A stretch of DNA of 64,000 nucleotides from Mytilus californianus (GCF_021869535.1 NW_026262679.1:117366001-117430000); one strand, 5' to 3'. Positions 1 to 64,000 are shown, counted from the first letter of the stretch. Notes: generated by a model not told the origin, from the sequence alone. Numbers and translations are program-made.

Positions 1-1525
1 TCATTTTATCATTTATCACATTTATCTTAGTCTGGTATGGAAATTATTCCAATTATTCACCATTTTGCTTATCATATATATACTGACAAAAATTTTGTGT
101 CTAACAAAAGCATCAATGATATCCAATGATGTCATCTAAAAAAAAACAAAAATAACTGAATAATAATAATTTGAATCCAGTGTATTGCAACCCATGGACA
201 GACCTAGTTTCAATGTTAAGATATTCCAAACTTTGAATTATAATGTAAAATGATGATATGTTTGTCATATCCATACATGATATCGTCAGTTTCTAGACTC
301 CTTGATAATATCCATATGTATGTGTTCCTGTACTGTGAAGTTTCTCTACTTACAAAATTAAAACATTAAAAAAATGCTTACAGCATGTTACCCATGAAAT
401 AAGTCAAAATAAAACTATGATGAAACCATGAACAAAGTCCAAATAAAAACTATGATTAAACAAAGGTCATGAACGTCTGGACTGATATCAATTCAACTGC
501 AAACAAAGTAATTTGCAGTTAAAAGATTTGTTGAGACAGATCATAAAGTGAATGATGTGTCAACAGACATTGAAGCAGTCAGAAAGGATATTATACAGTA
601 ATGCAAAAGGATATTTGTATAAACAGGCTAATTGAATTCTTTTTGTCCAGCTAGAATGTTCACATACTGAAAATAATACAAAAAATCAAGTTATTTCCAA
701 ATTTCATTACATTTTTTTTAATGCTGCTGCTTTCATAATATAATATTCATTTAATTTTTTTTATATTCCATTATTATTTTACAAACAATACACAAGGTGC
801 TAGAACTCTTTGTAGCCTAATTCCATTTATTACCCTTATGTCAACAAAATTAACTGAGTTTTGAACGAACCAAATTACTGGATATGACTACATTTATCTA
901 TTTGTATGTCAATTCTTCTTGTAGCACCACCATTTATACATACATTTTACTTTAGTAGATAAGAAGGAAACAAGTTGCATTTTTTTTATGCATTTTATGA
1001 TTTAGTCCAAAAAAAAATAGCTTTACATGTTGATGTATCGTTCTAACAGTTAATACAGCAACAAGTATTTGAGTGCTCAAAGTAACTAATTCAGGCTTAA
1101 GATAAGGCCAAAATAAAAGAAAACATTGCCTCTTTAAGGTTTCCCTTTCTTCTGTATTTTACATCTATATACATGTATGACTGTTCTTAAGTTTGCCTTT
1201 GTATTTTCATTTTTGAACTTACTTTGGAAAACCAGAACGCTTGTCTATTTATTCAATAAAAACAGATTAATAATGTAAATAACATAATCTTCATTTTTTT
1301 CTGATTTAAACCTGAAACTAACCTCCTTTTTGATGAATCTTATAATTGATACTTTAGAAATATACTGGAAGTAATAAGGGAACTAAATGAACAAGCAGAA
1401 TTTGATTCCAAAAGGAACCAAACTCAAAACCCTATTACCTTCCAACTACAAAATTTCTGAGAGAAAGAATGATCAAATTATATTATTGAAATACATTATA
1501 CATACATGTAGGAATTAGTAATTTA

Positions 1526-1960
1526 CAACTAAAATAAATGGGGAATGTGTCCGATGCCCCTGCTTGCATATAACGTTATAAAGGGACATAACTCAAGAAC
1601 GGTAAAAGTGATGCTACTTTCTACTAACATCATAATTGATCTGAGTTTTGTGGTAATAAGTATTGTGTATATGTTTCATAACACTTGGTTGAGGCAAACT
1701 TAAGTTCGAGAACGGAAACATAAAATTCAGCAATGTTTCCATTTGTAAAGGGGCATAACTCTAGAAAGGTAAAAGTGACCCCACACAAATTCAAACTTGA
1801 TCTGTGTTTTGTGTAATAAGAATTGTGTATAAGTTTCATAACATTTGGTTGAGGCAAACTAAAGTTAGAGAATGGAAACCAATTTAGGGACGTAAGGATG
1901 TATGAATGGACAAAGGTAAAACTTAATGCTACCGAGGGGGGGGGGGGGGGGGGGGATAAC
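1526..1960. mobile_element. Helentron/HINE(pearl)-like non-autonomous element with internal tandem repeat
   Basis: Repeated aaggg(a/g)cataactc(a/t)agaa(c/a)ggtaaaagtga units of about 155 bp, ending in a poly-G tract; it accounts for spurious ORF 1630-1857. Boundaries are approximate. Confidence 0.5.
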
Positions 1961-2041
1961 CATTGGATATTACAAACAAATTCTGGGCTGTTAAAAGTTT
2001 TGAATCACTTGGACACATCAAAATAATGGCTTTCAACAAAC

Positions 2042-2128
2042 CCTTTTTTGTATCCTCTTCTTAACTTTCATTCGTAAATCCAGAACATCTACTGTGGACA
2101 AATATTTCCTTATGGCATCCATTTCATC
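2042..2128 (-). CDS. PDCD7-like exon 3 (29 codons)
   Basis: Acceptor ccatttttacag, donor AGG|gtttgt, open frame DEMDAIRKY...KKRIQKR. Confidence 0.75.
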
Positions 2129-4725
2129 CTGTAAAAATGGAGACATTTCCACAATCATTTTCAATAACAAAAAATAGATATCATTAGTATTCAAATGAAG
2201 AAATTTCAATGAATCAATTCAATATATATACAATGCCTATGATTAGATCCATAGGTATTTGTACTAAAAATATCATTAAAAAGTTAATGCTATATTGCCT
2301 ACATTTTATTTTCCAAGCATTTGTATTAATTTTCAACAGGTACTTTGTTTTAAACAGAGGCTGTTTTTAAAATTAACTTATTCTACATTTCTACATGTTT
2401 CAGTAAGCAGATACCTGAATTCCATCTTTTTCAAGTTTCAATTATTTGCACCAAGCATTTAAAAACCAACAATCATTCAATTCCCTATACACATGTATGT
2501 TTAACATAGACATCCAATAAAAAATGACTTTCCATTACATCTAACAACATGGACAAGCTGAACTCTGGTATAGTTTAAATATTTCTCATCCATTTATAGT
2601 TCTTTCATACCTTCAATTTATTAGTTGTTCTCATTTCTTCCTCAATCTGGTGTTCATCACATGATTTTAAAATATTGATCTGTTTTTGAAGGGATGCCAT
2701 CAGAAACATCATTCTTTTTGTTTTTTCTTGGACATCATAAACCTGAAACATATTATGAAAATTGAAGAAGAGTTGTCATGTTTGTAGGCAATCTTGCATT
2801 AACCCCTACATAAATTCACCTGAAATGTACTTTTTGCATAAAGTATGTAAAGCTTTTCCAACTTTCCTTCCAACATGCACATTTAAAGATTTAAATACAA
2901 TGTATGTATAGACAAAATTTTTGAGACTTGGTAACAACTACTGCTTCTCCTAGAGCAATAGTTGGTATCTCAAAGACAACAGACTTGCTATAACCCTGGT
3001 CCCATATATAACAATAAGTGTATACATGTATACACTATACATCTAAACACCTATAGATGGGTCAATCATGGCCAGTTTTATTTAGATTAATTTAGTAGTT
3101 TGTCGGAATAGATCTTTACCTTTGACAGATTTAGTTCAATATATTCACTATTCCAACAAAAAGGGGACTTAATGTGTGTTTAGGGTTAAAACTTTACCTT
3201 CAACTTTAAAACAAACATGAATAGTACATTGTATCTTGACCCATAGTCTTGTATCTTTAACATAATTTGGGTTGCTGTCTAATTGATGTGTTCCCTACAA
3301 GTACAATGTACATCTCTTTGAAATGTGTTTACATTTAATACAATACAACTAAATTGATTTAATCATTTTTTTACTATCATTGGAAAGTTGCAATATCTAT
3401 TTTGGAATTGTACTTCATCTGGGTTTTTATTACATTATCTATGACACTGCTCATCTATAGATTGAGTATTGTAAACCAATGCTTACATTAACTGGTGCTT
3501 TGACACTTTCTTTTTTCTCCACCTTCCAATCATTAAGATAAGATTTTATTCCTTTTCCATCCAGCCATGATTTTATCCACTCTGTATCCTTTTCTTTCCC
3601 TGGCAATACAGTTGCATGTTCTGCCTGAATTAATTCTTTTTTAACTTGGAATGGCTGCCGATGGTTCTGCTGCATTTGATGATTCATAACTGGCATGACT
3701 GGAGGAAGATTAGAATTTGAAGGAAACTGATTCGAACCTGAGTAGCGTTCTGGTTGAAAATTAGGTGGTGGAAATGGATTAGGAAATCTGTTCATTGGTG
3801 ATGGCATTCCAAGCTGCTGATTATTTCTGAATTGCATATCATTTTGCAAAAATGAATTGGGAGGAGGTGGACAATTTGGGATCAGCATATGTACAGGCTG
3901 AACTGATTCAGGAACACTTATTCCATGATGCTCCAACGGTTTTGAAAATTGGTGAATTTGAGGATTTGTATGATCTTGTTGTCTATTGTCAAATGGTTTT
4001 TCAGTTTGTGTGAAACTCATAGAACCCAGCAGTTCAGAACTTTGTTGGGTTGATATTATACTTGACCTGTGCACGAGCGTGCTGCTTTCCTCCTGATCTG
4101 GAATAACATCAAGACCTGGAATTTGCATATTCTGTGAATTGAAAGTTGATTTTGACAGTATTCCTTCTTGTGCAACTTTTGCAAAAAAGCTACCACTACC
4201 TTTACTGTCAAGAATTTCATACTTCTGATCATTCATTGACATGTTGAATGGTTTTTGATCATTCATTGACATGTTGAAAGGTGGAGCCTGGTGATAGCCA
4301 TCCATTGATGTTTGAGGCATTATTCTCAAATCAGAACTGTATGTGGCCATGCAAGTCCTATTGAGATTTGGATCTCTCATAGTAGTGTTTTGCTCCCAGT
4401 TTGAAGATTGAGATTGACATTGTTGACTACCATGTGTTTGCTCTTGGGTGTATATTGGAAATGAAGACGGCACTTGAGGTCTACTACTTTGAACATTGCG
4501 ATTCTCAACTCTTTTCTCAAATGAGTTCTGTTTTTGACCGTGTTCACTATCTTGAAAATTTGACCTGATTGTGTTTTGGAACCTTCTTGGTTGGTTATTT
4601 CTTGGGTTGTACGTATACTGTCCCGGTGTTCGCGGACGAAAATGATGTCTCTGATTTTGACCCCGAGAGACAAATCGAGGATTTGCAGGTCGAAAGTTAT
4701 TTTTGCTGTTATTTCGACTGTACAT
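2042..4725 (-). CDS. PDCD7: PDCD7 / U11-U12 snRNP 59K-like gene, 5' part (spliced: 4725-3487, 2742-2611, 2128-2042; later exons not found)
   Basis: Three GT-AG exons join in phase 0 without stops: ...DTEWIKSWLDGKG...KAPVN|VYDVQEKTKRMMFLMASLQKQINILKSCDEHQIEEEMRTTNKLK|DEMDAIRKYLSTVDVLDLRMKVKKRIQKR. The Pro/Gln-rich N-terminus followed by WxxxW and a coiled coil ending in a basic run matches my recollection of PDCD7. The gene model is firm; the name is tentative. Confidence 0.55.
2611..2742 (-). CDS. PDCD7-like exon 2 (44 codons)
   Basis: Acceptor tgtttcag, donor AAG|gtatga, phase 0/0, open frame VYDVQEK...TNKLK. Confidence 0.8.
3487..4725 (-). CDS. PDCD7-like exon 1 (413 codons, low-complexity N/Q/P/S-rich)
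   Basis: ATG at 4725 (MYSRNN; the ORF track starts at an upstream TTG). The frame is open to donor AAT|gtaagc at 3487/3486. Confidence 0.85.
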
Positions 4726-4974
4726 CTTTATTTTCCTATTTTTTTTCAAATTTACATTTTTTAGATTTTCATGCGCGCTGACATCTTTAATCTCAAATGT
4801 ACGTGACTTCAATTTAATTGTTTATTGCAGCGATAAAATATATTTCATTGTCCAAAATAGATTCAAAATAGACAAATAGATTTTATTTGGCGTTCAAAAT
4901 ATAAAATAAAAAGAAAAAGAACAGCAATATCTTTTTTTTGTGAGACATCACGTGATCATAACAAAAAATCCAAA
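4726..4974. promoter_or_regulatory. Putative bidirectional promoter and 5' UTRs shared by the PDCD7-like gene and PTAR1
   Basis: Divergent ATGs at 4725(-) and 4975(+). Contains palindromic E-box ATCACGTGAT (4947-4956) and a related GTCACGTA on the minus strand (4800-4807). Confidence 0.7.
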
Positions 4975-5045
4975 ATGTCGTCTGACAGCAGAGGTTGTCG
5001 CCTACTTTCAGATTTAAACAGCGTATTTCGCAAAGACCCTGAGAT
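4975..5045 (+). CDS. PTAR1: PTAR1 exon 1
   Basis: caaaATG; MSSDSRGCRLLSDLNSVFRKDPE(I); donor gtaatt, phase 2. Confidence 0.88.
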
Positions 5046-8000
5046 GTAATTAAAAACTATAATTTTAGTCTCCATTTAAAACAGTTTGGCATTTCAATAG
5101 GATAAGTAATTTCATTTTGAAAGCTTGCCTTTGAACCGAACTGTTCATAAAACAGATGTAAACAAAGAGTTGTTTGGTCAAATTATTAGGATATTCGTCT
5201 GTTTGCTTTCGAGACGTTTTGGATACACATCCAGTTCGGCCACAGTCGTTTCGGCCGTAATCGATTCGGCCACACTATTTCATATTGTTATTTAAATATA
5301 TATACAATTATATTGTACCAGTTCTGCTAGTCCAAATAATTATGACGTCTTGAAAGGCTATTATATTTTTTTTCTTTGACGCCTGGTCGATGTAAGGCGT
5401 CAAAGAAAAAAAATATAATAGCCTTTCAAGACGTCATAATTATTTGGACTACAGTTCTGCCAACTTTTAATAATGCAAATGCGTGAGATTTGGCCAAAAT
5501 CGTAAAGATCAAAGAGAAAAAAACAATAGATCAAAGGAAAATGCCGCCAAATAAGCATGAAAATGCGTGAGTCTCATGCTAAATGCGTGAGACTTGGCAG
5601 CCCTGTTGTACTGTTGTATTGTCTGTATCTGTAACTCGATTTTGCTTGTAATGAGCTCTATGATTAGGAAAATAAAAATATTAGTATTAGTGGTATATAC
5701 ATGTATGTATGTAAGACTCAGATTGATGTTGGTCCCTCAAATGAATGTCCAAATTTGACGTCACAATAAAATAAGATTTATCGAGGGCTAATTTTATGCC
5801 CCTCTAATTCTGTAATCCCTCTAATTGACGTCTTTTTTGTTGTTCTCAAATGGATGTTTAATTTTTGGCTTCCCTAATCAATGTCCATTATATGAACTTG
5901 CCGCAATGACGTCATAACTTTATTAAATGGCTTTAAAAGGCCCGACATGAAAAATGTAAAACAATTCAAACTAGAAAACTAATGGCCTTATTTATAACAA
6001 AACAATTCCGAAAAACAAATATGACAAACACAAACCAACAACAACCACTGAACTAAAGGTGCCTGCATTAGACAGGCACATAAAGAATGTGGCGGGGTAA
6101 AACATGTTTGTGAGCGCTTAATCCTCCCCATACCTGGAACAGTGGTGTAACAGCACAACCTAAAAACGTAATGCCCATTTCTATTGTAAATGTTTCACTC
6201 CAAGTGTAAAACTCAGAAATTTGTAGAAAAATATCTTAAAGAGTCTGAATTATTATATTCTCAAAACAATTGGCTGTACTTCTTTATTTTGTCTATTGTT
6301 GAAGACTTATTGTTGCCCTCTAGATGTCATTGGGTTGTTTTCTTGTTTATATGTGCAGTAGGCTTATTTATTATTTATTGATCGATTAGAGAAGACTACA
6401 ATCGACTGGAGTATCATTGGACGTCGTTTTGCCAATATATTACTGCACATTGAACGTCGATTAGAGGGTAATATTTTGGACACTGATTTGAGAATGTGAA
6501 GTCATATTTGGATGTCGATCTGTGGAATGGACGTTAATTAGAGACCGGACGTCAATCTGAGTCATTTTGTCATGGTGACATACGTTCATCTGCTGTGAAA
6601 CAAGAGGATGTCACACCTGATGAAGACATTGACATCGCTTCCTTCTGACTTTGGGACTTGATTAATTTTTTTTTTAACAGAGAATAGAAAAAAAAATGTC
6701 CATATTAACAAGGCACTGGCTATGATTACACGCAAAAGTAACAATAAGAAAAATTATAGTTACTTCAGAGACTAATTGCCAAATTGTATTTCCGAACAGG
6801 AGAGGGGGGCAGGGCAAAGCCCCTCACACTGAATTTCATAATATATTACCTTTCCATAAAGTTATAGACCTTATCGCTATTTGTCTGCCATTACTGGACA
6901 TCACAAAGGTTCCTGTCGTCACAATAGAAAATGTTGGATGCCACAAAGGAAAAGTGATTGTTGTTTGACGTCAATAGTTCAAGTGTTGCAGATATCCAAA
7001 TAGCGATAAGGTCTATTGAAAATTACCACTCAGTATTAATGTTTTTTTTTTCTGGATAAGCCTTCATTAGAAGAACAAATTTAGAAGCCATGCATGTATA
7101 TGATAAAGATGTAATATTCCAAACATTTACATTTTGAATTATTTTACAGTGATGAATATGACTTTTTACCAGTACTGGAACCCAAACACAACCGAAGTCC
7201 ACTCATTCTACAAGACCATAAACTTGGACTTGAGATGTGGAGTGTCAAAATTCTTCATCATTATGCCTACAATACACTGATGACATGGAGAATGAAAGAA
7301 GTTAATGCCAAATTCTTAGGTAAAACTTCACTCAATTTCATCTCAATGGTTACATTAATCAGAATAAAAGTCAATGCCAAATGCATGGTCTTGATATCAC
7401 TTTCTTTGTTTTAATTAGGGATGTCAACTCGGTGAACAATTACTAATCGAGTAATCGTTGGTTTTATCGAGCGATACTCGAGTTCTCGCTCGGGAATATA
7501 TCTACAACACGGAAACACAAAGATACGTACTTTACATTATGTGGTTTGTTGTTCAACTGGCGAAAAACCATCTACATAAATATCTGAGACAAGGAATTAC
7601 ACACCATAATTAATAGCTCATTACCTACAAGTACTAATTAAGCAAAAAAACAATAACTATTCTTATAATTTAATGAACACCTACTTAAAAAGCATAACAA
7701 GGAAAAACCATATGAAACGAAAGTATTTGGTAATCGTTAAGAAAACACATTTAATGTTTACAAAGGTGTAAGGATTAGAAGTTTAACTATTCACTGAGGG
7801 TCACCAGAGGATGCAACGAATTTATTTCATTTGGGAACATTTTCTTGTAAATTATTGTTGGGGACAGTCAGTTTTGCAACTTTGTAAATTACAGTCTTGC
7901 AGACGAAAATATTTGCTCTGACGGTACCGATGTGATAGAATGGGTAAGACATGTTAAGTTTAAAGTATTAGCCTAGGTATAGCCCACATATTTTCCGAGG

Positions 8001-11000
8001 CATTTTTTTAATAACAATTTAGTACAAGCATTCGAAACAAAATGTTTTTTATTTACTAGTATGATTAATCAGTGATGTATATTTAATTATCCGAAAGAGG
8101 TTCTAAAGAAGATCCATTTTATATAAAGAAGACAGCAATATTCTAACAGGAAACCGATTAGTCGAGTATCGTTTTGGTATTCGATACTCTGTACTACCGA
8201 GCGATACTGGAATACTCGAGTACTCGTTGACATCAATAGTTTTAATGCATCATTAAATATTTTGACACTTAAATGCCTATATGATATATATAACTTGTTT
8301 ATGTTTTATAGGTCCATTAGATTTGATATGTTTAACTAGAGCCATAGTGTTAGTCAATCCAGATTGTTCTACTGCATGGAACATCAGGTATGGTTTGAAT
8401 TATCATTAAATCACTTAAGCAATTAAATAATGAATATTATTGCTGAGCCTTCGACTTTTGTCGAAAAAGCGAGACATAGCAATCCTACATTCCGTCGGCG
8501 GCGGCGTCCACAAATATTCACTTTGTGGTTAAAGTTTTTGAAATTTTAATAACTTTCTCAAACTATCCTTGATTTCTACCAAACTTGGACAGAAGCTTGT
8601 TTATGATCATTAGATAATATTCACAAGTAAATTTTGTAAAAAAAAATTCTATTTTTTCTGTATTTTACTTATAAATGGACTTAGTTTTTCTGCCAGGAAA
8701 CATTACATTCACTCTGTGGTTAAAGTTTTTGAAATTTTAATAACTTTCTCAAACTATCCTCGATTTGTACCAAACTTGAACAGAAGCTTGTTTATGATCA
8801 TAAGATAATATTCAAAAGTAAATTTTGTAAAAAAAAAATTCCATTTTTTCCGTATTTTACTTATAAATGGACTTAGTTTTTCTGCCAGGAAACATTACAT
8901 TCTCTCTGTGGTTAAAGTTTTTAAAATTTTAACAACTTTCTTAAACTATCTTGGATTTGTACCAAACTTGGACAGAAGCTTGTTTATGTTTAAAAGCTAG
9001 TATCTAGAAGGAAATTTTGTTAAAATTTTGTTCCATTTTTTCTGTATTTTACTTATAAATGGACTTAGTTTTTCTTCCAGTTAACATTACATACAGTCTG
9101 CAGTTTAAGTTTTTAAAACATTTATTAGATTCATAAACTATCCTGGATTTTTACCAAACTTGGACAGAAGCTACTTACAATCAAAAGATAGTATAGAGAG
9201 GAATATTTTTATTAATTTTTTTCCTTATTTTTGTTGAGCCTGCGATTAACAGCAAAAGTAGGCGAGACACTGGGTTCCGCGGAACTCTTACGAATTTTTT
9301 TATATATTTCTTCATATTTCCAACTCCTTCATATTAATAATTGGGCAGAGACCACCATTATTGCCCTTTGAATTTGTTGTCTACAATAAAGTCCCTAGAA
9401 TGGAGTGTATTTCTTCCAAATTTTTATCATACAAATTATATAGTCCTGTTATATGCTTAAAATGCAAAAGGGAGATATGATTTTACTGTAAACGAAATTG
9501 AGCCATGAATTTTAGTAAAGTGCAAAACTGACCACTCTGAAGGTTAGTGGTTTATCCCAGACACAACTCATTTTTCCTCAATCAATAAAGTGACCAAAAT
9601 GAAATAGTATCAATTGCATAGATAGTGATGTTTAATTGCATACAATGACAATTTATTTGTAAAACCTTCTCTCCTTGCATTCACTTCATATTGGTTTCTA
9701 TTCATATCTTCACCTTGAACTTCAAGAATGTTACTATCTTTACGGTCATGGTATAATATGTCATCACTTTATATAGCAAAGACCTTTTCATGACGACATG
9801 CAATATAAAAAATAAGGAGATGTTGTATGATTGCCAATGAGACAACTATCCACCAAAGTTCAAATGAAGTGGATGTAAGCAATTATAGGAAACCGTATGG
9901 TCTTTATCAATGAGAAAAATTAATATGGTATAGTCTGCTTTAAAAGGCCCTGGCATGAAAAATATGAAACAAATTTAGTTGAGAAAACTGACAGTCTAAT
10001 TTATAATAAAACAATTTATGCAAAAAAAAAAACAGATAGATATGAACCATCGACAACCACTGAACTACAGGCTCGTGGCTTGGTACAGGCACATAAAAGA
10101 ATGTGGCAGGGTTAATGTTTGAAGTTGCCAACCCTCCAGCTAACATGGGACAGTGGTGAAACAGTACAACATAAGAACAAACTATAAAAATCAAGTTACG
10201 TATGAGGTCATGTGGATAGCACATTACAATATTTTCCTGTAATAATAGATAATTCTGTTATCAATTTGCCACCCATAACATTTTCAGGTTATACATGCAA
10301 ATTAACATAAAAGGGCCCATTGTTATCTTTCAGGTGAGAAAATTGATACCAATATTATGTAATAAAAGCATTACTTTTGAATTACAGAAAAGAACTAATA
10401 GAGAGTGGTGACCTATCAGTGGCAGATGATTTGAAACTTGGAGCATTGGTATTGGGAAAGCACCCAAAAAGTCCAGAAACTTTCAGTCACAGGTAAAAAA
10501 AAAAAAAAGGACCCTAACTTACATTAGTTTGTCACAGATAACAATGAAATCCAAAAACATCGGAAAACCTTAGTCACAGATAACAAAAACATCAGAAACC
10601 TTCAGTCACAGATAACAAAAACATCAGAAACCTTCAGTCACAGATAACAAAAACACCAGAAACCTTCAGTTACATATAACAAAAACATCAGAAACCCTCA
10701 GTCACAGATAACAATAACATCAGAAACGTATTAGACAAACCTTCAGTCACAGATGACAAAAACATATAAGAAACCTTCAGTCATAGGTGATAATAATAAC
10801 CAAAAACATCAAATTTAAAAAAAACTCAAGGAATCACCAATTGATAGATATTTTAAGCTATACCTGCAAATATAAACATGTAGGTGAAATTATCAACAAA
10901 ATTTTGTAAAAAAAACCATCCAGATTTTGGTAAATATGAAATGAAATGTAACCAGGTCAGCCTATTTACTGTAACTGAATCCAACGTAAAAAGTAATTGA

Positions 11001-14000
11001 TGGCCATTGGTAGACTTCATTAATATTCTAACTTTTCTTGGTAATCTTCATGCTAATATTTTTAACAAACATGACAACTTTTTCATTCTGTGATAGTGAT
11101 ATTCCATTGGTTTCTCATATAGTGTACATTTCTCAGTTTATTCAAAATTGTTCAGCGACCTTTCAAATTTAAATGAACTTAATATTTTCATTACTAAATA
11201 ACATTTAAACAGGAATTTAAATATCAAAACTTTTGCAAAATTTTATCATAGCTATAGGGATATATTGTTGAAGTATGATTCTACCTACAGAGGAATTTGC
11301 TAATTCAACCTACAGGTAATTCATTTAAAGAAAAGAAGTGTTACAATTTATTTTACACTCTTTTAATTGTAACAAAGCATAGATTAATACTAGTTGTAAA
11401 AAATTGCAGATTTAACTGGTGATTTAACTTGTTGATGAAGTACACTGGTGCACTTTATTTCCTAAAACTGAATTCCTTCGGGCATTTAAGAATTTCAAAT
11501 ATATATTATACCGAATTATATTTCAGAGTTGAAATTCATTTCATTAGATAAATTTTCCATTGATCAGAAATAATTCAAAACTTTCAATCAGTAAAAAGTA
11601 AAAATAAAAATCTGTTTGAAGTTTCTTTCCAAATAACTGAATTTTCATGAGTTATCTCCCCTCTCACAATGCAGCTTTCAAATAGATTGTCGTAAGAAAT
11701 TTGAAAAAATAAGGCAAACATGTCAAATAAATAGATGAAAAGATCAATAAAAAAAAAAAAATCACAAACATTGTATGTCTTTCACTATCATGTGCCAGGG
11801 AAATTAAATCATGTGGAATATTGCTTGAAAATATTAAAAGATATTTTGAAAAGAACAAAATAGTGTATTATAAGAGGAAATAGCATTTGGACAATAAAAA
11901 AAATCCCTGACCTGGTAAAGCAAAATGTTAATGAAATTGTAAAACATACTTTAATGTGTAAATATTAAGCATATAATAAAATTTTCAGTATATGAATTTG
12001 TAGATGAACTTGTGATTTCTGTTTACAGGAAATGGTTATTTACGACCTTAGTAGATTCATGCCTAGCTAACAGCAGTGGGAGTACAGTTAGTAATAGTAG
12101 TGTCAATATGTACAATAATTTTGTTAATATGGACGCTATCGATGTCAATTTAGATCCCAATGTACAGAATGGATATAACGTTGATCCTTCATCAAAGCAG
12201 CCAGACTTCCAAGAACATGCATTTAAAGAACTCAGAAACTGTCAAAAAGCTAGTGACAAATACCCTTCAAATTATAATGCTTGGAGCCATAGGATTTGGG
12301 TTGTTAAACATTGCTTAAATTGTTCACTACAGGTAAAATACCATTTTCTAATGTGTATATTTTAATAAGAGATTCTAACATGATACATATCACTTATGTT
12401 AACACAAGTGTTCTGTAAATAGCATTAATATTTTAGACACATACCTGCAACCTACAGTACTTGGCCATAAGTATTTGTCATTTGTGATTTTCCACTATAT
12501 ATTTAATATAAAACTATTTTTTTTTCATAGATAAATTTTAATGAACTTGGCATCAAAAGAAGCGAAATTGTCACATGCTTATTTCTTGATTTGGCTATAT
12601 TTTTGTTTTGAAGAGTTTACACTTTCTGATGATATATAGACATAGATTATTTTTTGTTTATAAATGCTATGTATTTCAACCAAATCAAATTGTAAAAATA
12701 TTATACGTGTTCATATCAAGAGAAAACAAAAACAATTGACAACAATATTATAACTGAATAAACAAAATTACCTTAGCCATTACTGTATCTTTTAACACCT
12801 GGTTTGTAAAAATCCAACAATAAATACCTTCGAAATATTTTTTTGAAAAAATGTCTTTTTGTATGAAATATATAGCAAAAAAGAAAGGTAACGAATACTT
12901 TTGGCCATGCACTGCAGTGTTCCCGCCTGCCCTAAATAGAAGGGCGGCCCGCCCTTGGTGCCCTTACCCCTGCCCTTCTGCCCTCCAAAGTAAAAGAATG
13001 CACCCCTCTGCCTTTTCAAAAAAATAAAATTTCCAAATTTCATACCTACCGGCGTTTCCGGTAAAATTGTTACCTGATTGTGTAACACTAATTAACTGAC
13101 AATGGGATTAAGTTAAATACCTAATGCTTTGGCAGTTTTATCACCTTTGTTAATGATTGTTTACTGCTAATTAGTGAATTTAAGATAATTGAACAAATAC
13201 TAGATATTTAATGCAGAATGAAATGTCCACATGTTATCCATTTGTAATGTTTATGTACTGCATGTACATCTGAAAAATATTATTTCAGTAGGCATAACAT
13301 AAAAAATAAAATCTTAAACAATTTTAAAGGCATACATAGTTTTGATTTAATTGGTAAAAATTGTTTTGTTTCATAACCAATCAGTATGAAATTTAAAGAT
13401 GAATCAAAGAAATTTGTACTTTGAACATAACAAGATTCACTTCCTGTTTTACTTCTTGTATTTTATAATCCTCCTAACATAGGAGCACTCAACAAATTTA
13501 TTTTTAACAATGATGGAGAAAAAAGTAACTGTTTATACCTTCTGCAATATATTATTGCATCAATATAAAATGATCATCTCCTGTCTCACCTGATATATTT
13601 ATAAAACTCCTTACTGAGGAGCACTTTGGTGTGCACTTAAAAATACTTTTTTGTAACAATTCAAATGATGATAAGGGAGCTACCATTTGATTTTTATGGG
13701 GGGGCTAGGATGAAAAATTTTGTCCTGCTTCTTTTTTTAGTTGTAATCTCTGTCCTGCCTTTTTATTTTTTACTCTATTCGGTCCTGCCTTTTTTTTACT
13801 AGTTTATCCTGAATTTTTTTACACAAATTGTCATCCTGCCTTTTTTTTTACCAAGTTGCTCATCCTGCCTTTTTTTTAACTCAAAACTCCTGTCCTGCCT
13901 ATTTTTGTCAAATTTCATCCTAGCCCCCCCCCCCCCCCCCCCCCCTCCATAAAAATCAAATGGTAGCTCCCTAAATAACTCTCAATAACATATATACTAT

Positions 14001-16602
14001 ATGTTTGAACAAGTAATCTAAATGTAGATAATTTAATTACATCAAACATTCAATTTTGCATGTATAACTCCATCTTTATAAACTACTTGTTTATTTTTAT
14101 AGACTGGTATAAGTTATAAAACATTGAAATTTCTGATGATTATTTTCCTTACCAAATGTACAAGTTTGTTTAGATTAACATCACAATGATATGCTTTGCT
14201 TCATGGTATGATAATTTGATAAAAAAAAATTCTTACTGGAAACAACATCAAGAACACATTAGTTTCTGAATATGGTTTAAATACAACTAATGTTCTCCAG
14301 CTGAGCCTAGCAATATTCAAGGTTACTTTATACACTGTCCAACAGTGCCCTTAAAATCTGGGTTATAACGCTAAAGTGCCCTTTCAGACAACTAGCACCC
14401 TTCTGCCCTGAGATTCAAGCTGGAACACTGCACTGTATATGTCAATGGAAAACCATTTATTGCATGAAATACATAAACATATGAATCAAAGAAAATCAAT
14501 TTATTGATGAGATACATAAACATATGAATCAAAGAAAATCAATTTAATGCATGAGATACATAAACATATGAATCAAAGAAAATCAATTTATTACACGAGA
14601 TAAACATATGAATCAAAGAAAATCAATTTACAGCATGAAATACATAAACATATGAATTAAAGAAAATCAATTTACAGCATGAAATACATAAACATATGAA
14701 TCAAAGAAAATCAATTTACTGCTTGACATACGTAAACATATGAATAAAAAAAAAAATTACTGCATGAAATACATTAACTTGTGTATCAAAGGAAAACAAT
14801 TTATTGCATGAAAAAGATGAATCAGTGTATCAAAGGTAAACAATGTATTACATGAATTACACAAACCTGTGTCAAAAGAAAACAATTTACTACACAAAAT
14901 GCATGAGCCTATGTGTCAAAGGAAAACAATGTATTGGATGAAATTCATGAACCTATATAAATGAAATTGTAAAAAATTGCATGAAATACATGAACTGATG
15001 TGTCAAAGGAAAACAATGTATTGCATGAAATATGTGAACCTATTTATAATTTTATTTCATTATAGCATGAAATACACGAACCTATGTATCAAAAGAAAGC
15101 AATTTATTGTATGAAATACATGAACCTGTGTAACAAAGAAATTTAATTTATTACATGAAATACACAAACCTAAGTTATTCTTCATCTTACCAAAATTCCA
15201 ACACTACTTACACTTGAAACATTTTCGTATAAACAACATGAAAATGATTGTTAGTTATCAAATATTTTTACAGGTTTTATTTGGTGAACTACATACAACA
15301 GAAAACTGGGTATCTAAACACATCTCTGACCATAGTGGCTTTCATTATAGACAATTTTTATTGACAAGTTTACAGAAACAGTCTATAGATCTGAAGGAAC
15401 AATTTTCTGTCTGTTATAGAAATTTAATACAGAAAGAACTTGCTACAACTATAGATCTGATCAAATGTTACGAGGGGCATGAGGCTCTCTGGTATCATAG
15501 GTAGGTTTGTTACAAGGAAAGTTTGGCTCTCTGGTATGAAAATTGCTCATCATTCCACATGTTCTAAAGAACTACAATAATGACAGTAGTGCTATATCAA
15601 GGTTTTTCAATTTTTATTTCTTAGACACCTACCTACTGTTTTCCGATACTTTTAGTCACATTTCGGGTGTACTTAGCACGACAATGTGTGCAACTTCTTG
15701 TGAGCTAGAAATTTATAAATAGAAATCTTACACCAGCTAACTTTAAGATGCAACAACATCTGAATAATTCATCAAAAGAAAACAAACAGTTTTATGCAGT
15801 GGATACAGAAATATTTTTGAATATCTGAAAGTGGGAGTGTGGTCTAAGTACTGTAAATTCAAAAATAATGGTGTGCATTTATTATTGCGATTTTGTCATT
15901 TTAGACCAAAATGCGATTATTATTTTTGCGATACTCAGAAAAATTCCGCTTCATTCATATAAAAAAATAAAAAATGCGAGTTTAAATTATTGGGATTACA
16001 ACCCTGTCGCATTTTTCGCAATAATTTCCGAATTTAGAATTTACAGTAGTTCATCTACTGTATCACTAGCCTGTCAACTTTTAGGTTGTGACTTCTATTG
16101 TAATTGATTAGAATTAACAGTTTTCCTGCTGCAGGTCATTGGTTCTCTGGCACTCTGGCTCTATTCACCAATGACAACTGATCACCATGATATAGACAAT
16201 AGTTCTAAAAGTGGGGTTAAACAACAATCAATCAGTCAATGAATGTTACAATGAACCATTCATTTTTGTTAGCACTATCCTTTGGTGTTTAAAATTTTCT
16301 TGTCTCAATACTAGATTTTGATCATTTCTTTCAGGAGATATATATTCCAGAATCTGTGTCAGAGTTACTCAGCAGGTACCTTAGTGGAATTGTTTCATCC
16401 ACAACATGAATATGAAGATGATATTGTATTGAACATTAGCCAAAAGAAAACAAAACTGGAAAATGAAAGACAAGTACTTCTTCTCAAAGAAATAGACACT
16501 GTTACAAAAAGTGATTTAATCAGTAAAGATAAATTTCATAAAAGTTTGGCACAGAAATACATTGACTGGATACAAAAATTTTCAAGGTCATTGGAGAGCT
16601 AA
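4975..16602 (+). CDS. PTAR1: Protein prenyltransferase alpha subunit repeat-containing protein 1 (GGTase-III alpha), complete, 7 exons, 406 aa
   Basis: Exons 4975-5045, 7150-7319, 8312-8387, 10388-10492, 12029-12332, 15274-15500 and 16335-16602 total 1221 nt in one frame with consistent phases. PTAR1 motifs: NRSPL..HKLGLEMWSVK, NPDCSTAWNIRKELI, KHPKSPETFSHR, KYPSNYNAWSHRIWV, HISDHSGFHYRQFLL, GHEALWYHRR. Confidence 0.95.
5319..5605. mobile_element. MITE with TIR cag(tt/gg)ctgccaa, interrupted by a younger hairpin MITE
   Basis: Left end cagttctgc(caact), right end cttggcagccctg; flanked by direct repeat TTGTAC (5313-5318 / 5606-5611); internal aaatgcgtgag repeats. Confidence 0.6.
5328..5451. 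mobile_element. 124-bp perfect-hairpin MITE (57-bp arms, 10-nt loop), TAG...CTA ends, 9-bp TSD
   Basis: 5328-5384 is the exact reverse complement of 5395-5451; CAGTTCTGC is duplicated at 5319-5327 and 5452-5460. Confidence 0.9.
6865..7015. mobile_element. MITE with ~19-bp TIR tagaccttatcgctatttg
   Basis: tagaccttatcgctatttg ... caaatagcgataaggtcta; TSD not clear. Confidence 0.7.
7150..7319 (+). CDS. PTAR1: PTAR1 exon 2
   Basis: ttttacag acceptor; DEYDFLPVLEPKHNRSPLILQDHKLGLEMWSVKILHHYAYN...; donor gtaaaa. Confidence 0.92.
7416..8238. mobile_element. hAT-type non-autonomous element (823 bp)
   Basis: TIR tagggatgtcaac / gttgacatcaata; 8-bp TSD GTTTTAAT (7408-7415, 8239-8246); subterminal (a/t)ctcgagta repeats. 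Confidence 0.85.
8312..8387 (+). CDS. PTAR1: PTAR1 exon 3
   Basis: ttttatag acceptor; GPLDLICLTRAIVLVNPDCSTAWNIR; donor gtatgg. Confidence 0.92.
8436..9300 (+). mobile_element. Helentron/HINE(pearl)-like element with ~191-bp tandem core (~4 copies)
   Basis: 5' hairpin ttcgacttttgtcgaa, (cgg)n tract, core repeats starting near 8519, 8709, 8901 and 9095, 3' palindrome gttccgcggaac followed by a T-run. Confidence 0.7.
9806..10195 (+). repeat. Interspersed repeat family A (ataagaagatgtggtatgattgccaatgagacaact...)
   Basis: Related copies at ~5930-6170, 30040-30310, 36937-36990 and 46588-47060. Confidence 0.8.
10388..10492 (+). CDS. PTAR1: PTAR1 exon 4
   Basis: KELIESGDLSVADDLKLGALVLGKHPKSPETFSHR; acceptor attacag, donor gtaaaa. 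Confidence 0.92.
10530..10795 (+). repeat. 32-bp minisatellite (~8 copies) derived from the PTAR1 exon 4 / intron 4 junction
   Basis: Unit cagaaaccttcagtcacagataacaaaaacat versus junction cagaaactttcagtcacag|gtaaaaaaa. Confidence 0.85.
12029..12332 (+). CDS. PTAR1: PTAR1 exon 5
   Basis: KWLF...KASDKYPSNYNAWSHRIWVVKHCLNCSLQ; acceptor gtttacag, donor gtaaaa. Confidence 0.93.
12915..14430. mobile_element. Non-autonomous DNA transposon with CAGTGTTCC TIR (hAT-like ends)
   Basis: cagtgttcc ... ggaacactg; flanking direct repeat CACTG; subterminal (g/t)gccc(t) repeats; contains a nested Harbinger MITE. Confidence 0.6.
13675..13971. mobile_element. PIF/Harbinger (Tourist-like) MITE
   Basis: TIR gggagctaccatttgatttttatgg...; 3-bp TSD TAA (13672-13674, 13972-13974); internal tcctgcctttttt repeats. 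Confidence 0.85.
14445..15170 (+). repeat. ~43-bp minisatellite (~16 copies) in PTAR1 intron 5
   Basis: Unit aatcaatttattgcatgaaatacataaacatatgaatcaaagaa, increasingly degenerate toward the 3' side. Confidence 0.85.
15274..15500 (+). CDS. PTAR1: PTAR1 exon 6
   Basis: VLFGELHTTENWVSKHISDHSGFHYRQFLL...YEGHEALWYHR; donor gtaggt. Confidence 0.93.
15851..16046. mobile_element. Tc1/mariner-type MITE
   Basis: TA|ctgtaaattc ... gaatttacag|TA. Confidence 0.8.
16335..16602 (+). CDS. PTAR1: PTAR1 exon 7 (coding part, to TAA)
   Basis: tctttcag acceptor; RYIFQNLC...LAQKYIDWIQKFSRSLES*. Confidence 0.88.
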
Positions 16603-16661
16603 TAGTCAAGATCGTTGGAAAGCTTGTTACAGAACTGAATACAATCTGGATACAAAGATTA

Positions 16662-16869
16662 CTGTGGATTCATTTATTTTTGTGTGTACCAATTTTTGTG
16701 GATTAAGGAAAATTTGTATTTTTGTGGAAATTTTATTTTGTGGTTTTGCAAAAGTCTGTATTCAAGCATGATAGACAAATTGTACTTCCTTGAACATTAA
16801 ATTCCTGGTTCACCTTTAACTACAAAATCCACAAAAACTAGTATCCAATGAATAATAATGAATCCACAG
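16662..16869. mobile_element. Tc1/mariner-type MITE 59 bp after the PTAR1 stop codon
   Basis: TA|ctgtggattcatt ... aatgaatccacag|TA. Confidence 0.8.
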
Positions 16870-17077
16870 TAGTTATGTCTCTAGTGTAGAAAAAAGTATC
16901 ATTACAATACACCTAATACACCAGACTTGCAGTCATACTAACATACTGACATAGATAAAACAGAGGAATTACAAACTGATAGTTGCACAAAAATAGGGTC
17001 ATATTACATAATGGTAAAGTATTTGAAAAATGTTAACTTTATGTTTTTTAATGTTTATGCATTGTTTTTTATTTATT

Positions 17078-17285
17078 CAGGGGTGTTTCTAGGATATTTG
17101 AAAGAAGGGGTGTAGAATCAAATCTTTTGCCTTTTTTGGACCTTTTTTTTGCTAAAAAACATAGAAAAATTGTGAAATGCACTAATATAACGGTTCCTGA
17201 CTTGGAGCATGTATATTTTATAGTTTTTTGTTTTTTGTTTTTTTTTAAAAGGGGGGGATTACGCCCTCACCTGGACCTGCCCCTG
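17078..17285. mobile_element. MITE of the caggggcggatccag type
   Basis: caggggtgtttctagg ... ctggacctgcccctg; TTATT on both sides. Confidence 0.6.
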
Positions 17286-19744
17286 TTATTTAAGCACTTT
17301 TTTTGGGGGGGGGGGGGGTTTATTTTTTATGCAACTTTTTCAATTATACAGCTTCAGTATATTGGTGAACTAACTCACTATATTGATGTCATATAAATAT
17401 GTTTTTTTTGCCACATTATTGGAAAAAGTACATGTCTATCTCTACTGATCACTTCATCACAACAGTAACAACATACTTTATAACCAAGGACCAGCCCATA
17501 AGGGGCATAAAGACCATACATATAAAGGAAAAATAATATTGATAAGTATAAATTTATAGATTTTCTATGGTTCTGAAAACAAAAGGGCATTTCTTGGTTA
17601 CGATCTCCTTAAAGGACAATAGTCCTTAGATGAGATATAGCCATGAAACTTTTTTTGAGTTGAAAGACGAACGATGATGTTTATTGCTTTTCCCTAGGCA
17701 ACGTCAATAATGTTGGCTTATAGCATCACTGTGTTCTCACTCTACTCAGCTGATAAAAACCCATTCTCAGTCAAGTAGCATGAGATGGAAAATGATCCCA
17801 AAGAAATATCAAAGAAAACTAAGAAAATAGAAATAAAGATACATTACCTCTGATTTTAATGTCTTGGTATTGCTTGGATTAGTTAGGCAAAATAATGATA
17901 AACTTTAATGTTGTAGAGTTTGTCAAAAACTGACTGTAGGTGTTAAACAGTCATGTTGACTGTCTTTAGATTGTATGTATGCATAGAAAGTGGCCACTTT
18001 ACCCTGTTATTTAATAAAAAATCATACAGTGCCAATGTTCCACTGAAATATAGATATATTTACACTTGTATACAAATTTGTCTGCCATAACTTAGTCACA
18101 CAAGTTCCCGTAACATTTTGTATCACAAAAAAATATACACCAGAGTTATATAGATCCACTTATATTTAAACAAGTCTAAATTGAAAACAACATTCAAACC
18201 TATGATTGCGTTGGATAAAAACCGCAATTTTTATACGTGTGCATGCAAAACAAATTTCTTGTTAGAGGGGTCTAAATACAGCACAAACAACATTTTTCAA
18301 AAGACCAAAAAAGTGAAAAAGTATATTTTAACAAAACGCATTTGACTAACAGGTCGAACAACAAATGTTCTTAATAGACCCTGCTGACTGCCATTGGCGA
18401 TTGCAAAATAAACGGATCACCGATGTAATAAATGGATCTTAATTTTAAATTTAATACTAAACAGAAAACAATAAACTTGCGGAAAAGATGATATACCGCA
18501 AACAAAAGGTGCAAAGGTTTTTGTACACCATATCAGGATTTCGACAAATAATGTCTCTTCAGTCCACTTATATATATATACACTGTCTTTATTCTTCACA
18601 TCTCAGTTGGTAGGCAGGTACTTATATTTACTCTTCTTAAACAATAAACTTGAACAATAAATGTATTGTTTAACATTATAGATGTCTGTTTATTAGCTGC
18701 TAAATTAGTATGTAGACGCATGAAAGTTATTGACACATGGTTGTTGTTGGAAGCTGTTGTTACTTATTGTAACATTATTGTGTATTTCTCTACATGTATT
18801 TATTTTGATTATCAGTCAATGACAGAAGTTGGAAGAATAAATACTCATTTAATCATGACATGTTTGCCAACATATATTCAGGGATTGCATTGAGTTAGTC
18901 ATTTGATGTTTTGATATGTATATTTATGTATTTCAGTTTATGGAGAAAAATATGAAGGAATGATAAAGTAAATTGATGAATCTAATTTTGATTTTGAGAT
19001 TTTGATCATATTCATAGTTTCTTTGATATAATTTTACCTCTTAAAAATAGTATTTATTATACATGTACTTTCTTTATGGTTGTGATTTTTTAAATTAAAC
19101 AACTTGTGTTTTGGGGTTTCTTACTTTTGCTTACAGAAGGTGAAAGCAAATACAAAAAATATCTATTTAAACAAAAATAAATTGACTTATTGTCATGTAA
19201 TTATTTGTATGAAAATACATCTCTTTATCCAAATTACATTTACAGTTTTGTCTAAACTCACTGTATTGCAGAACACACTTATATGCATGGACAAATTTCA
19301 TTTAAAAAAAGATGATTTTTTCCCCTTTTGAAAAATTTTGACATATATTTTCAAGTGGTACACGAAACCTAGTTCATGATGCATTTATAGCAAGTAATAT
19401 ATATACATCTGACTAATGACAAGAATCTCAGTGTACTAAGTGATAGCATTTCAATTTAACTGTTATATAATAAGATGTATGTAGAATATTATGCATTTTT
19501 TCAACTTTCAGTAGAAAGTTTTATTTCCTGTTTAACTTTCTTTTTTTTTTAATTGTTTGTTGGCCTTTAGGTAAATCTCTTGACTGTGCTAACATCTTCC
19601 GATTATCTGATTCCATGCTATTAATGATATTAGTTTTCAATACAGAATATATAAACACTAATACAAAACACAACAATAAGACAGACACCATCAGTCCAAC
19701 AGCATTATACATAAATAATGTCTGTTCCTTAAATGAATCTCATT

Positions 19745-20560
19745 ATTTTCCCCCGTGTAACACGTTGCGGGGGACATAGAAATGCTGGGTGTCCGTCCGT
19801 CCTGTCTTGTTAGCGCTCTCAAGTGTACAATTCTTGCCAGATTTTTATAAAACTTATATCATAGGTTTATATCAGCAATGTCTTGGACGAGTTCGAAAAT
19901 CAGTGCCGATCAATTATTTTTAAAAGAGTTATGCCCCTTGGAAACATAAATTACATGGAAAATTGCAATGTTAGCGCTCTCATGTGTACAATTCTTGCCA
20001 GATTTTTATTAAACTTATATCATTGGTTTATATCAGCAATGTCTTGGACAAGTTCGAAAAATCAGTGTCGATCAATTATTTTTAAAAGAGTTATGCCCCT
20101 TGGAAACATTAATTATATGGAAAATTGCATTGTTAGTGTGCTCATGTGTGCAATTCTTGCCAGAATTTTATGAAACTTACATTGTAGATTTATATCAGCA
20201 ATATCTCGGAAGGGTTTGAAATAAGTGTTGTTCAACTATTTTTAAATGAGTTATGCCCCTTAGAAATATAAATTATATGGAAATTTGGATTGTAAATACT
20301 CTTGCATGTACAAGTTTTGCCACATTTTTATCAAATTTATATCAAAGGTATATAACAGCAATGTCTCAGACAATTTCGAAAATAAGTGCAGATCAAATAT
20401 TTTTAATGAGTTTCCCTTGGAAATATTAAATATATTGGAAATTGCTCTCAAGTCTTCAACTCTCTAGTAAGATAATTTAAAAAAGTTTTAATTTAGTTAT
20501 TGTCCTTGGACAGAACAGATAAAATATGTGCAATGCGGGGGACATTGGAACTCGGTTCTT
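19745..20560 (+). mobile_element. Helentron/HINE-like element with ~160-bp tandem core (~4 copies)
   Basis: 5' cccccg..cgggggacat, gtccgtccgtcc microsatellite, core repeats gttagcgctctca..., 3' gcgggggacatt followed by T-rich end. Explains ORFs 19883-20173 and 20260-20467. Confidence 0.7.
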
Positions 20561-21079
20561 TTATTTGTAACAAGTTTATTATTGTGTTATTTCAGTAAGT
20601 ATATGATCCCACCTAATATATTTATACTAATTTAGCTCTCATAAATCTTCAATAGCACTGTTCAAAGGAAGAGGCATGTTAAATGCTATGATACGGTAAA
20701 CTGTTGTTCAGCCATATCTTGGGGTAGCTAAACTTTTCTTTTATATCCATTTTTTTCACAATGTTGATTCTATAAAGACAAATTTCAACTTGCTTTTGAC
20801 AATTTTCAGATGGGTCATTCCAGAGTTATGGAACTTTACTAATTATTTGGAGCATGTTTCCTTGATTTTTCCAAATATCAGGAAATTTCACTGTTCATTC
20901 AATTGCATTGTATATGGCAAAGAATTGCAAACATGATGGAGGCCTGAACATTGAACAAAACCTGACTAAAATAGTAACGTTTTTGACTTGAATGAACTAG
21001 ATGAGATGTCTAAAATATTATGTTGGATATGAATGTTGCTTTTTTTATCTGTTACAACACAGTTCTGGCAGCTTTCTAG

Positions 21080-21935
21080 TTTTTATACGACCGCAAAAAA
21101 TTTTTGCGGTCGTATATTGGTATGACGTTGGCATTGTTGTCCAAAGACACATTGGTTTTCGCACAATAACTTTAGTTTAAGTGAATGGATCTCTATGAAA
21201 TTTTACCATAAGGTTCAATACCACAAAAGGAAGGTTGGGATTGATTTTGGGGGTTATGGTACCAACAGTTCAGGAATTAGAGGCCAAAAAGGGGCCAAAA
21301 ATAAGCATTTTTCTAGTTTCCAGACAATAACTTGTGGAACGGTGTATGGATCTCTCTGAAATTATAACACAAGTTTCCATACCACAAAGGGATGGTTAGG
21401 ATTTGCTTTGGGGGGTTATGGCTCAAACCGTTTAGGAATTAAGGGCAAAAAAGGGGGAAAAACAAGGGTGTCCTGGTTAATGGACAAATACTTTAGTACA
21501 AAACATAATTTAAAGCAGTGTAAGGGAGGTAATTCAAATACATCATTTGAATTACCTCCCTTACACTGCTTTTAAATTATGTATAAAGTAATGGTTAATG
21601 AACAATTTAGACAATTTAAAAGCAGTGTAAGGGAGGTAATCCAAATACAACGTTTTGATTACCTCCCTTACACTGCTTGTAAATCAATTCGCAACAGCAA
21701 AGTGTTTTGCACAAAAGCAGAAAATTGAATATAAATTCAAATCATATAACCAATTCTAAGTTCTTTGACTACAGTTATTCTGTGTCAGAAACCTTTTATG
21801 TGTCAAATATTTAATTACAATCCAAATTCAGACCTGTATCAAGCACGAATATTGCGTCCATTTTTGCCCCAATTTTTCAGGGTCGTACCTCTGCGGTCGT
21901 ATCCAGCTGCGTTCGGCGAAGCAATTTATTTCTTA
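21080..21935 (+). mobile_element. Helentron/HINE-like element with internal double hairpin
   Basis: tttttatacgaccgcaaaaaatttttgcggtcgtata 5' palindrome; 3' gcttcggcgaagc-type hairpin remnant (gttcggcgaagc) followed by a T-run. Confidence 0.7.
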
Positions 21936-23852
21936 CATGTACCAAGTTATAGGGTTAATTTTAGATGCATAATTTTATATAGAGTTTCAAAATAAATCTA
22001 GTAAAATGTTTTAGCACGGATAAAAGTGTGTTGAAGGTTATAGATATTGTTTCTGACTTATTGACTGTATTACAATACCATGCACCTCAGAATTAACGGA
22101 TTGTACACTTTCAGTGCTTCTAAATTAATTTTTCTTTTTCGTAATATGCAATTGTGTATTTTACGGAGAAAATAATGATATTCATCTGTTATATATTAAG
22201 ATTATTCATTCCATTGCACATTTTTAAAAAAAATCAGTATGCAAAGAAAAGAAAGTTTTCAATAAAACTGAAAAGTATAGAATACAGGCAACAACCATTT
22301 ACTATGTAAGTTTAGATGTTTGAATAACCAATATTCCTAGCTGGAAGATGTTCATCAAAAGAATTTAGAAAATATAATATACACAAGTATAAAATTCAGT
22401 TTTCTGAGCCCTTTAAATGATCTTACAATTTTTTTTCAAAATGCCCGAGTCCATTAAATATTCCTGACAACTCCCAAAAACATAGCAACCTTTGGGTAAA
22501 TAGAGAATATTGGTTTTCACTGATGATAATTCTTTCCTGTGATATTACAGAGCCTATTACAGTCAATTACTAGTAGTCATTGATGGTAGTTTCTCTGCAA
22601 ATTTGAATGTCTGATGTCATCACCTGCCTTCCATTATAACTACTTCTGTTTTTATAAACAGAAATTTTCAGAAAAATTATTTTGAAAATTAAGTTTGATT
22701 AATTGGTTTAACAAATTTCTAACAATTTATTTAAAGTCATACCATTATTTGCCCAAATTGTAGAAAAGTATAATTAGTTCATGTCAGTTCAGGTTTAGAT
22801 ACACCCAATACATGTACTATAAGCACAGGTACACATAGTTTAACATCTATACAATATATAACAATGAATGGTGTTGTATAAGAATAATTATAAATTATGT
22901 AAAATAACACTTTCATAACTAAATATGTTACGTTATATAATGTTTGTACAAGGAATAACTAAATATGTTACGTTATATAATGTTTGTACAAGGAAGTCTG
23001 ATCTTGTTATCCTTTCTGAATGCAACCTTCACAATGCAGTGTTTGTTTTTCAGTCATTGATATGATGATGGAAGTTTTTAACGACCTTGACTGGCTATAC
23101 AGCCCTTGCACGGTTTGCAATATTTATACTTATGAACTTTTATTCAGATAAATGGAACAGTCCCTTTTCCTCAGATAAATGATTTAGTCCCTTGTAAAAC
23201 AAGGGCAAACATTTAGACATCATTCATACACTTTTTTGCATGTAAGATTAGACCAAGATACAAGAAATAGCACATGACATTCTCACACAAGAATCTGTTA
23301 AAATTGCATTTATTTTTATTTGCAATTGGCCCTTAATGAGATGTCTGGTATACAATGAGACAGCAAACCAATACCACAATATAAGTTATGTATTTTAGCA
23401 TCATGCCATCGTCAGCTAATAATTATTTAACCCAAGAAAGTTAACTCCCATTTAATGACATTTTAAGTTTCTAAACCCTAGCCAGATCCTCATATTAAGT
23501 ATAAGTTAGGTATGATACCTGTAATTTATAATTGCTTTTAATTGAGGATTTTATTATGTTTTAATTTTTAAAATTATAACGAATGGGCATGTTTTAAATT
23601 TTGATAGCATTTTATTTTATGCAACATTTTTTCGAAATGGTAATAACAGTTCTTGCACATGATTTAAAATCTTTTTAATTTATGTTTAAACTTAAATTTT
23701 AAACGATGTTTAATATTGATGTTTGTACAATATTATTGGGAATTTGTCTATATAATTTTCAGGCTATTTTATTAATATACTGTACTCATATTTACCTACC
23801 ATAACTTCTGATTTTATATTGATACAATAATCTGCCCGTTGACCAGTAGAAG

Positions 23853-23883
<31 letters not shown>

Positions 23884-25513
23884 TGTTGGTTTGCTGACTC
23901 ATTGCAATTTACCCCACATCTCCTTTATTCATATCTTATTGCCTAAATGAGCAGTTGACTAGAGGAAGTACTTGTTTATGTATTTATGTATGTTATTGTC
24001 CACCAGATTTCAAATAATGAAAACTGTTTGTTATTTGATATTTCAAAATCATTTACAGGTATTTAATTTTAGCACATCAGATAAATGATTGAATGGTACA
24101 AGTAAAAATACAATATGCATTTGTTTTTATAAACCTTAATACTGTCAATTGTTAAATAAAATTATTTATTAAAATAAGTTGGATGCTTTTTTTATTATGC
24201 CTTATAAAAATATAACAATGAGGAATTGAATGCAGATAGTCATGTGACAAGAAGAGATAGCAACACGTTTTACTTTGCAGTTGAAAGGGCTTCATGCAGA
24301 ACATTTTATATATGCTAGATTACATGCTTTTCTATCACTTTTTGAAATCTATGAAATTCCAGTGGAAAAAAAAACAAAGATTAAGCAAAATGAAACAATA
24401 TAAATGAACAGTGCTTGTGCTTGCTGTTTTTTCATCTTATTGGTTAGTTACTGGAACGTCACTAATTCCAACAAGATCAACATGACCAGAGATATATAAT
24501 GCAATTATATGTCTCTGACATGGCTAATAGTATCAACTTTAGTATATATCATACTTTGATATTCAGATATAACTATTGCACATGCCTCTGAAAGAAACCA
24601 TAATACAGAAAACTAATTATTTAATTGCAAATCCATTTTGTACAAAAAAACTTAATAATGTTTGTGCTGTCACTGCCCCTCATGAGCCCCCTAATAGGCA
24701 ACTAAACTTGTATCCTTGTATTCTACTTGCAGAAATTGTATTTCGTTCGGGGTAGATTTCCCTATTTTAATATTCTAGGCTATGTATATGGATGTTAACT
24801 TTATTCAGTTTGATATAACTTTTGATATAAACAATCCATTGCATTGAGTGTGTTGTTAAAAAAATACATCACTCCAAATCCTCTTTATTTTTTGCAAATG
24901 ACTGCACTTTTCATTAAATATCATTTGACTTCAAGAGACACTGCACGGTTCATTAAATGTCATTTGACTCCAAGAGACATGTTTTATGTACATTAAAACT
25001 AGTAAACTATCAAACAAAACAACAAGGTTTCGTGTTATTGTGTAGTGTCGAGAAGGCCTCGGTAAGCTTGTATTCGTGTCGTTTGATTGCTGTCTCATTG
25101 ACATACACCACAATTATTGTCATAGTAGATTTTGTGGTGACATCGCGAGTTGAAATTTTTTAAGTCTCCATGTTATTCTAGCGACAAACTGACATGTCAA
25201 AAATAATAAAAAGTAACATGAATTTTAACAGTTTCTGCATGGATGTCTGACAAGAATTTACAAATTTCACATTTGATAACTTGTCTAAAATCTCTTTGAT
25301 GATTGACCTATCTGTAGTAATGTACATGAAATAAACACGCACGGACAGTCAATACAAAGACGTGCTGATCAATGTTAAAATTGCTCATTTTATTGACAAA
25401 TGAACATGAAGGATAGAAGAGATGATTACATTTTATTGACTAATGAACATGAAGGATAGAAGAGATGATTACATTTTATTGACTTTAATAAACTTGATGA
25501 TCATAATCAAACA

Positions 25514-25970
25514 TGATTTTGTGAAGGCGCTTTTGGTTGACTGTCAGTCCCACACGGTACAATCCACCCAGTATTGGCACTTCTGTATTCAATTGATACA
25601 TTTTGATGATTTTGTAAAGGCGCTTTTGGTTGACTGTCAGTCCCACACGGTACAATCCACCCAGTATTGGCACTTCTGTATTCAATTGATACATTTTGAT
25701 GATTTTGTAAAGGCGCGTTTGGTTGACTGTCAGTCCCACACGGTACAATCCACCCAGTATTGGCACTTCTGTATTCAATTGATACATTTTGATGATTTTG
25801 TAAAGGCACTTTTGGTTGACTGTCAGTCCCACGCGGTACAATCCACCCAGTATTGGCACTTCTTTATTCAATTGATACATTTTGATGGTTTTGTAAAGGC
25901 GCTTTTGGTTTACTGTCAGTCCCACGCGGTACAATCCACCCAGTATTGGCACTTCTGTATTCAAATGATA
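25514..25970. repeat. 93-bp minisatellite, 5 copies
   Basis: Units start at 25514, 25607, 25700, 25793 and 25886; near-identical; they generate ORFs 25443-26078, 25485-25973 and 25507-25809. Confidence 0.95.
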
Positions 25971-25972
25971 CA

Positions 25973-26180
25973 CAAGGGTCTGGATGGGGGTCCTTCATTA
26001 CTGTATTCTTTATTTTTAGGCAATTTTTCTGTATTGTTTATTCTTTTTGCCCATTATTCTCTATTCTTTATATTTTAGCACCTCATTATTCTCTATTCTT
26101 TTTTTTTTTGGTCCATTTTTCTCTTCTTTATATTTTTTGCCCATTATTCTCTATTCTGTAAACCCCTATCCACACCCTCG
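25973..26180. mobile_element. MITE with C(G/A)AGGG TIR inserted in the last unit of the 93-bp array
   Basis: caagggtctggatggggg ... cccctatccacaccctcg; TACA on both sides; the interrupted unit resumes as tacattttgat. Confidence 0.75.
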
Positions 26181-26289
26181 TACATTTTGATTGTATTTTT
26201 TTCAGTTAATTAATCATGTAATTGTACTACAACTAAGGTTATCAAGCAAAATGTGAATTTGGATGATTTTGACTATTCTGTTTAAAGTC

Positions 26290-26690
26290 CTTTTTAATTC
26301 ACCTGGTCGAAAGGGCTAAGTGAGCTATTTTCATCACTTCGCGTCCGTCGGCGTCCGTTAATTTTTACAAAACTTTCTCCTTTGAAACTATTGAGCCAAT
26401 TGGAATCAAACTTGTCCCCACTCCGCCTAGGGGTATATTGATTAAAATTTTGTCCGTTTACCCCGCCTGATAACCGACATGGCCGACATGGTTAAAAAAA
26501 GAACATATGTGTAAAATGCTAGTTTTGTCTATTAACTTGAAAACCGTTATAGATTGTCAGGCGGCGGAAATGTTCAGAATCTATCTACTTACTGTCCATT
26601 TACATCAAAACTGTCGGACGACTTCTTTTAGGAATTATTGCCCGTAAATGACGAATTTTACAATTTTTTTCTTCGTTTTTTGCCTATGAT
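26290..26690 (+). mobile_element. 5' part of Helentron/HINE (tttttagctcacctgg..gtgagc family)
   Basis: tttttaattcacctggtcgaaagggctaagtgagctattttc followed by a cgtccgtc tract; 3' end not found. Confidence 0.6.
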
Positions 26691-26789
26691 CTTAAAAAAC
26701 TATAACAGATATAGAGAAAATTCAAATAACAAAAAAGATTAGCATGATGATGTCTACAAATAAGCCTGCATGGATGATATCGCCAATCA

Positions 26790-27030
26790 ACTCCCTGTAT
26801 TGCCAACATTCTGAATAGGACCCCTGCTCGCCAAGTTCGACATCTTTGGAAACATTCTTATAAGAACCCCTGTTCACCAAATTCGGAAACATTCTAGCAA
26901 GTAACCCTGTTCGCCAACATTCTAACAAGTCAATCCTATTCGCCAACTTTGCCAACTTCGGAAAAATTCTAACAAGTCACCCTGTTCGCTAAAAAGTACC
27001 GCTTATCGCCAAGTTCGCAAACATTCTAAA
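26790..27030. repeat. Degenerate ~37-bp tandem repeat
   Basis: Recurrent ccctgttcgccaa...cattctaacaagt; explains ORF 26722-26955. Confidence 0.55.
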
Positions 27031-28803
27031 TAAGACACAGAGACTATCGATTATTCAGTTAAGCCTTGCGTTGGTTTTAATGCTTCAAATTAGCTTTTAG
27101 CATTTGTAATTCCAATCTTGTTCCTGCTACCATGATTGTTATTCCACAAACATAAATAATTCAAATTAAAATGAGAAGTATTTCCTTATTAAGAATTCAA
27201 GAATATCCGCGGACTCATTTCATTTCATAAATGCATAGATTCCATATCCAGAATTTATCGGATTCTTTTATTCTTTTCGTATCAATTTTCATTTAAATAT
27301 TTGATTTCAAATATAATTTTAACGGACGGTGTCAGATTTCAGTATAATTATATTCAAAGGTCACACACACACACAAAATAATTTGAAAACATTCAGAGCT
27401 ATTACTATGACTTGTTTTTTTACTTGTTTTTCTTCGAGTTGTTTTTTAGCATTGTGCTAATGTATATATTTGACACTGAGTATGCGGGGTTGATCCGTCC
27501 GACCACCAAGAAGGAATATTTTGAAATGATTGTGTCTGAATTTCCAAGAATAAGGCAAATGTAGAGGGGAAAATTTTAAACACAATAATCATATTGTTCA
27601 TTTATAAATAAACACTGTACCAAGGAGATTGACAATTTCTAAAGTTGGAAAACTATATTTTATATAGACTGAATCAAATAGTGAATACATGTACATGTGC
27701 AGCAAATTATTTTTGAGAAAGAATATAATTGTCAATGGAATCAATGACGATCTTATATCCCCCAGAGCGACCATTGAATGTGTAATAAAAGTGAATAAAA
27801 AAAGAGATAATTAAAAATAAAAAAAATCATATCTAAATTTATAAACCAGGTCGTGATCTATTCGACTATTTTTATTTTGTAGCATTGTTTTCCCCATGGA
27901 TAATGATAGATCGATATCCATAAGAAAACAAATAGATAAATTTGAACGCACTCAAAAAGACCGAGTTGTTATCACTTTATTATTTAATAGTGATATAATT
28001 ATGCACATTATGTGGTAAAAATACTAACTTCACAAACAAAATAACTAATATTCAAACGAGACAAGTTTTGATTGATGATGTTTATTGGTAAAAGTGTTTA
28101 CATAACAGGAAACTAACAAATAGTACCACCCACATAAAAATACACAGAATACAAATTCTTTTAATGTAGCTAATGGAGAAGACAGAATATAGTGTTACCC
28201 CCATGTATTCATTGATGCTACAAAATGCCTACATGTAGTAGGAAAAAAAGTTTCTTCTGGTATATTTTCAAACACTTTCATAGAACCTACGATTCGATAT
28301 TTAACTTTAGATAGACGTGTTTAGACACTCTTATAACCAAGCAGTTAAAAAAATTCGTGCTATGGGCTTTCTTGATGAAAATTTACCTAGGAAAGGATTT
28401 TGAACGCAGTAATTCTTTCTGTAACGAGTACGATATACCCGAGCGCTATGCCGTTGTTGAATGCTGTGTAATGACGTTAAGATATTTGCCGAAGGAAATG
28501 AAAAGAAATCTCGCATAGCCTGAAATGTATAAGATGAGGCGCCTGGCAAATGTAATCATAATCTGCTTTGCTTTTATTCTCGGCACGCATCAGATTTCAC
28601 CTTAAGTCCAGTCGGGTTTGCAATAGTTAACTTCAGATTTATAGATTAAAAGAGAACCGAAGCGACTATCTCACAAGTAATCTTATTAATTTTCTGAAAA
28701 GTACGATAGATATATTTTATGAGTTTTTCGTGTTTTGGATGGTTAATATTGGTTTTAAATATGGCGATCGTCGGGTCATCTTAAATACCTAAAAACTTTA
28801 ACA

Positions 28804-28909
28804 ATGATATGTTTGTCAGGGAAATCCCTTTTCATCCCTGTTGTTAAAGCTGATCTAATATTATTTTATGTAATACTCCTTACTCTCTACTGGTGCACCA
28901 TAATAGAAG
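28804..28909 (+). CDS. Candidate first (signal-peptide) exon of the carboxylesterase-like gene; 3' boundary uncertain
   Basis: aacaATG context; hydrophobic LILFYVILLTLYWCTIIEG stretch 0.6 kb upstream of the first core exon. The only phase-1 donor here (GAA G|gtttca) is weak. Confidence 0.4.
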
Positions 28910-29481
28910 GTTTCAACGGCTTTAGACTGGTCAAAGTTCTGGTTTGTGTCATATTAAGGTATATAGGAAATTTATTTTCAGACACGTGCCTGTGGAGCTT
29001 ACTCTAAATTTAGTTAACAACCTTCTTTCATTTTCATTAACACAACTTACATATTTTTTAATTTGAAAATGTTTTTAAATTTAAGATATGTTCTTAACTT
29101 GTTCTCAACTTTGGAATGTTTTGTTTTATCATTTCAAGCCTTTTTAACAAAATTAGGTTATATAGTTTTAGAGAACTTTTTACTTTTTTTATAATTATGC
29201 CCTTGAAGAGGAGATTATCTTAAAACAAATGAATAATTGATTTGAATGTTTTCTTTATCGTACTAAATGACTTATTTTCACTGGTTAAAAATTATAAATA
29301 AAATGACACATCACGTATATTTGATCTTTAAAAATCTTGTAAAATTAGAAAATGTTTGTTATACAAATCTAATAACCTCAAACTATCGCTGGAGGGCGCA
29401 AGGATACGTCGATGAACAAATTAGTGTGTATAATGGAAATTGTTATATTTTGTATTATTTTTGTTCAGTTTTCCTGTGCAG

Positions 29482-29575
29482 TTTATGTCCAGACACAATA
29501 CGGATGGGTACGGGGAGTACGATCGAATGATGCGATCTCTTTTTACGGAATTCCATATGCACAACAACCTAGACG
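29482..29575 (+). CDS. Carboxylesterase-like exon (YVQTQYG...[10 protein letters not shown])
   Basis: ttttcctgtgcag acceptor; donor gtaaga; phases 1/2. Confidence 0.9.
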
Positions 29576-32500
29576 GTAAGATTGTTTTAGACTCATTTAA
29601 AAATTTGAAAGTTTCCGAGTATTCTGCATATTCTGCTACACTGTTGTTTTCTTTTACGTGCCATGTGTTATTATTTTTGTTAGTTTTCTTACCGCTAAAT
29701 CTTGGTTTAATTCAGATATTAAAAAAAGAAAAAGAAAGAGCAGGAGGTATACACATTTGACATGATAATAACATCACTACCTTAAGATTAAAACATAAAA
29801 CATCCAAAACGATCTGATTAAAATACAATCCTGTGTCCAAGCTTTGCATACAGGGATCCGAAAACACTCCATATCACATTCAACTGTCTTTCCTTGTAAG
29901 CAAAGCTTGATACTAGCTTGATCACAAGATCTGTACTCTAATCAGATTGCTTTGGATACAAAGCTTTATTATAAAATTATTAAGTAAATATCAATTAGCT
30001 CATGATATAACCATGAAAGGGATCTGCTTTTAGTGTCAATAAGTATAAAATTGGGAATGGAAATGGGGAATGTGTCAAAGAGACAACAACCCGACCAGAA
30101 AATGAGCAGAAAACAGCCGAAGGCCACCAATGGGTCTTCAACACAGCGAGAAAATCCCGCACCCGGAGGCGGGCTTCAACTGGCCCCTAAACAAATATGT
30201 GTATTAGTTCAGTAAGAATGGACGTCACACTAAGCTCCAAAACATATAAATGATCTAAAATTAAAAAAACATACAAGACTAACAAAGGCCAGAGGCTCCT
30301 GACTTGGAACATATATGAAAGAAAGAGAATAAAAATATAGGATGCTAATGAGATAACAAACCGTAAAGAACAAAGGACAAAGATGCGGACAATATAGGAA
30401 ATATGGTTTGATTGTCAATTAGATGACTATCTTGAACAGAGTACAAAATGACGTATATTATAAAAGCAATCACGAGACTTGAACATAGAACCAATCCATA
30501 CCCGATTATCAGCGTTAAATGCCCAACATGACAACACGTGAAACAATTCAAACAGCGGCCTGATATATGACAAAACAATTAACCAAAAACAAATATGGCA
30601 GACAGCAACCAACGACAACCACTGAATTGCAAACAGAAACAACAGTCGTGTGGTGGTCGACAACCAAACAACCCCCAAATTCATGTTTTCATATACTCAT
30701 TACAAACGTCCTTCGAAGCATCATTGTATTTTAAAAATCAAAACAAATATATATATATTAATATTACTATATCCAATAAACTCATCATAGATACCAGGAT
30801 TAAATTGTGTACGTCAGACGCGCGTTTCGTCTACAAACGACTCATCAGTGACGCTCGAATAAAAAGTTAGAAAGGCCAAATACAGTACGCAGTTTAAGAG
30901 CATTGAGGAACAAAAATTCCGAAAGGTTTTACAAAATAAAGCTAAAGTAATCTATTCCTTTGGTAAACATTGAATAATTAAATTTGAAAATTTAGCTATG
31001 AAGTTTGATAAATATCATAATCAAATGGGTAAATTAATGGAATCTGTGTCTCTAATAAGTACATTGTACTGATGTATTCATGCAAGAATAACATGGAGGG
31101 TGGCACATCACATGTTTTAAAATGGATTGATATTCAATTAAATGACATATCTAATTACATGCAAAAACTGAGAATGAGCCAAATCTAACACCCCTCATGT
31201 GGCAACACCTTCCTGATTCTTATATAAATACCAGCACTTTATGGAAAATTCACGTCAACAGCGTGGTTTGGCTGGTTTGTCGAACATACATATATACCAA
31301 ACTGGTCAGGACAGGATAAAGCACACTATTAAAGAATAATAGAAATACTTTAATCTAACAATGTCAAATGTAAATTATTTGTAAATTATTTACACACTAT
31401 GTAACGACAAGACATTTTATAACGATGACTTGTAAATACAAAATATATGGAGGGGACGGTTTGGGTTATAAGCATAATTTTGCAAAACCCACACAGAAAC
31501 ATGTAGAGAACAACAATCGTCGATGACAGAGTGCACTGGTTTATCACTTCCACGTTTAAAAAAAAATAATGTTATACTGACTATCTTTATCACCACACAA
31601 ATAAAGAATGCCATTCGTATCGATTAAAATTTTGTTTGATGGATATATTCTTTTGATCACATCTGAACCAAGTTTTGTCAATTTTATATCTCGCAATTTT
31701 CAAAGTACAGGTTTCACATGTTGCATTTTTTCCAACAACATTGAATTAATCAACTTAACCGACATCTTTTGCCATTTCCTTATCTATATATGGAAAAACA
31801 GTTTTAGGATATAATGGAAAAGATTGCGAAGTTTTTCTCCGAATACCAAATTTTAGTTGAGAGAAAATTCACCACTTTCACCATATATGAAAATAAATGT
31901 GTTGAATTTTATCACTGTTCTTTCAATGCTTTGAACTTCGGTCTCAGCCATGGTGACCTTATTTCATTTTAGTTTGACACGCAAAATTAATTCCAGTCAA
32001 GTGATTCTAGGAACATGGATTATTTATTTTTAAAGCAGCGTTCATTGACTGAATGTACTATTAGATCAGAGTTTTGTGTTGTATTTTTTGTTTGTTGCTC
32101 CGGGTTTCAGTCGATCCTGTTTTTTTTTTTTTGCGGTTCCTGCCGATCCTGCTTTTTTGTTGTTGTTGCGGTTCCTGTCGATCCTGCTGATGGAATATAT
32201 TTTTCTCGGGGTTCATTGTCATAACCATAATCTGGTTCTTTTTTCCTCTTTTATGACATTACCGAACGTGACATATCACGGTATTTTTACTTTTCGATAG
32301 GATCATGAACGATACCAGATAATAATGTATCATAAAGGGGCAATATTAAATAAATATAAATAGATCACAAAGGCTGTGTTAAAATTGAACATTTCATATT
32401 AAAATCTCTCCATGGCACATGATACCATGCATCTATGTTAGGCATATCCAAATGATTTGTATTTTCAATTATATTTTTTGAGTTTATTTATGAACGAATT

Positions 32501-35500
32501 AAATCAATCTTTATTTTTATCATGTCCTAAGTAAAATATTCCGTTTTCAACAGGCCAATTCTTGACTAGACAAAACAAACAAGCAACATTACATTACACT
32601 TTAATTAACATAAAACTCGTTGTCGAACATAAGGATACAACTTAAACGTACATTATGAACCAAGAGTTATCTTACAAACAATGGTATAACATATTCCTAA
32701 GTCAGATATCTAACGAATAATATTACGAACATGAGATACCAAGAATTGTCTACTATTTGAGAATTTCGGAAATACAAAAAATTACTGAAACTGAAATATT
32801 CAAGCTACAAATTAAAAAACCTATATCCATTATTACTTGTAAAATTCCGGAAACATACTCATACACATTTTTTATAGCGAAGAGGCGATACAACTGTATA
32901 GTCATATATATCCCGAAAGGAAAGAATGCATTTAAATTGCAATCTAAATGACATTGAGTATGAGTAACATTTCTTATTCAAATGTAAACAGATTCATTTT
33001 TACTGAACTCACGATGAGGATTAAAAGTATATGCTTATTTAATAAAAATAAGTATATTTTACCCGAGTTAATATTAAGGTGGTACCAAACACCTTGACTA
33101 AAATTGATTTGGCTCGTTTAATTTTCATAAAATTTTGACAAAATATTTACTTTGACCCTTTAACAAAAATATAAAAAATTCAAAAAACTTGAACCACACA
33201 CTTTATTGGATAAATAGCAGTTTGACAAACACTAATTTTGTTCATTGAGAAGCTAAATAATTCCAATAAAACGTGATTAAAACGTTCAGCTGATTTTTAA
33301 AGAGTTATATCCCTGTAGTGTAATGTACCACCTTAATTTGATGATATTATTTTCTCTTGTAGATGGGCGCATGCTATACACCCTATTCCGTGGGGCGGAG
33401 TTCTAAATGCCACCAAACCACGACCGATGTGTCTACAGCCACCATGTGGTAGATTAGATCCTCCTGGGATGTGCCAAGAAAATGTTAGTATTGGTCACAC
33501 CCGATCTTAAAGATTGTATGTTTTACGTCAACAAATAATTAAAAAGCAAAAACAAACACAGAATATACACTTAAACACGAACAGCACCAATGAAACACAT
33601 GAACATATAACAAAATTAAATGTCTGACACAGTACATAATCAAAAGTTACACGACCTGCTTATCTTTTACATTACACATTTTCTGAAGAATCACTCACAT
33701 TTTTTCTTCAGATGTCGGAAAACTGTCATTTTGTGAATGTATTTGTGCCGTTGAATACCAGACAAGGAAATAGAAAGACGGTGATGGTATTTATACATGG
33801 TGGAGATTTTCAGTCCATGTCTGGTGGTGCTCCTGCATTTAATGGGGAATATTTTGTCAATAAAGGAGATGTTATATTGGTAACGTTTAATTACAGATTA
33901 GGTTAGTAATATATTATTTCTATAATGTATTCTGTTGCATTTCAAAACATTTGGTATCAGCAGAAAACAATATCTAACACATCTGCATTCAGAGTGACAG
34001 AAGACATTTTAGCTCGATCACCCACAGGGACTCGGTTAGCAGATTAAAATTTTGTTAAACAATGTTTTTTAATTTTTTTTTTAATTATTTCCTGTCTATT
34101 TGTATTACTTTATTAACGTATTTGACCCTAGGATTTTTCAGTATAGGGATATGGATAGTAAACTGCACATTGCTAGAAAACAAAGAAATAGTGATGTCAA
34201 CGTCAAATACGTTAATAAAGTAATAATACAAATAGACAGGAAATAATAAAAAAAAAAATAAAAAAACATTGTTTAACAAAATTTTAATCTGCTAACCGAG
34301 TCCCTGTGGATCACCCTGTCTAAAAAGCTACTAGTATTTGAGCTTTTGCAATCACTCTGGGGTCCGTCGTTGTCCGGTGTACGGTTTTTGTCGTAAACTT
34401 TTCCAAAGGTCTTCTCATTTGAAACTTCTCTACAAATTTCAACCAAACTTGGCCTGAATGATTCGTAGGATATCTAGTATAAAGTTTGTGTTTCGGTAAG
34501 TCAATAAAAATGGACGTAATGGACAAAAATAGAACATAAAAAGGGAGGTGAAATGCATCAATTGTCTTATATCTTGAAAACTTTAATTAATAGAGAAATC
34601 TGGCATGTAGATAATGATCAAAATGTCAAGCTCTGTCAACTTATTATTTTCACCCAAATTATCAGATGTCTCCCTAATGAGTTTTTGTGATTTAATTTGT
34701 AAAGAGTTATTGCACTTAAATGACGAATTTTGACTAAATTTAGAGATTTTGTCTATTGTCTAAAAAGTACTATTATAGATAAGTAACCGTACGATCTTCA
34801 GCAATGAACAAAACCCATACCGTATAGAAAGCTACAAAAGGCCCGACATGACAAAATATTTCAAACGAGTAAACCAACGACATGGCCTGATTTATGTACA
34901 AAACAATAATCGAAAAACAATTATGATAGAAAGACCAACCACAACTACAACAACAGAATTACATGATCATAACTTGGAACAGACACATTTAGAATGTCGC
35001 CGAGTTAAACAGCAGCAGTTAAACATGTTTCCGACCTCGCAAACCTCCCCGAACCTTAGAGAGTGGAATCAAACTTATCAATCTAATCAAAATTAAATCC
35101 TTTAATTGCTTCCGTTCTGGTAAGATGCTCGACATATCAGAACGGGAGCAATTAAAGGATCTAATTTTAATGATATTGCACACCTATCATATTGTGTTGG
35201 CTTGCTGTCTGTTTAACATGTACCGCTCATCTTCCTTCATTCCTATTTAACATAACTGTTAAATAACACAATGGTATAAAATCTAAAGAATTCGTGATAA
35301 ATTACAAAAAAAAAAATTGTTCACAGTACAATTGTTCAGGTAAATAGGTAACATTTTACAATACAATTAATCATATATCAATCAAAATGTAACACATTGC
35401 TAATTAATATATCTTATTCATATTTGTTGTTATCAAATTTTTGGGTCATACATTACACGAAATTGTATTTTTTTGTAATTATGATAACGTTAAGTACATA

Positions 35501-38500
35501 TTAAGAAATATTGAAATGCTATATTTTGCAAGGATAGGATTGAGTCTTTATTGAACACTATGTTGACCGTACTTGGGATCAAATGCCCAATCAAACACTG
35601 AAACTGGTCAACATACTCATTCCATAGAATCCCACGTATGTAGGTCAATTAAGAATTCAGAATCAAACCATGTTAAGCCAAAATAAGTTCAAGGAAGTAA
35701 TCAATCTGTTTCCTGACGTGTGAGGTGTAGGTCCTTGTATCATATGAATATAAAAGTCTTGCACACACTGTAGGCACGTTCACTAGAACAGGTCACCATA
35801 GCCCAATCAAAGACAGAGAGACAAGAAATAAGGTATGTTATACATGGTGAATTTGTCTTTGGTGAACATGCCACCACAGCCAAATCAAAGGCAAAGAGAC
35901 AAAAAACAAAACCTGTAATACATGGTGACTTTGTCTTTGGTGAACATACCACCACAGCCCAATCAAAGACAAAGAGACAAAAAACAAGACCTGTATAATA
36001 TATGGTGACTTTGTCTTTGGTGAACATGCAACCACAGCCCAATCAAAGGCGGAGAGACAAGAAACAAGACATGTAAACATGCCACCATAGCCCTAGCCAG
36101 AATCGAAATAGTTATCACTTGCAAGACATTTCTTTGTTTTGACATTGTTAGACTTGTCATATGAAACAAAAGTCATTTCTGGTTGCGAGAAAATGTAACG
36201 TTATTTAAGATATACGTCAACAGAGCTAAAAGTAACGGGACAAATGGCCATTACGTTGGAAATTTATACTTCCAAACTCAAAGCAACGACTCATTCGACT
36301 GGAAATATTATTACATCAACGGCAGAATGGATGTGGAAACCCGTTTGGGTTTAATCAACACATGTAAAATATAGGACACAATCGGATAAATTACAGATCG
36401 GACGACTAGGTTATCACAGTCCTAGATACTTAGATAATTACACGAGAGATACTCTCTTACATCTGTAGAACAAAGAGATGTGAGAGTTTTCATGGCGAAA
36501 TACAAATACTAGTACATGAAAGATGACATCTGCAGAACAAAGAGGTGTGAGAGTTCACATGGCGAAATACAAATACATGAAAGATGACATCTGCAGAACA
36601 AAGAGTTGTGAGAGTCAAGATGTGGAGATACGATAACAATAGATATACAATGACATCTGTAGAATAAGGAGGTTACAATGTGGAAATTCATTCACATGAG
36701 ATATACACTGCGACATCTGTAGAACAAAGAGTTATTAGAGTTCGTATGTGGAAATACAATTAAATGAGACACACACTGTTATGTCTGTAGAACAAAGAGA
36801 CAAAGACTCCTGGTGTGAAAATACAATTTACATAGATGACACACTGCAGTATATACTAGTATAGAAAAAAAAGAATGTTAGAGTGCTTTTGTTGAAATAC
36901 AATAACATGAAAGATGCATTGCCACATATAATAAAATAGAGAATGGAAATGGGGAACGTGTCAAAGAGACAACAACCCGACCATAGAGCAGACAATATGT
37001 ATAGATAAGAGATGTGAGAGTCCTGATGTGGAAAAACAATTATATAGAGAGATACACCGTTGTAGAACATAGAACTACATGAGAGAAATAGTATGACATC
37101 TATAGAAAAACAAATCATCAAAGATACCAGGCTTATAATCTATAACGCTATACGACGCGTTTCTTCTACATACGACTCGTCAATGGCGCACGAGTTAAGA
37201 CAATTTAAAACAGCTGGAAGGCCAAATCAAATAAGAGGTTGAAGAGTAACAAAAACAAAAATTCCGAAAATGTGTGCCAAATATGGTTAATGCAATGTAA
37301 TCATAGGTAGATCAACCTTAGTATTTCGAGTGATTCAACATTTTATGAACAGTAAATTACAGAAAATGACACAACACAAACGTGCTGACTACTAGGCTGG
37401 TGATACCCTCTGAAACGAAACGTCCACCAGCAGTGATTTCGACCCAGTGGTTGTAAAAAACTAATCAAAGATACCAGGCTTATGTTTGTTACGTCAGACG
37501 CGCGCTTCGTCTACATCAGACTCATCAGTGGCGCTTTTTTCGTCAGAAAACAGTTGGAAGGCCAAACCAAAGACGAGGAATGAAGAGCAATACTGAAAAC
37601 CGATATTAAATTCATAAAACTCCGAAAAATTGTGCCAAATATGCAATAAGAACAAAAAGGTGTGAGGTACAATTACATAAGAGTAATGCTGTGAAATATG
37701 CAGAACAAAGAGGTGTGAAGAAATGCAAAAAAGACATGGGAAATACATTGCGACATCTATAGAACAACGAGGAGTGTGAGTCTTGATGTGGATATAAAAT
37801 GGTATGAGAGATATACACATACATTTGCAGAGATATGTGAGGGTGAAGATGTTGAGATATACAATTGTCGCAGAGACATTTTGTGACAACTGTAGAATAA
37901 AGAGGTATGAGACTACTGATTTGAAAATGTCATTACATGAAAGATACACTGTCACACCTCTAGAACAAGAATAAGTGTTCTAATGTGGAAATTCAATTCT
38001 AAGAAAGCTAGATAATACGATCTGTGCGAGTATTACTTTGACACGCCCTTTTCTTTAATGATATACAACTGTGAAACAAAGAACAATGAAAGGGATATAA
38101 ACCGTAGCACTTAAAAACGGAAGAATAATAAAGTGAAAAAAAACCATTAAATTACGGATTTACAACTACAGACAAGTATATCCTTTAGATTTTATTTAAT
38201 GGCTTTTACACTTATGAAAAAAACATTACATGTCATAGATGTTTTACAAAGAAAGCAAAAATATCAAGCAGTAAAAGTTACAATAATGGCAGGTTAATTG
38301 CAGTGAATGGGAAAACTTTAAAAAAATTGTTTTTGAAGTCTAGTTGGAAGGAGCAACCATTGTAAATTTCTGTCAATTATCTATAATAGACTTATGATGC
38401 AATGATACATATTGTAATAGTTTCAACCTTTTGGGTCTTTCCGTGTTATTTTTATTACAGAATAATCAACATTTGATAACCAGGTGTTTGAGAATAAACA

Positions 38501-41500
38501 AAAATTGCAAAAGTTATGGAGTATTTCTTTAATTATGTTATATGAGACACAGGATTTGCAATTTGTTTTAATTTCTTGTTCTCTATGTCAGACAAATCAA
38601 TCCCAGAGAGATGAAGTTTGTCTTCGTTTTTGCAAATGTTTCTTTTTCCAGATTGATCAAAAGAAGAATTAACTCATTATACAGTGATAAATATTACAAT
38701 AGTTTCAAGTTCTGTTGGATGTATCAATGATTTTAGAATTATCAACATTTTAGTACTCAGTCTGTGAGAAAAAAAAATGCAAAAAGAGAGACAGAAGATA
38801 CCAAAGAGGGAATCAAAACTCATAAGTCGATGAGAGACCGACAGAATCATGACATTAACGAAAAACGACGAGCAGTATATTCTCCACAGCATAAAAAATA
38901 AAGACTGAGCAACACGAACCACAACAAATCTGAGGATGACACCAGGTGCTTCTTGGGAGTAAGCATATGCTGCTCTTCATGTGACCCCGTCATGTTGTTC
39001 ATGGCAAGTACAAATTCGGTGTTCGGGGATGTAACAAGCGAGAAAAAGTGGACGGGAGAATGAACGTATCCGTGGTCATTTGTGACACAGATATTCCAGT
39101 TTCTTTGTCCTACAATGTATATGTTCTCCCATTTATTTGTATTGTGGTCCTGTCATGTGATGTTGTCGTTTTGGTGTTGTGTTTGACGTTGCCATTTAAG
39201 CGGGAGGTTTGGCATGCCACAAAACCAGGTTCAACCCACCATTTTTTTCTTAAAATATCCTGTACCAAGTCAGGAAAATGGCCATTGTTATATTATAGTT
39301 CGTTTCTGTGTGTGTTACATTTTAATGTTGTGTTTTTGTTGTGTCGTTGTTCTCCTCTTATATTTGATGCGTTTCCCTCAGTTTTAGTTTGTAACCCGGA
39401 TTTGTTTTTGTCTCTATCGATTTATAAGTTTCGAACAGCGGTATACTACTGTTGTTTTTATTCCATAACCACCAACAAACTCATTACTTCCGCCGTAAAA
39501 CTTCAAAAGGGACGATTTCAATTTGACCGTTAGGAATCCTTGGGGCAATACCTTTCTTGTTAGCAACAAGGAAATCATGATAGGAAACTCAGACTCTAAA
39601 CATCGTATCTACTGGGAGATATAGTCCATATGCAGGCGCTGCTGGAATGTTGTAGACATGGAAAATTCACAATTGGAAGCTGAAATCATATTTTTTCGTA
39701 AAGTTTTGTTCACGACCGACCCTCAGTATTAATTTCTAGATGTAAGTATAGATATGAGACAGCATTGACTGTATCTGTTGACCCGATGTTTGATGGAATA
39801 GATGTGATCAACATAGTAAAAAACATTCAATTATTTAGTGAGAGGACATCATCTTTATAGTGAAACGGGAAGTTAAAAGGTTTCATTTCATTCTTCCTGA
39901 GCAAAGGTTATGAGTATTTCCTTCATTCTTATAAGGTACACAGGAAATGCAAATTGTTTTCTTTTTGATCTGTCTTTCCAAACTACCATCTTTCAGGTAA
40001 AACAGAAAAGACAATTTCTGATAGTTGAAGATGATTCCCGGATTGTCTTGTTGAAGTACAGCCGTATCTGACTGGAACTGATTTACTGTGTGTTTTGATT
40101 TAACGACACATAGTTTAGAAAGGCAATACGGTGGATTTGCTTGTGCTTTCTGTAGCTGTACCATGATATTTCACAGGACCGTAACTACATTAAGGCAAAT
40201 GAGGCAAATGCCTCATGTTGGAAATTAAAAAAAAAAATAAGTTGACACAAATGCTTGTCTTCATATCAAATTGTTTCACGGTGAGTGTCTTGCAAGAAGC
40301 AAGTTGTGTTCACCCTCTGACATCGCCCCTGTTTTTTCGGGATCCATGTTTCACATTTATTTTTAGTTTTCAGTGTTGATTGTTTGTCGTTATGTGTCTA
40401 ATATCTGTTCCCAAGGTTGTCTTTTGTTCATTGGTTGCTTTTCTTTATGACTATTCTCCTAGTGTTGAATTACATTTGTAAATTAGTCATTTTGTTTTAA
40501 ACTTTTAAACTTGAGATTTATTATAATTCAGGACCTTTTGTCTAATTTTAAAAACTACTTTAAATTGTAAAAATATTTGAAATTAGCTCTCGCTTTTTTG
40601 TTCTATGTTCTATGTCGGCGTTAAGCGAACACCAATCAATCGACCTTGATGACTATGGCTTCAGTTGTCTAATATTCCTTGTTGTGAACGTTCATTCTCT
40701 GCTTTGCGTAGATTTAAGACTTGGGAAATATCTACAATGACCCGTGAACGGTGATGTGTGGTTTGGCAATGTTACATGCCCACCGATGTCCAGATAGTGT
40801 TTGAGAAAATGTTTTGAGAAGATACGATGCTACCGGAAATAGAAAAAATTGTCGTGTTTTCATGGAAAATTAAACTTTATATTAAAGAATACAAAACTGG
40901 CTCTCTTTTCTGCAAATAAAACTAAAAAGCTGACATGGATTAAATTTAGACAACCCAATCTCCCGGAATCAAATCATTTAAAAAGAAAATAATGTATTGT
41001 CATATGATCTTTTACATTGCAAGGCTAAACTTGCTTTAAGCCGTGTTCAGGCCCTAAAATTGAAAATAAAGGGATATGGAGTAAATGTGCATGGGACAAA
41101 ATCGCACACAATACATAAAAAAATACGAATTATCAATGAACAGGGCTTTTATTCCTGTTCTTCATCATGACAGTCGCTGGAGGGTCTTCAACAACGAACG
41201 AATCATTCATACCCTACAACAAGGGAAACTGTTCTTAGACCTCATTGCTACATTTTTGTGCAGTTTTAATATGTATACCGGCTGATTAATGCCGGATCTG
41301 TCTGTTCTGGTCTTGTATAAGGTCAAGACTTTGGTGTAATATTTTTGTGACTTTAAGATTTATTCACAGTACAATACTTTAATTACCGCTTAAGTCGACG
41401 CTAGGGCCATCTAGACCTTGTTGTAGGGTATGAATGATTCGTTCGTTGTTGAAGACCCTCCAGCGACTGTCATGATGAAGAACAGGAATAAAAGCCCTGT

Positions 41501-44500
41501 TCATTGATAATTCGTATTTTTTATGTATTGTGTGCGATTTTGTCCCATGCACATTTACTCCATATCCCTTTATTTTCAATTTTAGGGCCTGAACACGGCT
41601 TAAAGCAAGTTTAGCCTTTCAATGTAAAAGATCATATGACAATACATTATTTTCTTTTTAAATGATTTGATTCCGGGAGATTGGGTTGTCTAAATTTAAC
41701 CCATGTCAGCTTTTTAGTTTTATTTACAGAAAAGAGAGCCAGTTTTGTAATCTTTAATATATAGTTTAATTTTCCATGAAAACACGACAATTTTTTCTAT
41801 TTCCGGTAGCATCGTATCTTCTCAAAACATTTTCTTAAACACTATCTGGACATCGGTGGGCATGTAACATTGCCAAACCACACATCACCGTTCACGGGTC
41901 ATTGCAGATCTTTCCCAAGTCTTAAATCTACGCAAAGCAGAGAATGAACGTTCACAACAAGGAATATTAGACAACTGAAGCCATAGTCATCAAGGTCGAT
42001 TGATTGGTGTTCGCTTAACGCCGACATAGAACATAGAACAAAAAAGCGAGAGCTAATTTCAAATATTTTTACAATTTAAAGTAGTTTTTAAAATTAGACA
42101 AAAGGTCCTGAATTATAATAAATCTCAAGTTTAAAACAAAATGACTAATTTACAAATGTAATTCAACACTAGGAGAATAGTCATAAAGAAAGGCAACCAA
42201 TGAACAAAAGACAACCTTGGGAACAGATATTAGACACATAACGACAAACAATCAACACTGAAAACTAAAAATAAATGTGAAACATGGATCCCGAAAAAAC
42301 AGGGGCGATGTCAGAGGGTGAACACAACTTGCTTCTTGCAAGACACTCACCGTGAAGACAAGCATTTGTGTCAACTTATTTTTTTTTTAATTTCCAACAT
42401 GAGGCATTTGCCTCATTTGCCTCAATGTAGTTACGGCCCTGGATGTGGCCTGTTGTAGCCTGAAGAGTCGGGTGTTGGCGGTTGATGATGCCTGTTGTAA
42501 CGATGAAGAGTCGGGTGTTGGCGGTTGATGTGGTCTGTTGTAACCTGAAGAGTCGGGTGTTGGCGGTTGAGGTGGCCTGTTGTAACCTGAAGAGTCGGGT
42601 GTTGGCGGTTGAGGTGGCCTGTTGTAACCATGAAGAGTCGGGTGTAGGCGGTTGATGTGGCCTGTTGTAACATGAAGAGTCGGGTGTTGGCGGTTGATGA
42701 TGCCTGTTGTAACATGAAGAGTCGGGTGTAGGCGGTTGATGTGGCCTGTTGTAACCATGAAGAGTCGGGTGTTGGCGGTTGATGTGGCCTGTTGTAACCT
42801 GAAGAGTCGGGTGTTGGCGGTTGATGATGCCTGTTGTAACATGAAGAGTCGGGTGTAGGCGGTTGATGTGGCCTGTTGTAACCTGAAGAGTCGGGTGTTG
42901 GCGGTTGATGTGGCCTGTTGTAACATGCTGCACCGTTGTCCAATAGTTTTGTAATCCCTGGTATCCTTTGTATATTTTATTTCACGAATGCCATTCATAG
43001 CCTTTCAGTGATTACTGTATTATTTCACGAATGCCATTCATGGCCTGTCAGTGATGACTGTATTATTTCACGAATGCCATTCATGGTCTGTCAGTGATTA
43101 CTGTATTATTTCACGAATGCCATTCATGGCCTGTCAGTGATAACTGTATTATTTCACGAATGCCATTCATGGTCTGTCAGTGATTACTGTATTATTTCAC
43201 GAATGCCATTCATGGCCTGTCAGTGATAACTGTATTATTTCACGAATGCCATTCATGGTCTGTCAGTGATTACTGTATTATTTCACGAATGCCATTCATG
43301 GCCTGTCAGTGATTAAATCCCTTTTGCATAGTTTCTTTGAGTGTTCTCCTCCAATTTTATAGTGTAAATTTATATTGCTTATTATAAACTATTAAAGTTG
43401 TATGTCTGACAACGCATCGGGGACCAATTACAATGTATGTATAATGCTACACGCATATGGTATATGACAACATTTGTTGTTCAAAGGAAGATAACCAAAG
43501 TTTTTGATACGGTTTATGTTTATATGTATCCGTCTCCCCGACGCTCTCTATTTTTATCTATTTGGTGTACTGTTATATTCACCCACGACGGTGCCACATG
43601 TAGAGCAGGATCTGCTTACCCTTCCGGAGCACTCGAGATCACCCTGGGTTTTTGGTGGGGGTTCGTGTTGCTCAGTCTTTAGTTTTCTATGTTGTGTTTT
43701 GTGTACTATTGTTTGTCTTTTGATCTTTTTATTTTTTCCAATGGCGTTGTCAGTTTATTTCGTCTTATGATTTTGAATGTCCCTTTGATATCTTCGACCT
43801 ATCTTGACGTACTGTCATGGATTAAAGCACTCAATACAAAGAGTGTATTGTACTGTTTATTTACCATATGTACTATAGTTTATGGAGAGTCGTTGATCAC
43901 AATTGTATATCTTTATCGTTAAGAAGTATTCGGATTTATAGTTGCAGAGGAATTTACATTTTTATTTCTAGTTACAGGCGAAATGTCATTCAGACTTATA
44001 ATTACAGAGGAATCGATTCTATATTAGGCATATTTCTGTTTTAAAGAAGTGTCAGGATTTCTAGTTGAAAATAAATTATGATTTTTACTTTTTAAAGGAG
44101 TATTAGGATTTCTAGTTACGGAGGAAGTGACGGGCAACTACGGTATAACAGACCAGAGACTGGCGTTACAGTGGGTACAAAACAATATAGGCAGATTCGG
44201 AGGCGATAGAAGAAATGTATGTTATCTCTTAAACAAAGGTTGAAACAACAAAAGGAACAAACACAAATTGTTCGCCAAAAATAAAAACTATGGTTTATTT
44301 AAAATTAAAGAAATAGATAATATCAACAGTTCTTTTTTCAAAGTACAAAAACTAACACCAACACCACTAAAAAGTGTTAAAAACATACACACGTGCACGT
44401 GGTAGTCGTCGGATAATTGCGTCAGTAAGTTAAAAATGTCAGCATTCAAAATTGTTTGCATTAATATGCAAAGTGTGTAAAGTAGTTTACATAAATGACA

Positions 44501-45878
44501 ACAGTTTCTACGTATAATAATGAAATGGCAAATAAGAAAAAAAATGTTGATCGACGAGGAAATTGCATAGATAATTAGGATAATGAAAAGCAATGTATGC
44601 TGATTTTCAAGTCGTTCGATAGTTTCAACCTTTAGTTTTTATCTTTTTATTTTTTCAGCTTGTCCCTCTTACTTTAAGTACATTTCCAATCAGTTACAAT
44701 TTTCAAAAATTTTAAAAATTTTGTTGTATCGGTGAGTTACCAAGCGAGCCAACACATCTATTGGTTACTAGTACTATATTGTCACTATGTTATTTCATTG
44801 ATCTCCTGATTCATATAATTCTGCCTTCTGTATCAATGAGTTACAACTGACGACAATCAACCAGAACTCTACTGTTTTATCATTTTAGGTTACTCTCTTT
44901 GGCCATGGCGCTGGTGCAGTTTCTGTCGCAATACATATGACATCACCAAAATCTTTAGGACTCTTTCGAAATGCAATCCTTCAAAGTCTACCTTTTAGTT
45001 TACGTCTTAAGACTGTAGACCAAGCCAGGTTACAAGGACAGAATTTCTCAACAAAAGCAGGTTGTTCAGATATAGAATGTTTACGAAAAAAATCACCATG
45101 GGATATTTTAGATGCTCAAGTTAAAACGAGTTTACCTTCTGGAACCGTGTTACAACGATTACGGCCATGGGGTCCACATGTAGATGGAAACGATGTCGCA
45201 GGTGATATTCAAGCTGGCTTCCGGTTTGGCCGAGTACATGATATACCCCTTCTCATAGGGACAACAACAGCAGATGGTGCCGACATAGTCTTTAAAACCT
45301 ATCTCGAGCCATTAAATAGTGTCGCTTTTCGCACTATTCTAGCAACACTTAATCCCACTCAAGCTAGACTATCGTATACCTTATACACTCCACGATCAAA
45401 TGGCGATACTAGGCGAGAGTTAACTCAGTTTATCACAGATTTTGTTTATACGTGTCCTGCAAGAAGCTTTGCTTCTGACATGACTCGTATAAATAATACG
45501 TGGGTTTACGCTTTTGGTCGGAATATGGATTTTTTAGCCGGAAGTGGAAATTCTCCACATTGCGCGATCAGTGCGTGTCATGGTTCAGAACTTGCCTATT
45601 TATTCCAGAATATTAAGGATTTAGGATATAATTTTACAATGCCTGACATGCAACTGTCAGACGAAATCTTAATTTATTGGACTAATTTTGCTAAGCTGAA
45701 TAATCCTAACGGCAATTTAGACACGACCGAACCGGGAATGTTTAATTGGTACCAATATACAGGTATGCCGCCAGTTATTCGAGCAGTTCTTGGTATAGGG
45801 CACCCTCAGTCTTCAATCCAAACTGATTACAGGGGAAGGATTTGTAATATGTTTGGTAGTAATAACTTCAGGGCTTGA
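29482..45878 (+). CDS. Type-B carboxylesterase / cholinesterase-fold protein (crystal protein/D2-like), predicted non-catalytic; exons 29482-29575, 33363-33483, 33712-33901, 44098-44216, 44889-45878
   Basis: Phases are consistent. Motifs: [125 protein letters not shown]. No C-terminal transmembrane segment. Confidence 0.92.
30775..30965 (+). repeat. Interspersed repeat family B (gataccagg...gacgcgcgtttcgtctac...ctcatcagtgacgctc)
   Basis: Related copies at ~37113-37320, 37465-37640, 57085-57285 and 59193-59280. Confidence 0.8.
33078..33332. mobile_element. Kolobok-type (TTAA-target) MITE
   Basis: TTAA|ggtggtac ... gtaccacc|TTAA. Confidence 0.8.
33363..33483 (+). CDS. Carboxylesterase-like exon (WAHAIHP...CQEN)
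   Basis: ttttctcttgtag acceptor; donor gttagt; phases 2/0. Confidence 0.9.
33712..33901 (+). CDS. Carboxylesterase-like exon (MSENCH...HGGDF...NYRLG)
   Basis: tttttcttcag acceptor; donor gttagt; phases 0/1. Confidence 0.93.
34023..34308. mobile_element. MITE with ~47-bp perfect TIR and 7-bp TSD, inserted in the 5' end of a HINE-like element
   Basis: cacagggactcggttagcagattaaaattttgttaaacaatgttttt and its exact complement; GATCACC at 34016-34022 and 34309-34315. Confidence 0.85.
35765..36085. repeat. ~78-bp minisatellite (~4 copies)
   Basis: Unit ...ggtgactttgtctttggtgaacatgccaccacagcccaatcaaagacaaagagac...; explains ORFs 35740-36169. Confidence 0.8.
36440..37970. repeat. Degenerate ~60-bp tandem array (catctgtagaacaaagaggtgtgagag...) interrupted by families A and B
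   Basis: The motif recurs throughout 36440-37110 and 37690-37970. Confidence 0.65.
39530..39880 (-). pseudogene. Penelope-like element RT C-terminal relic
   Basis: Frameshifted minus-strand translation: [56 protein letters not shown]. Confidence 0.75.
40174..42441. repeat. Large inverted repeat (arms 40174-41223 and 41416-42441, 192-bp spacer)
   Basis: Arms are reverse complements from cagg(a/g)ccgtaactac to ctacaacaagg, with about 11 substitutions and two small indels by eye. Confidence 0.95.
42442..42925. repeat. 42-bp GC-rich minisatellite (~11.5 copies)
   Basis: Unit gatgtggcctgttgtaacctgaagagtcgggtgttggcggtt, with occasional 1-bp indels. Confidence 0.95.
42977..43315. repeat. 43-bp minisatellite (8 copies) with dimeric alternation
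   Basis: Unit atttcacgaatgccattcatgg(c/t)ctgtcagtgat(a/t)actgtatt. Confidence 0.95.
43590..43800 (+). repeat. Interspersed repeat family D (gagcaggatctgcttacccttccggagcac...gttcgtgttgctcagtc)
   Basis: Reverse-oriented relatives at ~38790-39000 and 49380-49515. Confidence 0.75.
44098..44216 (+). CDS. Carboxylesterase-like exon (VLGFLV...FGGDRRN)
   Basis: ttttaaag acceptor; donor gtatgt; phases 1/0. Confidence 0.93.
44889..45878 (+). CDS. Carboxylesterase-like last exon (VTLFGHGAG... to TGA)
   Basis: cattttag acceptor; 330 codons in frame with ORF 44937-45878. Confidence 0.93.
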   Translation, partial: VTLFGHGAGAVSVAIHMTSPKSLGLFRNAILQSLPFSLRLKTVDQARLQGQNFSTKAGCSDIECLRKKSPWDILDAQVKTSLPSGTVLQRLRPWGPHVDGNDVAGDIQAGFRFGRVHDIPLLIGTTTADGADIVFKTYLEPLNSVAFRTILATLNPTQARLSYTLYTPRSNGDTRRELTQFITDFVYTCPARSFASDMTRINNTWVYAFGRNMDFLAGSGNSPHCAISACHGSELAYLFQNIKDLGYNFTMPDMQLSDEILIYWTNFAKLNNPNGNLDTTEPGMFNWYQYTGMPPVIRAVLGIGHPQSSIQTDYRGRICNMFGSNNFRA

Positions 45879-45933
45879 TGCTGATATGTATTTAGTTTTA
45901 ATGCAATATACACCTATTTATTTATAGTAATCA

Positions 45934-45939
45934 AATAAA
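45934..45939 (+). terminator. Putative polyadenylation signal of the carboxylesterase-like gene
   Basis: AATAAA 55 nt after the stop codon. Confidence 0.5.
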
Positions 45940-47277
45940 CAATCGACAATCAGTATACTTATGCTTATATCTTTATAGGTAATGTTTGAGAAACACTGCT
46001 TCGTTAGCCTCTATCTAAATAAAAAAAAGTAAATCGCTCCTTGCAAGATATATAGTTATCCTTTCGAAGCATCTGGTGTCACTGCAGGATTTTACGGGAG
46101 TTTATTGTGTTTGTTGTTTTAAGTTGGACCACAAAATGAGAGTCAACATACTGTCTACAACAATAGACTAGTGTCTATAATATATGTCAAGTTTTAAAAA
46201 TCTTGTGAGTTTTTTTTTTTTATGTTAGTTGCTTTTAAGTGCAATAAATGCTAGTCAACATACTGTCTGCAACAATAGACTAATGTCTATATAATTTGTC
46301 CCAACTTTAAATAATCTTGGGCCAATAAAACAAAAGACTACAAGTGAATGTGAAAAAAAAAACCAATCAATGATCTGACATGAACACTAATTTCATTAAT
46401 GGGTAACCATGACAGGTCTAAGCAGCAACATTAACTAGGTTTCCGATTTGAGACAGTAAGCATATAAACATGTGGGGATAAATGTATTCAATGATGGACT
46501 TCATTTTCAAGCAAGACGCGTTTTTACAATAAAAATAAAGAGAAAACTATAACAAATAATCTAATGCGATATTCATATATTATATAGCAATAAGAAGATG
46601 TGGTATGAGTGCCAATGAGACAACTCTCCATCCAAGTCACAATGTGTAAAAAGTTAACAATTATAGGTCAAAGTACGGCCTTCAACACGGAGTCTTGGCG
46701 CACACCAAACAGCAAGCTATAAAGGGCCCCAAAATGACAAGTGTAAAATAATTCAAACAGGAAAACCAACGGTCTAATCTATATAAAAAAACGAGAAACA
46801 CTTATGAACCACATCAACAAACAAAACCACTGAACAACAGGCTCCTAACTTAGGACAGATGCAAACAAATGCAGCGGGTTTAAACGTTTTAACAGACGCC
46901 AACCTTCACCCTAACCTGAAACAGTAGTGTAACATTGCAACATAGAAAGACACAATATAAAATATCAATTGAAATGGCTTAACTCGATCAAAAAGACATA
47001 TTAGCAAACACAAGTAAACATACACTAAACGAATAAATTTGATCTATGACACAATATAAATATAATATTAATAAAAAAAGAAGGACATGTAAAACAATGT
47101 CAAAAATACAACTCTAACCTTGGTCAGAATGGCGTTTGATAAAACAACGTACACAGGTAAATTTAAATATCATCATTTTGTTTTTAGGATTTCGGAAATT
47201 TTTTTTACAAAATAAATAAATTTGTTGTTCATAGTACGAGTACAGAAGTGAAAATTTATCGTCATACTAAATACTTA

Positions 47278-47562
47278 TCAAAGGTGGAACATATTAAAAA
47301 TAGTGAGACGAGATATAACACAGAATACGAGTTTGGATATATAAACTCCATATGATGGAGCCAAAGGAACATCGCCGTCTAAAAAAGGAAAATTAACAAT
47401 ATGGAATGAAAAATCATCTCTTTTGTCGTAAATTTTAGTATGGAGTTTCCCTTTAGAATTTGAAATGTCTAAATCTAGAAAAGGACAAATACTGCTGTTT
47501 AAGTTAGATTTATTTAAAGTAAGTCCCTTTATATAGATATTTGCTTCTTTGCCTACCTCCAT
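47278..47562 (-). pseudogene. Penelope-like element RT C-terminal relic
   Basis: PFLDLDIS..KLHTKIYDKRDDFSFHIVNFPFLDGDVPLAPSYGVYIS motif. Confidence 0.8.
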
Positions 47563-48067
47563 TCAAGTTATGAGCGAATTTCAAATTACTGCATGTTTAC
47601 CTCATATTTTGTTTTTCAGTGTGCTTTTTGCAGTCCTAGTCTTGTGAATGAAGTAAATCAATCAAATGTCAGTATAGAATTACAGAATAAAACAATAAAC
47701 GTTGAATAAATATTTATAATACAAATAAGCAAGCGAAGTATTTACAAAAGAAAAAGATAAGATGCAAATTTCAATGCGTAAGATATGTGTTATCTTAGCA
47801 GTTGAAAAGAAAGAGTTTATTACTACACACACAAGAAAATTGAAAGAAGTGCTTAGTTTATTAATTAATGACACACGCATAGGAAAAGTAAAACTGTGAT
47901 GTGTAAATTCATGACACAAAATCATTATACGCCAATAAAAAGTTCAAAAGCAAAGGAACGGCTATTATATCGCTTTTCTTCGTCTCAAAGTCACTGTGAG
48001 TCCTATAATACGAGCAAAACTCTCACCACACCTCAAGTTAAAGATGGCTCCTCGTGGCGTTCTTAGC

Positions 48068-48188
48068 TACATCTATGCATTGAACCATGTTGACCATGCC
48101 ATTACATCTGTGCATTGAACCATGTCGACCACGCCATTACATCTATGCATTGAACCATGTCGACCACGCCATTACATCTATGCATTGA
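48068..48188. repeat. 35-bp tandem repeat (~3.5 copies)
   Basis: Unit tacatctatgcattgaaccatgtcgaccacgccat. Confidence 0.85.
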
Positions 48189-48819
48189 AGAACACAACTA
48201 CGTATACAAATCAATAAATCATAGATTGTATCTATATAACAAAGAAATGGATACAAATAGCAATCATTTAGAAAATTACGGAGCACGTAAAGATATATAT
48301 TAGGGGACGACCTTTGATTTAAGTTGGGGTTGCAGGACCAGGACAGGAAATTTCCTTCTTCTTCTTCTTCTTCTACTATTGGATATCCACCCTATATTAT
48401 AATAAAAGTATTCATCATAAGTTAAACTGTTAATCCTGAACAACACTCCTGTGGGCTTAAGAAAAACAGTAATTTTATGAGATGAAATAATGTATGAACA
48501 GAACAAAGTATTCGGTGGCCTGTTAAACAATTTCAACAAACTGAAAGAAAGCGATAAAACGAACAAGCACACATAATATAATTCAACCTTAGAATGAATA
48601 GGTCATAATTATGTATGACCTAGAACGAAACTTTGGAAAGGAAATATGAAAACATTTGAAAGCAGAAAACGCATTTGAACAGAACAGTCTAAACCATTCT
48701 TTGCAAGCGACTGAGCGAGTTGCAACCTTAGATTTACAAAATTTGTGTATTGCAATTGTTTTTTTTCTGGCTATTCCTACCATTTCGAATTTATAGATAA
48801 AATATTTAAAAAAGTAAAA

Positions 48820-49140
48820 TAACAAAAATACCGAACTCCAAGGAAAATTCAAATCGGAAAGTCCCTTATAAAATGACAAAATCAAAAGCTCAAACACATC
48901 AAACGAGTGGAAAACAACTGGAATATTCCTGACTTGGTACAGGCATTTCCTTATGTAGAAAATGGTGGATTAAACCTGGTTTTATAGCTAGCTAAACCTC
49001 TCACTTGTATGACAATCGCATAAAATTTCATTATTTTGACAACAATGTGTGAACAAAACAAACAGACATAATAGGTAAAAATGTCAAAAATAGGGGTACA
49101 GCAGTCAAGGTTGTGTTATAATCTTATTCACTATGTTATA
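48820..49140 (+). repeat. Interspersed repeat family C (ccgaactccaaggaaaattcaaatcggaaagtccc...)
   Basis: A shorter relative lies at ~55290-55350; this copy abuts the gypsy 5' end. Confidence 0.7.
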
Positions 49141-49148
49141 TTAAAATT

Positions 49149-50324
49149 TTGTCTTTGGCAATTCATAATTTTACTTTAACAACTGTGACCACAACAACAG
49201 CATCCATTCATTCAACTGCGTCAACACCATCAACACCGGCCGTAGTACAAGTTATAAGAGAAGTAAGTGTCAATATGCCGTCAGGGATAAATTTAAACGG
49301 TTATGATAGAAAATCATCTGCAGCACAATGGTGGGGATATTTTATCCGATGGACACTCATACAAAAAATGAATGAACAGCAAAAGAGGGACGAAAGATAC
49401 CAGAGGGACAGTCAAACTCACAGATCGAAAACAAACTGACAACGCCATGGCCAAAAATAAAAAGACAAACAGACAAATAATAGTACAGATGACACAACAT
49501 AGAAAACTAAAGACTACAGTGCAATTCATTTCTTTTTTTTCATGGTAGATGGTATACCAAAACAATGGTTTGCCACACTTACTGAAACTATACAAAATTC
49601 ATTAGCACAGAAAGGATGAATTTTTAAAAGGTTCGAAAAATCGCAAGGGTTATTTGATGTTAATATCCTACAATTAAAGCAAGGCCAAAATGAAAGAGTG
49701 GATGAATTCATGGCACGTTTACAAGAAAAAAGTATAGGACACGACATTCCAGATAATATAAAAATAGGGATTGCCATACAAGGTTTTAGAGGGGAGATAG
49801 GGAAAACAGTCCATAACACTTTCCCAAAGCCTACAACATTAGACCAATTAAGAGAAATTGCAGAAAACGCAGAAAAATTAGAGCAACTAGCACCAGCATC
49901 CTCCATTACTGCCGACACAATTGCAGCTATATTAGAAACCAAAATGCAAAGTCCTTTAGAAGAAATTAGAAGACTCCATACTTCGATATGGACAAGACCA
50001 AATCGGCCTCCACAAAACAAAATCCGGTACAACAATCCAAGACATAACAACCAACAAGGAACTGTGATTCAACAACAACCTGCCTTTGTACCTCAGCAAC
50101 ACTACAGTCCACAAAATTATCAAGTGTATAACGGACAACAATACAGCCAGTCCATGTCAACGACAGTACAGAATCCTTATCAACAGCAACAGCAACAACA
50201 TGAGGCAGTTGACGGATCATGTCCAGATAGTGGTATGTTTTGTGGTTCTAATTGCCCAGCAAGAAATAAATTATGTTATCAATATAATAAGATAGGGAAT
50301 TATGGTCGTAAATGCAGAAGATAA
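49149..50324 (+). pseudogene. gypsy gag (interrupted)
   Basis: AAQWWGYFIRW, GIPKQWF, LKQGQNERVDEFMARLQ, Q-rich linker and degenerate CCHC knuckle (CYQYNKIGNYGRKC). Confidence 0.8.
49380..49515 (-). mobile_element. 136-bp family D fragment inserted in gag, ACAG duplicated
   Basis: ACAG at 49376-49379 and 49516-49519. Removing it restores ...MNEQCNSFLF.MVDGIPKQWF with one homopolymer frameshift. Confidence 0.7.
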
Positions 50325-50441
50325 CAAACATCTGGTCAAAACCCTCCTCACTTTTAGGGATTCGCGCCTATCCCTAGGCATTTGTCAAAGGATAGGTACA
50401 GAGGTAGAAATTCTTTTGCAGAGGTAAATTTGGTATAACCA

Positions 50442-53400
50442 ATGCAGACAAATACTTCAATTGTTGATATCAATGGCAGAAAAACACATGCATTGATTGA
50501 TACTGATGCAGAAATCAATTGCTGTAGCTTTGATTTTTATAGCAAGTTAGTCCTTTCTGACAAACTGTCTAAATCAGATATTACATCAATTAAAGGTGTA
50601 AGTGAACATAGGTTACAAGTGCTAGGAAAAGTTAATCTACCTATTTCATTTAAAGGTTCTGTTTTTAATTATCATGTTTATATCATAGATGGGATACATC
50701 ATTCTTTTATAGTTGGTTGGGATTTTTTACATGAGAATAAGATTAATATTGATTTTTCTAGAAGTGTTTTACAGGTACCAGATAAAGAAAATGCAGATAT
50801 ACCCAAAGTATGTATGATACAGACTACTAGTACTGGTTTTGCTAGATCATATTTTCCTGTCACTATTTCTCCATTTTGTGAAATGAATGTTGGTGTCAAA
50901 ATTTCTAAAAAAAATTCAGGAGAAATGGTTCGTTTAGAACCATTTAGTAATTTAGTGGATTACAATCTTACGAGTGCTAAATGTTTGATCAAAATTAATA
51001 AGAATCCTACAAATCAGGAAATACACATTCCCGCAACAAAAGTGCTAGCTTCTGTATCAGACATTGACTTGCATTTTATTCATAATTTAGGTGATAACGA
51101 GCCATCTGTAGCTAGTTTACAGCAAACTAATCAAGTCAAGGAGCCTATTAAGGTTGATTTCAGCAGTTCTGATTTAACTTCTGAGCAGAGACAGAAAGTG
51201 CAGACATTTCTTAGTTCTTATAGAGATATTTCTGCTACTAATTTATCGGAATTAGGTTTTACAAACAGGTACAAGTACATAATTGAAACTTTCAGGGATG
51301 CTAGACCATTAAAAATGGGATTCTATAACCAGTCTCCACATATGCACAAAGAAACAGAAAAACATTTGGTAGAAATGAAGAAAAAACAACATTATAAAAG
51401 AATCAGCCAGTGAGTATCATTCACCTGTAATATTAGTGAAGAAGAAAACTACACCTGGTCAGCCTCAGCAGTATAGATTTTGTGTAGAATTTAGAAAATT
51501 AAATTTCCAGACAAAAAGTTCTTCCTTTCCGATCGCACGTCTAGAAAATATATTTGACACAATTGGTGAAGTGCAGCCTCAAATTCTAAGTTGTCTCGAC
51601 CTTCGCAGTGGTTTTTTGCAAGTCGAAATGGATGAGGAAACAAGACATAAATCTGCTTTTATTACTCGCAATGGTGTCTATGAATTTCTTAGAATGCCTT
51701 TTGGTCTTAAAAATGCTCCTATTAGTTTTCAGCAGCCCATGTCTAATGTTTTACGTGGACTTAATTGGCAATTTGTTTTAGTTTATGTGAATGATATTTT
51801 GGTATTTAGTAGGAGTTTTGATGAGCATCTTTCGCATCTAGAACAAGTTTTCACTCGTCTTCGTGATGCAAATCTCACATTGAAACTATCCAAATGTGTG
51901 TTTGCAGCAAAAGAGGTGAAATACTTAGGTCACATCATTTCAAAGGAAAGCATTAAGGTTGATCCTGAAAAGACAAAAACAGGTTCGCTCATTTTTTTGG
52001 AAATGTGCAATTATTATCGACGTTTTGTTGATCCATATTCAAAAATTGCCACTCCTTTGAATGGGTTGTTATAGAAGGAAGAAGAACGAAATTTCAAATA
52101 GAATAAGGAATGTCAAGTAGCTTTTGACAATTTAAAACATGCTTTATTAACACCTCCTGTCCTGGCTTACCCTGACATGAATAAACCCTTTATAGAAAAT
52201 GAAAGGATATGGAGTAAATGTACATGGGACAAAATCGCACACAATACATAGAAAACATAGAAAATTATCAATGAACAGGGCTTTTATTCCTGTTCTTCAT
52301 CTTGACAGTTGATGTAGGGTCTTCAACAACGAACGAATCATTCATACCCTACAACAAGGTCAAGACGGCCCCTAGCGTCGACTTAAGCGGTACTATTGAT
52401 AAAAATAAACCACAGTTCACCTTTTTGCTCCCCACCCGCCTCGGAGTGCCAACTTGTTCGATGCTTGTGTACGACGGTTCTCCATTAGAAAGAACCAGGG
52501 ATACAAGAAAAGTGCAGTAATTTTGAAAGACATCGATCGCCGCTAAAATATGCCTTGAAGTTACACATGTCGGGAGCGGTCAATGAATTACATAATTTAT
52601 AATTACGGGCGAGGTTTTTCAACATATATTTGTCATACATTGCCCAACAAAAGACCAATAATTTCGAAACAACAAATGATAGACAATACATATAAAACTA
52701 AAAAACAAATGATAGACAGCACAGGGCACATCGAAATATATGTAAGTAAACCTAGCAGTTTAAAATAGTATGAAAGGGCAATATACAAAACAGATGACCA
52801 GACGAAATTTAACCAAACATGAAATTTTGAGGGTGTATAAATATGAGAAATTCTCACATGAACACGCACACCATAACTGTAAATATTATAAGAGCATATG
52901 TTGACGTGTGATGCTTCAAATTCAGCTAGATAGTCAGAGAAAGGAACGTGTAATTGCTTTTGGTGGTAAAAATTTATCTAAAACAGTACAAGCTTGGAGT
53001 ACAACTGAAAAAGAATGTTATGCAGGAGTTCATGGTGTAAAAAACATTTAACACTCATCTTGATACTGGGATATTCACTACTTATACTGATCACACAGCT
53101 TTGACATATCTCATGAATCAGAAGGCAAATACAGGTAAACTAACAAGAGGAGCAATGGATTTGCAGCATTATAATTTTGAGGTTAAGTATAGAAAAGGTT
53201 GTAACAATCAAGTAGCTGATGCTCTCAGTAGACGCTCATATCCTGAACAGCCTGACGATGAAAATGAAGTTGCAGCTGTAAAGGTATCTAAAGTGAATAC
53301 TAGAACAGAAGCTATTGGGAAGAATAGGACTTCTGAGAGTATCCAAGTGGAATTCTTGTATGATGATTACGCTATGGTTGTTCCATTAGACCCGGTTATT

Positions 53401-54960
53401 GTCAGACCAGAATTGTCAAACCTTCGTGCTATTGCAAATTTGCAACAAAGTTGTCCTGATTATGGAAATATGCACAGATTCCTTACTGAAGGTATTCTAC
53501 CTGCAGACAATGATCAGAGTTCAAAGGTTCAAAAATCGGCTCAAGATTATTCCATTTGTAACAATGTTCTGTATAAATGGTTTCAGAAGAGAGTCAGAGT
53601 TGGTAATGGTGAAAAGTAGATAAAACAGTTATGTCTCCCACAAGCTCAAAGAGAAGTTATCATGACAGTTTCGTAGATTGTGCACATCTTGGGATTGAAC
53701 GTGTTTATCATGCTTCGAGTCTTAAGTACTTTTGGCCTGAAATGCATCAAAGCATTGAAAACTACATTCGATCATGTGATCGCTGTCAGAGAATAAAAAG
53801 AGATACATAGGGTAAGAAACCACCTCTTAATTTTCTGCCAGTTGACACAACCTTTGAAAGATGGCATATGGATTTTCTGAAACTTAGTAAGAATAATGAG
53901 GGTTATTCTTATGTTTTATTATTGGTAGATTCTTTTTCAAAATGGAGTGAGGCCTTTCCTATGAAAACTCAATAAGCTTCAGGGGTTGCAAAAGTCTTAT
54001 TTCGAGAGATTATTAGTCATTACGGAGTACGGTGCATTGAAGTGTCTAGTTACAGATCTTGGTCGAAATTTTGTCTCGAATTTGGTGAATGCTTTGTGTG
54101 AAATGTTGAATATTACAAGGCATCATACAAATTCATACATCCACAAACAAATGGCTTAGTGGAAAGGACCAATAGCACATTGATACGGGAAGTCAGAGCT
54201 TATAGTGATAAGGACCAGAACAATTGGCCAAATAAACTCCCTGGTATTTTAATGGCTTTTAGAAATTCTCAATCAACTCAATCAACAGAGTATTCTCCCT
54301 TCTCAATGGTGTTTGCCTAGGAGATGAACTTACCTTTTGACGCTTCTCTTTTGCCAAAAGACAATCTGTCAAAAAACAACATTTAGAAGAAATTATTTCA
54401 AACCTCAAAATTACCCAAGATTTGGCTGCTAAAAATGTTAAGCTTAAACAAGCAAAAATGAAAGAACGATACGACATAAATACCAAAATTCCTTAATTTA
54501 GACTTAGAGATAACGTTTTACTTAAAGAACATGCAGTCCCTGTCGGTCGTTCACCAAAATTAGTAGATAAATATAATGGTTCTTATGACATAACTGACTG
54601 TGGGTCGAATTTCACATATAAATTAAGACGCTGTAGTGACCAGAAGGAACTTAAAGCTATGGTCAATGCAAGCAATCTTAGGCAATATGTAGATCCCACT
54701 GACTACCGTGATCCGCCACAAGCTCTAGAACGTCATATTCTAGATAATGCACCTGAAGAGTAAAATGATCCACATACAGATAATGATCAGGGTCAAATTG
54801 CAGAAAATGAGAGTAAAGATTAAGAAACTAACAGTGATGATGGAGATGGACCAAACAATGTTATTGATGATACATTTCATGAGGTAGACAAACTATAAAA
54901 TATTAGAAATACAAGAGGAATACAATATTTTCTTGTGAAATGGAAAGATGGAAAAACATA
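50442..54960 (+). pseudogene. gypsy pol (protease, RT, RNase H, integrase, chromo-like tail), disrupted
   Basis: ALIDTDA (protease DTGA variant); YRFCVEFRKLN, LDLRSGFLQ, RMPFGLKNAP, VYVNDILV (RT); LTCDAS, YTDHTAL, VADALSR (RNase H); H..HLG..C..C zinc finger, WHMDFL, NGLVERTN (integrase); HEVDKL..QYFLVKWKD tail. Confidence 0.95.
52194..52896. mobile_element. 703-bp composite insertion between RT and RNase H, TAT duplicated, no TIR
   Basis: TAT at 52191-52193 and 52897-52899. Removal restores LAYPDMNKPFMLTCDAS. The first ~197 bp match the palindrome's inner arm. Confidence 0.85.
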
Positions 54961-57339
54961 TCATTGTGTAGTTTTCACTAAGATAACACACAGAAAGCCA
55001 TTATGTCAAATAGCTCACTAACATACAGATAATCTGGATTGAACTCCAGTTTCGAAACTGCGCAGTAGACAATTCTTTAATTTATTTGACCTTTTGATTA
55101 ACATTTTTTTCTAATTTCGGGAATTTTGATAGGCAAATTATGATGTGAAGTCAAACCTAACAGAATGCATAAGTGTTTTGTTCTCAGTAGTGCTAGAGTA
55201 CGGCCGTGCTCATTCGACTAATCATCACATTTTCTTTATTTTAGCAACTGAATGTCCTGAGAAACTAGAAAAAAGTAAAATCACAAAAATACTTAACTCC
55301 GAGGAAAATTCAAGACGGAAAATCCCTAATCAAACGGCAAAATCAAATGATAGTATCCATTCCAACATTACAAATATGTAAGATGAAGTTAAGTGTATAG
55401 TGAAAATGAAACCGAGAGCCAAAGTGAAGGAGTGTAGAGCGTATTGATGTTTAGTTTACTTCTTTGTGTAGGATTTAGAATACAGATATATTAAACATTT
55501 TTCTAGATTACATTATACCATGGAGATTGCAGAATATGTGCACGCAAGACGTGAACATGTAATGGATCGTTTATTTTCATGTTTATTTATTTGAATTATC
55601 TATTGATTTATCTATGTCAATAAATATGAAATTTATTGGTACTTTAATTTTTCTGTTGCACTAGCACCTGGTTTACTTGATTTTTCATTATTGGAAAACT
55701 GCATCAGTACTATTTTATAACACACATATTTGAGTGTAAAGTGTTAACTTTCCTCCATAAATTGCAAAAATGACAATATTAATTAAATGCATATTTGATA
55801 ACAGTCAGTACCTCTGGGCCTCCCCGTTACAAATGTATAAATACACCCTTTCAATTTTGAAAGTATCTTATTGAATATCTGCAATTAAAATCATATATAT
55901 TTTAAGTCTTAACTTCAGCATTTTATGGGCATTAGATCACAAAACTAAAATCACACGAGTGCGATATATAAACAATGACTCTATATGAACATTTACATTG
56001 TATTATATCATAATTGTCTTCATTATACCTTCATACATGAATATATATCATTATTATTCTTATTTTATTTGTTCAGATTCAAGCTGTGGGACAAAGCTTA
56101 GGGAGGTTGAGGAAGAATTGTTATAGTAACATTATGAATTGCCATAGACAAAATTTTAATATAACAGACCAAACAAAAAATGAAATTATTAAATTTTTAC
56201 AATTTGCAGGTAGAAGAATTTGAAGTTTTAAAATTACCTTATTTTTGAATATTTATTTTTGATAAGAAGAATGACATACAACTTGAATATTTAGATTACG
56301 TAATTTAGTTAGATAACAAAGAGACATGTAAGCGCTAAATTATTGAATTTGGATTATGTACCATACATGTTAATTAAGGCTTTTGTTAAACAACCTTTTG
56401 TACTACTCTTGTGTGAAATTATTTATAACACCTGTCACCCATGACTTGATTATTGACCAAATCAGTGAAAATAGGTTGTGGTCAAGGGAGCTGTACAAGA
56501 TACCTTTTGATTGGTGAAAACAAGAGAAGTTAAGAAATCAGTGATCATGTGACCAAACCTCCATGGAAACAATTTAAGCTTTCGACGGTCACTTTGATTA
56601 CTGATTTCCAACAATAAACATCTTTATTTACTAGAACTTTCTCTCTGTTTTACACCAGGCGCTAAAAGTCATCAGACATAGCAGAAAAGGCAGTACGACA
56701 ACTATAAAAACACACAAATATGTCAAAAAAAAAAAAGAAAAAAAAAATATAGGCAAAGCACATAAGCAAAAATGAAAGACAAGACTACAAAAAATTACCA
56801 CAGCAAAACAACACATTGGACGGATACATAAGTACCGGGCCACGCCAAATGGATATTACCAAAAATGGACTAAACAGTAAAGGTTAATAATTTACAAAGA
56901 CAAATAAAAGAACACTATAACACGTAATTATGATGATAAACAACGTCAGTATCTAGAATCTATAGTTCAAGACCATCATGAATTATTTGTGAAGTTGATA
57001 CGGAATATTTTTCAACAAGGTCTTGGTATCTTAGGATGAACTTTTTTTTAGAAAAAGGACGAGAAATTCTTTGACATAATAGTTATCAAAGGTACCAGGC
57101 TTATAATTTGATACGCCAGACGCTCGTTTCGCCTACATAAGACTCATCAGTGACGCTCAGATCAAAATAGTTAGAAACAAGTATAAAAGTGAAGAGCATT
57201 GAGGACCTAAAATTCCAAAAAGGTGTGCCAAATACGACTAAGGTAATCTGTGCCTGGGATAAGAAAATCCTTAGTATATAACCATAACCCTGCTTCATCA
57301 ACTTTCTGCTTAGACACTGACGACGTTTTATAAAGTCTG

Positions 57340-57916
57340 GGTAGAAGCTGCAAGCTCTTGAATACCGAATGAGTTGGGAAATATATATCCCATATGCAGG
57401 TGAAGTTGGTATATTGCTACTAAGATGGGAGAATTGATAATTTCAAAATCAAAATCGTCTCGTTTGTCATAGATTCTGGTACTGAGATGACCGCTTATGT
57501 CAAAATTCGAGGTATAAGTCTTAAAATGAGGCGGAGGAATCCGTGTCTGTTGTTTCTTTAATTTCTAGTTCTGGAGGATATATTAATGGAACCCAATCAG
57601 AAAAGTTTGGATTGTTAATGGAAAGAACATCACCAATATATCTGAATGTGAACTTAAATGATCTGGCTTCTTTGATCTTCTTGTTCTTGACAAGTGTCTG
57701 AAGGAACTCCGACTCGTATGAAAATAAGAGATCGGCAAGGAGAGGCGCACAGTTCGTTACCATAGGAATGACGACAATTTGTTGAAAAAGTCTACCTCCA
57801 AGTTCAACAAATATGTTGTCAATAAGAAACTCCAGCATACTGATCACTTGTTCCTCTGTGTAGAATGTTTTACCTTTTTGTTCACTATTAACAAAATAAG
57901 CTGTATGGTTTCCCAA
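57340..57916 (-). pseudogene. Penelope-like element RT relic
   Basis: MLEFLIDNIFVELGGRLFQQIVVIPMVTNCAPLLADLL, FTFRYIGDVLSINN, YPPELEIKETTD, then YDKRDDFDFEI in another frame. Confidence 0.85.
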
Positions 57917-58214
57917 AGAAATTCATGTTGGAGTTCCCAGAATTATTTTGTCTACAAAGAGATTAAGTTGGATTATGTTTTAACAACGTGATTAATGAAT
58001 CAATGTAAAAACAGGTAAAATTAGTGGAAATGAAAGAGAATGATAACTTTTTATATAGAAAACCTTTTGTTTAATAATTTTAAAGCATATGGTGTTAGCA
58101 CAACTTCTATCAAATTGAATACATAGTAGTATAAAAATTATCATTAGGACATACCATCAAATTTCAGAAGCCCTTAATTGTTAAACATACAGAGAATTTA
58201 CAGTGTCTTAGTTA

Positions 58215-58730
58215 ATGTACAAGAGATGAGAAGAAGCAACAGCATACTGAATTGGAATGAGTTCTTCGTTCTGTAGTCTTGTTTTCAATGTTTCAAGTCG
58301 GTTGTCGACCTCACAATGTTTTCTTTCTTGGGAACATATTTCCCACCAGCTCTGTATTGTTTAAAGGCGCCTGCTTGGATGGCTTTATCATACTAAAGAT
58401 GTTTGGTGGGGTGCCTTGACCATTTCTTCTATTTACTCTGCGTGCCTTCCGCGTGATTTTGTGTTCTAGGACCTTCTGTTGCGTAATGGTTCCATAGGCT
58501 TTAGTTGTCTTCAATCCAGTAGCTAGTAATATAATAAGTGAAAGCAAGTTGTTTATTAGTATTGTACCATCGATATTCTCTTACCAAACATCTTCAACTG
58601 TGTTGGGTGGTAGAAGTGGTAGAACATCAGCTCTCCGAAAAAGTAGATGGATGTTGTTGTTTTCTGTCTACAAACCATGTTTTAGTGCGTTCCTCCATGC
58701 ATATCAGAGCTCAAAGTTACTTGGCTTAGC
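58215..58730 (-). pseudogene. Mutator-like (MULE) transposase C-terminal relic
   Basis: Frameshifted minus-strand translation: LFRRADVLPLLPPNTVEDVW, YITSYWIEDN*SLWNHYATEGPRTQNHAEG, PNIFSMIK, NRLETLKTRLQNEELIPIQYAVASSHLL. Confidence 0.7.
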
Positions 58731-59659
58731 TTTATTAAAAACAAGTGGTCAAATTACTGCACTGCTTATAATTAGAATACTTTTTTAATTCATTGTTAAT
58801 GGTCTTTAATTATGAAATCTCCTTTTAAATAGATAATAACTTATTCGTAATGAATAATGATTTTAATTTGATGTTAAAGCAAGCAGTTTAATAACGAAAA
58901 GATGATTGAATTCCCTCCTTTTAAAAAATAAATTTGTATTTTTTGTTGGTTTTGAATTTTAAAGATGTAACATTTTAATAAAGGCGTTTTCCCCAAAAAA
59001 ATAAATTTTATTCATTATTTCACCTAAGGATTTGTATAGTGAGACTATACAAATCCTTGTTTCACCCTCAAAAATTATATTTTATTCAGTATTTAACAAT
59101 TAATTTCATAAAAATTGTTATTTTTCCTTTTCTTTCAACAAATTATGAAAAGCCCAAATTTGGGAATAGACAGAAGACACCGTACAAGTAAACTCATCAT
59201 AGATACCAGGATTGAAATTTTGTACGCCAGACGCACGTTTCGTCTCGAAAAGAGTCAATGACGCTCGAATAAAAAAAGTAGAAAAATTTATATTATTCAT
59301 TACACTTTGTAACTAGAAATGTATAGCTAAAAGGTTCCATTTAAACACTAGAACAAACGTTCAGCAGATGTGTTTTTTTATCACTAAAGCTTTTAACAAA
59401 ACCAAGGAGGTTCCAAACCATCGTGTAATATTTGATCTAAAGGTATATGAACTTTGATGAAATAGAGCAAGATACTCGCAGTAGATCAATGTGTTTAGCT
59501 CTAGACATTCAAGTTTTCTCCAAGGATAGCTGACAACATGAAATTATACAAAATCAACCAATCAAAAATAAGCAAGCAACAAATCAAACCAGAACTCTAT
59601 TAATCCTTAAAACATATTGTTATAACTCCAATGAATAATTAAATATAAAAATAAACAAT

Positions 59660-60465
59660 AACAAGTCCAAGGACCATAACTCTGCACAAAATTATTAGAC
59701 CGAAACAAAAATTTGAACTTGATCTGTAACTTGTCATGATAAAACTATATACTAATTATTAATCAATATCTTATAAGCATGATGAAAAAATCATTAGATA
59801 TGATTAATAGTTCTCTAAAATTAGATATGATGTAATACAGTGTATATCTGTTTTCAAATTATAATCATATATAATTAATAGTTTCAAATATTTTTTTCTT
59901 TCATTTGTCACAAACTAATATAGATTTGTAACTTATCTATAAAATGTCAACAACTTTTATCTACACAATGTAATGTATTGAAATATATACATTAATAAAA
60001 ATAGATTATTATTTAATTACAGGATTTCTCTTCATAAGTTTTTTTTTATATATATAGCATTCAGAAAATTAGTTTATACTAAATAACAAACAAACCTGTC
60101 AAAAAATTCTTCAAATAATTTAACAAAGAATGTCTTTTAAAAAATGAGTTATCTCCCTTTGTACAGAAATATGGTTTAACATAATACTCTTACATTAGAT
60201 ATGGTCCAGAGTTATGGTCCATAACTCTGGACTAAATCATCATACCGGAACAAAATTCGAACTTGATCTATAACTTGTCATGATAAAACTATATACCAAA
60301 TATCAAATCAATATCTTCAAGAACGAAGAAAAAAAGTGTGGAAAGCTGATTTGCCGGACTGACGGATGGACAGAGGGACAGATGGACAGACAGACAGACG
60401 GACAGACGGACGGACGGAGTGCAAACCTAAAGTCCCCTTCGACTTCGTCGGTAGGGGACTAACAA
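59660..60465 (-). mobile_element. Helentron/HINE-like element (reverse), interrupted
   Basis: ccataactct...gaacttgatct..aacttgtcatgataaaactatatac repeats, (GACA/GACG)n tract and terminal hairpin gtcccct...aggggac. Confidence 0.6.
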
Positions 60466-62829
60466 TCAAACAAGGGGCATGTTTATCGAAACAGTCTTAG
60501 GATTAGGACAGGACATATCTTAATTCAGTTGTCTTACGTGGGTTTACTAAACGTGTCGCAAGTAAGGATTTCTCCTAAAGAATCTTGCTAAGTTTAGGAC
60601 ACCAATTTAGGTCCTAACTTTAAGATGTATTTTAAGAGGTGTACCTTGTATCTCAGTTTTACTCAGCCCCTCTTTTTAACCTCATTTTAACAGTTTTGGT
60701 TGCAACATAAGCAACTTTACTGAACAATAAAGATTTTATACTTCAGGAGAGCCTGTAGTTCGGCATCTGTCCCTGAGTTATGATTCCTGCCTTTAGTCAT
60801 TTATCAACTCTATTAATATATTAATCCTAAAAACATATTGTTATGTCTCAAATAATGATAAATAGATAAATTGATAAATAAATAAACTATAAAATGGAAT
60901 GTTAGGCAAACATCATATAACAGTAAATTTTAAGCAATACTAAGTCAATCCATTTCCTTAGTTATAACGACTTTTTGACTGCTTCGCTTCGATTACGATT
61001 TCATTGTGAACTGTATAGTATTATTCGACTGCATGTAAACTGCAGTGAAATAAAACATTCATTTCCGTTGTCTTAGTGAGATTAGTTCACCCTCTTAAGG
61101 TCATATTTCCGACGATGCCCTCGTGAAATAGGAATTTTCTTGGGTGAACAAATCTTCATATCTCCCTCAGGCACGGGAAATAAATGTATATTGTTTCACT
61201 TTGTTATTTTGATCCATATGAACGTATCTTATTACAAAATTATAAAGATTTATTGTTGTTGAAAACGAAATTATCATGATTTAAACTATTTTCGTGTGTT
61301 TTACATTTTTGATGTAAATTTTATCGACGTTAAAAAAGAAAAAAAACCTACTTCGAACTTAGAATAAAATGCTTTTTGAGTGGATTTTATAAAAGTATTA
61401 CCAAGTAGGTGATATAAACTGTTTGATATTATATACATTTTTTCTCGCAAATAACATATTTTTTTACACTTACAATCTCTCAATGATAGGGCGGAACGAA
61501 TCCGATATTTATATGATAGTAAAATAAATAAATTGAAAATGCATCAATTATAGTAACTGAAGTTACACATATTATTAATAATTCCATGAAGAGTACATGG
61601 TGCCTATAGACTTAATTACCCTAATCAACATCTGTATAGTGTTGATAATCGGCACGATCGGGTTACTTAGGTCAGGAAAATTTTGAAGGGAGCCGATATA
61701 ATCATTAGACAACACACTGATAGGCATTAAGTTTTCTCCATTCTGCCAGGTTTTGTTAAAGGATTTCTTTTTGGCGGTAAACCACTTATTCTTCAGAAGC
61801 AACTATGTTAACATTAATTATAAGTGTTTTAATTGGAATATTGAACAGTGTTTTCGGTGAGTATGTTAATTAGTTTTTGTGCATGCAGTTGTTTCTTTGC
61901 TTGTAAAATGTTTTCATCACAAAGTAGATGAAAGGATAACAAAGAAAGGATACACATACTGAATCGATGAAACACGTTTAAAACGTGAATATATGGAGGT
62001 TTTCATACTTTTTTTTTAATATAAAGAAAAAATGGAAATGAATGTTTGTAGTTAAAAGGGTCCTATAGGGAAAATGAGAGTTTTCAGAGGGTTTTGGAAA
62101 TGTCGATTACCAATGCATTAGCATTTTAAAAGTAAAATTCCGATAAAACCTGCAAAATTGGATTAAAATAGTTCAAGAAAAAATAATATACAGCATCAAA
62201 GTGAAATAAGTCGTTCAAGGAGGAATTGCTGTTACAGGTAACAAATGATTTTATGATGTTAAGTTTGGTTATTCGCAAGTTTGTAGGTATTACATTTGTA
62301 AGCAACGATAACATTTTCAATGGCTTCTGATTTATAAAAAAATGTTACAAGTTGTTTATCAGATGCAGAATCACGACATGAAAATGTAATTTAAACGGTT
62401 CCCACAGTTTTTTTTCACGATTTGTTTTTTCTCATTATGATTATGCACTTTACGTTTACTACGCTAATATGGCGGGGTATCAAGTAGTATTTCTATTATT
62501 AGAGACAGGTACTAATTACTAACAAGATGTCATTTTTTGTTTATAATGATGTAATGTAATGGGTATGTCAGCCTAATTGTCAGAATCATTGCCAGGTATG
62601 TTTCACAATCATGTTTAGCCATGCCGGTTGATAGCTCTTCGGAAGGGCGTCAAGTATTCTTACAAGTGTGTTAACTTTGACCACTTTAAAATCACCAGAA
62701 AAGTTTCTGTTTTCAAGTGAAAATAAACTTAGCTCACTACTTAGATTTGAACAAGAATGTGCATGCAGTAGTAAATTTCACATATGTTAGCAAAATATTC
62801 ATAGTAAAATGATAATATCAAGTATTTAA

Positions 62830-63967
62830 AGGAGATTACATTATTACAATTATCATATAAGACTAGTTTATTTTCCTTTTACTGAAGAAATAAAAAAAAA
62901 AAAAACAAAAAACAAACTCGCTGACATATTACTTTTTGAACTTTTTTCTTGAAGTCGTGTAACATTTTTTTTCTTCAAATCTTCACATCCATTTTCATCT
63001 GAAAGACTTAACAGCCATTAAGGTATAGATTCGTATAAGCATAAATTTAAAAATTCAGTATCCGTTATGCTTTTTCATGCGTGAAATTAAATTAGTTCCA
63101 GATCATTTACCGTACAAAATGTATTGACCACGAGACTTTCTGACACGTAAGATAATTAATTGTTTTGATCTGTGTTGTCTCTACGGTATGATTTCTGATT
63201 GGCCCATTTGGTTACGTGATTATCAAATTGTATATAATTTTATCTTATCATAATTATCCCGGATAGTAAATTCATTAAAAGTTTGATGAATGGTTCTTCA
63301 GAAGCCAGTTGTCACCGCTAAGTTGCTCTTCGAGATAAGTTAACTAGAATATCAAAATAAAACAGATGTTAAATAGCACGTGGGAGGAATTGTTATCTAT
63401 GTCCGGTTTCCGCATTCGGAGTGGTTAATTACAGTAAAACCTTGACTATGATACCACACACCTCCCTCCGTTCACTAAATCCTTGTAGCGGTCTGGTACA
63501 CTAGAAGATGGTTTTTGCCATTTTCAAATTTGTCAAATTATCATAATTATGCCCAGTTTCATTGAACCGATCAATTCAAAAAGAAAAAAGTTCAATAGAA
63601 ATAATGAAAAAAAGAAATGATAATAAAAATCAAACACTACACGCACAGGCATATCTTGTACATTCACGTGACTAGTTACGAAAAAAAGTTGACGAAGACT
63701 AAATCTATCAGAGTCTAAATGGCGTGGATGTAATCAACTTGGCTCACCATATGTATTTTAAAATCTACTTAAATGCGTAAAACACTTGTGTTGCACATTA
63801 TAGTTTTCACTAAAAGCACATGAATTTATAACAATAAATTAACATTTCATACCGATATAACATGTTACTTTTATTATTCTTCCGTTAGTTTGTTTATTTT
63901 GTATTTACATTGTATCATAGGTCAAATTTATTTGTTCAGTGTATGTTCACTGGTGTTAATATGTCCT
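62830..63967. mobile_element. Possible Kolobok-type non-autonomous element
   Basis: TTAA|aggag ... gtcct|TTGA; the TIR match is only 4-6 bp. Confidence 0.3.
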
Positions 63968-64000
63968 TTGATTGAGTTAAGCTATTTCAGTTGATATTTT

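Follow-up and report, generated by a model that had tools for sequence, protein, structure and literature searches.

Within the window (the whole 64,000-nucleotide stretch of Mytilus californianus DNA analyzed here), we identified an esterase-like gene of five exons on the plus strand, extending from 29433 to 45878 with GT-AG boundaries at all introns. Exons were placed by reading their borders and by a tblastn search whose query was the nearest full-length protein in public records, a "crystal protein-like" protein of Mytilus galloprovincialis (P0001; 92.7% identical to the window product). The joined coding sequence comprises 1563 nt (520 codons, 0 internal stops) spread over 16.4 kb. An upstream in-frame ATG at 29412, from which models of other species start, adds seven residues (MNKLVCI), giving a product of 527 amino acids. 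The features of the locus are as follows.

29433..29575, plus strand: exon 1, with the start codon, predicted signal peptide residues 1-16 (MEIVIFCIIFVQFSCA) and the first strands; donor GTAAGA
33363..33483, plus strand: exon 2, residues 48-88, with the Cys71/76/85 loop; acceptor AG, donor GTTAGT
33712..33901, plus strand: exon 3, residues 89-152, carrying SENCH and HGGDF
33715-33729, plus strand: SENCH (SEDCL in relatives), in exon 3
33796-33810, plus strand: oxyanion loop HGGDF, in exon 3
33902..44097, plus strand: intron 3, 10.2 kb, with a palindrome and two minisatellites inside
44098..44216, plus strand: exon 4, residues 152-191, from a Pfam COesterase match and splice sites
44889..45878, plus strand: exon 5, residues 192-520 and the TGA stop, from a Pfam COesterase match and alignment to PDB chains
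44907..44909, plus strand: codon 198, GGC (Gly), nucleophile elbow (GHGAG), read directly and aligned to PDB chains
45273..45275, plus strand: codon 320, GAT (Asp), acid position (TTTADG), from the PDB alignment
45579..45581, plus strand: codon 422, CAT (His), triad histidine (CHGSEL), retained after conserved Cys421, from the PDB alignment
45934..45939, plus strand: AATAAA, likely polyadenylation signal, 56 nt past the stop, read from the sequence

The interval 44889-45878, which the original prediction took for an intact gene, is a real open frame (329 codons, closing at TGA) that matches Pfam PF00135 (COesterase; E = 1.1e-41, profile positions 185-511 of 515), but it is only exon 5 of the five. 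A separate COesterase match lies in a 38-codon piece at 44103-44216 (E = 7e-14, profile positions 145-183); the interval therefore represents the final exon of a gene with introns. P0001, to which exons 1-3 align, is itself a PF00135 carrier. Similarly, the predicted core of ~505 codons is free of stops as stated, but its length is 520-527 codons in five exons. All tblastn matches within the 64-kb window belonged to this gene, with no second esterase copy. The joined coding sequence was used for translation, dN/dS, and trees, while search and folding queries were single exons or the orthologue P0001.

The window product was identical at 451 of 451 residues to the RefSeq protein XP_052102330.1 ("crystal protein-like," M. 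californianus). That model (451 aa) begins at Met70; the exon encoding the signal peptide and a portion of exon 2 are missing from it. Exons 1 and 2 (29412-29575 and 33363-33483) are intact in the window, and four other Mytilus species have models that include both.

We aligned the catalytic region to PDB chains with phmmer. The elbow segment aligned to VTLFGESAGAAS of butyrylcholinesterase, placing Gly198, Asp320, and His422 opposite Ser198, Glu325, and His438 of that enzyme, respectively. The protein thus has an acid and a histidine at the corresponding triad positions and lacks the nucleophile serine of the GxSxG elbow of type-B carboxylesterases. The in-frame reading and this alignment bear out three assignments made earlier from the sequence, namely glycine in place of the elbow serine, aspartate at the acid position, and retention of the triad histidine; the predicted change of SEDCL to SENCH is likewise present in exon 3, with SEDCL seen in relatives in the clade comparison. 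Gly198 and Asp320 are unusual for the family: Ser198 is invariant among 51 non-mussel sequences (alignment A1), and 92% of relatives have Glu at the acid position. With P0001 as the query, a full HMMER scan recovered ~39,000 relatives; among the best 150 of these together with the matches of the first search, 234 domains had Ser aligned to position 198 and 24 had Gly. The oxyanion loop HGGDF, also listed in the original prediction, is present but normal: it also occurs in Haliotis and in a number of further relatives that keep the serine, and we therefore did not count it among the clade-specific changes and ruled it out as part of the inactivation. The third position of this loop varies among relatives (N, D, E, Q, S, A, or G).

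The glycine proved constant across mussels. The elbow is GQGAG in the orthologues of M. galloprovincialis, M. edulis, and M. trossulus and GHGAG in that of M. coruscus, and all four orthologues fall in the same 90% cluster as XP_052102330.1. Three species (M. californianus, M. galloprovincialis, and M. trossulus) share GGC at codon 198. More distant mussel-like copies carry it as well: L002 (ENA ERZ26273167; 75% identical) reads GHGAG with codon GGA, L003-5 (SRR26215654-6; 69% identical) read GQGSG, and fragment P0007 reads GHGVG. An alignment of orthologues, which had been proposed as a check, therefore shows Gly in all five Mytilus species, with no sister species carrying Ser. In M. galloprovincialis, the locus on chromosome OZ263148.1 (L001) is collinear with the window in its exons, its introns (mostly 70-87% identical), and a downstream immunoglobulin-domain gene. 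Three of the Mytilus orthologues (P0216, P0218, and P0219) are labeled "Juvenile hormone esterase," "cholinesterase," and "acetylcholinesterase" despite the missing catalytic serine; these are misleading transferred names.

In a maximum-likelihood tree of 26 rows, the six rows with Gly at position 198 formed one clade (support, 100/100), nested within an orthogroup of pteriomorph bivalves (100/99) that includes ark clam, pearl oyster and oyster, and scallops. The other seven members of this orthogroup all have MSEDCL, GQSAG, and xxEG, and also ACHx. The tree thus places the Gly clade inside a catalytic, crystal-protein-like orthogroup. Its serine-bearing members are "crystal protein-like" carboxylesterases (Pinctada imbricata KAK3098566.1, Saccostrea, Mizuhopecten, Argopecten, Ylistrum, and Tegillarca) that are orthologous to the mussel protein by tree and 44-47% identical to it. 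They share with it a length of ~530 aa, the cysteine pattern, the HGGxF loop, and the ACHx motif, but have a Glu acid where the mussel protein has Asp, and MSEDCL and GQSAG in place of SENCH and G(H/Q)GxG. Among the best matches, the closest serine-bearing proteins were those of Pinctada (47% identical), Tegillarca, and Haliotis. When the Pinctada protein was used as the query, proteins of Saccostrea, Mizuhopecten, Argopecten, and Ylistrum (52-57% identical) were followed by the Mytilus protein (47%), and this search returned no serine-bearing Mytilus protein closer to the query.

Since the Gly clade is monophyletic within a serine-bearing orthogroup, a single state change suffices to account for the loss. 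The stem of the clade is long (0.81 changes per site, versus 0.20-0.28 for the oyster and scallop stems, i.e., three to four times longer), whereas branches inside Mytilus measure 0.005-0.14. The serine was therefore lost a single time, on the stem leading to mussels; a burst of change accompanied the loss, and constraint was restored afterwards. Conserved positions altered in the clade include Asp92 to Asn, Leu94 to His, Leu96 to Val, Ser198 to Gly, Glu320 to Asp, and a few others (A1 columns), and the acid Asp and SENCH arose together with the Ser198-to-Gly change.

Trees and a motif table also placed the protein among proteins named crystal protein or D2, with which it shares HGGxF and xCHG, in agreement with the crystal-protein/D2-type identity proposed earlier. 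The Dictyostelium crystal protein and cAMP-regulated D2 protein belong to the same broad type-B subfamily and are the source of the RefSeq name. A Dictyostelium relative (P0010) is ~32% identical over exon 5 and has xCHG in common with the mussel protein; however, it retains the nucleophile Ser (GESSG) and Glu. The name "crystal protein-like" is a best-hit transfer only.

Outside this lineage, glycine or other residues were seen at the nucleophile position in further relatives. A tight bacterial clade (P0017, P0018, P0020, P0024, and P0035, from Bradyrhizobium and metagenomes) has Gly there with the His kept (elbows GSGAG, GHGAG, and GNGAG) and apparently arose independently of the mussel loss. 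Many other invertebrate relatives among the best matches are serine-less, including P0144 (Plakobranchus ocellatus), P0159, P0189, P0062 (Macrostomum lignano), P0071 and P0170 (Parastrongyloides trichosuri), and P0106 (Lineus longissimus), with elbows such as GDGSG, GEEAG, GAEAG, GIGAG, and GHGTG, among others. Some of these lack the His too, and they often occur in long multidomain models resembling fused tandem arrays. These invertebrate relatives lost the serine independently.

The fold is preserved. An AlphaFold2 model of the orthologue P0001 (55-sequence alignment) reached a mean pLDDT of 91.4 and a pTM of 0.92, with residue 198 at the elbow between strand 187-197 and helix 199-209. In Foldseek searches, this model matched carboxylesterases, butyrylcholinesterase, and PNB esterase (TM, 0.84; rmsd, ~3 Å). 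The best structural matches, butyrylcholinesterase and bacterial para-nitrobenzyl esterase (27-30% identity), are active Ser-Glu-His hydrolases, unlike the mussel protein, which has no Ser. The cysteines are paired at the disulfide positions of the family. The modeled protein thus has the full cholinesterase-type alpha/beta-hydrolase fold.

The only strongly hydrophobic 19-residue window of the chain is the N terminus (peak at residues 1-19). Given this hydrophobic N terminus and the small residues at −3 and −1 before Val17, a cleaved signal peptide is likely, consistent with the secretion predicted earlier. Also as anticipated, the C terminus has no transmembrane segment: no hydrophobic segment was found in the last 80 residues (top 19-residue hydropathy, 0.56), and the chain stops ~10 residues beyond the last helix of the fold, without the transmembrane segment and tail of the neuroligin type. 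The mature chain would be ~56 kDa with a pI of ~9 and contains six N-glycosylation sequons, and the product is predicted to be a secreted glycoprotein.

We estimated selection from pairwise comparisons, as had been recommended. Between the window and the M. galloprovincialis locus, dN/dS was 0.12 (dN 0.036, dS 0.30; bootstrap 0.08-0.17; Nei-Gojobori), and all pairs among four Mytilus species gave 0.06-0.15. Against the distant copies L002 and L003, synonymous sites were saturated (pS, ~0.75), with pN of 0.14-0.19. M. californianus, M. galloprovincialis, and M. trossulus each retain an uninterrupted 520-codon frame along with all eight splice sites. The gene is maintained under strong purifying selection.

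Transcript data were sparse. No RNA reads for the gene were found in a 6% sample of one M. californianus RNA run. One 548-nt contig from a "mollusc metagenome" RNA library lies inside exon 5; it carries sister-species alleles and crosses no splice joint. The public family fragments examined were single exons with adjoining intron, with no spliced contig of any copy of the gene among them; the Logan contigs L003-5, for example, include intron sequence upstream of exon 5. We found no papers on the gene by name or accession. In a mussel atlas, carboxylesterases as a family were enriched in the digestive gland (PMC5549309).

Taken together, the evidence favors, with a probability of about 85%, an orthologue of a pteriomorph esterase that lost its serine in the mussel lineage and was kept as a functional gene for binding rather than ester hydrolysis. 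On this account, a pteriomorph "crystal protein-like" type-B carboxylesterase with a serine nucleophile underwent Ser198 to Gly in the mussel lineage, with Glu to Asp at the acid position and SEDCL to SENCH at the same time, and the serine-less gene has been maintained as a functional gene ever since. Without Ser198 no acyl-enzyme intermediate can form, and classical esterase activity is therefore unexpected; the protein is predicted not to be a classical esterase and would work by binding. The binding or adhesion role raised in the original prediction is likewise an inference. On a rough split within this explanation, we give somewhat under half of the weight to an ester-like or lipid-like small molecule held in the former active-site gorge, a slightly smaller share to the cholinesterase-like surface binding a protein partner, as in known noncatalytic relatives, and a minor share to some other role.

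We considered whether the protein may still be an enzyme, of residual or different chemistry, in which His422 and Asp320 serve to activate either water or a nucleophile from outside, or the nucleophile is a residue elsewhere in the chain. His422, Asp320, and Cys421 are conserved in every member of the Gly clade, two of the three oxyanion-loop glycines are retained (HGGDF), and the strong purifying selection would suit such an enzyme. However, no conserved alternative nucleophile was found at or beside the elbow of the Gly-clade copies, where the flanking residues vary (H/Q at 197; A/V/S at 199), and Cys421 before the triad His is invariant across the whole subfamily, including its serine-bearing members. 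The kept His and acid are also weak evidence for catalysis because known noncatalytic relatives commonly keep both. We therefore regard different chemistry as unlikely. Less likely still is a decaying, unexpressed pseudogene of intact appearance. The lack of RNA support and the omission of exon 1 and part of exon 2 from the M. californianus RefSeq model would fit decay, as would broken copies beside intact ones in a distant lineage. In that L002 lineage, which is multicopy, a copy with in-frame stops (L002:20242-20767) lies 10 kb from the intact copy, and frameshifted copies (P0243 and P0249) occur on two other contigs of the distant mussel-like lineage. Nevertheless, a dN/dS near 1 is expected for a pseudogene, as against the 0.06-0.15 observed, and nonsynonymous differences amount to 14-19% despite synonymous saturation in the distant copies. 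Together with the intact frames and splice sites in three Mytilus species, these values led us to reject the pseudogene reading.

The original prediction had also allowed that the glycine might reflect a recent allele or an error in the base, given that GGC is one transition from AGC; the esterase would then otherwise be active. In favor of this reading, the best-matching DNA datasets may be the assembly's own source sample. The possibility is nevertheless negligible: assemblies made independently for five Mytilus species, and likewise three distant copies, give Gly (as GGC or GGA), purifying selection acts on the gene, and the change falls on one old branch. Codon 198 is also covered by DNA contigs of a second M. 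californianus study and of a sister species, which lend weak support, with no difference at this site among those listed.

Noncatalytic cholinesterase relatives are a well-known class, and neuroligins carry a Ser-to-Gly change at the nucleophile site. Neuroligins, gliotactin, neurotactin, glutactin, and the ChEL domain of thyroglobulin have the cholinesterase fold without a working triad and act via partner binding (PMC5943944). With Gly198, the mussel protein is, like the neuroligins, a cholinesterase-like domain without the catalytic Ser. However, neuroligins, gliotactin, and neurotactin are membrane anchored, whereas the mussel protein has no transmembrane segment; secreted glutactin is the nearest to it in architecture. 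Neuroligin-2 chains match exon 5 at E of ~8e-17, and PDB cholinesterases score higher (phmmer). The missing anchor argues against membership in the neuroligins, as do the nearest kin, which are catalytic crystal-protein-like esterases in trees built without neuroligins. This kinship suggests an independent, mussel-specific loss, and these comparisons point to an origin independent of the neuroligin clade.

Each independent serine loss shows an enzyme fold reused for another job, and the mussel gene offers a clean case: the bivalve orthogroup is catalytic apart from this one loss, the searches found no serine-bearing co-orthologue in Mytilus, and purifying selection has acted for a long time since. 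Esterase and cholinesterase genes of mussels serve as pollution biomarkers; scoring this serine-less gene as an active esterase would therefore probably be wrong. A more specific and rather speculative version, which we consider improbable as it stands, is that a detoxifying secreted esterase turned into a nonhydrolyzing trap or carrier that holds ester-type dietary or environmental compounds in the old gorge, with ligands such as algal toxin esters or organophosphate-like xenobiotics. If so, mussels would have a sequestration protein of their own, with a bearing on the tolerance and accumulation of such compounds by filter feeders, and the burst on the stem followed by tight constraint would mark the change of job.

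The noncoding parts of the locus differ between the two collinear species in several respects. M. galloprovincialis lacks a counterpart of ~13 kb between the esterase-like and immunoglobulin-domain genes (46317-59468 in the window versus 26762-26956 in L001); this noncollinear stretch downstream of the esterase-like gene probably represents repeat insertions. Intron 3 of the window contains a near-perfect palindrome at 40275-42356 with nested inverted arms of 230 nt (100% complementary), 644 nt (97%), and 107 nt (100%), and ~5 kb around it are absent from the M. galloprovincialis intron. The same intron holds two minisatellites, at 42442-42924 (42-nt unit, 11.4 copies, 92% matches) and 42977-43315 (43-nt unit, 7.9 copies, 95% matches). 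Both are without a counterpart in M. galloprovincialis, and both yield long spurious open reading frames on the minus strand.
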